This document shows, piece after piece, positions 1-64,000 of a DNA stretch of 64,000 nt. How positions within the stretch are numbered: position 1 is the stretch's first letter; each line of letters opens with the position of its first letter. Both the position numbers and the translations under genes were made by a program. Where the stretch lies: contig MU004182.1 of the NCBI GenBank assembly GCA_010093605.1, positions 1,645,032-1,709,031 of the forward strand. Direction: 5' to 3'. Under the pieces are notes generated by a model. The model was not told where the DNA came from, made no database searches, and was given only the letters and a program-made list of their open reading frames with translations. Origin of the DNA: Lophium mytilinum. Its lineage: Eukaryota.

Positions 1-137
1 CTACCTTAATCAATTGCCTGCATGGAGAGAAAATGGGGCTACGAGGAGGCTTGTTCTTTAAAGTCTAGAGCATCCACAGCTAGCACCTAGGTAATAGTGA
101 TACCTCTAAAATCTCCATTTCTGTTGCTTTTCTCGTC

Positions 138-2342
138 CTACAGTCGAGAGGGCTTCGATTTTCTCGCTGTATTGATCTGGCAACCGATTCATCAGTGGGT
201 GTTCTCTATCAAAAGTTGATTTCAGAGTCTGCCATACCTTCAAATACTTGGCCACATTTGCGCTGCTGTGCTTTGAACCGTCTACTTGATTTTCTGGGTG
301 GTCCGCTCGCCCATCATCAAAGTTCACTATCGTCGAAAACTCCTAGAACGCGTTAGCAAACCCTCATCGGCAGGCAGACGAGATGAGTATGGCCAACACA
401 CTTTCAGCACATCCTCGGGCGTCAAGGGCTTGTCAAGGGGAAAAGCAGCGCCACCAGCCCGCTGCCACCTCGTCTTTGCGATCCATCCAACGCCAGCCTC
501 GTACAACCCTCCGGTCGGATTCGATAGCTTATCACTGCATAAAGCCACTACCAGTGGAGCAATGTAATCAGGCTTCAATGCCTGTACCACGTCTTCCGGC
601 ATTATCGTCCGTGTCATGGCGGTTCCGGCTGTCGGAGCTACTGTGTTGATGTAGATGTTGTACTTCGCACCTTCTAGGGCTAAAGAGCGACCAAATCCGA
701 GAGTCCCAGCTTTCTAAATAGATGAGTACTGTGAGTTTTCGCACTCTTGATGCTTTTTTAAGGAAAATGGATTCACTTACTGCTGCAGCATAGTTGGATT
801 GGCCGAAATTGCCATATATTCCCGTAGTGGACGTGATGTTGACAATGCGTCCGTATTTTTGCTTCAGCATGTAGGGCCAGGCCGCCTTCGTGACTCTGTA
901 GGTACCTCCAAGATGAACCGCCAAGACCGACTCCCACGTCTCGTCTGTCATATTTGAGAACGCCTTGTCGCCCAGAATGCCCGCGTTGTTTACGATGATA
1001 TCAATCCGGCCATAGGCTTCGATGACAGCTTTTACGATTTCTTCTCCCTTCTCCACCGACAGCGTCACTCCAATGGCCTCTCCGCCTGCCTTTTTGATCT
1101 CTTCAACTACGCTCGCGGTGCTCGCAACATCATTGACAGCGACCTTGGTCCCTAGCGCTGCAAACTCAATGCAATACGCTTTCCCTAACCCTGCCGCACC
1201 GCCCGTGACCAGCACCACCTTCCCCCGGAAGTCCAGCGTTTTGTCTCCGTCACCCCTCGGTGCTTTCTTAGCCTCTTCAAGCTTAGCTATCATATCCGCA
1301 GACCCACTCGGATGCTCTGGCTTCTCTTTCTCAAAGTCCCCAATCTCTTCCCACATTCTCACTACCGCTCCAGCAGTGAAGCTATCATCAGGCCGAAACA
1401 ATGCGCCCTTCGACCGCTCCCACCGGATCTTAGAGAAAGTGCCGGCTGCCGCCTCAAAGATAGAGCCGGTCTCCGTGTTCGAGGAGTGAACCAGGACCGC
1501 GACAAGCGGTACCACATACACCGGCGACATGGCCGCTAGCACCTCCGGCGTCATGACGGTTGCCGTGAGGCGGGAGCCAGCACCGGGGGCAAGAACATTA
1601 GCCTGGATGTTATACTTCTTCCCTTCAAGCGCCACCGTCTCCGTGAATCCGACCAGCGCGAATTTAGCAGCTATCACGACTCAGGGTCAGCCTCAGATTC
1701 CCCTAAAATTAATCATCGTGAACTCAATTCCCAACATCCCCGCCCACTTTCAATGGAAGGAAGTAGATTCCTCACCTGCATAATTCGTCTGACCGAAGTT
1801 CCCAAAGAGTCCACTCGCACTACTCGTATTAATCACGCGCCCGTACTTCTGCTTCCTGAAATACGGCCACGCCGCCCGCGTACACTTATACGCCCCTTTC
1901 ACGTGCACCTCCATAATCAGGTCCCAGTCCCTCTGCGCCATATTCCTGAAACTGACATCACGCAAGATACCCGCGTTATTGATCAGCACGTCGATGCGGC
2001 CGAAATTTTTGATAGCGGTCTCGATAATGAGGTCGCCGGAGGTCACAGAGTGGTGGTCTGCGACTGCGACGCCGCCGGCGGAGCGGATTTCGGAGACGAC
2101 GGCGTCGGCGGGCTGTGTGAATGGAGAGGTAAGTACGGGTTTTGTTTATGGATATAGTTTTTGGGCGGTTTGGGGAGATAAAATACTTTCGTGTCATTTC
2201 CCTCGCCTTTTCCTGACCCTCCGAGGTCGTTGACGACGACTTTCGCGCCGCGGGAGGCGAAGAAGAGGGCGTATGCGCGGCCGAGACCAGCTCCGGCGCC
2301 GGTGATTACGACGACTTGGTTGTCGTATCGGAGTTCAGACAT
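138..2342 (-). CDS. Fox2/MFE-2-like peroxisomal protein with two SDR (3-hydroxyacyl-CoA dehydrogenase) domains, lacking the C-terminal hydratase-2 domain; multi-exon; ends in PTS1 SRL
   Basis: [33 protein letters not shown] and GNFGQTNY motifs, then a second SDR ([30 protein letters not shown]). The last intron 237-177 (GTATGG...CTGAT...CCAG) gives ...[19 protein letters not shown]. Confidence 0.88.
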
Positions 2343-2888
2343 TTTGACGTTGGATCTGGATGCAAGGAGCTTGTGGGGGTGCTAGGCGTGAGAGCTCCTT
2401 TGGATGCATGACATACTGCGATCTGGAGTTGCAACAAAACAATCGAGAGAACATCCAGGACAGAGGAAAACCTTTACTAAGATACTGCCTCGGTATTCTT
2501 ACATTCGTTAGGCTATGGACGAATGCAGGGGTTCATCGTAGATTGCGGGGTGCCGATTGCGGGGAAATTCCTGACTCGCTGATGCGAGTTCATACCTGCA
2601 TTAACTCGGCAAGGTACCGCGCCAGTCATATCATATGTCTTGAGCAGATCTTGAAGTATGATTCTGGCGACGTGAAATTGCCGAAGAAGTCTTGGCGACA
2701 TGGGGTGTATACAGGTACTGGATAGAACGCTCCGCTTTCAATAGTGTAATAAGTAGAAGTAGTGTACACGTTAGTGAATAGTGTGACCGGAAGCAGTGAA
2801 TGACCAAAGGCTAGGAGCAGTTACTGTGTAGTGCAAAGCATGGGTACGAGATAGTTTGAATGGTGTTTCCATTCGGACATCGCGAAAC

Positions 2889-4841
<1,953 letters not shown>

Positions 4842-5451
4842 CTAGTCGCAACGAATGAAACGCGTCTTGTCACGAAAAGTACAGACAGAGAGACGGATTG
4901 GATGGAATGAGCAATTAGAGAGATGTTGGATAATAGGGTAGATCAAGTAGCCGCTATTGAGCACGGTATGAAAACTGTACCATAGCCCCACGGTGGAAGA
5001 AGTAATCTCGGCGCACGCGACCTGGCGGACTCGCTGTCGCGCTAACGCGCTGAAATGCGTGATATGGGGCATTCCTTGGCGGTGGAGGAGACTTCAATTC
5101 GGCGAGACTTTTCAAGTCCGATGGAGATAGGCGTTGAAGGTAGGATAAGATGACGTGCGATGGAGGGGTGATGGTGTTGGTGGGGTAGCTCTAGTAGAGG
5201 AACAGGGGAGAATAACACTATACCCAGCTGAGCCGTCTTGTTTCGCGTAGAGAGAGCTACTAACGCTGCTTTGAGCATAGTATCAAAAGATATTCAGGGC
5301 CGAGATAAGATATGAGCACGCCTTCGGACGTGTGAATTGCGCAGACCACGATATCCATTCTTTTCAGTAGAGTAGTGCTGACCTAGCTTCCTCTACTCTC
5401 GAGCTACAGATGAGCTTTGACTAGATGACTTCTCCGCTCGCAAACCACCGT

Positions 5452-7223
5452 TCATAGTCGATACCGGAACTTCTCGGTCACAGGCGCTCCATGCGCGACC
5501 TCTTCCGCCACCTCGCCCGTGACGCGACCAGTGGCCAAGCCTTTGTCGATCCTCCGGTTCAGGAACCAGTATTGGATGTTGCAGACTATCGCCATCAGAA
5601 CACCAAAGCAAATGATACCAGCAATCGCAGCCCATCCCGTATGATACAAGGGCGCGTCAGATGACTGGAAGAGCTGCGAGCCAATGATGCCGCCTGCGTT
5701 GGCCGACATGATCATCATCGCCATACGGATACTGCGCTCGCCAGGTGTTTTCGCATTCAGTGCGACCCAGGACGCGTTGCAAGGGTGCCAAACGTTGCTG
5801 AAGCCAATTCCTAGGAGCAGTGTGGCGAGCCTTGCCTTCTTCTGCTTGGGATGGTAGGATCCGATGACACTGCCAATCTATCGCTTTCATTAGTACCTCT
5901 ATTGCCGAGAAAAGTGTGAGCATATTGACGTACCGCAAATGCAGCCCATGGAACGATGCCGGCAAACACCAATGGCCCTCGCCTGTGGAACCTATCTGCC
6001 ATTACTCCCCAAAGGACCGCCAAAACTGTCAAAATCCACATTCCGATGCTCGTAATAGCATTCGACTTTAGCCGAGCATATCCAAAACTGTTCACGAGTG
6101 TCGGCGCATACGAGGTCATTGTATTGCTTGGCGCCAATCCCGCGATGGTCATCAGTACATGGGGATACATCTTCCAGTCTCCAAGGGTACCAAGTAGCTC
6201 TGCGCGGGTGACGTTCTTGGACTTCTTCTCCTTCGTAGGATCATCGAGGAAGACACGCCGGCGGATGATGTCCTTCTCGCGCTCGTTGAAGTATTGAATC
6301 CTGGTAAATGGTACTGGATCGAACGGGTTCTTGGGTAAGAATGCCATGAGGATGAATGAGACTGTGATTGTGAAGAGTCCCTCGATAATGAAGAGCCACT
6401 GCCAGCCTGCCAGGTTGCAGACTCCGCGCATATGTAAGACTCCATACGCGATCAGCCCGGAGGTAGCCTGTGCCGCGAAGTTGCCAATGAAGAAAGCACC
6501 AAAGCGCGCGCTAGTTTCGTCACGCTTATACCACGTTGTGATCGTGTAGAGAGACGCGGGGATGAACCCGGATTCACAGAACCCTAGCAGGAGGCGAGTG
6601 ACCAGGAACGCGCCGAGTCCCTTCTGGAATGCTTGAAACGTTGCTACGAGGCCCCTAGGGCTGGGTCAGCTGCGGCTACAAGAGAAGAAATTACTTCGTC
6701 TTACCAGCAAAATATCTGGCCAGTGATCCAAGCTCGCGGTCCAACCCGGTATAGGATGATATTGCTAGGTATCTACCTTCCCTCAGTATACATCATTGAA
6801 TTTCAAACAGCGGGGGATTGGTGGATTTACCTCCAGTAAAACTATACCAACCGACAGCAGTTGCTGTCCTACATTGAATTGGTTTTGCGTTATGCCCACG
6901 TCTTTGAGAAAGTGGTCCGTGAGCGCGTTTCCACTTGAAGACGATTAGACTCGTATGATTGACAGAGAGGAGGGCACTTACATGTTCCCGCGGTCGAATT
7001 GAAGCGCGAAGAAGCCAAGAACAAGAAGGGGCATGAGGATCGAGTCAATCTTTCGGACAAGCTTCTTCTCCTCTGCTTCGCTCCAGTCAACTGCAGCGCC
7101 CTCATGGTACCCTAGATCAGAGCTTGAGCCTTGCGAAGTGTATGCCTTCGCGTCATGCTCCGCGTGCTCCTTGGAGACGGTACCATATCCCTCGTTGGGT
7201 ATGGGACCGAGATCGCTTGCCAT
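5452..7223 (-). CDS. MFS transporter, anion:cation symporter (DAL5/allantoate permease-like) family, multi-exon
   Basis: EEKKLVRKIDSILMP...LQFDRGN N-terminus, LAGWQWLFIIEG signature, multiple TM segments, C-terminal KFRYRL. Confidence 0.9.
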
Positions 7224-8425
7224 ATCAGAAATTGGGTTTGAAATGAAGCCTGAAAAGTTTCCTGGAGTGTAGGCGGGAGGAGCTCCAAAAGACGCGGAAA
7301 TCAAGCCTTCAAGTAGGTCGTACCGCGAACCCCGGCGGTGGATCTGTTCCGGCATTCTGGCGCATGGAAAAGTCGACGATGTACCGCCGAGGGTCATTGC
7401 GGACTAGCCGCGTCCTCCTAACGCGGTAAAACACGCGGTCAGACAGGATACTCCCCACGGGTGGACTAAAATTTGCGTAGCGTGGAGTGATAGTTGGTCC
7501 AGTAGAGTAATCGCCCAAGTAATGGATGCATGGTAAAGCCCGCTTGTTGATGCAGGTCAAACTTTGACGTTGTGATGTGGAACGGTGCTCCCTTCCGCTT
7601 GCTATCGATGCCTGCAACCTTCCCGCGTCGGAAGGGATCACCAGTTGATGCGTGAGTAACATGAAATGAAACATGCAAATCCAACCTTTTCATCAGTACT
7701 TAACTTAGATTGTTCAAACGTAAAGTTAAGGTGTTGAAGCCATGAAAGAGCAACTGAAGTCGGGCCACCCGTCTCGCGTTGCGACCTGCATTGTTACATC
7801 CGGAGGCGTCAGGATCATGTGCCGTGATCTTATCTTCGCCCAAGCCTTCAACGTTGGGCGGCTTGGGCCGATGCTTTGCACAGAGCCCTCCAATAAAGAG
7901 GAGGCGTGGCAGCGGATAAAGGCCGGAGTGGGCGATGGAATGTTTCGCGAAGAGAGATGTTTGTTGTCGTGAATGATCCCAGCCATCACGCAATGGTTGG
8001 ATCAAGCTCGGCCTACTTACATAAGCGAGCATTCACCCAATCGTAGCGCTTTGCCCGAGTCAGTCTCCATGCTCCGCAAACGACGTCACGACATAACTTC
8101 GTCAAAATCCACGTGATCAGTAATATGTACAAAGGTACGTTCTTACAAGTGTTTCCTAGAAAGCCTGGGTTGCATTCTCATCACACATTCAAACTCAAGA
8201 CCTCATATACCACCCAAGCAATACCACGTTTCGTTAACGTACCTGAGGCCGCCTGTCCCCGTAATTATGGGGGTGCGAAGCGAGCCTAAAGAAAAGTCCG
8301 TGAGCGCACTTCCAGCCCATCGATGGCCACATGTCTTGATACTGCGAGTATATAGTTGTAGGGATCGAAGGGGAGCTCTGAAGTACATCTATGTTATACT
8401 CACATATCTATCTCAATCCCATACT

Positions 8426-9760
8426 CTACTGCAGCATAAACTCAGGTGACTTCAAATCTACCCACCCCAGATTCGGCTCCGACTGCGTCCACCCAAGTCT
8501 ATCCTGCACCACCTTCGAGTACTCTTTCACCTCCTCAACAGGGTATGAGAGGAACGAGATTTCCTGGTGGCAGATACGCATTAGCATGGCCTCGACTCCC
8601 TGCTCCGAAACATAGCTATGAAACTCACCTCCTGTCGCATGTTCCCCGCACAACAGAACATAATATGCATCATCCGACTGCCCTCTTCCAACATAAACTG
8701 CCCGCCGCCATGATACAGGCTTCCTAGCATCAAAAACGCATCTCCCGCTTCCATCTCCACGTCTACAACGCCCTTGCTCCCGTCCCCGAAATCCGGCTTC
8801 GCGTCGCCCCACAAGTGACTCCCCGGCACGACGCGTGTTGCACCGTTTTCACGGCGCGTGGCGCAATCGGGGACAAAGAGGCCAAGAAGGACGTCGCGGT
8901 TCCTTTGGTAGTATGGGACTGCCGTGTGGCGCGCGTGGTGGTTCTTGTCGTCTCGATGGAGCTGCTGGGCGAGCGTGCCCGGTCGCATATCCACCGTAAT
9001 GGAGACGGAAAGGAGGGGGTGGCATGTTGTGGTGGTGGCGTTTGCGCCGTAGTAGCACGTGCTTTCTATTGCGAGGAAGTGTTCGACCATGTCCTGGAGA
9101 TGAAGTTCAGTTGCTATGTTTACGATGCCGATGTGTTAGAAGGGCTCATCATGAGCCTGTATATGCTAGTCTATAACAGCTTGAAGGTCTTCGGTACATC
9201 TTCTGAAATCGGTGACCTGCATGCGCGTCGGTTTTCAAAGGTCCTTGTCGTGGCGGCAGAGATAGTAAGATGAAAGATGAAGATGTTCAGGATGAGAGGG
9301 ATACATATTAAAACGCCAAACGCAGTCGCATCGGGTTTTACACAGACAGGCCCGTGATGAAGCATACTAAATATGGCGGAGAGATGTGGAAAACGGTAGA
9401 AAGTTGAATACCTGGTATAGCTCATCCGCAAGGAATTTTTCTCTGACAGTAGCACTTCGACCTATCAAACGCGTGCATGTTTTCGTACTCCCCTGCAGCG
9501 CTTGGTTACTCAGTTTTTGGTACACGTGCAAGGGTCATAGATGGTTTCCGATAAATCTTACCTCCCACGGAGCTAGCCGGTTCTTCGACATCCAGGTACG
9601 GCTGTACATCTTTTTTCGCTTCTGCTAAGGCTTCTTGAGTAGTAAAGTTCTGCACGATCACGCATCCGTTATTCTCGAGAGCCTCGATGAAGGCGGAGCG
9701 CGGGGAGTCGTAGGGGATGCGCCGGAGGACCGGGTCGCGCGGTTTGCGGCCTGAAGTCAT
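8426..9760 (-). CDS. Phytanoyl-CoA dioxygenase (PhyH) family Fe(II)/2-oxoglutarate dioxygenase
   Basis: ALENNGCVIVQNF N-terminus, QQLHRDD (HxD), NGATRVVPGSHLW, GSLYHGGG. Exons joined by canonical introns. Confidence 0.88.
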
Positions 9761-10912
9761 GATAATGAGAAAACGGCTCTTAGCACTAGGAAGAGAATGT
9801 AGTGACTGAGTGAATGCATGACTGCGACAGCAGTGCTGGCGTTTCCCTCCCCACCTTTGAGGTGGAGTAGAGAGGCAGTTGTACCCGTCGGATGTAAGAC
9901 CCAATTTCTGCAGTATCCAATATGTGCGTAGGTAGCGTATATCCAGTACCGATAGCTTTCCCTGGTACGGGTTCCTCGTCTCTTGGCCCATCCTCTTCTT
10001 CCTACCTATACGCAATTGACCACATACACATCTGTAATGGCCTCTAAGTCGAGATATCGCACTTTGAAGTCCGAAGCAACCTTCGTTTCATCATGCCCGA
10101 CGACATTCGGGGTAAAGCCCTCAAAAGGAGGGACCCGACCCATAGTTGAGAAAGAAATCGTTACCGTGGGTATGATGCCTCACTTCCGCACTCTGGCCTT
10201 TTCTTCTTTTCAGTTGAAAGTCAAGCAGAGATTTTCATCCGCCACACAGCTACTACTATTACCTTTTTACTCTAGCTCCTCTTCATACACCGTAACCGCT
10301 CGCCGACCGTTAGCCCCAGTATTGACCCGAATACATAACGATAGAAAATGAACCAGGAGACCAAAGCGGAGGCCGGATATCTCAGAACCGTCATATACAT
10401 ATATAGGAAATGGCTAGCAATGAAATTGCCACAGGATTTGAAGGTTGCACGCGATCAGTTAGCTCGTGAGCGTATCATATACCTCTTAGAGGAGAAGGAG
10501 AACCAACTGGCAGTGCTCGATGGGGAAGCGCCATAAACTGTATGGAACGGGGAGGGGAGTATGGGGAATGTATTGAAGACAAAAGTGTTGATGTGGTGGA
10601 AGAAAAAGCGCCAGTGAAAAGGCTGCAAGGCCCCTGAGCATGTACTCAAATTAGATGGCTATTCTATAGCGCCGTATCTCTCGAAACGAACGGAGTGCTA
10701 AACGGTAGTGTGTTTAACAAAAGAGGCCGACATGTTTAGAGCATCTTCTTTTTACTGGGATTCAGACTGCCGAGATCATGTAAAGCCGAAATGAGGAACT
10801 ACTTTACGATACCTACTGCGAAGATTTAGTCTAGTAGGCCGGCTTCAAACTTTTCGCCTTCATAATACAAACTTCCATCGTAATTTTACATATCGCTTCT
10901 CCCAGTACTTAA

Positions 10913-11916
10913 TCACAATCCGGCCCGCTCCTTCTGCGCAGCCAAATCCTCACCCTCCACGGAATCAATCCCTTCTTTCACAGCCTTTTCGACCGCCGCA
11001 TCAACAGAATCATCGCCATCCAGAACATCAAGCCACCCCTTCGCTCCAGGGGTGTCCAAAACCTTCGCCACGACCTCCGCTACTGACGCTCGGCTCGTGG
11101 TGCCTCTAGACGGCACCTTTCCAATAGTAACACCTCCAGCAGGCTTATCCGTAAGGTTACCCGGGCGAAGAGAGATCCCGTGAAACCGCTTTGCTTCCTC
11201 AACGCCTTTCTTTGCCTCGTCGTCGTACCGAAGCTTCGCGCCGGCAGTCAAGACTTCATCAGCGGCAACCTTCGCTTGGAAGTACGTAGCTAAGACATTG
11301 TTGTTGACATTTTGAGCTGATTCCCAGTCGGCATCGCTCCACCAGGAGGGCCGATTGCGGCGGGAAGCAATATAGGATACGGTTAGGAACTTTGTGATGT
11401 GGGGATTTGCAATGCTAGCGCGAGTGAAAGCGATGGCGGCGTCGCGGTCGACAGCAAGGGTACGAGAGGGACCTCCGCGGCCTCCAGCGCCTATATCGTG
11501 TTAGAAATATAAATTTAGGGAGCGTTTTCAAGGAATCTGTCTCGACAGAAGCTCTGGATTAGGAGGGAGTTGGAATTTATCACGTGATGGCATTGAAACA
11601 GCACCCAACGTATAGGTAGAATCATGTCATAAAGAGAACGAATGCACTCACCAGCGCTCCAGACAACCCAATCAACCTGCTCACTCTTGCCGGCTTTCTC
11701 GATAACCCCCTTCGCATCCGCCTCGCTCTTCACCTCCTCTATGCTGTCCACTAGCACGCTCAGCTTCCCGGGCTTCCCGGCTCCTAGCTTTTCAATCGCA
11801 GATACCTGTTCTTGGGCCCGGATGAGCGAGGTAACGGACCAAGACTTCGCAAGTAGAAGCGGCGTGAGCAGCTGCGCGATCTTTCCGTGGCCACCGATGA
11901 GTAGAATGTGAGGCAT
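10913..11916 (-). CDS. NAD(P)-binding Rossmann-fold protein (atypical SDR, NAD_binding_10-like), one intron
   Basis: HILLIGGHGKIA glycine-rich motif, VVWSAG|AGG across the intron, LRPGNLTD, SRASVA. Confidence 0.88.
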
Positions 11917-12749
11917 TTTGGAAGGTTGTGACGTTATAGTTGGGGTATAATGTCAAAGAATTTGGGGAATATGATCACTAACAACGAGCACTTATAGGTA
12001 CCGCGGGGCTTTATGTAAGAGACTGAGTAACAGGGCGTGATATTGGTAATATGAAACGTCTTCGCCATGACGCCATACCTAGGTATGTATCTCCTCTTTC
12101 ACGCCACAATGCGGCGGGCCGAACCGAGAGATGTGGCGTCGAGACGCTTCATCACCTCCTTTCATGCTCTATGGAGCCTTATATTGTGTGGTTGAGAAAC
12201 GATTTAGGGCTAGGGATACCCCAGATTAATATGCCGGTTGTCAAAATGCTCAGAATGGGCGTTTGAATTAGAGGGTTCATGAAAAGATCTAGGCACCTGA
12301 TTCGCGCACTACAGATTTGTACATTTTGTAATATTATACAGCGAGTATAAATAGATACACCTTGAACCTTTCTAAACACCATCGGAATTCTCATCGCGCA
12401 CTTGAAACTGAGTACTCAGATGTCAAGTCCGAAAACTCGATTTTCATTTTCAAGAACGTTACAATGGCATCGTTCACGAAGCGTGTACGGCCAGGGGTGC
12501 CTCAAGATGCTAGGATCATTCTCAAAACACACCATATTTGCTCTTTCCGGTGATAGGTCACCCGTCAAAACACAAAAAGAAGGGCATGAGGAAGAGTGGT
12601 AAGGATGGTCCCGGATCTTACTTCAAAAGAGGCAATATAGGCACATAAGGCGTGAGAAACAACGTCCAATCTATTCAATCTCTGAGTTACCTCGAGAGAT
12701 CGTTGTTCAGTGTGAACTCTTCTCTATTTTCATCGAAAGACCCCACCTT

Positions 12750-14530
12750 TCAAAGCTCTTCTTTCATGTCTCCAACCTCCATCGTATCCAAATTCTTCGC
12801 GCTAGTGACACTTGACCTCCGTAATCCAGTTTCCGGATCCACCACACTGTTGCCTCTCCTTGCCGTATTGACCAAACCTGGGTTTTGTTCCTTCAGTAGT
12901 GCGAAATTTTTCTCCGCATCCCAAACCCACGGCGTATCAGCAGCGAAAAGTAGGTCCATCTCTTCGAGGGTACGCTGGTTGCTCTCGGGATACAAAGCCC
13001 AGACCATTGGCAGAGCGAGGATGTTACTCGCACCGAAGATATACAGAGTCTTTTCTCCAATAGCGTTGAACATGACTGGGCATAAGAGAGTCAACCAGCC
13101 GTTGCCGATACTCCATCCGACCACGCCCCAGGCGTTGCCCTTTGCGCGCACCTCCAAGGGGAAGATCTCAGCGGGGTATAGCCACGGAACAGTAAGCCAA
13201 GTTGCACCGAACACGGAAGTGAAAATGAAGACGAAGCTGGCCGCCGCAGCACCGTAGCTATTTGCACTGTCGATATTGCCAGCAGCGCGGGCATCGATGC
13301 CGAGGCGACTCATGCCGCCTGCTAGGAACATGGCAATCCCCTGACCGATAGCGCCCCAGTATAGAGTCCAGCGCCGACCTATACGGTCTAGCGTAAACAC
13401 GCAGATCAGAGTGGCAAACATGTAGAAGATGTTGTTCAGTCCGGATATCCACTGCGATTTATTCGAATCGAACCCGGCGATACGGAAAATCGTGGGAGCG
13501 TATACTGTGACTCCGGCAATGCCCACCCACTCTTGTATGATCTGAAGCCAAATAACAAGCTGCACTCGGCGACCCGTGTGGAGTTTGCCTGATCCGATGC
13601 CAAAAAGCATAGCATAGTAGGAACTCCGGTTTGCTGTCTTTTTCTCAAGCTCGGCAACCGCCTTGATATCCTGAAACTCGGCCTCAGCTTTGCCTTCGTC
13701 ATCTCCGGTCTTTCCTCGGAGTCTTTCAAGTATGTAGCGAGCTTCATCATCCCGGCCGACCTTGACCAACCATCTTGGACTCTCAGGGAAGTACCAAACC
13801 GCGCCCAGGAGGAAAAGTAGTGGGATTATCTGGAAAGCAATTGGAAATCTCCAACGGATAGCTGAGCGGCCACCATCAACGTAGGACAGACCACTGTTTC
13901 AATGTCAGCTTTAGTCTAGATCAAACGTGAAATTGCCTACAATTCTAGCCAGTATGCTACTACCACTCCGAAGATGTTGAGAGTAAACTCAATAGCGACG
14001 AATTTGCCGCGAGAGGTATGCTCGGCAGTTTCAGTCGCCCAAACAGGGACAATAGCGTTCAAAATACCTGTACCAATGCCATTCAATGCACGCGCTACAC
14101 TCAATCAGTATTTAGCATCGACTTTCGTAGGTAAATTCGTACCGCAAATCATCCAGTTGGCATTCTGAGCCGAGCATTGCAACGACGCTCCAAGAATAGC
14201 CCAAGCAGCACCCAATGCGATTGTCTTGATCCTTCCGACCTTGTCGCCAACCCAGCCACCCAATAAACATCCGAAGAGGGTGCCCAGATAATACACAGAC
14301 ACGATTCCGCCCTGCAGGAGGCTGTCCGTGACAACAGGGTCTTTAGTAACAGGATCGATATATCCGAATCCCATGAGTTTGATGTAGTCCTCGGCGTTGT
14401 TCACGCCGCCCATCATTCCCTGATCATATCCGAAGAAGAAGATGGACAGTGCGGCGATGCAATTGACAGCGATGAGTAGCTGTTTCTTCTCGAGAACGTC
14501 CGCGACGTTCCATCGTTTTCCTCGGGCCAT
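12750..14530 (-). CDS. MFS sugar porter (STL1-like family)
   Basis: FFFGYDQGMMGG, GDKVGRIK, PESPRWL, DRIGRR, WLYPAEIFPLEVRAKG signatures; 2 introns. Confidence 0.94.
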
Positions 14531-15984
14531 GTTGTTTGAGTCTTGGAAGCAGAGAAGATATAAAAGAACCTGAAATTTGACGCAGAATGTTCCCCATGAA
14601 GCTGGGGTGCGGGGTTTTATAGGCCCACCCAGTTCATGAAGTCACCCATGGTTAGGCTACGACACGGGACTTCTGGCTCCACACAAGCTAGTACACCGAG
14701 TCATCAACACCCTCAAGTGTTGACAAGTCGACCAACTATTCTCACGATGTCGCTCGAGCAGTCTTCACGGGAAGACCGCATCGAGTCATCGTCAGCCAGC
14801 GGGATGCCTAATCGGGAGTAGTTATCTGATCCCTGACACGCGCCGCATGGTAATTTTTCCGCGAAGCATGCGAAGCTGTGCAGGAAGGGCCGTCTGCCGG
14901 TGCAACCCGAGAATGGAGGCGATGTTTATGACGTGAGTGGTGTCTTGAAGCGAAAGTGGAGAAAACTCGGGGAGGCCCCGTGGGAAAGGCATGCTGGATG
15001 AAGCGTGGTTCGGTGGGGTTTCTCCGTATCTTCAAGGCAGATCCTGGGACTTGGCTAGGTTCGCATTGAGCAGGAACAGCCTACGACCTCCAATGGCCTG
15101 ATGATGGACTCTCTTTAGCGTGATGGAGAGGCTGAAGGGTGCAGGTGTAGTCGGGGGAGAGATCGGCTGGATCGTACGTAGTCGTGGTAGTGCGAAGATA
15201 GAGAAAGTTTCGGGGGAATATCTACCGAATGCCGAGCATTTTGTGGGAGCTCACGCCCCCTTCCGCTTCTCCGTGACTTCTTCACCTTTCATCCAAACTT
15301 AAACGGCTTACAAATTCGAATCCTGCATCATGAGACGAATGCAAAACATGAATTCAGTAAATGCATTCACTTCGCCTCTTCCTACCGCTGTCGTCAAATC
15401 GTCACGTGCGCTATCGCTCTCCACCTCGAGCTGTGTAGAAAGAACATATTAGGAGAGTTGAAAGAAGCCCGTGTCTTGGCTCCGTATATGTATTGCTTTT
15501 ATTTGGTCAAGAGGGACTTATGTAATCTTCTCTGCGTCACGTGATCATGCTATGCAAGCAAGTAACAATCAAAGAATAAAGGGATCATCAAGTTGTCATA
15601 CTCACGGAACTGTACTACCAATTGAAATGCATCAAAGAGCTTCTCATATATGTGACTGAACCTAAGTCAGCCATATTGGGTTTCTGAAACAGGTAGATCT
15701 AGTAGTCACGTAAAGCATTGATTGCCTCATGAACCTAAGGCGCGGGTGGAACACCCGCTCCGTTGTATATTGTCTTACCCAGTATTTGAGAGGGTTTGCC
15801 CGGTCCGTGAACACTCTGGGCACATGCAATGTAGATCTGGGGTAATAAGAGTAGGGATATATGATGAACGAATATAAACGACACAACCACAACTTTACGG
15901 GAACTCGCTTCCTACAAGCCCTCGAACACCAAGTTTTTATTAAAGCGCTAAGCGTCGTCAACATGTACTCTCCTAACCGCCAAA

Positions 15985-16797
15985 ATGGCCCAAAGACTCT
16001 ACTGCCTCGTCCTTCTCCTAATCACCCTCACACCCCTAGCCCACTCCCATGGCCGTATCACCTTCATAACTGCTGAGAACGTCACCTACACAGGATGGGA
16101 TCCCGCCCTTGCCCTTCTCAACACGACTCTCCCGAAAATCCCCGCCTGGTCCGCTTCCAACCTTGGAAACATCTACCTCCCACCCTCCGCATTCAACACT
16201 ACAAACATAACATGCCACTACAACGCGCACCCTGGCCAAGCCCACGTCCGCGTCACAGCCGGGCACACCGTATCCCTCCAATGGAACGAATGGCCGACGT
16301 CGCATAAAGGACCCGTGTTGACGTATCTCGCGCCTTGCAACGGCTCATGCACAACGGTCGATAAAACCCAGCTCGAATTCGTGAAGATAGACGAGCAGGG
16401 GTGGCTGAACCGCTCAGATCCTGAGAACGCGGATTTAGGTGGCACATGGGCGAGTGATGTGTTGATTGCGAACAATTTCACGTGGACGGTGATGCTGCCG
16501 GCGGGTCTGAGGGAGGGGAAATATGTGCTGCGGCATGAAATTATTGCGTTGCATGTCGCGAATGAGACGGATGGGGCACAGGCGTATCCGCAGTGTGTGA
16601 ATCTGGATGTTGCAAAGGGAGAGAGTGCAGTGGGTGAGATGCCGGTAGATGGAGAGGCGGTAAGGGCGCCAAAGTTTTATACGCCGGAGGATCCAGGGAT
16701 TGATGTTGATATTCATCGGAATATCAGTGGATATGCGATCCCGGGACCGCAGTTGTGGAGGTATGCGACGCCAATTCGACAAGAAGGGGAGCCATGA
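15985..16797 (+). CDS. AA9 (GH61) lytic polysaccharide monooxygenase, secreted
   Basis: Signal peptide ending AHS then His1 (HGRI), SHKGPVLTYLAPC, YVLRHEIIALH, AQAYPQC copper-site motifs. Confidence 0.95.
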   Translation: MAQRLYCLVLLLITLTPLAHSHGRITFITAENVTYTGWDPALALLNTTLPKIPAWSASNLGNIYLPPSAFNTTNITCHYNAHPGQAHVRVTAGHTVSLQWNEWPTSHKGPVLTYLAPCNGSCTTVDKTQLEFVKIDEQGWLNRSDPENADLGGTWASDVLIANNFTWTVMLPAGLREGKYVLRHEIIALHVANETDGAQAYPQCVNLDVAKGESAVGEMPVDGEAVRAPKFYTPEDPGIDVDIHRNISGYAIPGPQLWRYATPIRQEGEP

Positions 16798-17123
16798 GCC
16801 AGGCTATGCTGGAAATAGAGTGGCAGTTCAACGCCTATTGAGCTGGCCTGGGGAGGTGTCGGGCTTGCTAAAATTGGCGTTTTAACAACATGCCGGAGGA
16901 ACCCAAGTGGTGCGAGGCAAGCGTATATAAGGAGGGAGGACGACTTAAAGCTGCGCTCATATTTTGATATCATAATTTAGGAACAAAGGGATGAAGTAGT
17001 AGGGCGATGAAAAAGTAATCCGGGCCCGTGACGTCGTGCGTAGGCAGCAGTAAGATCGGCAAAAATGAAGTTAGGTGGGCGTGTTCTAAGGGTATATAGT
17101 TCGAAACTTTCGTGGCCTTCCTC

Positions 17124-17257
17124 AAGTTATAGTGGTGCAGTGGTGCTCTGGTGAAGGCGATTCGGTTCACCTATTCCACCTGGGGCTCACTTGCCTACCT
17201 TGCAACGTTCGCGGCTTGGTACTACCACCGGGGTGGATGTAACTTTTGCATTTTTTT
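17124..17257 (+). ncRNA. Candidate RNA polymerase III-transcribed ncRNA (~120 nt), identity unknown
   Basis: TATATA 17093; A-box-like TGGTGCAGTGG 17133; terminal helix AAGTTATA/TGTAACTT; T4 and T7 runs at 17244-17257; B-box-like GAGTTCAAATC at 17266 downstream. Confidence 0.5.
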
Positions 17258-17597
17258 GGTTGCTTGAGTTCAAATCTGCGTGTGGCAACTTCTTTTTCCT
17301 TTTTACATCATGTGATATGGGTTTCCAAAAGTTTAAACGTCAATTTCCATGGAGTGGAAGCTAAGAAGTTATGTCACTAACCGACACGAGAGGGTAACAG
17401 TCACGATGAGTACAGTGCCTAGGTACCGGTCTGCACACACTCCCTCGCCACCGTCCGAGATCCTTCTGTGCACTACTAGATATCCAAATTAGATGTAGAT
17501 TTCTAGAGAGCAGAAAGCAGATTTTATCGAAGCGATTCTAGTTAGGCTATCCTGTCGCCGCTCGGGGTGGTTTAACGTATTATCAGAAATCCGACAT

Positions 17598-19812
17598 TTA
17601 CGAACGGCTTTCCTCGTCTCCATCATGACGCTCGCCAGCTTCCCACACGCATCGCTCACAACGACAGTCGCCGCCGAGAGCACCAGCAGCCCACTCTCGC
17701 CTTTCCTTTACCGGCAGTCGAATATCACAGTAATGACTGAGTAGTTCTTCGCCCTTCTTGATACCAGTAACCGTTCGTGCTTCTTTTCCCTTCCAAGCCA
17801 CCCGCTTCTCTTTCGTCCAGAACTTTATGCTACCTTCCCACTCCCAAGCAACGTTCGGATCGCAGCTGTGGTTAGCGAGACACCACATAGGGTGAACGGC
17901 ACCAGTCTCGGGCTTTCCATCTAGACCCTGTCGAGCAGAGGCCGTCCCTCGGAACTTTGCATACAGGGTGTTGAATACCCATGGGTCGTAACGCGGACTC
18001 TGAGTGAATATGTTGACGTCCATCTTTTCTAATAAGTGAAGTGGCGTCTGTATATTCATTTCAAATGAAAATGGGAGAGTTTTAGGAATACCTCCAAAAC
18101 TGCCGCATGGTTCTTCGTCTTTGCCAGTCTGGTATAGTCGGTCAAGCGGTAGTCCGTGGTAGTCTCCCCATATGTACTTGATCTCCTTGACTTCCAGGGG
18201 ATGTATATCTTGAGTCTCCGCCATGGAGAGGACACGTAGGAGGAGCAGGGAATAAAGAAAATCCGCCGCTTCGGTAGCAGGAACAGTCTTGGAGATAATG
18301 TCCACGACGGCGCCACATACTGCGGGATGGTAGGACTCTTGGGCCAGATCGTGACACTCCTGGCTGCAAAAGAATACGTCGTCGCATTCCTCGCAGCAGA
18401 TTGACTGCTCGGGGCTCGAATTTTCGTCCAGATCCAGCGCAGTGGTCGTGATCTTTGGTAACTTGATGCTACAAGCGTCACAAAAAAAATCATGTAGCCG
18501 CGTGATCCCGGTCACCATAGACTTTTCATTAAGAATTATCTCACCGGGAGAGATGTCTTCTTTGGCAAAGATGCCAAGCTGCTGATCAAACTCCGTCGAA
18601 GCATCTGAATATTGTTCCCTAATCACAATACTAAGCTTACATTTTTGGGGTACTTATGGGGCTGTTATACCGGTCGATTAGTGGACTCTTCTAATAATGA
18701 CTTCACTTACCCTATGAGTGATGTTTTTGGAATAGAGAGAACAGGGAGTTTCACTGCGAGAACTTCTAACTTCGGGGCGACCTTGGTCATCTCATGATTT
18801 AGGAAATCTATGCTGGTGGAGGAGTATCGATCGGGCTCGTGATCGTTCCATGGGTAAAGCTCTCGACGCACAAGTCCGCGATCCGGGTAGTCCTCTTTGC
18901 CGAACCCGTCCGCGTCTATATCTTTAGAACGCAAGTATGAAGATACTTCTAAAGCAAGTTTATCCCGAAGAACTAAAATCTTTTCGTCGTCTGGGAACGA
19001 CTTCAGAGCCATCGAACTGTAGGTGGAAGCGCTCTTTAGACAGCCACAAAGCATCAAGCATTCGACCAGGAGAGGATATCTACATTTACTTAGCTAACTT
19101 TCCGGGTTCTGTTTAGGAGCGGCGATTAATCAACTAGCTGGCTAAAGTTGCAATTTCCCTTACGGTGTCCTGGGTCATCTGGAATGGTTGAGATATCGCC
19201 TCGAAGAGACTAGACTGGAACAGCAGTAGAAGAAAATTTCTCTTACGAAGCTCTAGACCAATACTTTCTCGCCCATATCACGACGTCTTCATCAGTGACT
19301 TTGGGATCATCTGCTGGTTGCAATGCCTGGAAACCAGACAGGTCGTGCTTGTGGTCATTGACGTAGCCTGAATCCGGAGATATACCATTTTTGATTAAGC
19401 TCTTGATGCTCGAGCATGCGGCTTCTAATGCCTCTTCATGGTACTCGCCACCTTCTTCTAACACTTCGTCTATAAGAAGCAGGGCTTTGTAAGTTTCGCC
19501 AACAGCAAGATCAGGATATCCAAGACGCTTATATGCTCGTGCTAGTCGAATGCGAACATCCACGTCGTACGGAGCTTCAAGAAGGCATCGTTGAAGCTCT
19601 CTTATGTCTGTCAGTGCTCGACGATAGGCAGCGCGGGGCGTTTGTCCGTTCGCTCCCTGCTTCCAGATCAGGGCAGGGACTCCAAGAGGAAGATTGTCAC
19701 CGACCGTATCCTGCCTAGCGGCTGATGGCTGAATTGTAGGCCCGTCTTTATCTGTGTCCAGAAAATTTGCCTCATCTACTTGCTTTGCCAGCTGGTCGAT
19801 ATGCCTGTCCAT
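17598..19812 (-). CDS. SET-domain lysine methyltransferase with MYND-like Cys motif (SMYD/SET6-like); start codon uncertain
   Basis: LGIFAKEDISPGEIIL, CDAC...CEEC...FCSQECH, CLANHSCDPNV, GEELLSHY, post-SET CRCERC; helical N-terminal exons. Confidence 0.85.
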
Positions 19813-20011
19813 GCTGGGGTTGTATGCAGGAGAGAAGGTGTCGAAAAGTTCAAAATCTCGAAGGCGGGAAAATTTCCGCGGCACTTCGGGAGACCCCTGC
19901 GCCGATCCATCTCGACATCATCGTCGCCATCATTCGCCGACTCTCCCCCATCTCTCACCCCATATCTCTCGACCCCGAGGTCCTTTAAATTCAGTCGCCA
20001 CCTGTACCAGC

Positions 20012-21553
20012 ATGTCTATTTCTGCGGCCACCCTCGTTGCTCGCTATCTCCGAGCCAATGATTATAGTGGTGTAGGCAGCCTCCGATAGGCCCTCAACAT
20101 TCACTGACAGAAGCGGTTGCATACAGACACTGGCAGCGTTCCTGAATGAGGCGGGACTTCCACTGGATACTGGCGCGAACGCTACCGACGGCCTGACGAT
20201 CGAGAAGATCCTCGAGGAGAAGAAGACATATGACCTGAGCGTCAACTTCGAGAAGCTTGGTGTTGGAGACGAGGAGACGGGATGGCGAAAACCTTGTGAG
20301 ATCCTCCACCTATATCTAGGGCCGTCTAGGAAGGAGACACATGGCTCTAATACTCAGCAGCCCCATCCACACCAACTGTAGTCACCACCCTCCCGTCCAA
20401 TTCGAATATCCTACACGCGACCGTGCACCAACTCGCTCTTCCCGAAGCCTCTTCCCCTACCTCTTTCCTCCTGTCCAGCACTGCAGATCGACGATTGAAC
20501 GTGATAGGGCCAGACTTTGAGTCTTTTGATGTGCTCCGATCCTACACACACCTGCAGGATGCCCCCATACTTGATTGCGTTGTTCTAGACGCTCATCACA
20601 TCTTAATCTCAAGCATGTCCGGACGAATCAAGCTGTTCGACCTTAATTCCGAGGCTGTGCTGGACGAGCGGCGAGACCACACCAAGTATGTCGTCCGACT
20701 AGCTAGCTGGCAGCGTGCTGGCGAGACCTATGTAGCCAGTGCTGGCTGGGACACAAAGGTCTTCGTGTACCACATGGGTGTTGGAGAAAATCGAGATCTC
20801 AAGATCGGAGAGCCCATTGCGACCCTAGAACTACCCAGCAACCCAGAAGCACTTCTTTTCGTTGAGCATCCCGAGTCATCTAGGCCCCTGCTGCTTCTCT
20901 CCAGACGAGACTCAACGTTTCTCTATTACTACGCAGTACCTAGGCCCGAGGACCGTTCTCGCGAGCTAGTTCTAATTGGCAAGCAAAACCTCGCACCGCA
21001 TTCAAACGCTTGGCTGGCGTTCACGCCTGCGGCACTTGCAATCTGCCCTACAGACACCTCGATTCTGGCGGTTTCTACCTCGGCTGTCCCTCACATGAAG
21101 CTCATTATCGTCAGGCTTCTTCTACCTCCATATGTTGACCCGTCTGGTGTGAGTGGAGAGCGTTCCCCAGAGTCTAGCCTGGGTCTGCAGGAAGCGCATA
21201 CGACGCAAGCTGCTCAAGCCCGAGCTGCTTTGGTTGTACAAGACCGTGAAGAAGCTGCAATCCTAGTCCAAAGCAACACGTTAGCACCCCAGACTCAGTA
21301 CTCAACCCCAGCGCTCGCGTGGCGACCAGATGGAAGTGGCGTGTGGGTGAATAGTGATGACGGCGTCATCCGCGGCATTGAGGTATCAACAGGAAAGATC
21401 ATCGTTACCTTAGAAGGCCACCAAGCCGGCTCGAAGATACGTTGCCTATGGGCGGGGAGACTTCGCCGCCCAGGCGCTGACGGCCAGGAGAAGGAGGAGG
21501 AATGGGTTGTCAGCGGCGGATTCGACCGGAAACTCATAGTTTGGAAGCCGTAG
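20012..21553 (+). CDS. LisH-containing WD40-repeat protein, 2 introns
   Basis: N-terminal LVARYLRANDYS|..TLAAFLNEAG LisH-like motif; WD repeats ASAGWDTKVFVY and VSGGFDRKLIVWK; divergent from the SET gene about 200 bp away. Confidence 0.85.
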
Positions 21554-22919
21554 ACCATGTCAAGACCCCGGGTCTCACAGCCATGCCCAGGCAGGGTTCA
21601 AGGTGTACTACTGTGGCACGGAATCCGCTTTCCACGAGAGACTTGACCCAAGCCTCTGGAAGAGTGTTACGCTCACGTGACCTGAAGCCGACTAGTTGCA
21701 GTATCAGCGGTGTCCGCTATCTGACTATGACAACAGCTGATGTAGGGTCGGCAGCTTGACCGCTTGGTCAAGCGTAGCAGCGTAATCGGATATGGTCCTC
21801 TTGCATATTTTACCTGCGCGTTCACTCCACTCTCTTGGTGCAAGCAATGGTCCTGTTGCAGGTGGTCTGGTATCGCGCTTCGACCTCATTCGTTGGATCT
21901 TAGGTGGCTTCCGTTCATGTCTCAGTTCTCGGCGACAGATTAGGCCTTCGACACGCAGTACTTCAGTTACCAAATCTGTCGCTGAAATCCATGCCGAACA
22001 TGCCGCTTCATTACGGTCGCCTAACTCCGAATTAGAAGCAGTTCTGGTGATAGCCTTTGGTTCCACTTGTGGAAAGCCGCATGTTAATACCATCATCTGT
22101 GGAAGATCTTCCCTGTTTTACCGAGGAGGCTTTTTCTGGGACTCTCATTCCTAAAACGTACATAGAGAAGAGGGCACGGAAGATGAGGTGGTTGAAAATG
22201 GCCTTGGTTCCGTCAGTATGGTAAGGGTGCTGTGGTTGCATGGGTGGCTTTTTGCACTCCTACCCCGGACTTGGAAGACCTTGCACTGTGGCGTGCGCTA
22301 TAAATCCTATCTTGCTGCGCGCAAGACTATGGCAAGTCAGATGTCCATACCAAAGCAAACATAGCGGCGCGGCTAGTTGATCACCTCCTTGTCTCCACCT
22401 TTTCCGATCTAGACTTGCTCGGTGCACCTGAGATTGGTTCTTGGCAGCAATGCCTAGTACATCTCGCTTGGGCCAGGACAGTTTTATCACAAATGTGCAA
22501 GTCGAACGATGCTTTGATGGGCAGGTCAGGCGCGTGGTTAGCTGCCTGCGCGTCCGGCATGGCGGCATGCAAGCCTATTCGGATAGAGACCGCTGTCGTA
22601 GCCACAATAACTTTGCGATATGGAGTGAGCTGGTCACTGCTCTCCCTAGCTGGGCTGAGTGCATCCCTGGTCAGGTATATAAGTACCGCCATCCATCGCG
22701 ATGCTTGTTCACTGTCGAGTATACTTTTCAAGTCCTGATTTCTCTTCTCTGGGAGCCATTTAGATCATCTTCCTCTCTTTGTTGGCGGCTTATTCCTATC
22801 GGCACACTTTGTCTCAGGGCTCACGGACGATTTTACTCGTACCTTTACATCCACAGCATACTACTCGTGGGCTATATCCCTGACTACCTCGCATAGCATC
22901 GTCATCGATCTATATCAAT

Positions 22920-24041
22920 ATGCCTCGATCCGGATCGCAGTCACAGTCTAGAGGTTCTGAGAATGAGGAGCATTTCATCTGGGTGTCAGGAGTAAGGTTG
23001 ATTACCTCCACAAACTCGGCTTTACTGACTGATGTTCTAGCTTCCACCCAATTGGACATGGCAGCACTTGAAAGACTATGTCCGCGGCTCGATCGTTAAC
23101 CAGCCTAGGTGGACCGAAGTCATTGAAGCACGACCCGGACTGCGTGAAGGTTACTTCAGAGTGGTCGGAAGAAAAGATGCCGACCTAGCCTACAGCAAGT
23201 CACTAGTAGCTTTCAAACCCGTTTCTTCAGCTAACAATCAATATAGATCGATTTGCAGACCCAGGCGTCAATGCCAACATAATGCTGGTACACGAGTGGG
23301 AACTCTCTCGAGATGGTGCCCAGCCGAAGCTGGTCCGTTGCAATTGCTCATCCCGGCACCGTGGCATAGAGCCAGGCTCGCATAGCCCCCGACGAAGCGG
23401 CATCGACCTGAACGTCATTACTCGGACCATGATGAGCACAACGGCCATGAATATTCCCGTTACTGCTGCCCCCATGGCAGTCTCATACGGATACCCCGCA
23501 GCGCATGCTGGATACTACGCGACGTATACCACGCAAACAGCCCAGTACGGCTATGCGGCTCCCACTGCGCCAGTCGCTGCAGTACCACGACGCGCTCTCA
23601 TGGCCCAGACGCCAGCATACTCGATCACATCCAACGGTCTCCCTGTCAACATCAGCAATGGGGTAGTCCGCACCGAATCTCGAGGCATCTTCATCACTGG
23701 CTTGAGCTATTCTTGTTCCGAAGCGGAGTTGCGAGCGCTTTTGGAGAGCTACGGCTCGATGCCCTTAAGCTGTGTCCTGTCGCGGGACCAGACAACTGGC
23801 AAGTCCAAAGGCTGTGCGACGGCGCAGTTCGCGAGCGCAGCAGAGGCTCAAGTTGCGGTCAAGAAACTAGACAGAGTCCAGCACATGGGCAAGACTCTTG
23901 CGGTACGGCACGACAAGGACGCGACGTCAGTGGGCCAGCCGCAGGGGCCCGTAATCGCCAATGGATCGACGGGGTACAGAGTAAGTGCAGCATGGCGCCA
24001 TCCAACAGGCAGAGCGCGGCACTGACGGAACACAGTCGTAG
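22920..24041 (+). CDS. RRM-domain RNA-binding protein (degenerate N-terminal RRM-like segment plus C-terminal RRM), 3 introns including a probable GC-AG intron
   Basis: IWVSG|LPPNWTWQHLKDYVR, then GIFITGLSYS (RNP2) and KSKGCATAQF (RNP1). Introns 22992-23040, 23195-23246 (GC donor) and 23981-24035 keep the frame. Confidence 0.8.
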
Positions 24042-27000
24042 ATGGGCGGCGGCACTGGCGGCATCTGGCATGGGGGGCTTTGTTAGCGAGGGAGCGTGGA
24101 GACGCGTGGAATGGGATTGACGTCTGCAGGTGTCCGAGGGCGCGCGCTGGCAGTCCCTTGGTCGTGCCAGGTACTCCCGCAGCCGCCAGAGATTAGCGGC
24201 AGGCTCTTGCAGACAGTTCGCCGCCCGGCATGCCGGATCCAGCTGTTCGGGATGCCGTTCTCGAGAAGATGAAGTATTTCGTTTGGTCTACAATAATGTC
24301 CTCGCCGTGTTTCGAATTTCTATCTCTGTGCCACTTTACTCCGGGCAAAAGCTGCCTTGTGACGCGAGAAATAAGGGCCAACGCGGTCGATGGCCATGAT
24401 GGTGTCCAGAAACGTGCTTTTGCGACAAGGGTCTTTCCCTGCAGAACATCTGCTTTTGCTCCACCCTCGATGCAGCTCAATCGCGGCGGTCCAACGGCTG
24501 CTCGCGCCTGTGGACAAGACTCGTCGGGAAGGCCAGCCTCGCAGGCGCCTCTACACCACCAACCCGAAAAGGCTTCTCGCGGAAGCATCCCATTGACTGG
24601 CCTCCTTTACTCCCAAGCAGGCTGCTCCAATAGACAGTATGCCATCACGCTCTTTTGCGGGCTGTTTCAGCCATCTTCTCCCAGCCAGCCGGTCCGCCCG
24701 CTTGCTTTCCCTACGTCGCTTGGCCCTGTTGACAGCATCGTTGGATGATGTTAAGCCGCACTGTCGTCAGGCTGCCCAGGCCTGTGTGCCCGCCGACTCC
24801 CCCGCAGCGATCATTGCAGAGTACCGGCCGCGGGGAGACGAGACTCGACGAATTCTCCTCAGGCACACAGCACGGGTAGTACGTGCATAACAGCAACATC
24901 AGTCGCAGTCTGGCGTCGCCGCCTTGTCCCCACGTATCCGCATCTACTAGAGCCCTCGAGACAGCGCTACCGGCACATTTCCCCCTTCCGAACAGCTTCC
25001 TATTGGACGCTGCAACTGTCACTTCTTTCGGGCGACAGTGAGCGGGACCCGATGCACTGGTCGCTGCTAGTACGCTATTGGAGGGCTACTAACGTTTCTG
25101 CTCCCTCTCAGTGGCCGTCAGAGATGACTCGCAGCCGCCACCAGATCAAACGTTCGGACATCCTCGGTGCATCTACACTGGGATCACCCCGCAATTCAAT
25201 CTAAGATCTGAGAGGCCAGCTATACGAGCGTGGCTGCGCCAAAGCCTCCTTACTGGACCCATGCACCGCATCCCGTCTCGGCATGCCGGCCTATCAGAAC
25301 CCGAAATATCTCACCACATCGACTTGTTGCCGTTTCCCCATCATATACTCCAAGCTTCCACTCGAGGGGCCGGACCCTGCCCACGGCGACCCCCATCTCC
25401 TGCAGCTAACACGCGCTTTCTGCAGATCGCTAGCAGAGTACACACCCACGCGCCCCTTCCAGAAGGTGGCTTCATGGCCACGATGAATTGGCTCTTTTCC
25501 GGACTGACAGGTCGCTCAGCGGATCACGGAAGATTCAGGGTGAGCAAATAGATCGGAACTCCGAGATCCACCGTATCAGCCATACTACTCTAAGTAACCG
25601 GCCGGAGGCGCCCAGGTCAACGCCAATTTCTCTGCATTATGTCTCCGGCACACGCTACTTGCGCTTACATGCTCAAGCCCTTGCTGGAGCACTCAGACGG
25701 AACGGAGTCTCCTCTATCCGTTCACCGCTGACATCCCGCGTTGGTCTCTGCGGTACTTCCACCGTCCAATCACCATGTGCTTGCTGTTAAGCTCGTGTTG
25801 GACAGCTTCGAAAGAGCATTCCCCGCGTTCTTCCCCCTGCTGGATCTGGAAGCAGAAGCAATACTTATTTGTATGACGCCACTATACATCGGGGCAAAAG
25901 CTGGCTATCTAAGCTGTGCTGCCTCGCTGTCAAACCACACCCAGTCCTGTGGGGAGCATATGAACAACAAGCGAGTTCAAGGTCGTGTAACTTGCCACGA
26001 ACCCCACTCCGTGCCGATACCACCAGTGTGCCGAAGCCTTTGCCGATGTGTGAAGGACCATTGGCCTACTGTGCCGTGTCTCTTTTGTACCCTATGTTTC
26101 AGCCGGCCGAGAGTCGCCAGACTCTAAAAGCGTAGACCCGGCGTAGCGTCACTGCGTCGAATGTTGTAAGCAACGGTCCGTGCATGGTACGGAAGCTTCG
26201 CTAAGGCCAAAACTCTCTATCGAATATCCTGCTCTACTTTGTCGTAACCTTTTGCTACTGGGTACTCGTAGTACGTTGAGGGTCTAGCAAAGACGACGTT
26301 TCGCCTCGGCATCAAGACCACTGAAACCATCTGGCCTCGGCACAATCTCATATTATAACAGGGAGAGTACTCAAGAGAACCTTTCAAGAAGCCCTCAGAA
26401 CCTGCCAAGTCTCTTTCTACTCCTGGCCGCCGCCAAATGTACATATGTCTTCCATGCTCAAAGACCAACCAAAGCTCCTTCTTTTTCTCAACGTCACCAC
26501 TCGGGACCCCTTTTCCTATTCTAGCCTCTTCATCCCTTTGTTTGCTATCTCAAAGCCCTCTTCTCGGATTTTACGCCCATCTCGTCATCATCAGCTGTCA
26601 GATCTCTACGCTCCCGACGCGACCGTCAGCCAACTCTTTGCCTCAGCCAGCCTCCCCGCCCGCCACGCGGGACACGAAGTCAACGACATGCACCTCGGGC
26701 AGCGGGACAGCGGGGAATCGGTTCCACCGCCAAACACTGGACGTTCGTCTACATAGCCCGCTATGCTGCACGCCATGGGCGGCTCAAGAACGCACGTCTG
26801 GACGCGTTAGGGCATCCTTTCCACGGATCTGCAAGAGGGGAATGCACGAGATTTTACGCACGCGATGAGACGGATAGGGGTGCCTGCAAGGTCGATCCCC
26901 TGCGACGATGGTCCCATTCCTGCGTCGATGAGCTGGCTCTTGCTCGCAGAGCTGCAAATTTGGTTCGGTGCGTGGACAGGAAGCTACCGCATCGAAAACT

Positions 27001-29536
27001 GCTTTGGGAGCGGGGCTTAGAGCTGACGAAGAACGAGGTTTAGCGATTTTGGCTGGGGAGGTTGATCTGGAGCTGATGCCGAATCGATCGCAGGATCAAC
27101 ACGATCGTTTCTGCATGCCGCCTTGCACCTGGCCAGTAGCCGTTTACTCGGGCCATTGTTGGGAAGCGAGCGGGCTGGCGGCTGCTGCCCAGCCAGCGGT
27201 TCGAACGTTGCCGACGGCAGCGCTCTCCTCCTCGAGCTTGACGCGTCGGCATCTAGCCCTGAGCACTCACCAGTAACGCTCGAGCATCAGTGCCAATCGT
27301 ACTACTCTGGGAGAGATATTAGGACTCGTCACAGCCCAATGACGGACAGCATCCACCCCAACTCTCGCCCTGCCTTGTTTTGGTAACTCTCGTCATGCGC
27401 GCGCTGCTCGCCCTTGCCCTACCCTGCTATCGGCATTCCCTTGTCTTATTTTTGGCATCGGATTTCCCACGAATCTGATGGAGATCAGCCATGAACAATA
27501 CGGCACAGTCGCCAGCTTCTCTGTGCTCAGTCGCGCGCGAAAAGGATGTGCCAATGCGCCGCCGGCTTACCTGGCCACGCCGCACGCACGTACGCCAGCC
27601 GCTGGATCCATCCTTCATCCTTGCGACGAGGCACAGGTCGCACAGAGATAGCACGACGTCGGCTGCCGGCAGCCTTCAAGGGTGAGTGTTGGGGTAAAAC
27701 CCGGTAGGGTGGAAGGTTTGCTAGGGAGGGCCTGGAAATTGGCACGCGGGGGGCCGGGGTTGGTCAGCTCTCCTAATCTGACAACCATCGGCAGGTAGGG
27801 AATAGGTTTAAGAGAGGGCAAGCGTGGGATTGGTGTGGAGGGGTGGTAGGCTATCTGCTTCTGGTGGTTTGCTATTGGCAACTGAATCGGGTTCTCCGGA
27901 CGCGAGGAGACTCGGGATGTATGTAGGGGATGCACAGGGCTCAGAACGGCAGGCCTCCCTGCGCGCGCCTTCAAATATGTGAGTCGAATCTCTTATCCTA
28001 CTCTGAGCTTGTCATTGTGTTTCGCTCTAACGGCGCCTTACACCCCATCTTCATCACCTGCGATCTGATCAGTTGGACGTTCCACAATCGTCAGATTTTT
28101 CCCTATTGAAGCGTGTGAGCTTTATGCCTTACTGTCGACCTACGTCGTACTTGCGTTTAAGCTTCGCCGTTACCCCTCCCTAGGTATGTGTCTATCCACT
28201 AGCTCCCGCATTCGGACCGTCTTCTTTCGGACCGTCTTCTGCGCCCGCCTCACACCGCATTACTAGATGAGCACGTGATTGCCTCGAGACGGGGTACTCG
28301 ACGTCACTGTCAGTACATCCATTCTATATAATTTCTGGCGGAAGCGTCGCGTAGACGACGGTCCAGTGAGGAATTCAAAAATCTCTCTGTCCGGAGATAT
28401 GCATCTGTAAATCCCAGATTCGCGCGCGGAGCAGTTATACCAAACGTAGCGATGTGCCGCTTATGCGCTTCCTAAACATCTTGCGAATTGGAGTCAAGCC
28501 GTGTGGAGGCAGCATGCATGCTGGTGAGTGTCAGGGTAGAATGAACGCAGGTGGTCGTTGGTATTCGGATGTGGTCTTGAGTAGCCACCCGCTATAACAC
28601 CTGCGAACACACCACTTCTAATCTACGGAGCAAGGTGGTAACTTGAGTTTTGCAAGATGTTTGGAAGTGACATTGTAGTCGTGGCTTCCTTATGCCAGAA
28701 TGTAAGCCGATGTTAGTATTCGTGCCAGTGACTTCAGAAGCAGTGGACTGTAGCGAGCATGCGTCCGAGCTCAATACACGTAACACCCGGAAGGCGATTT
28801 CCCTTTTCGTCACCGTGAGCTGCTGTAAAACCTTCCTGCTCATTTGCTCCCCGAATGTCCCGTCTAGAGTTTTCCACTCCAGTTTGACCATGCGCCCCTA
28901 CCCCGGTGTGGTTATCTCGGCAAAATGACTTGGCGAAACAATATGAGTATCCTTTCTCTGGCTCCGCTTTATATCAAATTGCTATTTAAGGGTCTCCGCG
29001 TTTTCTTCCGCCGCTATTGAAAACATACCAACTCATGTCAGATAGTGCTGAGCTAGAAAGCGATCTGTCATTTCTCGCAGTTCGTGGCTTTACAGCTGCC
29101 TCAATTTGCGCCACCTAAATGTATGCCATAGTAGCGTCGGCATATGTTCAACGCTCTCGTAACCTCTATGGTCAATCGTTTAGGCACGGCCTCAATCCAA
29201 TTTGCCTCTGAACTCTGATACCTGGCCAAAAATAGTAAAGATGCTTATGACGAACATTGCACCAGCGCTGGCACTCTCGAGAGTATAGATACAAACAGGA
29301 TGAGTGTGATAGAAGCTATCATGGTTTCAGATGCCTAGAGAAGGTTTTTGCGACAGCTCCACCCTTACGTGTCGTTGAAACAACCTTCCATGGCTCGCTT
29401 CATTCGCTTCACATCTTAGGCAGGCGCGGCCAGGGTGACATGACCTCACTTCTATCCTCCACCCATCAACCTCTAAACGCACATCATCCCTTAGATCCCT
29501 CCAGAAAAACACTACAAGTCTCATAAATGTCGTATC

Positions 29537-31061
29537 ATGGCGAAGACGGCGACCCTTCCGAAAAAACCTCCCAATGAAGCCTCGCACATCATCGATCTGA
29601 CCGGCGATGAGACAGTTGACTTGACGGGGGACACGGACTTGGAGAGCAGTTCTGACGAGGGCCCCGAGACTCCTCGGCCAGCGGAGATTGCATCGGGTAC
29701 AGACTCTGAAAGCTCTTCAGATGAGGAAGATCAAGATACTTCGGGCGATTTTCGAGCCGTCATCATTCCCAACGGCAAGCGAAAAGCGACACGCACTACC
29801 TCCGAACCGGGACCCAAGAGACCTGCAACCCATACCAAAGTAGATGCAAAAGAGAAAATACCTGAGCTTAAGCAGACTAAGCTTTCGAGCTTCTTCGTGC
29901 GCAAGGTGCAATGCCTGGCCTGCTACGAAGACTTAATTCCCTCTGCTTTTGCGACCAAGATTACCGCCGAGTGCAATCATGCGTCGCGTATCTGCGCTGA
30001 GTGCGTCCAGGGATCCTTATCTGCTCAACTCTCTGACACAAATACCCGTATCACCTGTCCCAATGCGGACTGCCATCTGCAGTTGACGCATGAGGACATA
30101 CGAACACATGGGACTTACGAGACCTTCGTCCGGTATGCCTCCACGCTACAAAACGCTCCCATCTATCTCATAGCGTACTGACCCACTCTACTAGGTACGA
30201 CACAGCCATTAGTCGCGAAGCAATTCGTGCAATGCCTGGCTTCACTCCATGTCCCAGCGCCAAATGTCCCGGTGGCCACTTCCACGAGACTCCCGAGGCT
30301 GGAAACATTTTTACATGCGAGGTCTGCAAAACAAAATACTGCGTCGTGTGCAACGTGCCTTTTCACACAGGTCAAACCTGCCGAGAGTACGTCGAGGTCC
30401 TGAATACCGCTCCTCAACGGAGAGAAGAAGAGGAGAAGTCGAAAGCGTACATTGAGAGGAGTACGAAGAAGTGCCCAGGAGAGAATTGCGGCTGGAACAT
30501 TGAGAAGAGCGAGGGTTGCGATCATATGACATGTGAGTCCGTTTCTATGGTGGAGCATCAACGTTAGGGTATACTGACTGTCGTGCAGGTCGGAGGTGCG
30601 GGCACGAGTTTTGCTGGGTATGTTTTGCCCCTTGGGCTCCGATCGTCGCGCGAGGAGGAAGCAACGCTCTTCATAACCCTCACTGCAAATACTACGCCAC
30701 ACACGACCCTGAGAACGACGATAGCGAAACATACGACAGTGAGCTAGATGATCTACACGATCGTATGCATCAGGATTTCAGCGATGAATATAACAGCGAG
30801 GACGAGTTGCCAGCCATCGGCGAAAGCTCTCGGACTCAGGAAGATGAAGCAGCTACCGAAGCTCCTCCACCTGCTATGCAACCGCATCATACGCGGGTTA
30901 TACGGGGTAATGATGAGGCGAATGTGGCCTCTCCGCCTCAAGTTCAGCCGATCCATATGCAGCTTCACCGAGAATTGGAGCTTACCAACACCCCACCTGG
31001 TAGTCCGCCCTTACATGTGCGCACTTTGCGAGAGGAATCTCGCGTCAGAGTACAGGCTTGA
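29537..31061 (+). CDS. RBR (RING1-IBR-RING2) E3 ubiquitin ligase, Ariadne-like, copy 1
   Basis: RING1 CLAC..CNH..CAEC..CPNADC; IBR CPSAKC..CEVC..CVVC..H..C; RING2 CPGENC..IEKSEGCDHMT|C.RCGHEFCWVC. Introns about 30133-30194 and 30533-30588. Confidence 0.9.
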
Positions 31062-32145
31062 GGGGCCTATTACGAGACCAGGTGTAATTTTTTCGGCGTG
31101 ATGGGTGTGAAAAAAGGATATGTCCTATCTGTGAAAAGTGGTTTGTCCTGAGATTTTACAAATCTGCATCTTATACCCGAGGAATTTCCATCGTCTTGTA
31201 CCTTCCTTTTTCTACCTATCTTAGCGAAATGGCATTGTGTCTTTGTTTGTTCTGCTGCAATTGATCTGCGTGTGAAGTTTAGTGACTAAATGGCTGCCAA
31301 ATCTTCCGTAGCACTCTACATGAGCCATGTCATCGCTACGTAGAAGACGAGCAAGCGTGTAAGAGGTCCAGCAACTACTCCATCCTCTACTCTACGAGCC
31401 CTTTACCCTAAGATCACCGTAGAATTAGTTAACACCTAAAGCCATCCGTATAGCTTGATTCTGCACGCTGCTGACATTCTAGACTCAGGAAAAATCTCGT
31501 AGACTCACGCAAACTGGCCAGACTTTTGCCACGTAGCCCTTCCGCATTTCTTTCGTTTCCATCAGTTTCTAGGCAATTCTCTTTGCTGCGAGCCCGTGGC
31601 TACCGACTTTCATTTTGTGGTTGACCAACAAAAAGGGGCATGGGGAAAAGGGGCGGGGCTCGTTACTCGCCCAACCGCGCTGACACCCCCAAAGATTCAT
31701 GGTTCAGAGGGTATGTGAGTCACAACCATATTCGCGACCGGACTACGTGGCAGACTAATGCTTGGCTCTCGATTTCGTATAAGAGGCTGCCCTCCCCCTC
31801 GACTTTCTGCGCAGCCTTCGGGCTTGCTAACCTGCTAATCATCTAGATGCTAATACCTCCAGCTGATCTATCTGCCATATATCTACTATATAACATATAT
31901 CTACATCATCTAGAGATCATCTACTTACCATTTCTTTTGTTATTTCAGCCTATTCGGCTTGCTTCCATCTACTTGCTATCTCTCCTCGCGTTCGCGTGTT
32001 TTTCCGATATACGTGTCATCTATTTTTGCCATCTGCTTTTGCCATTTCTTTATGCCGTCTCCTTTCCTATTTTCGTTTTTATCTACTTTGCCACCTACTT
32101 GCCATCTATTTACCATCTTTACCATCTTTTCTCACTTACCCCCGT

Positions 32146-35100
32146 GGGGCGGAGGCGGCATCGTCCACCTGGATGGCCGTCACGGATGGGGGCGTTGGCT
32201 GGGGCCCCCATCTTTACCCTCATTTCTTTGCCATTTACAACCTCCATTTACTACGTGTCATCTACTATCAATTTCCCATACAAATGCCACCTATCTCATC
32301 TTTAACTATATATTTCCATTTAATGCCATTTACATCTGCTATTTACCGGTGCCATATATGCCATTTACCCCCGCTGGGCGGAGGCGGCACCATCCACTTG
32401 GATGGCCGTCACGGATGGGGTGCGTTGTTGGGGCCCCCATCGTAACCCATTTTCATTTTTTCTTAGTGTGTGCGGGGGATTGTGGGATTTCGGTTAGGTT
32501 GATGAGGACGTGGCTAGAGTGAGGTCTTGGAGTGGATGGAGTTCCAGTCTTAGCATAGCAAATATCAAGCCCATTTCATTCTCAACGCTTATCTTTGTGC
32601 TCATTAATGTGATCTCCGCTATTAGTGTACCTTCTTGTGGTGCTTTGAGGATGCCACATCTCCAGCAAATGCGTCTGCTCGTCACTGCCCATACTTTGCC
32701 CAAGGACCTCAACAACACCTTTGAACACATCTTCGAAACACGCAGATTTGTCATCTTTCCCTCCATGGGACCCTCAAAGGCTCTTCTTTTGACGGCGACT
32801 GCATAAGTTTGAACACGCGAGACCCGTCCCACCAGGACTCCTTCCCACCATAAATTCCGCCAGCCTTCCTGACACTATTGAAGGCCATGTGTTCAGTGCC
32901 GACATATCCCGTGGTTAACCGCTCCAGCAAGAATCTGGTGGAATGTTCTCCTTCCACGCGCGGCCTGACGGGCTCGTTATTCACCTTCACTCGTTCAATA
33001 GCGGGCACAGGCCCGGGCGCCCGCCCAAATGGACCAGCCATATAAAGTCTGCCTGCCCCGACGCCTTTCCTTCCTCCAACAACCTACAGTTTTTTCTCCT
33101 ACACAACCACATCACCACATCACCACCCTTCCTTCGTCGCGATCTGAGCAGAACCGGCTCCTCGACCACCTCGGTTCCACTAGGTCTTGCCTCCTCTTTC
33201 CGCCCACCACACAAGCCTGCTGTGTTATCCACCACCGCCTCGTTTCTGCGCCCTACTTGGGGCGCGACCCTGTACTCCTCCACCCGTCACAGAAGCCTCT
33301 TCGACTCCCACCTCCTCTTCCTATCTCTTACATTGCTCGTTCCCGGACTCGGTGGCGGCATTGCACAACCCATTAATTGGGCAATGCCACGGGATGTGGA
33401 GGCTGGGCCCATCTCTTCGACGGCTTCTCGAAGCTTCCATATTGTGGACATCCGTTCGCACCCGATTCACCGGCCTAAGATATCATGTCGGAGATATCGG
33501 GTCTCCACAAAGAACACGCACTCGACACACACTCGCCTTCGTAAGACCACCACCACACTCGCTTCGACTAATTCTTCTTCGGCGTCGTCTCCTCCAACAA
33601 ATCTCTTCGCCTACTCGCCTATAATCTTCCGGGCCTGGTGGGGGGCACCTTACACCCATTGATCGGGGGTGCCCAAGCAAGGAGAGGTTGGCGGCCTTGC
33701 TACCTACTTCGCCTCTTCGGAGTGCAGGTAGGATGCCATTTCGAAGGCATAGATCTTTTCAATTCTCTTCCACCGTTGGAGGGTTCATCCCATCGTGCCC
33801 ACCGCTTCCACCGCTTCCACTACCAAATTGCTCCGACGCGCCACCGCTACCACCTCCTCGCTCTTCGCGACTATCTGCCATACCATTACCGCTGGACCTG
33901 GTGGGGGGCACCTCATACCCATTGATTGGGGGTGCCCAAGCAAGGAGAGGTTGGCGGCCTTGCTACTTACCTCGCACTCCTTGGAGTGCAGGTAGGCGCC
34001 ATGTCGGAGGCGTTTCTTTTCGACTTCATTCACCCGCTAGAGAAGTTGACCTACCTATTCTCCGTTCTTACTTACATAGACTTCATCGCCGAACCAGTTT
34101 TGCAATACTGCTAGAGGGCTTAGCCCAGCAGACATACTTACACCAGCCCGTCTTTGTTCGTCGCCACCACCACCACCACTACCACCACCACCTCCTCCTC
34201 CTCCTCTCTTCTTCTACGATAGAGCAAGACTTCCGGACTCGGTGGGAGCATCCCATTACACCCATAAATTGGGGGATGCTGGGAAGGAGAGGTTGGCGGC
34301 CTTCCCACCTACCTTGCCGACAGGTAGAGCGCCATTTCAGAGTTGCATATACAGTTCGTTTCCAACAGAGTTTTTCTTCCCATCGATAATCCAAGGCCTC
34401 CGAATCGGGTGGAGGCAGTCCTTACCCGTTGATAGGGGACTGCCAGTAATGGGAGGCTGGGCCCATCTCATCGCCAGCCCAAGGTATCATGTCGAAGATG
34501 CCAGGCCTCCGGACCGTGGACCTGGTGGAGGCAGTTCGTCCCCGTCAGTGGGAATTGCCAGTGATGGGAGGTTGGGCCCGTCTCATCGCCGGCCCAAGGT
34601 ATCATATCGAAAGTACTAGGCCTCTGGACCGTGGACCCGGTGGGAGGCTTCTGCTACCCATTAATTGGGGAAGCCTGAGACGGGGAGGTTGCCCCGATCT
34701 CACCTACCTTCACGACTGGTAGGGCGCCATTTCGGAGGTGCGACAGAGCCCTTGCTTTTCTCGACAGCCTAAGATGCCATTTCGGAGACATCAGGCCTCC
34801 GAACCGCTGACCCGGTGGGAGGCTTCTGATACCCATCAATCGGGGGAGCCTGAGACGGGGAGGTTGGGCCCCGATCTCACCTACCTTCACGACTGGTAGT
34901 GCGCCATTTCGGAGGCCCGACGGAATTGTTCTGTTTATCGACGGCCCAACATGTCATTTCGGAAACATCAGGCTTCCACCCGTGGATGGCTTTCTGTAAT
35001 ACCCGCGAAACACCTCATTTCGGAGATGGTGACGCTAATCTGGTGGAGGCATTCCGCACCCATTAATAGGGGGATGCCAGAGATGGGAGGCTGGGCCCGT

Positions 35101-35740
35101 TTCATCTGTCTTCCTGACTGGTAAATCGCCATCTCAAAGGCGTCGCATAGACTCGTTTCCATTTAATGGCCTAAAATGTCATATCAGAGACATCAGGCTT
35201 TCGTACCATGGACCCGTATCAACCTCCGTCGCTCGCTCAATCTGGTGGAGGTATCTCAGACCCGTTGATAGGGAGATACCAGGGATGGGAGGTTGGGCCC
35301 ATCTCATCGACGGCCCCCGAGGCCTCTGTACCTGGACCTGGAACGTGGAAATCGTGTTCGCACGCCTAATCTGGTGGAGGTGTCTCGAACCCGTTAATAG
35401 GGAGATACCACGAGTGGGAGGTTGGGCCCATCTCATCGCCGGCCCCTAGGCCTCCGGATCCGGACTGTGAAAATCGTGGCCTAATCTGGTGGAGGTATCC
35501 CAAGCCCGGCAATAGGAAGATACCATGAGATGGGAGGGCTGGGCCCATCTCATCGACGGCCCCCGAGGCTTCCGGACTTGGACCTGGAAATCGCGTTCGC
35601 ACGCCCAATCTGGTGGAGGTATTCCGAACCCATTAATGAAGGGGGATACCAAAGATGGGAGGCTGGGCCCATCTCCGGACCGTAGACTCTGTCTGCACAC
35701 GACACCGGCCCAAGGTATCATATCGGAGATACCAGGCCTC
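32146..35740 (+). repeat. Array of ~15 divergent structured repeat units plus ~14 copies of a second hairpin motif; probably non-coding RNA elements
   Basis: Unit cores start at about 32146, 32375, 33351, 33637, 33900, 34241, 34408, 34524, 34639, 34814, 35042, 35244, 35373, 35488 and 35612. Stem sequences differ between copies but stay complementary. Confidence 0.85.
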
Positions 35741-36478
35741 CAAGAGGGATATGGGCGGAAGGCAAGGACAATGGGTATGCGGCCACTGGGGTCGGTGGAG
35801 GTGGACATGGTCGGGAGGTTTTTCATCCTACGGGGTTTTCCTCCATATTTATTTTACAGAGAGTTTTACAAATTTTCTCTCGCACAATTTTCATTTACGC
35901 CTGGGGTTCGTCGGCAGGGCGGTAGCTTCCAGAAGAAAGAGGGGGCATTGGTTTTCTAGCCTTGTGCTGGGGATCGAAGTCTCTTCGGGGTTGGGATTGT
36001 TGAGCGGTGGACGAGATTGAGCTGCATTCGGGTAAACGGGTTTGTTCGTAACTGTAGTTAGCTTGTATTGCTATGTTCAAGTCTCTGTTTTAATCAAAGC
36101 ACGGTGGTGAGGTGATATGGAGTTCCTATTCTGCTGCTGATAACGAGATGTACTGTGAACGCATGGTGGACTGGGCTGGGTAGCAGAGTCCTAGGAACAG
36201 AGATCTGAAGAACCAATGGTGAAGCACATTGAGGTATTGGAGGAAAGCAAGGAAATCAGGACTGGACTAAGGCTCTAGGATTTGTCGGATTGAGGAAAAG
36301 AAATAATTTGGTGAGAAGCAAGGATGTGTTGTGTAGAAACCAGAGTATGCACTACGCAAGAATGCGAAGACGCATTGCGCTTCGAGTGAAGGTATTTACA
36401 GGCTCTCTTCATGTCCGATGACCCAGCGTGGAAACTGAGTCGACCCTGTTTAACGTCCTTTTCTAGGCTAATGTTGTA

Positions 36479-37633
36479 CTAGCTTGAATACCAAGCTAGC
36501 GTTTCGTTAAGGAGTTCTTCGTTGTAGCCGTCGATGTATTCGTCGTATTCGTCGGGTTCCACGGCTGCATGTGGAGGCTCAGGATCGTGCAACGGTCGAT
36601 AGTGCTTACAAGATTGGTCATGGAAATGGTTGCCATTCTGAATGATGGGGGTCCAGCTCGTCCGACATAGCCAGCAGAACTGGTGGCCGCATCGAGTGCC
36701 TGAATTGATAGAGTGTTAGATCAGTAAGTAGCATCTTATCTGTAAGAGACGGCTTACATGTCATGTGGTCGCAACCATTGTTCTTCTGGATCCTCCAACC
36801 ACAGCCTTTCCCCGGACACTCTTTTGAGATTTCCCGGATAAGGTTGACCGAGTCCTGCTCTTGTTTCTTGAGTTGCGCAGCTTCAAGCTCTGCAGCCTTT
36901 GCGGCGGCTTCTGCGGCCTCTTCCTCCAGTCGCTTCTTCTCCGTCGCTTCAGCCTCTCTAGCAGCCTTTTCGGCAAGCATTTCTGCCACTGCAGCAGCTT
37001 TCTCGGCACTTTTTGCCTGCCTCTCCAATTTTGCCTTCTTCTTGATGGCAAACTGCTCGCAAGTCAAGTTTCTGTGCCAGGGGGCGTTGCAAACAACGCA
37101 GTACTTCGCTCTGCACGATTTGCACGTGAAGATTGGCTCTGCTACTCCCGCTTCATGGAAGTGTCCACCTCGGCATCTAGCCTTTGGGCATGGAATGAAC
37201 GATTCCATTGAACGTACGGCTTGGAAGGTTACCAAATCATCATACCTGCTGCAATTAGCATTCAACAGCGTATATTATGGGGCTGGTAATCTTACCGGGA
37301 GAATGTTTCCTTGGTACTGTGTGCCTTTACATCGGTGTGACTGAGGACCTCCGAACAGTCACTATGCGGGCAAAAAATCTTGGTGATATTGTCGTCGACT
37401 TGAGAGGTAATGGTTTGCTCAATGCAGCCGCGGCAGATCGTTTGATTGTGCTCGCAGCTCGCTGTGGTTTTGGTGGGGAATGCATCGGCAGCCTTTTCGT
37501 CGAGACATACCTCGCACTCAATGAGAGCAGAAGTGGAGACTCCCGTGTAGATACCCGTAGACTGCGTCGGGATTTTGAGATTTCTCTCGGCAAGTGAGGC
37601 CTCTTCTGCCTTTCTCTTCCTCGAGCCATCCAT
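36479..37633 (-). CDS. RBR E3 ubiquitin ligase, Ariadne-like, copy 2 (start could extend to 37711)
   Basis: CEVC..CEH..CRGC..CPHSDC; CPKARC..CKSC..CVVC..H..C; CPGKGC..IQKNNGCDHMT|CTRCGHQFCWLC; Ala/Glu/Lys-rich coiled insert before RING2. Confidence 0.9.
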
Positions 37634-39411
37634 TATTTTGTTGCGGAGCGGAGGTCTCCAGGGAGCTTGTCTAGTCAAATTCGAATGCTGTAGTCCTTCT
37701 GGGGAATGCATCTTTGTTCGCGAAATGAGTCTAAGCGGATCTCATGGCTCGGTCCGACCTCCCGGCTCCGCTTGACTTTGACTGAACTGAATGGAATGTC
37801 TGACTAGTAAAGGACTATCAGCATTTAGAGATAGCTGTTGAAGCTGGGTGAGATCCAAGACAAGAATACGAATAGGTGTTGTGAGTAGAGACCCTTGGAC
37901 GCGGGGAATAGAGTTGTCTTCCTAGAAGCCTCAAGATGAAGTGACAGTGAGAGGGAGAGAATTCGGTCTGACTTCCAAGATATCGAGAGTCAGCAGAAGT
38001 CCAAGTGAGACTGAAAGCACACGTTGCACCGAACTTAACAGCGATTAGTCCTTGGACTGAGCGAACGATCTGCAAAGCTATGAAAGATGAGGAAATAAAG
38101 AGGCAGCTGTTAAGAAGTTGAGAAAGCCTCGACTAGTGTAGCCGACCTTGCACGCTGGCTCCGTAGTAGTTTGTTTCGGAACCAAGTGAGGTGATTTTTG
38201 AAACAGCTTCATCTGAATCCACGCTGTGGAGTGACCAGGGTAGCACTCATGGCACTAGGTCGTAAGCAAAGACACACGAATATATCCCACCGTGAATGCG
38301 ACTGTTGATGGCTAGACATCGTTGCTCAGAGCATGCGTGTGAGGCAGCAAAGGAACCCCATTTTTCTATTCTGTATACCGACTAGTAATCTTTCACATCT
38401 CATTTCGATGTTCGAGACGTCTGAGTTTCCTCGAATAGCCGCAACCGCAGTGCGCAAAAGGTCGATAACCTGTCACGTGACTGCTCTCAACTCTAACTCA
38501 GAGATGAAGCAGCATCGTCGTGCCCATCTCTACATCCAGTTTCGGTATCTATACTTACTTGCTGTACAAGTTCTGGGACCTTGTTCAAAGACCAGGGGCT
38601 TCAGCGCTGGCGGCGCTATCGTCGTTCTGATCACCAGCGGATCCGTAGTAAAGTGCATGCAGCATGGTTCTCGTCATGCGAAAGAGACATGGCATCGATC
38701 CCTCAAAGACATATCGTACGGCTCCATCTCTTTTGCCTAGCCATCCATGTGTAAATCTCGAAGTCGGTGCAATTGATGCGTCGAGCGGAGGAGTGATGAA
38801 GGCCAAGTCGTCAAGGGGTTAGATGGCCGTGCGCCGCCGATGTCGGGCACGCTTTGATGAACGACTGTCTACTCTCCTATTCCATCAAACTTCATCGCAA
38901 CTCTAATCTCACAATGGGAATTCGTATTCGCGAAACCTTGAATCATGGAGTGCTCTTCTAAGAAGCAAACGGACGGCAAGTAAGGTAATCTCAATCGCGT
39001 CGCAAAGCGTGTCATATACTCTAGTTTCTCATAATCATTTCCATCGCTCATATTGTATTCGTACTGCCATCTATCGCTGTGTTGCTCCGGAATAATAGTA
39101 CATTGAGGCCTCCTCCCTAATCTAAGCTTGAAGGTTGTCATACTACAGCTATCTGATGCAGGTGGGCTAGCTATGTCCACTCTCAGGGCCGTTGGAATCA
39201 CCCAAAGAACTATGCTTAGAGACACCCAGTCACATTCACGATTGCTTCGTCGCGAACGAAGCTTTCACTAAGCATGGGAAACCCCCGATTCATGTCGCGA
39301 CCGCCTGCGGCGTCGACAGCTAAGCTCGTGGCGCACAGCTTTCAGCCTACGTTCTTCACTAACACACCTTGCACGTTCGTCGCCAGGGCTGTCTCACAAC
39401 AATCTACCAGA

Positions 39412-40841
39412 ATGGCACCCAAAGCTCGCGGCAAGGCCACCGCCAAAGCAGCCCAACTGAAAGCATCAGAGGCCACCCCTGAGGAACCACAGGCTGAGAC
39501 GAGGTACAACTTGCGCAAACGCGAGCGCCCCGACCCAGGACACGAGGCCCAAGCAGGGGAAGGTTCCACAGCAAAGAAGAAGAAACCCGCTCCACCTAAG
39601 AAAGCTCGAGGGCAGAAAGCCCCGAGACCAACCGCAGCAACATCCAAGAAGCCCGCGACAACCCCTGAAGCTTCGACGAAAGCAAAGAGTGGCAAGACGG
39701 AGGGAAAGTCTACACACACACCTACTCCGACGAAGTCACAAAGCAAGGGAAATGACTGCAGCCCACAAAGCGGACGCGAGATCGAAGGGGTCTTGGCCGA
39801 CGCAACTAACAAGGCAGGATCGACCTCACAGATTCAACCCAAACAGAAGATTCCAGGTATAGCCACAAGCTTCAGGGCATTTGATGCATCTCTGGCCGCG
39901 CGCGGAACAAAGTCTTCCCTTGCTGTAGTTCTCAAAGTTGCGGCATCCAATATCAACGCCGGCCGCCACGATTCTGTAGTTTTTCATGCGGACGGAACCC
40001 CGCAGAGCCCTTCAGTTAGGAAGCATTCTTGCACGAGCTGTTACGACACGAAGGCCCAGGAAGACTTTCCATATCTACGCCCGGGGCTCTCGCATAATCA
40101 TCCGATAGAGACGTGCCGCGAATGCCTCCAAGCGTGGATCGCCACTAGGGTCTCTGAGAAGATTGTGCAGATTGGTTGCCCAGAGTGCGATGAGCATTTG
40201 TCACGCGGCGTGGTTGAAGCTGTTGCTGAGAAACGCGTCTTTGATCAGTAGGCATTTCAATATCCTCTATATACGACATATAGCTAACGCGGTAGCGCAG
40301 GCTGTGCGAGCAAGAGAGCCTCAACTTCATTCGGACAATGGAAGGCTTCATAAGCTGCCCAAATGCCGACTGCTCGGGCGGTCATCAGCATCCACATCCC
40401 GAAGAAGAACCTATCTTTACCTGCGAGGTCTGCAATGCTAAATACTGCACCCTTTGCAAGGTGCCGTACCACGATGGACTTACGTGTGCAGAGTACAAGC
40501 AGCGAGGGGGCCTCACAGAGGAGCAGAAGGGCCAAGAGGATGCAACGGCCAAGTTCAAAGAGAAGCGCACGAAGAAGTGTCCGGATTGCCGTAGCCCCAT
40601 TCAAAAGGACAGGGGCTGCGACCACATGACATGTAAGAAGCAACGGCAGCGACGGCGATGGATGCAAGAACATGCTGACACAACGCTGTAGGCAGCTACT
40701 GCAGGAAACAGTTCTGCTGGGATTGTCTAGCGGACTGGAACTCAATCATCCGGAATGACAACAGCCGTCACAACCCGACCTGCAGATGGTATCGTGGAAA
40801 CCTGCCCTCTGCACCCCAAGTATTATCAGACACGGAGTCGG

Positions 40842-40872
<31 letters not shown>

Positions 40873-40930
40873 AGACGAGGATGAGGTCATGTTTGGTAAT
40901 GGTGGGGGGGATGAGAGCCTCTATGATTGA
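39412..40930 (+). CDS. RBR E3 ubiquitin ligase, Ariadne-like, copy 3, with long basic N-terminus and acidic tail
   Basis: CTSC..HNH..CREC..CPEC; CPNADC..CEVC..CTLC..H..C; CPDC..IQKDRGCDHMT|CSYCRKQFCWDC; (GAT)n poly-Asp near 40845-40870. Confidence 0.9.
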
Positions 40931-41067
40931 CGGTTTGATGTCCGACCTTTCAATGTGCTAAGATGTATCTAGAGGCCGGACGGGAGTCATAACTAGATAC
41001 CAAAGATTAGACCAAGCCATTGACTAAACAGAAGCTAGCCCAAACATTCTTTTAAACCCAATTAGCA

Positions 41068-41667
41068 CTACCACCCCCCTTCCAACCACACAGTCGCCGC
41101 GAAGCTAAACAGCACCCTCCCATCTGGCAGCTTAGCAACAGCTTCGCACGTGTGGTTCCCAGTGTGCATTGCTGGACCCCAAAGCAAGAAGTCCGCCAGA
41201 ACCTCATTGCTACCCGCTTTCAACGGCCCTCCATAACTGAGGTCTCTCCTGACCACCACGGCCTTGAAATCGCTGATCTTGGCCTCGGCCTCGAATATGT
41301 CAGGGCGGTCCGGCACTTCCGCTCTGGTCAGAAGAGTTGCGTTCTCAAGGCCTGGCAGGGCAGGACTGTAGCCTTCTAAGTAGAAGAAGACGCGCTTGTT
41401 TCTGTGATAGTTAGTAAAAATTAACAGAGTGTTCAGGGCGCATTCTTACTTCGTGGGAGGATTTGGAGCCATTTGGAAATATGAGATGATGAAAAGCTGG
41501 TTTGCCTTCTTTGGGCCGGTGTAGTATGCGGGGCTGTCGCCTGGAACCCTTTCACGGGCCACGGGCTCTTCTAACACCAGTTGACCATCACGGGACCCAC
41601 AAACAAAGGTAGGAAACGATACATGGAGAGCCAAGAACAAGAGAAACCTGACAACGGTGATTTTCAT
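41068..41667 (-). CDS. Small secreted protein, probably ML (MD-2-related lipid recognition, NPC2/PG-PI transfer-like) domain, one intron
   Basis: Signal peptide MKITVVRFLLFLALH.., VPGDSPAYY and MAPNPP motifs, C-terminal LPDGRVLFSFAATVWLEG. Confidence 0.6.
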
Positions 41668-42370
41668 CGGAAATGTAATAACTGAGGGAATGGGAAGTTC
41701 GAATGGTTGAGCGACACAGGATGATCTTGCTGCAAATGTTCGCACAATTGAAGACGTTGTCAAGGAGGAAAAGCGGCACAGCAGCACAGCCGCTATTCAA
41801 AGCCCCAGAGCGCGTGACGAAACTCGCCAAGGCGAACACAAGATAGTTCCGTCGAGGCTTAAGAGGCACGTGCGGCACAGCAGATTGTTACGCGATGTCC
41901 CAGACACGTGATACCTTTGTAAACCCAATTATCATGGAGAATCACAACGTACAACAGGCGCCGCGCTTGGCTCAAACACTCCTGCATCAGGGGCATACTG
42001 TCCTCTGATGTAACTCGTTAAGTACTATACGGCACATCAGAAGTTTGTCTCGAGATGCTTCGCTGATGGACTACGCCTCCAGAGCAGAGCTATTTCTGGA
42101 GGAGAACAGCCTCCACCAAAGGATCAAGGCATGGCAATATACCATCACGCGCTCATTCAAGGCTCTGTCATGTTTCAAGCCGAAGGTGTTGCTTTCTTCT
42201 TGAGGACAGATGCCATTTTCTTCGCCACACATTAGGATGCACATATAGAGTACGATGTCCTGGTGTACTATCCAGTACGTTCAAGTCAGTTCAAACAGTT
42301 TGGTGCTAGGTTGTGCTATTTCTCACGTCATTTGTTCGAACTTATACCCCCACTTCAAACAGACGAAACT

Positions 42371-44291
42371 ATGCTTTCAGTTATCATTGCACTCTTTCTG
42401 TCACTCTTCAGTACGACCTTAGGTGCAGCTTTGCCGTCTCATCGACTGGACAAGCGCATGATTATATCTAAGGATGCTACTGACGCTCTCATCGCCGCCA
42501 ATGTAGACGTAAATAGACCGCATATCAGACCAAGTCAAGTATGTGACCAGCTACTGTCTTCTACGTATGTCTAAGTAGCACGGATGACTGTCTGACATGT
42601 GTTTGTAGAAAGTCGAGGAGATTCTTGGAATTGGGGACTCATACTCGGCGGGCATTGGTTCGAATGGCGACATAGACAGTGACGACGCTTCCTCCACTTG
42701 TCACAGGTTCGCAAGGGCCTGGCCAATGCAACTTAGGAACAGCGACTCCTGGCTGGACTTCAACATCGACAAGCCAAAACTAACATTCGGTGCATGTTCC
42801 GGGGGGGTTATGAAGGATCTACGCGACAATCAATTGCAGCAAGGTGTGCCAAATCCTGCAGATGTGAATCTGAAGATAGGAAAACCACAGGTAGCAGTGC
42901 TCACAATCGCCGGCAACGACGCCCAATTCTCGAAGTAGGTTCATTCCCAGCCCCTTGCCACTCAAGATTCTTATAACTCACTGAAACCGACAGTATCGTC
43001 AACGACTGCATCTACCGCTTCTGGTTTCCGAAGGACTGTAACACGAGATTGACTGAAGTCGAAGAGAAAATTAGAAGCCCGGAGTTCAAGAAAGAAATTA
43101 TGGACACCTATGCTCTGATAATAGGAGCAGGTAGAGACGCCGGCGGAGCAAACCCATCGGAGAGTTTTCAGGCCTTTGTTGGTGGGTACGTCCAGTTCTG
43201 GAACCACGATGATCCAATCTGTGATCAGGTGTTTTGGAATAGGCTGTGGGGCACGAAACTACTCATTACTCGAGAATTGCGGAAGAGAATGAATGACTTG
43301 GCCGACTCACTAAATAGTGTTCTTAAGTCTGCGGCGAACGAGCTACAAGACTTTGGCGTCTTCTACGTTGAAGGGTACCAGAGCGACTTCAGTACACATC
43401 GCTTCTGTGAGCCCCACGACTTGGAGTACCACCAGCATGAAGACATAGGTTCGAGCACGTGGTTTTGGTCGTACCATAGTCCGTACGAGGACGGCAATGA
43501 AGGGCCTACTGAGGACAAGGCCCCTGTAATAGGAACCGACGTCTTCCAAGATCTCCTTGATGTTCTTATTCCGGACAAAGCCGTGCAGCAGACGATCAAC
43601 GACGACAACCCTCCCTGGAACATAAACGAAGCCTTCTCGAGCCAGGAAGCGCTTCTCGCTGCTTACACCGAAGCAACAGCCGGAGCAAACCCGCCGAAAG
43701 ACCCAAAGCCCGATGATGTTAATGCCATCGTCAAGCGGGTATTCCATCCGAAGGGAACCGCACTGACCCAATTCTCTGATCACTTCATGCAGGAGATACG
43801 GAACCATCGAGACGAGATCGAGAAGCCCGGTCCTCCCTACGAACCTGGAATGTGTACCGTACATGTCCGAGAATACCAGAGCTGTGGCAAGAACGAGGAC
43901 AGTCTGAGTGCCGAAGTGGAAATTCGAGATAACAGTGGAACAGTGGTAGGAACTTCGGAAGGAAGAAAGGCCATCAACGATAACGCCCCTCTTCGGCTTT
44001 CTAGTAAACTACCACAGGACTTGGTGATAACGGGCGAGCACCAGGGGGACTACGTACAGTTCACCTACGGATCTTTACACTGGACCTCTGGCGATAAGAA
44101 AGATGGCGACGACGACGACGCATATTGCATTTTAGGTGACTGGGACCCGAGAAGCATCATCGAGTGGATAAACCTCTGCGAGACCTTTCCTAATGCTCTG
44201 CGAGTAAGGGACGGAATACTCTAACCAGATCGATCGTTTGCTAATCTATTCATAGGACAGACAGATGGATTGTTGGTTCAAGTGCGAGTAA
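42371..44291 (+). CDS. Secreted SGNH/GDSL hydrolase with a C-terminal Cys-containing accessory domain, multi-exon
   Basis: Signal peptide plus KR propeptide site; GIGDSYSAGIG (block I), FGACSG, LTIAGND, HRFCEP, VFHPKG. Confidence 0.85.
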
Positions 44292-45307
44292 GTTGATACA
44301 TGATCGCTAGAAGGCTCGCCCAAACTTGGTCATCATATTTTCCACAGCCTGCACCAGTGAATGCGCCTACCTCGGGCTACAACACCTCTACTATTGCATA
44401 CTAAAGTGCTATTTTAGATATAGTTACTCGTGGACTGGGACGTGGAGCTATGCTAGTGCCTTTGTTGTGCAGCAAACCTCAATCCAAGGCCCGCCAAAGC
44501 TGTATCCCTGGACATGGCTGAGTTGATATGAGACGCTTTCCATTATTGTACCCTTGTACGATGCATATGGACACTAGATAGCTAACGCTCAGATTTTCTC
44601 GCATCTTTGCGTCAATATTTGGGCCATTCATTGCGCGTCACTTAATCTTTCTTGGAATGGAACCTATCCAGCCACCATATCGGTCGAATCAAACCCATTT
44701 CACGTTTTGTTTGAGTCCTTCATACGTTGTTCCGAATGCTCAAAAATAAAGCCCATACCTGCCCGCCCGATGTAGTAATGCATGCCCTCGCTAGAAAACC
44801 AGGATCTCCGCGTCGTCCTTGCTCGCGGCCCGCATCCCTGCACATCTGCAACATGACGTCGCCTCCACCTTCTCTCCGCTACACAACACGGGACGCTCGA
44901 CCGCACACGCAACGGTCGCGGGAGCCATCTGCGGATCGCCGTTGGTGGACGAGTTCCAGCCACCAGCAATCGCAGGGGGGGCCCAGCTAACAAGGCAGGC
45001 GGAAGAGCGCAAGTACGTCACCCTAGGGCTCATCACGCAGGCTATGTATAACGGGTTGTCGACGTAACGACTCCAAGTCCCACATCTCGACAGCTTTGCA
45101 GACTCGATCCTCTCAATAAATCTGTATCTGTGCTGCTACCACAACCCCTTTTTATTCAAAGTACCGTGCAAATCGTTCAAAACGTCGTCCAAAAAACCCC
45201 TCAAGCTCCCGTCGAAACGGGCCGTCGCCTCCATCGCCCTCCTCACTCTCCTCTCTACCGTGCAGCCGAAACCGAAATTGGACGACGAGGAGATTGCGAA
45301 ACACGAT

Positions 45308-47091
45308 ATGTCGGGAGAGCTGCAGACTATACCCGCGCGTCATGGCGTAGCGACGTTTGTGCCGCGTGGGAGGACGATTAAGATTATCAATACGTATGGC
45401 AAGCAGGTCGTTAGTACGTGGGCATTTGCGCTGCATGAGCCGCCCGAGAAGGATAAGAAGGCAAATGATGAGGCAAATGCAAAGGAAGCGGCTGGGGAAG
45501 AGGTGGAAGAGGAGGAAGAGGAGAAGGGAGTAGATGAGAAGGTGTCAGAGACCGAGGAAACACCAGAGCCCGAGAAGGTTGAAGAGAAAGTTGAGGAGGA
45601 AGTTGAAAAGCCGAAGGAAGAGGCCAAAGATTCCGACGATGCAGACGATCCTCCCGAGGAAGCGCCTGAAGAGAATGCAGACGACCCGCCGGATGAAGCG
45701 CCAGGTGATGCGGAGAAAACGACCAAGAAGGGCGCAGAGAAAAAGGCAGATACAGCGAAGACGGCAAAAACTTGGTCATCCTACCTACCTTCCATCCCGT
45801 ACCGCTCCAAGGCTCCCGCTGCCTCGAAGAAAGACGCTGCGACAGAGAAAAGCGAGAATGAAGCCACTTCCAAGAAGTGGTCTTCCTATATCCCAACTGG
45901 CCAAGGCTTCTCGAGCTACATTCCAAATGTGCAGATGCCGTCGAAGGAGACCCTAAGCGCATTTGCTGGAAGCCACTACAGAGATCCCAACAAGAGCTAT
46001 GCCGAGCAACTGTACGAGTTTTCGAAGACGCCAGTTGGCGCAGGAGGCATTGCTGGTACGTCTACTTGCTCACTCATATCCTTAGCCCAAGCTAACATCA
46101 TCCAGCCGCATCTGGTTCAGGCACAGCATCATCCATCTACGCCGCCTACTCCGCCTACACCAAACTCAGCCCGAACTCCTCCAACCTACCACCCATGGAA
46201 TACCTCTCCCTTCCCCACACCCGCGCGTCCTCCCATCGCCTCGTCCCACAAGCCGAGGATACGCTCCTAACGAATCTCCGCGCCCCAATCTTGACAGTAG
46301 TCGAAGATACCAGTACTGGCGCCCATGACACTCTCACAGCTGCCTGCGATGCAAGTCTTTACGCCACCCTGGGCGTCGAAAAGGCTGCCGAGCACGGCTC
46401 ATGTGCTGAGAACCTCGTCCTAGCGCTCAAAGAGCTCAACGAAAAGGCTGGACTGCAGGGCGCGAAGGCGATCGGTTCGGACGTCACGGTCAATATCGCC
46501 CCGACACCGCTCCATCTCTTTATGAACGCGCCGATCGAGGTTGACACCAAGGAGGAGGGCGCAGGCGCTAAGGGCGTTACTTTCAAGGTTGCGGAGCCCG
46601 CAGGAAGAAAGCGTGCTTTTGTGAGGTTCCGTGCTGAGAGAGATGTGGTGGTTGTTATGAGTGCCTGTCCGATGGATGTGGGCAGTCAGAATGGTGGGAA
46701 GTGTATGGCTGCGAACTTTGTTGTTGAGGCAGGGGAGGAGGAAGAGAAGACAGGCTCGCCGAAGAGTGAAAAGGCTACACCGAAGCAGAAAGGCAAGCCC
46801 GCCAAGCTTCAGGCAGGTCAGAAGAGTAAGAAAGATGAAGAGAAGAAACCAGAGGAGAAGAAATCTGAGGAGAAGAAACCTGAGGAGAAGAACGACGAGG
46901 CGGCGGGAGGGAAACCGATGCCTAAGCCGAAGGGCGGGCCGGCTAAGATCCAGGCTATCATGAAGCAGAAGCAGGAACGTGATGCCGAGGAAAAGGGTGA
47001 AGCTACGCCGCCATCCTCCGGGGATGGAAAGGGGACTGAGGGAGAGCAGAAACCAAAGAAGAAGCCAAAGAAGTTGGAGAGGCGGACTTAG
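45308..47091 (+). CDS. DUF1989 (urea carboxylase-associated family) protein with acidic low-complexity insertion; start uncertain
   Basis: TIPARHGVATFVPRGRTIKIINTYGKQVV, EYLSLPHTRA, HDTLTAACD, HGSCAENL, VVMSACPMD; intron about 46057-46105. Confidence 0.8.
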
Positions 47092-47876
47092 GAGGCGTTG
47101 ATTGCTGTAAAAGTATTCTATGTAATTTTGGTCTTCGGAAATACTCTGGCATGTTTAATAGTTAACAAACCTTTCCACGATAGCTATCGGCTCGTGTACT
47201 GCATAATTATTTTTGGCCTTGAGGCACTTAGACAGCTAGGACTGGCTAAATGGTCCCGTGTTAAACGGTCTAGCGCTGATGAGTCATCTAGCGGCTTGGC
47301 GAAATTTCGACGTCTTCCTCTCCCTCGTCCTCCGCACCTTCTTCTTACCTTGTTGGGGTGGCCGAGCTCATGAATCCGGTCCACCTGGCAGACTGTCCTG
47401 CATTGCACTACGCGGCGACGGCTGTCATGAATCTCCTTCGGGGGCTTCACCGGCGTAATTTTTGCTGGTCCGCTATCTGCCTTTTGGCTTTTCATTGACT
47501 GTTCCTGCCTTGCGCAGGACGTTGAAGAAGAGCTTCATCACAGCCAGCTTGCTTCTTGCCCAGCATGGCTCCATCGACATCCAAGTGGTTTGATGTTGAG
47601 TCAATTGGTGAGAGTCGCTAACTCAATATGGCCTAGGAAAGGTGGGGAAACGCTACCTAGGCTGTGTAGATCCGGGGCCTCGGAGCCAGCGATACGACCC
47701 TATCATCAAACCAACTACTCGGGGCCGCTTTTCCACGCCGAGGCAATGCATTTTTTGTGTTTCGTTCCCAAGGTGGAGCTGTGGCGGGGAAGGGAGGTGG
47801 ACGCTGGAGATACATAGGGCTCCATAGATCGACGAATGACAAAACATTCACAACTCAATCTTCTACCTTATACACA

Positions 47877-49417
47877 ATGCCTCCAGCATCAGCTAGAATT
47901 CCTCCTCTTGTCAGAGACAAAGTCAGCGATCATGCAAAGAAGACGCTCGATATAGTAAGCTCTTCATCTTGACTTTATGAGCTCACAGCTAACAGAAGTC
48001 AGGTCGAGAAGTTCGTCAACGAAGAATGCATCCCCGCCGACGCCGTCTATTCCGCCCAACTCGGCCAAGGCGAGGCAAGGTGGAGTCTGCCACCCATAAT
48101 GAACGAACTCAAAGAAAAGGCGAAAGCCCTTGGACTATGGAACATGTTTCTGGCAAAGGGTCACTACAAAGAGGGGGCTGGGTTCACCAATCTGGAATAT
48201 GGGTTGATATGCGAACAATTTGGACGGTCGAGGACAGCATCTGAGGCGACGAATAACTCGGCACCAGATACTGGCAACATGGAAGTTCTCGCAAAATATG
48301 GATCGGCAGAGCAAAAGGCGAAGTGGCTTACGCCGTTGTTGAACGGAGAAATCAGGTCAGCATATGTGATGACAGAGCCCTTGACCGCGTCGAGCGATGC
48401 TACGAACGTACAATTGAGCATTCAGCGCGACGGCGACTCCTACGTGTTGAATGGTCAGGTAAGTGGAACCGCTATTTGTTTCCCATTGTCCTCCCTCTGG
48501 CTTATACGAACGCAGAAATGGTGGATATCCGGAGCTGGTGACCCTCGCTGCAAGCTCTACATCGTCCTGGGAAAGACCGATCCGAACAACCCGAACAGAC
48601 ACAAGCAGCAGTCTATGATTCTCGTACCATCCAACACTCCCGGTATCACCATCAAGCGCATGCTCTCTGTCTACGGGTATGACGACGCGCCGCACGGGCA
48701 TGCTCATCTCATATTCAAGAACGTTCGCGTCCCTGCGAATAGCATGGTCCTCGGTGACGGCCGTGGTTTCGAGGTGATGCAAGGACGGATGGGTCCAGGG
48801 CGTATCCATCACGCTATGCGATCCATCGGTGCTGTATGTGCATCCTTTTCCCCGCAGGCGACCTTCATTCTTTCATGCTAATCCGATTCCAGGCCGAAGA
48901 AGCCCTAAGCTGGCTCCTAACCCGCGCAAACGCCGAGCACAAAAAGCCCTTCGGCAAGCTCCTCTCCCAACAAGGCGTAATCCTCCACTGGATCGCCAAA
49001 TCGCGCATCGAAATCGACGCTGCTCGCCTTATCGTACTGAACGCTGCCGCCGCCATAGACACTGGCGACGCGAAGTCTGCCCTCGTCGAGATCGCTGAGG
49101 CAAAGATTCTGGTTCCTAACATGGCACTCACGATCATCGACCGCGCTGTGCAAACCTTCGGCGCACAGGGAGTATGCCAGGACACGCCGCTGGCGGGGAT
49201 GTGGGCGAGTGTGCGGACGATTCGAATTGCGGATGGGCCGGATGAGTCGCATCTGGAGCAGTTGGGGAGACGGGAGAATAAGAAGGCTGGTGAGGCGACG
49301 GATAGGATTCAGACGCAGCTGGATAAGGCGGATGAGTTGTTCAGGAAATATGGGACGGCGCCGTCAGGGCCGTGTACGCCGCTGAATATGAGAGAGATGG
49401 TGCCGGCGAAGTTGTAG
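47877..49417 (+). CDS. Acyl-CoA dehydrogenase (ACAD10/11-like), peroxisomal (C-terminal AKL), 3 introns
   Basis: [64 protein letters not shown]1 AKL. Confidence 0.93.
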
Positions 49418-50849
49418 GGGTCGGTTAGGGAGTTGACATGGTGTAGTCATGTAGTTCTCAGGCGTCTAATGAGGGTTATTTCTCAAATACATACCTGGTG
49501 CGAATATGCTTTCACACGTGCACGGTTGGTTCTCACATCTACCAACAGATATAAAGCCCCGTCTATCTTCCCCAGTCCGGGTCTCAACAAGAGCCAGGGC
49601 GGCAGTAGATCAAAATATGTTCTGCTACGACTTCCTCATGGAGCTTCAAACCACGTATGGAGAGCTCACATGGGTGGGGAGTCGACAAGCCTGATCAAGC
49701 TCGTGATGGTTCAGACTTTTCCTATCAATCGAACCCTCACCAAAGCCGAAGATGGCGGCAATCTGCATCTCATAATTTCAACACTCATCACATCATACAA
49801 AAATGTAGCTGAGTTTCATCACAGCCATGCCGAAAAGGTGCCATAGAAAAGAGGTGACTTACGTTTTCGAAATATGTTGCCTACGACCATCAGCGAAGCA
49901 CAATAATGCCGATCTCCTTTTTCCTCCATCTCCCATTCTTCGGTTTTTAGGTCATTGCTGATCCTCCTCCTCTCTCCAACTCCATTCGCCGGGTGACTCG
50001 TGACTTTTGGTCCTCCGCCCCCTCTCCAACATCGTTCGAAATTGGTGAGGTTTTCGATGCTCTCCCGCTCCGACTGCATGAATCGTGGAGCCTTGACGTG
50101 TCGATGGCAAGATTCAAGCAGCACGACCCATCGTTGCTTCATTAGAGGATGGTTGAACTCATTCCCTCCTCCCTTTCCCTTGATGAAGGATCATTGTTTG
50201 GACCTGGTAACGGAGGCTTTTATAGGCGAAAGAAGGTTGTTATCACTTGGGCTTGGCGTTAAGCACGTGATATCCTGAAGTAGTAACTCAAACCCTTGTG
50301 TTTCTCTTGCTTGGTTATGCCGACGGTGCCGCGTGCAACGTAGCCGAGGGAAGGGCTCTCTGCTTACGGTCGTCGCTATAGAAAGGGAGAAGAGCAATTT
50401 TGGTATATGCTAACAGGTATCTAGTACCAATTTTTACGACCTATCTATAGCGCGAAAGGCTAACAACGTGTGTTATGCTATGTAGCTTTTGTCATACTTG
50501 AAGCTTAAAAGTATTGAAACACTAACCAATACGAAACTCAGATCGATCGTTTGTATTGGCAGTATAACCATGATAAGGAGCTGGTGATTCCTTATCAGAT
50601 ATGGGGCAACTCAATGAAGATCTCACTAAAGGTAAAGTATAAATGGGTTGAAGAACTGATTCTGTGGAGATTGGTGGAGGAGATTGGCTTGAAGCCATTC
50701 CCTCGATTGGCTGCCGTCTAGTGATTCTTAGCGAACCCCTATTTCTGCCAATACCAACCTCGAATCTTGCGATAGAAATATAGGTCGGCAACCGGAAGGC
50801 ATATACGGAATGCAAATTTGCGATTTAGACGGGGTCCAGCATCGAAAAG

Positions 50850-52423
50850 ATGGCAGCCTTTATGCGCCTACTTTGGGCATCTTCCGCAAGGAACCCAACG
50901 CCGCCGGCAAAAAGCGACAATGATGATATTTATCCCGTTCACATGCTTGACGACACCAAGACGCTCCGGAATATTGTCGTTACATCGACGTTGCGCTTCA
51001 ACGACGTACTAGACGCAGAGAAACTACATGACTCGCTTTCGCAACTGCTGGAAATTGGGGACTGGCGGAAGGTTGGCGGCCGATTGAGGCTAAAGGTTCG
51101 AACATATTCTCGCTTTGTTCCTCATAGGCTCTCTTTCTCTTAATAGCGCTACTATTTCATGCTCGCTAGGATGAGGGAAAGCTGGAAATTCATGTGCCGC
51201 GGCCCTTCACCGCGGAACGTCCGGCCGTGACATACTCCCACCAAGCCATAAATCTGAATATTGAAGAACATCCGCTGGCAAAGACACTTCCCAATGCCAC
51301 TGAAACCCCGTCAATCCAGCCTGGGCCCCAGGCTTTTCGAATTTTTGCAGCTCGTAAAGATGCGCCAGAAACGCTCGAGGACTTCATCTGCCAAGACCGG
51401 GATACGCCCCAACTATCGCTCCATGTTACTTCCTTTGACAATGCGACGCTCGTAGGTCTCTTATGGCCGCACACACTCATGGATGTTATGGGCCAGCAGG
51501 CTCTCCTGCGCGGCTGGTCCCTAGTGCTAGCTGGTCGAGACTCGGAAGTGCCGCCTCTGCTTGGTGCCAGAGAGGATGCGATTTGCGAAGCTGTGGATTT
51601 GCCCGTGAAAGAGAAGGACCAGGAGGAGTTCAGGCTTGGGCAAAAGAGGTTGAGAGGTTGGGCCATGTTTACGTTCGGGATGCGCTTTGCCTAGGACCTG
51701 CTATGGAACCGCGTTGTCGAGACGCGCACCATCTACTTGCCCAAGAAAGTAGTGGCTGAATTGCAACGCCAGGCGCGAGGCGAGCTACCTGCCACGGATG
51801 GAGAAAAGCCGTTCATCGGCGAGGGCGACGTGCTGACGGCATGGGCAGTCCGCGCTGTGGCTTCCTCTCTGCCACAGCCACGACCGATAACAGTGGTTCA
51901 CGCACTCAACGCACGCTTCAGACTCTCGTCGCTGATTCAGGCGTCGGGTGTATACGTCCAAAACATGGCGGTGGCCGCTTTCACGTTCCTGTCTCCCGAT
52001 GTTGCAACAAGTCTGGGGCCGATCGCTCTGGAGAACCGGCGCCATCTGATGGAGCAATCGACGGAAGCTCAAGTGCTAGCCTTCCTACGCGAGCTGCGAT
52101 CTACTCCGGGTAGCGACCCGGCATTGGTATTGTGTAGTGAATCGGATGCCGTGTTGATGCCCTTCACCAACTGGACCAAGGCCGACTTCTACAAGACGGC
52201 TGACTTCAGCCCTGCACTTCTGCGTGCTGGCGAAGCGGGGCCATTGAGGAGCAACCCGCCCGGCACTATGGTATTCCATCACGCGCAATCGATGAGACAG
52301 GGCTCGACGGTCAGGAACGTCGTCGTGGTGCTGGGCAAGGATCACGGCGATAATTACTGGTTGACTGGGATTCTGCTGCCCCAAGCGTGGGCTAAGATTG
52401 AAGAGGACATAAGTAGAATGTGA
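50850..52423 (+). pseudogene. CoA-dependent acyltransferase-fold (HxxxD) protein interrupted by one in-frame TAG at 51692-51694; pseudogene or editing/readthrough-dependent gene
   Basis: LEIGDWRKVGGRLR, WPHTLMD (HxxxD), DFSPA; intron about 51097-51169; ORFs 51194 and 51737 are in the same frame, separated only by MRFA*DLLWNR. Confidence 0.75.
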
Positions 52424-52985
52424 CAGCAGACGCCTTCTGACCACTATTGAGGACGCTTTGCACCTGAGCGACATGGTGAAGACCCGCGGGTCTGTCAATG
52501 GGGGCTTGGGATGAAATGTAGATTAAAGACCAGATCGAATAACGACGGTTCATCGAGACAGTAGACATATCTCTGCTCCAACTACGGAATGGTCCGGAGA
52601 AGATACGGAGTGATGGAATGGGAAAGGAAAATAAAACTCTCTTACAACCGTTGCGTCTCGCCAGCCTCGTTCTCATCCCCGCCTCATCTATGAGTTGTTG
52701 GTACCGATGTCGGAACCCAGACTTGTACTCGAAGCCAACCTTGGTACCGCTGGGGAGACCCAATGGAGACGCAGCGCTCTGATGACCCACCGACGCGCTC
52801 TGATTTTTTGAAAACAATAAGAACGCTGCTATTGTCCTCGCTCACTTCACTTTCACCTACACCCATATAACTTTCGACCACTACCCAGCTCCCACTTCCA
52901 ACTCACCTCACTCACATAACTTTTCTCCACAACCCAGCTTTCACACACACACACAGTTCTCCAACAAGCACTCAAACGACACAGA

Positions 52986-53855
52986 ATGTCTTCCACTTCC
53001 GCCATGCATATGGTCGAGCACCCAATCGTTGGTCTCGTCACCAAGCGCGAGTACGACGCCTTCCCTACCCTGTCGCTCCGCAACATCACCGACCCCAAGA
53101 ACTTGCAAGAGATTCTACGCGGGGGCCTCGAAGATGCAGCCGGTACCGCTACCCGCAAGATCTGCCATCAAGCCGACGAGTCCTCTCCAAAGCGTCACCA
53201 GCAGGCTGGCGATTGTACCACTGTCTTACCCACTCCTCCTCGCTCCACCACGCCCTCTCCCGTCGCCAAAACTCCTACCAAGACCGCGAGCGTCAAGACC
53301 TCACTGTCAACTACCCCACAACGCGCCGACACGGCCACTATGGCACGCCGCCGGGTCGCCCACCCAACACCACCCTCGGAGAAGAAGAAGTCGCAATACC
53401 AGATGATGCTCGAGGCTGGCAGGAAGGCCCAAGAGGTGCGCGAGAAGAAGCCTATCGGCATGATTGTTCACAAAGTCGAGTCGAAGGAGGACATGCTGGC
53501 GCTTCACGAAACGGAGAAGAAGAAGACGGAGAAGCGAGCCTTGGAGGACGACGCGGTCAGCCCAAAGACGACCAAAAGGAAGCAGACTGGGTCCTCGGCG
53601 TTGGGCGTCGTGCCAAAGATCCTGTTTGGCAAGAATGTCGCCGCAAAGAACGTCGCGTTGGGGAGGACTGGCTTTCCGGACACAACGGGACGAAACAAGA
53701 GGATAAAGGAGGAGAAACTGGCGAAGGAGAGGGCGAAGATGGAGAAAGAGAGGGCAAAGAGGGAGAAGGAGGCAGAGGAGCTGAAGGCGATGAAGGAGAG
53801 GGAGGCGGAGGAGAAGCGGAAAGAAGAGGAGTTGTTCGATGAACTGTTTGGATAG
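52986..53855 (+). CDS. Hypothetical protein, Thr/Pro-rich middle and Lys/Glu-rich coiled-coil C-terminus
   Basis: 289-aa ORF with C/G-ending codon bias and CT-rich leader; no recognised domain. Confidence 0.65.
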   Translation: MSSTSAMHMVEHPIVGLVTKREYDAFPTLSLRNITDPKNLQEILRGGLEDAAGTATRKICHQADESSPKRHQQAGDCTTVLPTPPRSTTPSPVAKTPTKTASVKTSLSTTPQRADTATMARRRVAHPTPPSEKKKSQYQMMLEAGRKAQEVREKKPIGMIVHKVESKEDMLALHETEKKKTEKRALEDDAVSPKTTKRKQTGSSALGVVPKILFGKNVAAKNVALGRTGFPDTTGRNKRIKEEKLAKERAKMEKERAKREKEAEELKAMKEREAEEKRKEEELFDELFG

Positions 53856-54004
53856 GCTTGATGGGCCTACATAGTGTATAGTGTTCTGCAGGCGGAGGCG
53901 TCAATTCTGGATGTTTTCATCTTCTGCACGTCGGGTCGTTTGGCTCTATGATGGCTTCACATTGGTATTCACATAAATAGAATGAGACCGAAAGTTACAC
54001 AGTT

Positions 54005-54930
54005 TTGCCGATTGCCTGCCACCGTCTGGAGTGTCCTACCTGCAGAGTTGAAGGTCAAGCGTAATGTAAAGCCCAGGACATTGTGAATCGGAGAACAGCC
54101 TTTTCCGATTGCTTGCTACCGTCTGGAGTGCCCTAGCTGTGTATTTGAGGGTCAACGGAAACGTAAAGCCAGGACATCGTAAATCAGACAATAGGACTGG
54201 AGGTGATCGAATAGGCGGGATTGAAGCTATTTTACTACCGCATGCCGCCGTTAGAGATGCCTCAACAAATCATCTGAAACCTAGACGCGATGTAAAGTCC
54301 AAGACATCGTGAATCGGAGAGGAGGACTAGAAGCGATCAGATAAGCGGAATTAAATCTACTTGACCACAGCATGCCGCTGTTAGAGGTGCCTTGATTAAT
54401 CATCTGAAGCCTAGACGCGATGTAAAGTCTTGGACATCATGATTCAGAGAGTAGGACTGGAGGTGATCAGATGAGCGGGAGACAGGATAGATGTCTGCCA
54501 CTCGTCTACCACTGTTTGGGGTGCCCAGAAAGGGTTTGAAATGTCTATGCACGATGTAAAGCGATACACAGCTGAGATCAGACTACCTCCTGGCTGACTG
54601 GCTACTGATCAGCGAGGCCACTCCTAGCAGCGGTGTCCAGCTTCCATAGTAGCAATCAAGCAAACCTAATATCACTGTACTACGGATTACAAGTCCATAC
54701 TCACATCCATACCAGCAACTCTTTTGGAAGCTATTTGCCACTGTCTGGAGTACCTCAGCTGGTACCTAGTCTGTCAGCCAAAACGTAGTCTGATTTAGAC
54801 TGCGTTGATCTTTACATCCTAGACTCTACACTTGACCACCGCATGCCACCGTTAGAAATGCCTTGACTAATCATATGAAGCACAAATGCGATGTAAAGTG
54901 TAGGATTACCTGAATCAGACGAGCGGGAGA
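54005..54930. repeat. Degenerate tandem repeat, ~7 units of ~100-135 nt
   Basis: Recurring CCRCYGTYWGRRRTGCC-like block (54019, 54117, 54245, 54375, 54510, 54738, 54846) and YGTAAAG..GACAT block (54065, 54162, 54291, 54421, 54555, 54892). Confidence 0.75.
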
Positions 54931-55067
54931 AGATGAGGTGGGATCTAAGCTTCGGCTAGTGAATTGCTAGCATTGTTCAATTCTAGCGCCGAAACGCACG
55001 TGTAAACGTGTTGACCTGTTTCTCAACCTCCCGGACACACCCCACGCGCCGGAACCCCACCAACCCT

Positions 55068-58000
55068 ATGGATGCTCTTCTCGATGGACTCAATCCGGCG
55101 CAGAAGAGTGCAGTCACCAGCCCAGCCTCCGTTGTCCAGGTGCTGGCGCCTCCAGGATCAGGCAAGACGAAAACACTCACTTCACGCGTCGCGTACCTGA
55201 TCAACCACAATCGCCTCCAGCCATGGAACATCATCGTCTGCACCTTCACAATAAAAGCCGCACGGGAAATGAAAGAGCGGATCCGGGGATTTGTTGGAGA
55301 TGGAATTGAGGCGAAGCTGATTCTAGGCACATTTCATTCGGTCGCACGTCGGTTCTTGGTCCGGTACGGCAATCATATTGGCATTGAGAAGAATTTTGGG
55401 ATTGCGGACACTTCGGATACTCTGGCGATTATAAAGCGTATCATCAAGCGGCAAGGTTATGGCGTGGAACCAGGCGTAGCTCGGTCAAGAATATCTGGAT
55501 TGAAGGCGCGGAGTACCACCGTGGAGCAATTCGCAGCTACGCACAAGAAAGCGGACCAGCACGAATTTGCGGCCCTTTATGCCGAGTATGACGAGACACT
55601 GAAGACTTCAAATCTACTGGACTACGACGATCTTCTCCTCAGGTGTACTGATCTCCTCCGAAAGCATCCTGAATGTGTTTCAAGCATTCAGGCGGTGCTC
55701 ATTGATGAGTTCCAAGACACCAATCACGTTCAATACGACTTGATGGGTCTATTAGCCCAAAAGCAACAGTGTATCACTATCGTTGGGGACCCTGACCAGA
55801 GCATATACGGATTCCGATCAGCGGAGATAAAAAATCTCAAGTTGATGAGAGAGCACTACCCAGAGACGGTGGTCATCAACCTAGAAAACAATTATAGGTC
55901 ATCAGGGTGCATATTGACCTCTGCACTCGCCGTAATCGAGCAAGACGAAAGCCGACATAACAAGCCTCTTCTTCCCACCCACGTTGTTGGAGAACGGCCC
56001 GTCCTTCGCAAGCTTCCGAATGCTCTGGTCGAAGCGAAATGGCTAGTTTCGGAAATTCAACGATCTAAAACGCTGACTGGAGAATTATTTACCTTCAATG
56101 ACTACGCAATCCTTCTCCGCTCAGCAGCCCTATCTCGGCTCATTGAAACACAACTTGGCAAAGCTGGGATACCATATCGAATGGTGGGCGGCCATCGATT
56201 CTTTGATCGAGTAGAGGTCAAGGTTGTCTTAGACTATCTTCGTGTCGTCAATCAACCTGATCACAACGATGCACTTGTCAGGATTATCAATAATCCACCA
56301 AGAAAGATTGGTGAAGTCACTGTGAAGGCACTTTTGGAAGAAGCCGAGGCAAAGAAGATGACTCTTTGGGATCTAGTTCTTAATCAAGCTCAAGGGAGGA
56401 AGAGACCTCAAACGAAACTGTCGTCACAAGCTGAAAAGGGCATCGACACGTTCGTCAACCTGATTCTAACTTCAAGAAAGAAGCTGCTTAATGAAGACAG
56501 CAAAGACTGTTCTTTGGTCGATCTAATCGCGCATGTTCTCAAAAAGCTATCCTTTCAAGATTTTTTGAGAAAGACGTATCGAGAGGAGTGGGAAGGAAGA
56601 TGGGCCAACGTGGAAGAGTTGGTTGCGCAAGCGACGGATGTAGCGCTGTCTACGGAAGCCGGTGAAAACGCTCTCGACGAAATTTTGCCAGTTGTCGATG
56701 GTATCGAACAGCGCACGCTGTCTTCGGGAGACATATTGACCAAATTTCTGTCCAATGTGGCGCTGTCTACCGAAGTTGAAAAGAAAGATGGAGAGCAAGC
56801 TGAACAAGTCACTATCTCAACCATCCATGCTGCTAAAGGGCTCGAATGGCCCGTGGTATTCATACCTGCTGCTTACGAAGGATCAATACCACACTCAAGA
56901 TCGGAGGATACAGACGAAGAGCGACGACTTCTGTACGTTGGCATGACGAGGGCGCAAGCATTGCTCTACCTAAGTTGTCCCACCCAAAACTCTCTGAAGG
57001 AACAGACGACAATGTCACCCTTTGTTACTCCGAAGAACGTGGTTAGGAGCTTTGATATCAGGGGGCCTTCTTTTGGGTTTCAGACAACCCAAGACTTGTC
57101 CCGCATTCTTCGGCGTGCTTGTCCTGCAGCCTCGATTATTCAACATGCTAAGACACTCATCGAGCGCGTTGAGGACGACCTATACCCCTTGGATGGAGAA
57201 GAGATCGACCCTGAGAGTAGCTACTGGGACATCGACAACCCACGTAGCGATGCTTTTCCTTCCGACTTTCCTTCGAAGCGACGCAAGTTTGAGACAGCGA
57301 AAGCTACCACGATGACGACGTCAACGACAATGCAGAATACCTCACACTATTCCATATCAAACACGACTCTTCCTCCAAGTGGATTCGTCAGCGCTGGTGC
57401 ACATATGAAGGTCCTCCAGGAGACTGAAGCTGCGCAGAAAGTCAGCATTACGAAAGAATATACCCCAAAACAGCTCCAACGCGAGGACAGCGGGATTAGC
57501 AAACTTGGAGTAGCATCTACGAAGAGATCCACCAAGCGACCGATAGGACAAGGGAGTATCAAGAGCTTCTTTACTCACTCAAACTCCCACACAAAGGACC
57601 TTACAGAGAAACCTACCGGCTTCGTCAAGTCTTCGCAGCAATTTCCCGCATTTTCCTCAATATCGCATCAGCCGCCTTTGAACGATGTATCCAACCTCCG
57701 CAAGCAATCTGTTGCCTCGAAGCCCGTTTATGTACCGCCCACCATTTCAACGCACCGACCACGAAATCAACCGCTTCTTGGAAAACCGCGACGGATCGAT
57801 GAGGAAGAGGTTGGAGAAACACAGCGATATGTGCTGCTTTCAAGTTCACCGGTAAAGCTAGAAGAGGCAGATAAAGCGATTGTGGGAAATGGTGAGTTCA
57901 GATGTTCTTCATGCACGTCTTGAGGTTTCTGCTAACTTTGTCCCTCGCTAGGTGCCTCTGCATACGACGCGGAACCCCCTAGCCCAACTAAAATCCTATC

Positions 58001-58178
58001 TGACACCGTCACCACCAGTGCCGGCTCCTCGGATGGGTTCCGCCCCGCGTCGACGTTCCATGCGACAAGCATGTCGAAACTGACCACTTCTGCTGCACCA
58101 CAGCGGAAGACGCTCGGAATGCGAAGGAGTTTGCAAGGGTGGAGTGTTAAATCGCATCAGCCTCCCCGGCCAAAATAA
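55068..58178 (+). CDS. SRS2: UvrD/REP-family 3'-5' DNA helicase (Srs2-like), one intron near the 3' end
   Basis: LNPAQ, APPGSGKT (Walker A), LIDEFQD, VGDPDQSIYGFR, ENNYRS, STIHAAKGLEW, EERRLLYVGMTRA; intron 57892-57951; C-terminal RKTLGMRRS. Confidence 0.93.
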
Positions 58179-58643
58179 CTAGTTTCAGTTTTGTATCTTG
58201 GGGGGCATTAGCGTGGTGTTCTGTTTCTCTGAGCGCATGAGCTGTATCTCTAGGATTGGAGTCGATGGCATGGCGTCTCGGATGATGTTTCGTTATTGGG
58301 AGTTTAGAAGAGGGCGATACTCCATACGTTTGATATCCCTCATGTATGAAAGCATCTATTGATGAGTGAACGACAAAGCGACATCTTTATGGCATCAAAC
58401 GAATCTCTACACAACTATCATTTTGAACAATATAACTATGACGGCATTGGTATCCCAAGGCAGCGCTATCTCCAACCATACACCAAACTTATCAATCCGC
58501 TAAACACCGCCAAACCCACACCCAAACAGCCCAAAGCAAGCATCTCAAACCCATCAGTCATTATAGCCACCTCGAGCGTGAACCCCTCGACTTCAGCTCA
58601 TCCCAGACCACCAATCCCAGGATACCCTGCACTCGTAAACCCT

Positions 58644-59362
58644 TCACCACCCCCCTCCCACGCCTACACACCTCAAACACCGCCGCTCATCCCCCGCTAC
58701 CGCACACATCCCACACACCCGCCGCCTGCACCCCGCACACGCAAACTCATCCCCTACCTCCCCCATCTCATCAATCTCCATACTCTCCGCCTCCAGCGCG
58801 CTGTCGCAGTCCTCACACGGCAGGCCCTGCTGCGGCGGGTTCGGGCCGGTATGCGCGTCCAGGTGCACATGGCTGAAGACCGGCGCGCGCGGCGCGGGGA
58901 GGGCCCAGAAGGCGTGGAGGGTTGATTTCTGGGTGGGCTCGTGTTTCGTCGTCAAAGGCTGCGATTGGGAGGGGGTTGGGGAGGGGTGCGGCGCGCGCGC
59001 GGCGGAGAAGAGGAGGGAGAGGGTGTTTTCTGGTATGGATTAGTACGCGTTCAGGTGATGGTAGTATGGGGAATGGAGGTGTCCGTACCGTGGATGGTCT
59101 CCACGTCGGGTCGGTTGTCGCGGAAGCGCTTGCGCGTGCGGCTGGATAGGTCTGTGGCGGAGAGGCGGGCGCGGGGGAAGCTGGCGGTGGGTTGCGAGGG
59201 CCATTGGAGGGTTGAGGGGAAGGAGGAGGAGAAGTCCATCACGCTACCCATGGGGCGCGATGGAGGGGATGGACTTTGCGGGTCGCATGTTGACGTGGAC
59301 GAGCAGCTGGAGGTGGAGAGGGGAGAGTCGTTTGACATGGAGCGTTTGCGTTTAAAGGCCAT
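58644..59362 (-). CDS. Hypothetical fungal protein with NLS-like RTRKRFRDNRP and C-terminal Cys cluster, one intron
   Basis: MAFKRKRS..., SRTRKRFRDNRPD, QKSTLHAFWALP, CEDC..CAGC..CGMC..CLRC putative zinc-binding motif. Confidence 0.7.
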
Positions 59363-59951
59363 TGTGGAGGATTGGGGTTTTAGTCGGGTATAATATGTTG
59401 ATTGTGATGCTGGTTGTAGTTGGTGGGATGCTGATTGTTGGAGGAGAGACGTGGGATTTATGGCGGGAGATCTTTTGGGGGCTGGGAAGCGCGTAGATCG
59501 GAAAATGGCGACGCGAGACTCGCGCGTTTTCGCAACACTCTACACCCCCCAAGGATTTGATCAGGTTTTACGTTACTTCAAAGATGTCGATGATTCTGAT
59601 GAGTATTGTGTCTTCAGTTTCGATATCAAAGCGTTATTAATGCTCTCAAAGCTCCAAAATGACAATAATAGAGCTCAGTAGAATAAGTTCTGCCACGCAG
59701 AGATGAGCTGCAGTTCTAAGTATTCTGTCTAGTTCGTATCTATCATCTCTTGTTATGCTGTATAAACAATGACGTCTTCGGAAGGGTTTATAGATATGTT
59801 GAACTGAGATCCCCTACAGTTACAATACAGCTCTGCCTCACTCACTATCGGAACCCCACCTCTACCCCTCCATCCGAGCTACCCAGAGCTTGCCCAGTAT
59901 CAAACAATCAACAACACCACTCACACCCCAGATATAACGCAAGACAACACA

Positions 59952-61143
59952 ATGCCAACTCGAAGAGCTACCCATGCCGGCTCGTGGTATTCATCCAGCA
60001 AATCCGAGCTCTCTGCTGAGCTAGACGGATGGCTCGACGCCGTTCCCTCATCCGCCAAAGGCATCGGCACTGAGTCGTCCAAGCAAGACGCCGCTTCACT
60101 ACCTTCAGAGGGCGCCAGGGCCATCATTGCACCGTAGGCTAAGAGACATAGCTGGTGGTCTTGAATATAAGAGGCTCATAGCTAAGCAGGCACGCCGGAT
60201 ACTCGTACTCTGGGCCTGCCGCGGCATGGGCGTACAAGGCATTAGATCTGTCTAAGACGTGAGTTGAGTCTTCAATTACCTTTCTTTAAAACATCAAGGG
60301 GAAATTCAAGCTGAGACTGGCCCCTGTAGCAAACGCATCTTCCTCCTTGGCCCATCCCATCACCACTACCTCTCCGGCTGCGCACTCTCCCAATGCGACA
60401 CCCTCGAGACCCCCCTCGGCAACCTCCAAGTCGACAAAGCCACAGTCGCCGAGCTGCACCGAAAAGGCTCCTTCGACAAGATGTCCCGCTCCGTCGACGA
60501 AGCCGAGCACAGTCTCGAGATGCACCTCCCCTACATCTACAAAGTGCTCTCCAGGTACCCCCCTCCAACACTCCCCTCCCACCACTCACCTATTTTAACG
60601 CCTCTTACCTCCAGAACCTTCTCCACCCCCTCCTCCTTCCCGCCCATAACCCCCATCCTCGTCGGCGCCACCACCGCGACCTCCGAATCCGCCTACGGCG
60701 CCCTGCTCGCCCCCTACCTCGCCGACCCCACCTCCACCTTCATCATCTCCTCCGACTTCTGCCACTGGGGCGCCCGCTTCCGCTACACCTACTACCAGCC
60801 GCGCACCGGCCCAGCCGTCGACCTGCGCAGCAGCGACCGCCCGCCCGCGGACCCGCCGCTACACGCCAGCATCGCCGCCGTCGACCACCTGTGCATGGAC
60901 GCGGTTGAAAGCGGGGTGCACGCCGCGTTCCTGGAGGTGCTAGCGGACACGGAGAACACGGTGTGCGGGCGGCATCCGATTGGGGTGGTGATGGCGGCGG
61001 TGGAGGCGCTGGAGAAAGGGGGCGAGGTGGAGCGGGGGAGTGGGAAGGGGAGGTTCAGGTTCGTGCGGTATGAGCGGAGTAGTGACTGTGTGAGCGTGAG
61101 GGATAGTAGTGTTAGTTATTGTAGTGCTTTTGCTGTGTTCTAG
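59952..61143 (+). CDS. MEMO1: MEMO1 / AmmeMemoRadiSam protein B family protein, multi-exon
   Basis: TRRATHAGSWY, RAIIAP|HAGYSYSG, LGPSHH, DEAEHSLEMHLPY, ISSDFCHWG, NTVCGRHPI, DSSVSY. Confidence 0.93.
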
Positions 61144-61399
61144 GGGGAGTTCTGGAAAGGGGATTTTGGTGGAGGGGGATTTCGAGGGAGTTGATTTCGG
61201 GCTGAGTAGTGGGGATAGCGGGGTAGGCTAGACTAGAGTTTCTTTGATAGGAATGGATTACGATATGCTTTTACTCCACTCTTTGCTCAAGAATCTGTTC
61301 GATGTCATTACGGATCAGATATCTCCATTGCCTCAATCCATTATCAAGGATACTATTCGGCATAATTGGGAAAGTTTCGAAATTCCTTAGCGAATCACA

Positions 61400-61491
61400 G
61401 CGAGCGTAGTCTAGTGGTTATGATGTCTGCTTTACAGGTCACGTGTCCTTTGAAGCGCAGAAGGTCGGGAGTTCGATCCTCCCCGCTCGTA
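61400..61491 (+). tRNA. tRNA-Val (anticodon UAC) with a 19-nt intron (61437-61455)
   Basis: Acceptor GCGAGCG/CGCTCGT; anticodon stem TCTGC/GCAGA with TTTACA; T arm GGGAG-TTCGATC-CTCCC; T run terminator immediately downstream. Confidence 0.93.
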
Positions 61492-62649
61492 CTTTTTGTT
61501 TTGAGGATGTATAACTCTAGAAGTTCTCTTTTGTGGTGGTAAGTGTGCACGGGAACCTGTGTATAGAACTTGAGGAAGCTTTTTAGGCTTCCGAAGGGCG
61601 TAGTGTATAAGATAGAGCAATACGTAAGTAGGTATCTCGAGATAGTGCAAGATAAATTAGAACCTTTTGATATAGGGAATTGAAGTTCTGGATCCTTAGT
61701 AAGAATTCATTCTCGATGTGTTCGCTCTGTTCTAGAGTTTTAATCGAAAGTGTCATTCAACAACATGCCAAAATCAACTCCAAGTTGCACGGACTGGCTC
61801 ACGTTCATACATCTCAACACCTCATAAAATTCCCCCAATTCCAGTCTAATTTAGCTGGCCACAGATCTTACATCTTGATTTAATCGTAAGACTTCTACAC
61901 TGGGCATTGTTAGAAGCTAGAGGCCCGAAGTCGTAACCTCTTTCATACCCTTTTGCCGCGGGGTCGAAATCGCGGACTGGCTCCTCTTTATGCACATCAA
62001 CCGTGGTTCAAAAATCTCATTTCTCTAGGTCCGTTTAAAAGTGTCGTGCAGAGATCTGCCAAAGACAATTGTAAATTGCATGGAATGGCTCATGTTGGTG
62101 CCTCTTAACACACTATGACTTGGATAAACTCCTATGTCATGATTCAGAGGGGCGTAGCGTCTATTCGTAAGAGCCTGCTGGATCATGCCTCGAGGGCGAT
62201 TGAAAGCGAGGGACGGCAGATTGGAACATATCTGGAACGAAAGTGCTTTAGTATAAAGAATACGGACTCCCGTTTACGCTTCTCGTTGTTAGCCAGAAAG
62301 CGTCTCTCATCACAGGTTCCTAGATCTGGGATCCAATAACCGGTGTAGAAGAGGGCTGTGATAAAGGACAAAAGACAGAAAGAAGAAGAATGAAGGGGAG
62401 TATCGTATGCATATCTCATCGTAGCCGCACGTCTATAGTAGTCACCCATACCCAAGCAGCAGCCATGACCCTGCTCACCGACCCATCCAGCCCCAAGCGT
62501 TCCCAATTACTTCCACCCGAGCGGAGCGGACTCAAGCTGTCAAATGCTCTGTACGTCACTAGCACCGCGACTCAGCTCTAGAACACCATCCTGAGTCGAG
62601 GTAAGGATGGTATTCTAGGATCAATCTATCGCCTCCAGCCGCCCCCAGC

Positions 62650-64000
62650 TTATGCACTACCCAGAGGCGGTGACGAATCCTTCGACCTCTCCTTCTCCTT
62701 TTCCTTCTTGCTGCCCTTTTTGTCGTGCTTGTGCTCTTTCTTGGCTGCGGCCTCGGCCATGAGCTGCTCGAAGGCCATGTAGTCGCCTTCTTCGTCTGGG
62801 TCTCGCGCAGCCTATCCGAAATGTTAGCTGCTAGAATCCCACTGAAACAAAAATGACACGGGCGAAGCTTACCTTGCTGTGCATCTCCCCGATAATCATC
62901 AGCGCCTCCGCCCTCTCAATCCTCTTCTCCAGCTTGACCTTCTTATCGTTCAAGACGCGGTCGCAAACTTCCCGTAGCACACTCTGGATCTCAAACTTGC
63001 TCCCCCGCCACGCCGCCGCAAGAATCTTGCCCGTAACCCTCTTCTCATACTCGGCCTTCTTCTCATCCGTCCAGTCCTCACCCCCCTTCTCCTCCATCTT
63101 CGCCATCTCCTCCATCGTCATCTGCGCATCAATCGCCGTGCTAATAGTCGTCCACGTCTCCTTCGCCAGCGTCCCCTTATCCTTAACTCTAGAAAAGAAC
63201 CCCGCAATCCCCAGAAACTTCTGACTCTTCAAGAACCCCGACGCCTTCTGCAAATACGTCGCACCAATCGCATGCATGATTTCCAGCCCAAAGCTCTCCA
63301 TCTTCAGATTCTCAATCTCGAGCTGCGTCTTGTCCTTGAACGCTTTCGTGACGTCCGCGCCCTTGTCCGTCTCGGTCCACACGCTGATGCGGTCGATGAG
63401 CTTCTTTTGGAGATTCGAGACGCGCTCTTCGCGGATCTTTTTCCGCTCGAGCTCGTATGCGGCGAGTTCTTCGCGCTGCTCTTTGCTTAGCCCCTTCCGC
63501 TTCTCCTTCGCGCGGAGCTCCTTCTCGGCATCCGTCACGCCCGCTGCTTCCAGTCGCGCGTCTTCTTCTGACCGGTCCATCACGGCGAGGCGGGTGGGGA
63601 GCCCGCGGCCGCTGCGGGGCGTGCTGGTGCCCGAGGCCGAGGGGGTGATGGGGGTGTTTACGGCCGCGGCGTGCGCTGCGTCTTTGGCGGCCGCATCGTC
63701 TGCGGCTATGGGCGTGTCTACGGAGACAGAAGGGGGAGGGGGCGCGGCGAAGGGAGTTGCGCCGGCTGCAGGTGGGGGAGAGGAGGACTTCGAGCCCTCG
63801 GCGGCATCTGGGTATGAGGGCTCGGCAGAGGCAGAGGCAGCGGCGGCTTGAGCTTCCTGTTCTTCCGCCTCTCGCATCGATATATCCATGGTTTTTGTGA
63901 GGTCCTTCATGAGTGATATCTCTCCGATCCTGGTGTCTGTTAGCCATGCTCACCCATGAACTCCCCAGCTCATCTACGATTATGGGGAGATTGGGGTGGT
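62650..64000 (-). CDS. DnaJ-X domain J-protein (Djp1/Caj1-like), 5' part outside the window
   Basis: IGEISLMKDLTK, NLKMESFGLEIMHAIG, ILAAAWRGSKFEIQSVLREVCDRVL; last exon ARDPDEEGDYMAFEQL ends at 62650. Confidence 0.88.

Follow-up and report, generated by a model that had tools for sequence, protein, structure and literature searches.

In silico analysis of a 64,000-nt window of the genome of the ascomycete fungus Lophium mytilinum (GCA_010093605.1, contig MU004182.1, positions 1,645,032-1,709,031, forward strand) revealed a gene-free array of about 3.6 kb between two convergent ubiquitin-ligase genes, in which some 15 small repeat units, all in one orientation, have stems that change in sequence and keep their pairing. 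Pairing kept under sequence change points to a folded RNA or a single-stranded DNA element, and the unpaired motifs of the units are more conserved than the stems. Tentatively, we favour the reading that the array would specify a + strand non-coding RNA displaying conserved loops. More than a dozen paralogous modules at one locus carry their own covariation record, which makes one genome enough to argue for a fold.

The 15 units lie between 32148 and 35684 on the + strand, each opening with GGYGG, at start-to-start distances of 115 to 974 nt (Table 1). The preliminary description had counted about 15 units; all were confirmed where it had placed them and on a single strand, and every stem that it quoted was present and complementary. 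A loose unit pattern matched the window nine times, compared to 0.00 matches expected from 100 shuffles. The covariance model that had been proposed was built from the eight B-type units (CM R1) and searched on both strands of the 64 kb. It recovered 13 of the 15 units strongly (E 4.4e-19 to 1.6e-6), including the five A-type units absent from the seed, and the two leftmost weakly (u01: 19.1 bits, E 0.022). Beyond the 15 units it gave no match better than E 1.6, and the remnant of a 16th unit had none at E<=10. The subtypes A (five units), B (eight) and C (two) are distinct, u01 and u02 being a distant subtype with 84% identity to each other over 87 nt (D14). The subtype of u02 has copies elsewhere in the genome: other contigs from DNA runs match 32363-32424 with four differences, and contigs end loosely at 32362-32449. 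The simple-repeat tract around the C-type units comprises families D18-D20, and like tails stand beside the other genomic copies at loose contig ends. In the DNA runs, the A- and B-type units have a depth close to that of single-copy sequence, and no further contig of 85% likeness or more was shown; blastn (word size 9) found no similarity between the array and the rest of the window.

The 3' ends of the flanking genes enclose the array. An IBR domain was scored in both neighbours, at 30094-30567 on the + strand (4.6e-15) and at 36618-37274 on the - strand (5.6e-14), which bears out the earlier claim of flanking RBR E3 ligase genes; a C-G-H-x-F-C-W-x-C motif lies at 30537-31061 and a weak RING match (E 0.0037) at 37292-37741 on the - strand. 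No listed sequencing run is annotated as RNA; run X3, in which the flanking genes show GT..AG splice joints, is RNA-like. It consists of contigs only, which span 26000-28635, 30589-31050, 36108-38761 and 39134-41401; the one of the - strand RBR gene ends immediately right of the array, at 36108. The stretch 32942-35611 is uncovered, and this lack of cover says nothing on expression. The TATA-like site within the array may serve as a promoter.

Table 1. Features of the array in window positions. The first position of each unit is its GGYGG start; an H hairpin extends from 5 nt before its CAT start to 14 nt after. The TATA-like site and the 16th-unit remnant were called from sequence only.
Feature	Positions	Strand	Description
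Simple-repeat tract	31850..32360	+	Degenerate, CCATCTAC / GCCATTTAC-like; both C-type units embedded in it
u01	32148..32219	+	C-type, GGCGGAGG head; two hairpins in the common layout with different sequence; MFE -37.5 kcal/mol, z -1.93
u02	32377..32448	+	C-type; CM R1 10.9 bits, E 1.4
TATA-like site	33039..33047	+	CATATAAAG; pyrimidine-rich tract after it; ~300 nt upstream of u03
u03	33351..33424	+	B-type; stem 1 GGCATTG/CAATGCC; CM 75.2 bits
u04	33637..33710	+	A-type; stem 1 GGGCACC/GGTGCCC, stem 2 AGCAAGG/CCTTGCT; CM 41.5 bits, unseeded
u05	33900..33973	+	A-type, sister of u04; CM 41.3 bits
u06	34241..34315	+	A-type; stem 1 AGCATCC/GGATGCT, stem 2 GGGAAGG/CCTTCCC; CM 42.8 bits
u07	34408..34478	+	B-type; stem 1 GGCAGTC/GACTGCC; CM 91 bits
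u08	34524..34593	+	B-type, tandem sister of u07 (115-nt period); CM 82.3 bits
u09	34639..34707	+	A-type; stem 1 AGGCTTC/GAAGCCT; CM 37.9 bits; MFE -36.5 kcal/mol, z -4.35
u10	34814..34884	+	A-type, tandem sister of u09 (175-177-nt period); CM 45.1 bits
u11	35042..35112	+	B-type; CM 85.4 bits
u12	35244..35314	+	B-type; stem 1 GGTATCTC/GAGATACC; CM 94.8 bits
u13	35373..35443	+	B-type; CM 87.4 bits
u14	35488..35560	+	B-type; CM 76.1 bits; sole A-C cell of stem 1
u15	35612..35684	+	B-type, last full unit; CM 78.6 bits
16th-unit remnant	35793..35822	+	Degenerate (GGTGGAGG ... GGGAGGTTTTT), at the end of the array
P hairpins (five)	33703-33731, 33966-33995, 34308-34327, 34703-34722, 34880-34899	+	After A-type units
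H hairpins (fourteen)	33479..35733	+	5-6-bp variable stem, loop AUNUCRRA (with leading C: CAUNUCRRA)
H loop CAT starts	33484, 33737, 34000, 34333, 34488, 34603, 34728, 34778, 34905, 34955, 35016, 35130, 35180, 35719	+
T4-T5 runs	33756, 34017, 34371, 34756	+	17-38 nt past the H loop after A-type u04, u05, u06 and u09

All modules follow one order: a G-rich head (GGUGGRG), hairpin 1, hairpin 2 with the loop GAGGYUGG and, often, an H hairpin as the last element. Hairpin 1 combines a 7-bp stem of free sequence with a bulge, an invariant CCC/GGG inner stem and the loop RUYRAU, and hairpin 2 has 7-10 bp. Several units have an inner CCC-ATTAAT-GGG that is nearly a perfect palindrome at the DNA level. 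Majority fractions reached 0.92 in the head, 0.93 in loop 2 and 0.97-1.00 in the inner CCC/GGG, compared to 0.67 and 0.69 in the strands of stem 1. Five runs of at least four T were counted in 33300-35800; four stand at the homologous position behind A-type modules (four of the five), where they may act as Pol III terminators.

The three-way junction proposed in the preliminary description was upheld in part. A closing helix is convincing in five of 13 units, the A-type ones, in which it has 6 bp (GGUGGG/CCUACU in u04, the MFE fold of which is a three-way junction). However, it is weak in most B-type units, with 1-3 bp in seven of eight (in u11 the sixth base pair looks fortuitous), and the P hairpin competes with it. 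The 5' strand of the P hairpin, CCUAC(C), consists of the bases of the closing-helix 3' strand, so that the two pairings are mutually exclusive, and in the long-range MFE folds of u09 and u10 the P hairpin replaces the closing helix. In a further competing pairing, the linker CCUCC meets GGAGG, either in the head or in loop 2. Folded by the kilobase and compared to dinucleotide shuffles, the array was not significant on either strand (z -0.72 and -1.42 on +, -0.43 and -0.71 on -); the mean z-score per unit was -1.79 on + and -1.23 on -.

The stems covary beyond what copy phylogeny accounts for, a comparison that had been set beforehand. As the MAFFT alignments (A1-A3) placed stem 1 out of register between subtypes, RNAalifold finding 8 pairs only on A1, fixed offsets and a CM alignment were used instead. 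The CM alignment took in 13 units; of its 233 cells, 93.6% were paired compared to 41-55% with the partners slid, and double changes occurred at 10 of 18 pairs compared to 1-6; for three of five measures the observed value was matched by 0 of 500 shuffles. At fixed offsets, the 105 stem-1 cells of all 15 units comprised 95 Watson-Crick pairs, seven G-U, one A-C and two others. Under a tree-aware null, stem 1 was 98.9% paired while simulated means ranged from 55 to 74% (maximum 95.6%), and none of 2000 simulations reached the observed value under any of the four settings. Mapped on a minimal spanning tree, the 13 stem-1 variants differ by nine compensatory, nine wobble-type and two breaking changes. 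The H hairpins behaved alike in a gap-free alignment not fitted to any structure (A7): 82.1% of 84 cells were paired compared to 21-57% when slid, double changes affected five of six pairs, and the covariation score was 0.59 compared to at most 0.28.

Duplicates formed in place, linkers included (u07/u08, u09/u10 and u12/u13), differ by pair-keeping changes only. Stem 1 of u08 differs from that of u07 by one compensatory change from C-G to U-A and one from G-C to G-U, with zero pair-breaking changes, and u10 retains 83% identity to u09 across the entire 177-nt unit. The structured ~125 nt of u04 match those of u05 at ~93% identity, and the next ~140 nt are unalignable.

The family to which the array belongs is absent from Rfam and probably undescribed. 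A cmscan search of the 64 kb against Rfam 15, as had been suggested, gave at gathering thresholds a tRNA at 61400 as the sole match; at E<=10, the region 31800-36200 returned three chance-level matches of 15.5-16 bits, compared to gathering scores of 36.7-70, and the array matches no Rfam family. Its sequence had no match to the Rfam tRNA, 5S and SRP models even at E<=10, nor to the hammerhead, twister, pistol, hatchet, HDV and VS ribozyme models or the telomerase RNA models, and ARAGORN found no tRNA-like gene within it. The earlier statement that no convincing ORF, transposase or terminal repeat spans the array held, as no credible ORF, transposase domain or bracketing TIR was found. Ten inverted pairs (14-23 nt, 77-93%) were detected, none bracketing units or the array, and no flank duplication was seen on inspection of u04 and u05. 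A scan with the unit pattern yielded 11 loci in metagenome contigs, 13 prokaryotic and 0 viral loci in collections with few or no fungal genomes. The 11 metagenome loci have folds unlike the unit, and all 24 were rejected as relatives, their best CM R1 score of 13.2 bits (E 0.53) being that of chance matches. The 14-nt loop-2 string had no occurrence in the literature searched, the terms 'repeat', 'tandem' and 'transpos' are absent from the accessible part of a survey of fungal motifs (PMC5640933), and the available portions of the literature on introner-like elements and fungal SINEs contained nothing matching the array.

In the reading that we tentatively favour, lineage-specific small hairpin modules would have been multiplied here by tandem duplication and selected for the fold of one strand. 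We infer that the + strand is most likely transcribed, possibly into a single long non-coding RNA that begins close to the TATA-like site; alternatively, the A-type modules could give ~130-nt transcripts ending at the T runs. The stems would merely present the conserved loops as a series of docking sites at which a sequence-specific partner could bind, and the array RNA might act as a multivalent scaffold or decoy. That the 15 units and the 14 H hairpins all share a single strand was counted in favour of a + strand RNA, as were the covariation beyond phylogeny, the conserved unpaired motifs, the pair-keeping duplicates, the stem-1 G-U excess, the stability of hairpins 1 and 2 and the per-unit z-scores on +, the T runs behind A-type modules, the non-coding character of the region, and the module kept between u04 and u05 beside an unalignable spacer. 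Against it stand the ordinary kilobase folding, the weak strand signal, the many competing pairings, the weak closing helix of the B-type units, and the C-type as a dispersed, mobile-element-like repeat; the abrupt homology borders of u04 and u05 also fit copying of the module alone, and the collections searched, with few or no fungal genomes, yielded no relatives. It is possible, though less likely than not, that the array represents a new structured ncRNA family in an ascomycete, with 13-15 copies of ~130-nt modules at one locus, giving putative Pol III small RNAs or a multi-module RNA that would sequester or scaffold a loop-binding protein and is possibly tied to the flanking RBR genes. Each module would then consist of a G-rich head, two covarying hairpins able to close a three-way junction, a capped H hairpin and a U run.

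Quite conceivably, the array is instead the local pile-up, in a tolerant gap, of a non-autonomous selfish element without host function, resembling a SINE, a MITE or a satellite and forming a eukaryotic counterpart of REP/BIME. The hairpins would be required for the copying of the element itself, read either in RNA form by a reverse transcriptase or in single-stranded DNA form by a transposase. Such a repeat, of the SINE, MITE or REP kind, would be expected to show identical covariation, since copies that no longer fold would leave no further copies. The C-type units, with genomic copies and similar simple-repeat tails, agree with such an origin, as do the modular make-up (optional P hairpin, H hairpin and linkers) at variable spacing, the position between convergent-gene 3' ends, the compensatory differences between subtypes A, B and C, and the sharp borders and unrelated flanks of the module that is all u04 and u05 have in common. 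However, the A- and B-type units are about single-copy in the DNA runs, the other 60 kb of the window contain no second copy, bracketing TIRs and, around u04 and u05, TSDs were not seen, and no relationship to tRNA, 5S or 7SL was found. The in-place duplicates, moreover, still pair, which requires selection at the locus or gene conversion. Gene conversion between units, or quasi-palindrome correction through templated repair inside a hairpin, would also restore pairing if the units were DNA-level palindromes without selected function, multiplied by tandem duplication, an explanation that we regard as unlikely. It accommodates the kilobase folding that is not unusual, the near-equal folding of both strands, the inner palindrome of hairpin 1 and the sister-copy substitutions, which mix transitions and transversions with no special process evident. 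Mechanical correction nevertheless leaves unexplained why loops and head are conserved above the stems, why the u04/u05 spacer has decayed completely beside its module, and why half of the stem-1 changes are G-U intermediates and only one is A-C.

We consider it very unlikely that the - strand is the one with a function and that the array, directly downstream of the - strand RBR gene, would be read as its read-through or 3' region, with units that end ...CCUCCACCA. When all hairpins were folded on both strands, the pair counts were nearly equal (323 Watson-Crick and 31 G-U on +, 320 and 23 on -). For the H hairpins the - strand is slightly the more stable one (-72.6 vs. -68.1 kcal/mol summed), four of the 15 units have the better z-score there, and the RNA contig of that gene adjoins the array. 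Hairpins 1 and 2, by contrast, are ~10% more stable on + than their complements, ~18 kcal/mol in sum, and the conserved T runs would become A runs. The preliminary description had taken G-U pairs as a mark of the + strand; their excess is clear in stem 1 (seven G-U vs. one A-C) but weak overall (31 vs. 23). An identity of the units as introns of the introner-like kind, or as pieces of a repetitive coding gene, seems extremely improbable. A-type modules do start G|GTGGGR, followed by CTCAC/CTAC and by YAG ~80-95 nt later, and + strand frames of 247 and 254 codons are open in 32919-34389. These frames, however, are of low complexity, with one sub-cutoff match (E 0.005), GTGGAG/GTGGGG are poor donors compared to the introns of the neighbouring genes, and the tiled units at 34400-35740 leave exons no room. 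The coding hypothesis was rejected because the unit periods (115, 116, 124, 129, 175 and 177 nt) are not multiples of 3 and shift the frame, and because the ORFs have no credible family match.

Several known systems resemble the array in part. Bacterial REPs are 20-40 nt long, frequently switch orientation from copy to copy, number in the hundreds and rely on RAYT transposases. REP/BIME and the array have in common clusters of short hairpin repeats between convergent gene ends, covarying stems, a constant tag or loop, no ORF, and variable copy number and spacing; the array differs in being fungal, in its 70-130-nt modules with two or three hairpins in one orientation and, except for the C-type, in being seen at a single locus. 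Among SINEs with a structured RNA head derived from tRNA, 5S or 7SL, Alu/B1 subfamilies keep 7SL-like pairing through compensatory changes, and GGUGG, CCC and GGGAGGCUG in the array units are presumably ordered as in human 7SL/Alu. The size of the units is comparable, as are compensatory subtype differences, candidate Pol III ends at T runs and the simple-repeat tails of the C-type; unlike SINEs, the units match no tRNA, 5S or SRP model, are tiled in tandem and show no TSD. A tRNA-derived SINE head was rejected, as ARAGORN found no tRNA-like gene and loop 2 reads GGYTGG(G/C) and not a B box, which reads GGTTCGA (consensus GGTTCGANNCC); the tRNA of the window itself has GAGTTCGATCC. According to the available part of PMC13023118, supraprimates and hagfish are the only groups with reported 7SL-derived SINEs. 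Introner-like elements are fungal, multi-copy and of stable predicted secondary structure, according to the accessible text of PMC3609843. They are, however, spliceosomal introns within genes in hundreds of copies, whereas the array is intergenic and head-to-tail with poor splice signals; this candidate was rejected, given that no gene or credible ORF runs across the units, the tiling is exon-free and the donor-like sites read GTGGAG/GTGGGR.

Hammerhead satellites and retrozymes form tandem units of 100-300 nt, each with a three-helix junction. The array, in contrast, contains neither a conserved core of the CUGAUGA/GAAA type nor a match to an Rfam ribozyme, its junctions have 0-1 nt, and a self-cleaving ribozyme satellite was rejected. 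The P6.1 loop of telomerase CR4/5, which we take to resemble GUUGGGC, caps what is presumably a short 4-bp P6.1 next to P6 and P5; with 7-10 bp in hairpin 2 and no telomerase RNA model match, this candidate was also discarded. Other candidates that were considered found no support, namely the SRP Alu domain, 5S rRNA, the CNGG loops of Smaug/Vts1, the AGNN loops of Rnt1 and a primer-binding site for a tRNA ending CCUCCACCA. The Xist A-repeat and the NORAD repeat units are animal lncRNAs of repeated modules that serve as multivalent protein platforms. They share with the array tandem short-hairpin modules, conserved single-stranded motifs, variable spacers and use of one strand; they are known to be expressed and have known partners, whereas a transcript and a partner of the array are putative.

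To our knowledge, very few structured RNAs other than housekeeping ones have been catalogued in fungi, and selfish hairpin repeats of the REP/BIME kind are poorly described there. If transcribed, the array would be a rare natural fungal RNA for multivalent hairpin display and would offer a handle on the protein that reads its loops; as a new ncRNA family, it would give fungi an equivalent of the RNAs that act as protein sponges or scaffolds. A selfish repeat, in turn, would represent a eukaryotic analogue of bacterial REP/BIME, the hairpins of which are kept through selection for their own propagation.

Two convergent RBR/IBR genes of a eukaryotic, ascomycete-like window flank the 5-kb gap that contains the array. 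A helicase of the window groups with Ascomycota clusters. A UvrD/Srs2-type helicase is encoded at 54987-57923 (+) in an unbroken frame of 978 codons (UvrD-helicase, 4.5e-75; UvrD_C, 1.8e-67). RNA-type contigs revealed GT..AG introns of 48-154 nt in the neighbouring genes, and spliced contigs confirmed those at 30532-30589, 36698-36757 and 37242-37293 in the flanking pair; the transcript of the minus-strand gene ended at 36108 in a contig. The two flanking genes are distantly alike, with BLASTP likeness confined to the C-x-x-F/Y-C-x-V-C motif (E 0.004). At and just beyond the 3' end of the minus-strand transcript, two short stretches (36413-36446 and 35927-35970) coincided with loose ends of many other DNA-run contigs (up to seven at 36446) and reached a depth of up to 276 vs about 158; they resemble small dispersed repeats, different in kind from the array.

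Features of the array and of its flanking genes (window coordinates)
Feature	Position or units	Strand	Remark
A-type units	u04, u05, u06, u09, u10	+	closing helix (unit head with 3' strand) 6 bp, GGUGGG/CCUACC; MFE fold is a three-way junction
B-type units	u03, u07, u08, u11-u15	+	closing helix 1-3 bp in 7/8 units
C-type units	u01, u02	+	two-hairpin layout kept, sequence different
Flanking RBR/IBR gene	29500-31061	+	convergent with minus-strand partner
IBR domain	30094-30567	+	score 4.6e-15
Flanking RBR/IBR gene	36108-38761	-	convergent with plus-strand partner
IBR domain	36618-37274	-	score 5.6e-14

Fifteen units with a GGYGG head were found between 32148 and 35684, all on the plus strand. Each carries two hairpins, the first made of stem 1, an inner CCC/GGG stem and loop 1, the second bearing loop 2 (GAGGYUGG). 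A loose unit pattern matched nine times in the window, while 0.00 matches were expected from 100 shuffles. A covariance model (R1) was built from eight B-type units and run unfiltered over both strands of the whole 64 kb. It recovered 13 units (E 4.4e-19 to 1.6e-6), five of them absent from the seed (37.9-45.1 bits); the two leftmost units scored 19.1 bits (E 0.022) and 10.9 bits (E 1.4), and all further matches were worse than E 1.6. The array of about 15 covarying units in the preliminary description was confirmed. It also contains 14 copies of a separate hairpin (H, loop CAUNUCRRA), five P hairpins, each following an A-type unit, and conserved linkers. Repeat periods are 115, 129, 175-177 and 263 nt. 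A 16th, degenerate head closes the array at about 35793-35822, and u05 is separated from u06 by a simple tract of (CCA)n/(CCT)n (34151-34220), which read mapping passed over as a repeat.

Stem 1 was scored in each of the 15 units by fixed offsets, so that no alignment had to be fitted; its 105 cells comprised 95 Watson-Crick pairs, 7 G-U, 1 A-C and 2 others, and three or four pair types occurred at each of positions 3-7. In the model alignment of 13 units, which is model-fitted and therefore leans towards structure, 93.6% of 233 cells were paired vs 41-55% when partners were slid by 1-3 columns, both sides had changed in 10/18 pairs vs 1-6, and the covariation score was 0.528 vs at most 0.103 (0/500 shuffles). 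The H hairpins, aligned by MAFFT without gaps and not fitted to structure, were 82.1% paired vs 21-57% slid, with double changes in 5/6 pairs.

To account for copy phylogeny, the 14 stem-1 columns were evolved independently on a FastTree unit tree at matched diversity. Stem-1 pairing was 98.9% in the real units vs 55-74% in the simulations (maximum 95.6%), a level reached in 0/2000 runs in each of four settings; between 8 and 30 of the 2000 runs produced at least six pairs with double changes. On a minimal spanning tree of the 13 stem-1 variants we counted nine compensatory double changes, nine single changes that keep pairing via G-U, and two changes involving a broken pair. Taken together, simulation and tree indicate that the covariation stands beyond what the phylogeny of the copies yields; its loss on allowing for phylogeny, named in the preliminary description as a refuting outcome, did not occur.

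The unpaired motifs are conserved above the stems: majority fractions were 0.92 for the head, 0.93 for loop 2 and 0.76 for loop 1, and 0.67 and 0.69 for the two strands of stem 1; the inner CCC/GGG stem reached 0.97-1.00. Between u04 and u05 the structured part of about 125 nt is about 93% identical, and the next 140 nt or so are unalignable. The sisters u07/u08, u09/u10 and u12/u13 share linkers and were therefore duplicated in place; all their stem-1 differences keep the pairing.

A surplus of G-U pairs on the plus strand had been proposed. It held in stem 1 (7 G-U vs 1 A-C, two of the seven being one pair in the sisters u01/u02), but was weak overall: with all hairpins folded on both strands, the plus strand gave 323 Watson-Crick and 31 G-U pairs and the minus strand 320 and 23. 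Hairpins 1 and 2 were about 10% more stable on the plus strand, the H hairpins slightly more stable on the minus strand, and mean per-unit z-scores were -1.79 (+) and -1.23 (-). One-kilobase folds were no better than dinucleotide shuffles on either strand (z -0.72 and -1.42 on plus; -0.43 and -0.71 on minus). The suggested three-way junction is a possibility limited to the A-type, given the short closing helices of the B-type. Even in A-type units the closing strand CCUACC also serves the P hairpin as its 5' strand, and long-range MFE folds favour that hairpin; linker CCUCC has two possible partners, GGAGG in loop 2 and GGAGG in the following head. Base complementarity predicts a further alternative that competes with the H hairpin: at u09 (34782-34803) its loop UUCGGAG could pair with CUCCGAA in the linker 9 nt further downstream, and the CUCCGGA of the linkers that follow other H hairpins is nearly complementary to the loop. 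The original interpretation thus finds support in part, and the array is most safely described as a chain of covarying hairpins.

At gathering scores and also at E<=10, no family of Rfam 15 matched the array, which the preliminary description likewise had not recognised as a known family, and ARAGORN assigned no tRNA-like identity to the units. Scans with the unit pattern in metagenome, prokaryote and viral collections gave chance matches only. No inverted repeats bracket the array, and the units are not repeated elsewhere in the 64-kb window. As had been stated, no convincing ORF spans the array: unit periods break the frame, and its low-complexity ORFs had no credible Pfam match (one below cutoff, E 0.005). 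A reading as introns or coding sequence is hardly credible.

A degenerate simple-repeat tract (31850-32360) surrounds the C-type units, of which other genomic copies with similar tails were revealed in DNA runs by loose ends and by a second contig. The A/B units had roughly single-copy depth in DNA runs and no other contig at >=85% likeness, a limit that more diverged copies would escape. At 32362-32449, contigs of X3, a public sequencing run with RNA-like contigs, and of DNA runs contained joints going back 65-87 and 2-nt insertions, so variant or tandem C-type forms exist elsewhere; some, possibly derived from this locus, are present in X3 (depth 7-19). Four of the five T>=4 runs in 33300-35800 lie at a homologous place, 17-38 nt past the H loop after an A-type unit, and would give Pol III-type units of about 130 nt. 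Upstream of u03 the sequence shows, at 33039, a TATA-like CATATAAAG and then a pyrimidine-rich tract. The window's own intron-containing tRNA gene (61400-61492, +; Rfam tRNA, 55.3 bits) carries T5 then T4 at its 3' end. Its B box (GAGTTCGATCC) is normal; its anticodon, given by ARAGORN as 'taca', is odd in having four bases. The head reads TGGTGG(A/G)GG in 9/13 A/B units (33637-35700), the reverse complement of ...CC(U/C)CCACCA, which we take to resemble a tRNA 3' end with CCA, as in a retroelement primer-binding site.

A selfish repeat of SINE, MITE or REP type, piled up between convergent gene ends, would explain why the array is modular and has subtypes, why the C-type is dispersed and why the borders of homology are sharp. 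The apparent single locus is not easily explained in this way, and the in-place compensatory changes are hard to explain unless gene conversion is frequent; we regard such an origin as possible and rank it a close second, and such a repeat may correspond to a fungal transposon or satellite already on record. Mechanical maintenance of palindromes at the DNA level leaves loop conservation and the G-U intermediates unexplained, and is improbable; an RNA from the minus strand is less probable still.

Our tentative first choice is a putative plus-strand non-coding RNA array, which accounts for the conservation of loops over stems, the single orientation, the pair-keeping evolution of in-place duplicates, the decay of spacers and the modest plus-strand bias. 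In such an RNA, stems of free sequence would hold out conserved loops as repeated docking sites. The array is a hairpin-module repeat under structural constraint, previously uncatalogued as judged against Rfam 15 and the metagenome, prokaryote and viral collections, and may by nature be an array of RNA genes or, with somewhat lower confidence, a selfish repeat.

Follow-up and report, generated by a model that had tools for sequence, protein, structure and literature searches.

The window, that is, the whole stretch of 64,000 nucleotides that was analysed, is part of contig C2 in a genome of 43.4 Mb and 49 contigs, and it carries fungal genes (AA9, sugar transporter) as well as spliced transcripts. 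Two of its proteins share 99–100% identity with proteins named from the fungus Lophium mytilinum. The gap between two paralogous genes for RBR/IBR-type E3 ligases is occupied by a tandem array. The left paralogue is located at 29903..30779 (+ strand, matched part only) and the right one, which is spliced in RNA contigs, at 36482..37633 (− strand), while a third paralogue lies at approximately 40.0–40.9 kb. The neighbourhood also includes a gene for an RRM protein, whose orthologue in Mytilinidion resinicola has 86% identity to it. Within the gap, a TATA-like box (TATAAA, 33041..33046, + strand), found by eye and followed by a C/T-rich leader, is a putative promoter, and the first ATG after it is at 33384. 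The array itself consists of 13 tandem core modules (33351..35674, + strand), with starts at 33351, 33637, 33900, 34241, 34408, 34524, 34639, 34814, 35042, 35244, 35373, 35488 and 35612. Each module runs in the order GGYGG, helix Pa and helix Pb. Pa is a GG..CC stem with a 5′ bulge, a CCC/GGG tip and a loop of 6–9 nt that mostly reads RTYRATN, and Pb has 7–9 bp and a G-rich loop of 6–12 nt, mostly AGGYTGGG. On the 3′ side of Pb, one of two helices follows. The first, Pc, is succeeded without a gap by a further hairpin, hairpin B, in 6 copies; the second, Pd, either bears hairpin B on top of a YAA/A internal loop, as in 7 copies, or is closed with no hairpin B. Some modules are able to close a three-way junction. 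Two variant modules form a separate upstream unit (32148–32212 and 32377–32441, + strand), with four close relatives on contig C12.

The array does not look like a protein repeat, because the spacing between successive module starts is a multiple of 3 in only 2 of 12 steps and breaks the reading frame in the other 10. Neither of the two array reading frames scanned matched Pfam. A 218-codon ATG open reading frame that begins at 33733 nevertheless overlaps the 5′ part (first third) of the array; its frame is without a Pfam match. No signature of RIP was detected in the array by the usual thresholds, and RIP was rejected as the source of the changes between copies. Folding of the array in windows of 150 nt was unremarkable, with z values of −2.2 to +0.8 on the + strand and no clear strand preference.

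Hairpin B is the motif that an earlier note on this DNA had described as about 14 hairpins in which an 8-nt loop, ATNTCRRA, sits on a freely varying stem, often extended by GGCC. All 14 of the loops listed there were recovered in place on the + strand, and the six stems named read as written. Between 33471 and 35740 there are 15 matches to ATNTCRRA, compared with a mean of 0.49 and a maximum of 4 in 500 dinucleotide shuffles, and eight of the matches have an unbroken stem of at least 4 pairs, compared with 0.012 in the shuffles. The fifteenth match (35253) is without a stem and lies inside another helix. The first copy (33479..33498) is of the GGCC type and sits on a helix Pd at 33472–33503. 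Copies with loops at 33738, 34001 and 34334 (33732..34347) each lie directly 3′ of a helix Pc (CTACY/GGTAG). In the stretch 34476..35199, the copies with loops at 34489, 34604, 34779, 34956 and 35181 sit on Pd via the YAA/A internal loop, those at 34729, 34906 and 35131 come after helix Pc, and the one at 35017, whose stem is weak, has neither context. The last copy on Pd (35707..35738, loop at 35720) folds as drawn with a z value of −3.1. All of these copies are on the + strand.

The hairpin has an 8-nt loop, of which nine variants of ATNTCRRA were seen, and a C–G closing pair. The stem is imperfect in several copies. The unbroken stem falls below 4 pairs in 6 of the 14, at 34334 (1), 34604 (0), 34779 (1), 34906 (3), 34956 (0) and 35017 (2). 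When one mismatch is allowed, the first five of these each pair at 4 of 5 positions, and the weakest stem is that at 35017, with 3 of 5 positions paired. Seven of the 14 copies carry the GGCC extension, some of them as AGCC, GGCT or GGTC. The stem cannot be called freely varying, since its arms are locked to RYRYC/GRYRY: in the 5′ arm, the four positions that vary read R, Y, R and Y in 13, 14, 13 and 14 of the 14 copies, and those of the 3′ arm alternate between purine and pyrimidine in 13, 14, 13 and 13. Hairpin B is a real motif, yet it is an accessory of a larger module, only a part of which had been covered by the coordinates first assigned to it. Three of the 13 modules have no hairpin B behind them, and another three are followed by two copies.

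The first line of evidence for an RNA structure comes from the pairing of the stems. In a fixed register of six pairs, 82% of the 84 cells of hairpin B (14 copies) are paired, and changes on both sides were found in 5 of the 6 pairs. None of 500 column shuffles reached this, and slid registers give 21–57%. Because the copies are related, a null that takes account of their tree was also used, in which the substitutions inferred on the tree are moved randomly among the stem columns, following the manner described for R-scape (PMC11234323). Stem covariation was upheld under this null, with 62 of 70 cells paired compared with 55.3 expected (p 0.0075) and a p value of 0.002 for the G-statistic. When the closing pair was left out, the values were 0.024 for pairing and 0.0055 for the G-statistic. 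The strand signal of hairpin B is weak when taken alone (5 G–U versus 3 A–C). All of the covariation, in hairpin B and in the other helices, was drawn from paralogous copies within one genome.

Helix Pa was aligned over 15 modules, namely the 13 of the array and the two upstream variants. All 90 of its cells are paired, 83 as Watson–Crick pairs and 7 as G–U, with no A–C, compared with 61.4 paired cells under the tree-aware null (p<0.0005). The register of Pa was picked for each copy by the best Watson–Crick match, a procedure that favours pairing and is neutral with respect to strand. At least 12 different stem versions, which include transversions, occur without a mismatch. Complete pairing with 7 G–U and no A–C points to an RNA read from the + strand. 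Over all the helices of the array, where several of the Pb registers are alternative ones, G–U pairs outnumber A–C by 21 to 9 (p 0.043).

These figures bear directly on the possibility that the array has no RNA function and is either a decaying tandem repeat of short palindromes, in which template switching or gene conversion has kept the arms complementary, or a series of DNA sites read by a protein. Such a DNA-level or neutral origin would fit the alternating purine–pyrimidine arms, which are nearly self-complementary, the fact that almost all double changes in hairpin B are transition pairs, and the ability of some copies to fold equally well on the − strand; the RNA of the array is, moreover, a prediction. 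Matching of arms in DNA, however, gives no bias of G–U over A–C, and the ratio is 7 to 0 in Pa and 68 to 0 in the terminal hairpin described below. Nor would it readily account for the 12 or more stem versions of Pa, transversions included, with zero mismatch. We regard this explanation as unlikely. The observations support the view that these are hairpins of a + strand RNA in which the loop stays constant and the stem covaries. The feature is genuine, and selection has probably acted on it as an RNA structure.

The loop of hairpin B is conserved above its surroundings when the 14 copies are taken together. Mean pairwise identity reaches 0.81 for the loop, compared with 0.43 and 0.39 for the arms of the stem and 0.27–0.48 for the flanks. 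Within the 7 copies of the GGCC type, the near flanks, at 0.85 and 0.81, match the loop in conservation. The comparison is also partly circular, because the copies were chosen by their loop. When copies were picked by context instead, hairpin B turned up behind every one of the 6 GGTAR sites and behind 7 of the 12 GCCYAA sites; the 5 GCCYAA sites that lack it are different parts of the module. A further proposal, that the loop could form a pseudoknot with the sequence just downstream, was not borne out. The longest complement between the loop and the 20 nt downstream averages 3.14, compared with 3.13 when the downstream sequence is that of another copy (p 0.54). Shuffling the sequence gave 3.06 (p 0.39), and a Watson–Crick match of 6 nt between loop and downstream sequence occurs at 34779 only.

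The lack of such complementarity above chance also weighs against an architecture made of RNA only, in which the loops and the YAA/A internal loops would be tertiary contacts that pack the modules together or assemble several RNAs. The order of elements in the module and the short linkers are fixed, as would suit a packed structure, and hairpin B and Pa have arm sequences in common (one 5′ and two 3′), so that strands might be swapped between them. The absence of hairpin B after three modules and its doubling after three others nevertheless suit an optional site better than a required strut, and this architecture appears improbable. Since hairpin B occurs zero, one or two times per module, its distribution is as expected of an optional binding site. 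Recognition by a protein is the likeliest role of the hairpin, and a conserved loop on a variable stem would correspond to the pattern of hairpins read by proteins, such as stem-loop II of U1 RNA (U1 SLII), where RRM proteins recognise set loop letters above a C–G closing pair and tolerate changes in the stem (PMC4114683).

Occurrences across the genome were counted by pattern search. The idea of hairpin B as a dispersed motif was not sustained by the counts: its GGCC form has 7 matches in the 43.4-Mb genome, all of them in the array, and none in the control. A relaxed pattern gave 29 matches (control 10), with 10 in the array and 19 elsewhere. According to a hand count, Watson–Crick pairs fill 35 of 40 stem cells of the relaxed matches in the array and 33 of 76 elsewhere. 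The 19 looser matches pair at chance level, and hairpin B is private to the array; the one perfect copy outside it (C5:799469) has no module around. The Pa pattern has 7 matches in the array and 6 elsewhere, with 6 in the control. Searches outside the genome were exact-match scans of prokaryotic, viral and metagenome collections that hold few or no fungal genomes. In these scans, the hairpin B pattern had no match in prokaryotic genome contigs or viral contigs, the Pb pattern had none in viral contigs, and the patterns of the terminal hairpin had none in metagenome contigs or viral contigs. The single match of the Pa pattern, in a bacterial genome, is without the helix or the next hairpin and was taken as chance. 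A search of the window against Rfam 15 at the gathering score returned only a tRNA at 61400, and at E values up to 5 or 3 nothing meaningful was found for the locus and its paralogues.

The element that links the array to other places in the genome is the terminal hairpin, a G–U-rich structure of approximately 19 bp with a 5-nt loop, located at 35939..35986 (+ strand), about 200 nt past the last hairpin B. It is present at 11 places in the genome when up to 3 mismatches are allowed (control 0). Over the 11 loci, 195 of 198 cells are paired, 68 of them as G–U and none as A–C; many of the paired cells are inherited, yet G–U is present in 13 of the 18 columns. The copy in the window folds on the + strand only (−21.7 versus −7.0 kcal/mol). 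Nine of the carriers resemble non-coding genes, with a TATA-like box (6 found by pattern and 3 by eye) approximately 300–2900 nt upstream, a resemblance in which open reading frames were scanned for the carrier of the window alone. The two remaining carriers are, by eye, apparent 3′ UTRs of paralogous coding genes on contig C19. The bodies of the carriers align within subsets only. Two carriers on contig C17 contain five modules of similar outline with a covarying helix of their own. These modules were undetected by the module models R1 and R3, the latter of which also missed the C12 modules; the family link therefore rests on the terminal hairpin and the gene layout, and between the C17 modules and the module of the window there is a resemblance only.

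At 11 loci, one shared 3′ element follows bodies that are unrelated to each other, and two of these loci look like 3′ UTRs of paralogous coding genes, as might be expected if the hairpin were a handle for a reverse transcriptase and the array a non-autonomous retroposon. Related proposals are a viroid-like relic or an array of an uncatalogued ribozyme, and fungi do contain variant HDV ribozymes (PMC5640933). The evidence obtained here points away from selfish or catalytic RNA of these kinds. No Rfam match was found, a search with general core patterns gave no hammerhead or hairpin-ribozyme core on either strand, and HDV-like sequence amounts to one fragment on the − strand with none on the + strand, which led to the rejection of the known ribozymes. 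Inspection by eye revealed neither a poly(A) tail nor a terminal repeat after the terminal hairpin, and the upstream promoter-like sequence is common to the paralogues, which points to DNA duplication. An origin of this sort is thus distinctly unlikely. Even less probable, in our opinion, is that the transcript serves as a precursor cut by Dicer or another nuclease, with the terminal hairpin giving rise to a conserved small RNA. The terminal hairpin would lend itself to such processing, given its 19 or so base pairs and the conservation of both arms across the 11 loci. The stems of hairpin B, Pa and Pb are, in contrast, only about 5–10 bp in length, too short for Dicer, and their conserved letters are in the loops.

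The RNA data consist of assembled contigs from one run, X1, whose contigs have GT–AG joints and no listed differences from the genes of the window. No contig of this run covers 32952–35607, a result that is uninformative on expression. A contig that matches 35927–35970 continues on both sides as the C17 carrier C17:619k, exactly over 30 nt on each side, so that RNA exists for one or more of the places with the terminal hairpin. For this contig, the implied word depth is approximately 700, a rough value and a poor measure of expression. Other contigs touch the upstream variant module at 32.36–32.43 kb and originate either from the window or from the C12 locus.

Taken together, these data are best accounted for, with a probability of about 0.5, by a long non-coding RNA (lncRNA) of polymerase II whose repeated loops bind, titrate or organise RNA-binding proteins, the transcription, ends and binding being predicted features. 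The predicted RNA gene would span approximately 3 kb, from about 33.1 to 36.1 kb on the + strand, and would have grown through tandem duplication of a folded module. Selection would preserve the helices together with a few of the loop sequences, and the letters of the stems would drift through G–U intermediates. The resulting RNA would present the loop of hairpin B 14 times and the loops of Pa and Pb 13 times each. It would most probably serve as a docking platform of multivalent character, either decoy or scaffold, for RNA-binding proteins (one kind or several) that recognise a loop sequence on a stem tolerant of sequence change. The shared terminal hairpin could be a handle, common to its carriers, by which stability, processing or localisation is set. 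A broader and tentative version, to which we give a low probability, considers the array as the extreme member of a lineage-wide set of polymerase II non-coding genes built from interchangeable modules, which share the terminal hairpin with the 3′ UTRs of some mRNAs; the array would then titrate or organise the regulators of those mRNAs or form a particle made of RNA only.

Structure supported by covariation has rarely been shown in fungal lncRNAs, and no description of a fungal lncRNA of a dozen covarying modules was found in the open-access literature. The array supplies the comparative data for its own analysis: every helix occurs in 13–15 natural versions, and the secondary structure can be derived from them. 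These versions name the loop positions to mutate, and the search for a partner is therefore a direct experiment, for which the neighbouring RRM protein and a CCCH-like protein of C17 are candidates. If the terminal hairpin is shared by non-coding and apparently coding transcripts, it would define a small RNA regulon.

Among the structured elements already catalogued in fungi, those described in two surveys (PMC5640933, PMC8216456) are like the array in being structured, non-coding, backed by covariation and present in filamentous ascomycetes. They are mostly short elements of UTR, intron, snoRNA or HDV types, unlike the array, and the 17 elements of PMC8216456 are called predominantly single copy. 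The word ‘tandem’ is absent from the main texts of both, and the array matches none of their fungal motifs that were compared with it. Several local resemblances to other structures were considered and rejected. A U-rich triple-helix element at 35810–35845 is not the predicted fold (z −1.6), and T-loop and Helitron-end readings, compared by eye with the general consensus, were set aside. The three-way junction P5/P6/P6.1 in the telomerase RNA of Pezizomycotina (PMC3592445) resembles the module in having two hairpins next to each other, of which the second has a loop rich in U and G. P6.1 has 4 bp and a 5-nt NUNGN loop, in contrast to the 7–9 bp and 6–12 nt loop of Pb, and the module is repeated 13 times, unlike the telomerase RNA junction. 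The YTGGG of Pb fits NUNGN only on a 2-bp stem, and neither the 9-nt template for TTAGGG repeats (PMC3592445) nor any 8-nt part of it has a match on the + strand of the window. An identity as telomerase RNA was therefore rejected.

A parallel at the level of the single hairpin is provided by stem-loop II of U1 and stem-loop IV of U2 (U2 SLIV), in which the conservation of the loop has been attributed to recognition by U1A and U2B″ (PMC4114683). The loop of hairpin B is likewise conserved, starts with AU and is closed by a C–G pair. The U1 and U2 loops are 10–11 nt in length and begin with AUUGCA, whereas that of hairpin B has 8 nt and another sequence (PMC4114683). Binding by U1A/U2B″ drops sharply with an 8-nt loop (PMC4114683), and hairpin B was rejected as a stem-loop bound by these proteins, since this would need a loop of at least 10 nt starting with AUUGCA. 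At the level of the whole array, the comparison is with NORAD, a multi-kilobase mammalian lncRNA of at least 12 diverged tandem units (PMC4947167). As in the array, its units carry combinations of a few sequence and stem-loop motifs, with stems kept by transitions (PMC4947167). NORAD is bound at Pumilio elements in single-stranded form, and the loop of its short hairpin varies, whereas in the array it is the loops that are conserved; NORAD is also conserved across mammals, expressed and provided with a known partner, in contrast to an RNA predicted from sequence (PMC4947167). We claim no homology between the two, and the resemblance appears to be one of design, in that the array, like NORAD-like lncRNAs, is composed of diverged units in tandem with conserved motifs and structure.

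The G-U-rich terminal hairpin that lies 3′ of the array of tandem folded modules, a candidate lncRNA gene, is an uncatalogued element with a stem of about 19 bp, and it occurs at 11 places in the Lophium mytilinum genome. In addition to the window copy (35939-35986), copies were located on contigs C17 (271099, 271400, 272290, 285738, 619374 and 654064), C19 (382094 and 385709), C10 (1456163) and C18 (694977). The hairpin is positioned 3′ of apparent non-coding genes, with two copies in apparent 3′ UTRs.

Repeated modules of two kinds are present in two paralogous units, C17:618700-619500 and C17:653100-654150, which have a promoter region in common. An RNA contig whose depth is high, though roughly estimated, covers the former, and 1.7 kb upstream of this expressed, apparently non-coding unit lies a small gene (C17:616346-616998) whose product, when its sequence is inspected by eye, reads as a protein with Zn2Cys6-like and CCCH-like fingers.

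Within the array, the spacers between the first modules (window 33740-33900 and 34010-34230) are purine-poor, with CCA and CCT runs, and those of the 3′ half are reduced to a few bases. A separate unit upstream of the array (window 31600-32600) contains an intron-like stretch (GTATGT at 31711, GCTAAC at 31826) and two variant modules set in pyrimidine-rich spacers; its paralogue on C12 (327780-328570, minus strand) carries four modules of the variant type. Three RBR/IBR E3-ligase paralogues are clustered around the array (window 29903-30779, 36482-37633 and 40027-40867). At about window positions 22920-28640 lies a gene for an RRM protein, with conservation in Dothideomycetes; its RNA contig is unbroken from 24036 to 28179, a tail of about 4 kb. 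On proximity only, the RRM protein is a possible partner of the putative array RNA. Elsewhere in the window, a 92-nt tRNA gene (61400-61491) probably contains an intron.

Comparison of the upstream regions of the loci carrying the terminal hairpin revealed no GCCARG upstream of the window's array; the motif, a candidate PacC-type site, is found near several TATA boxes upstream of the carriers on C17, C10 and C18.
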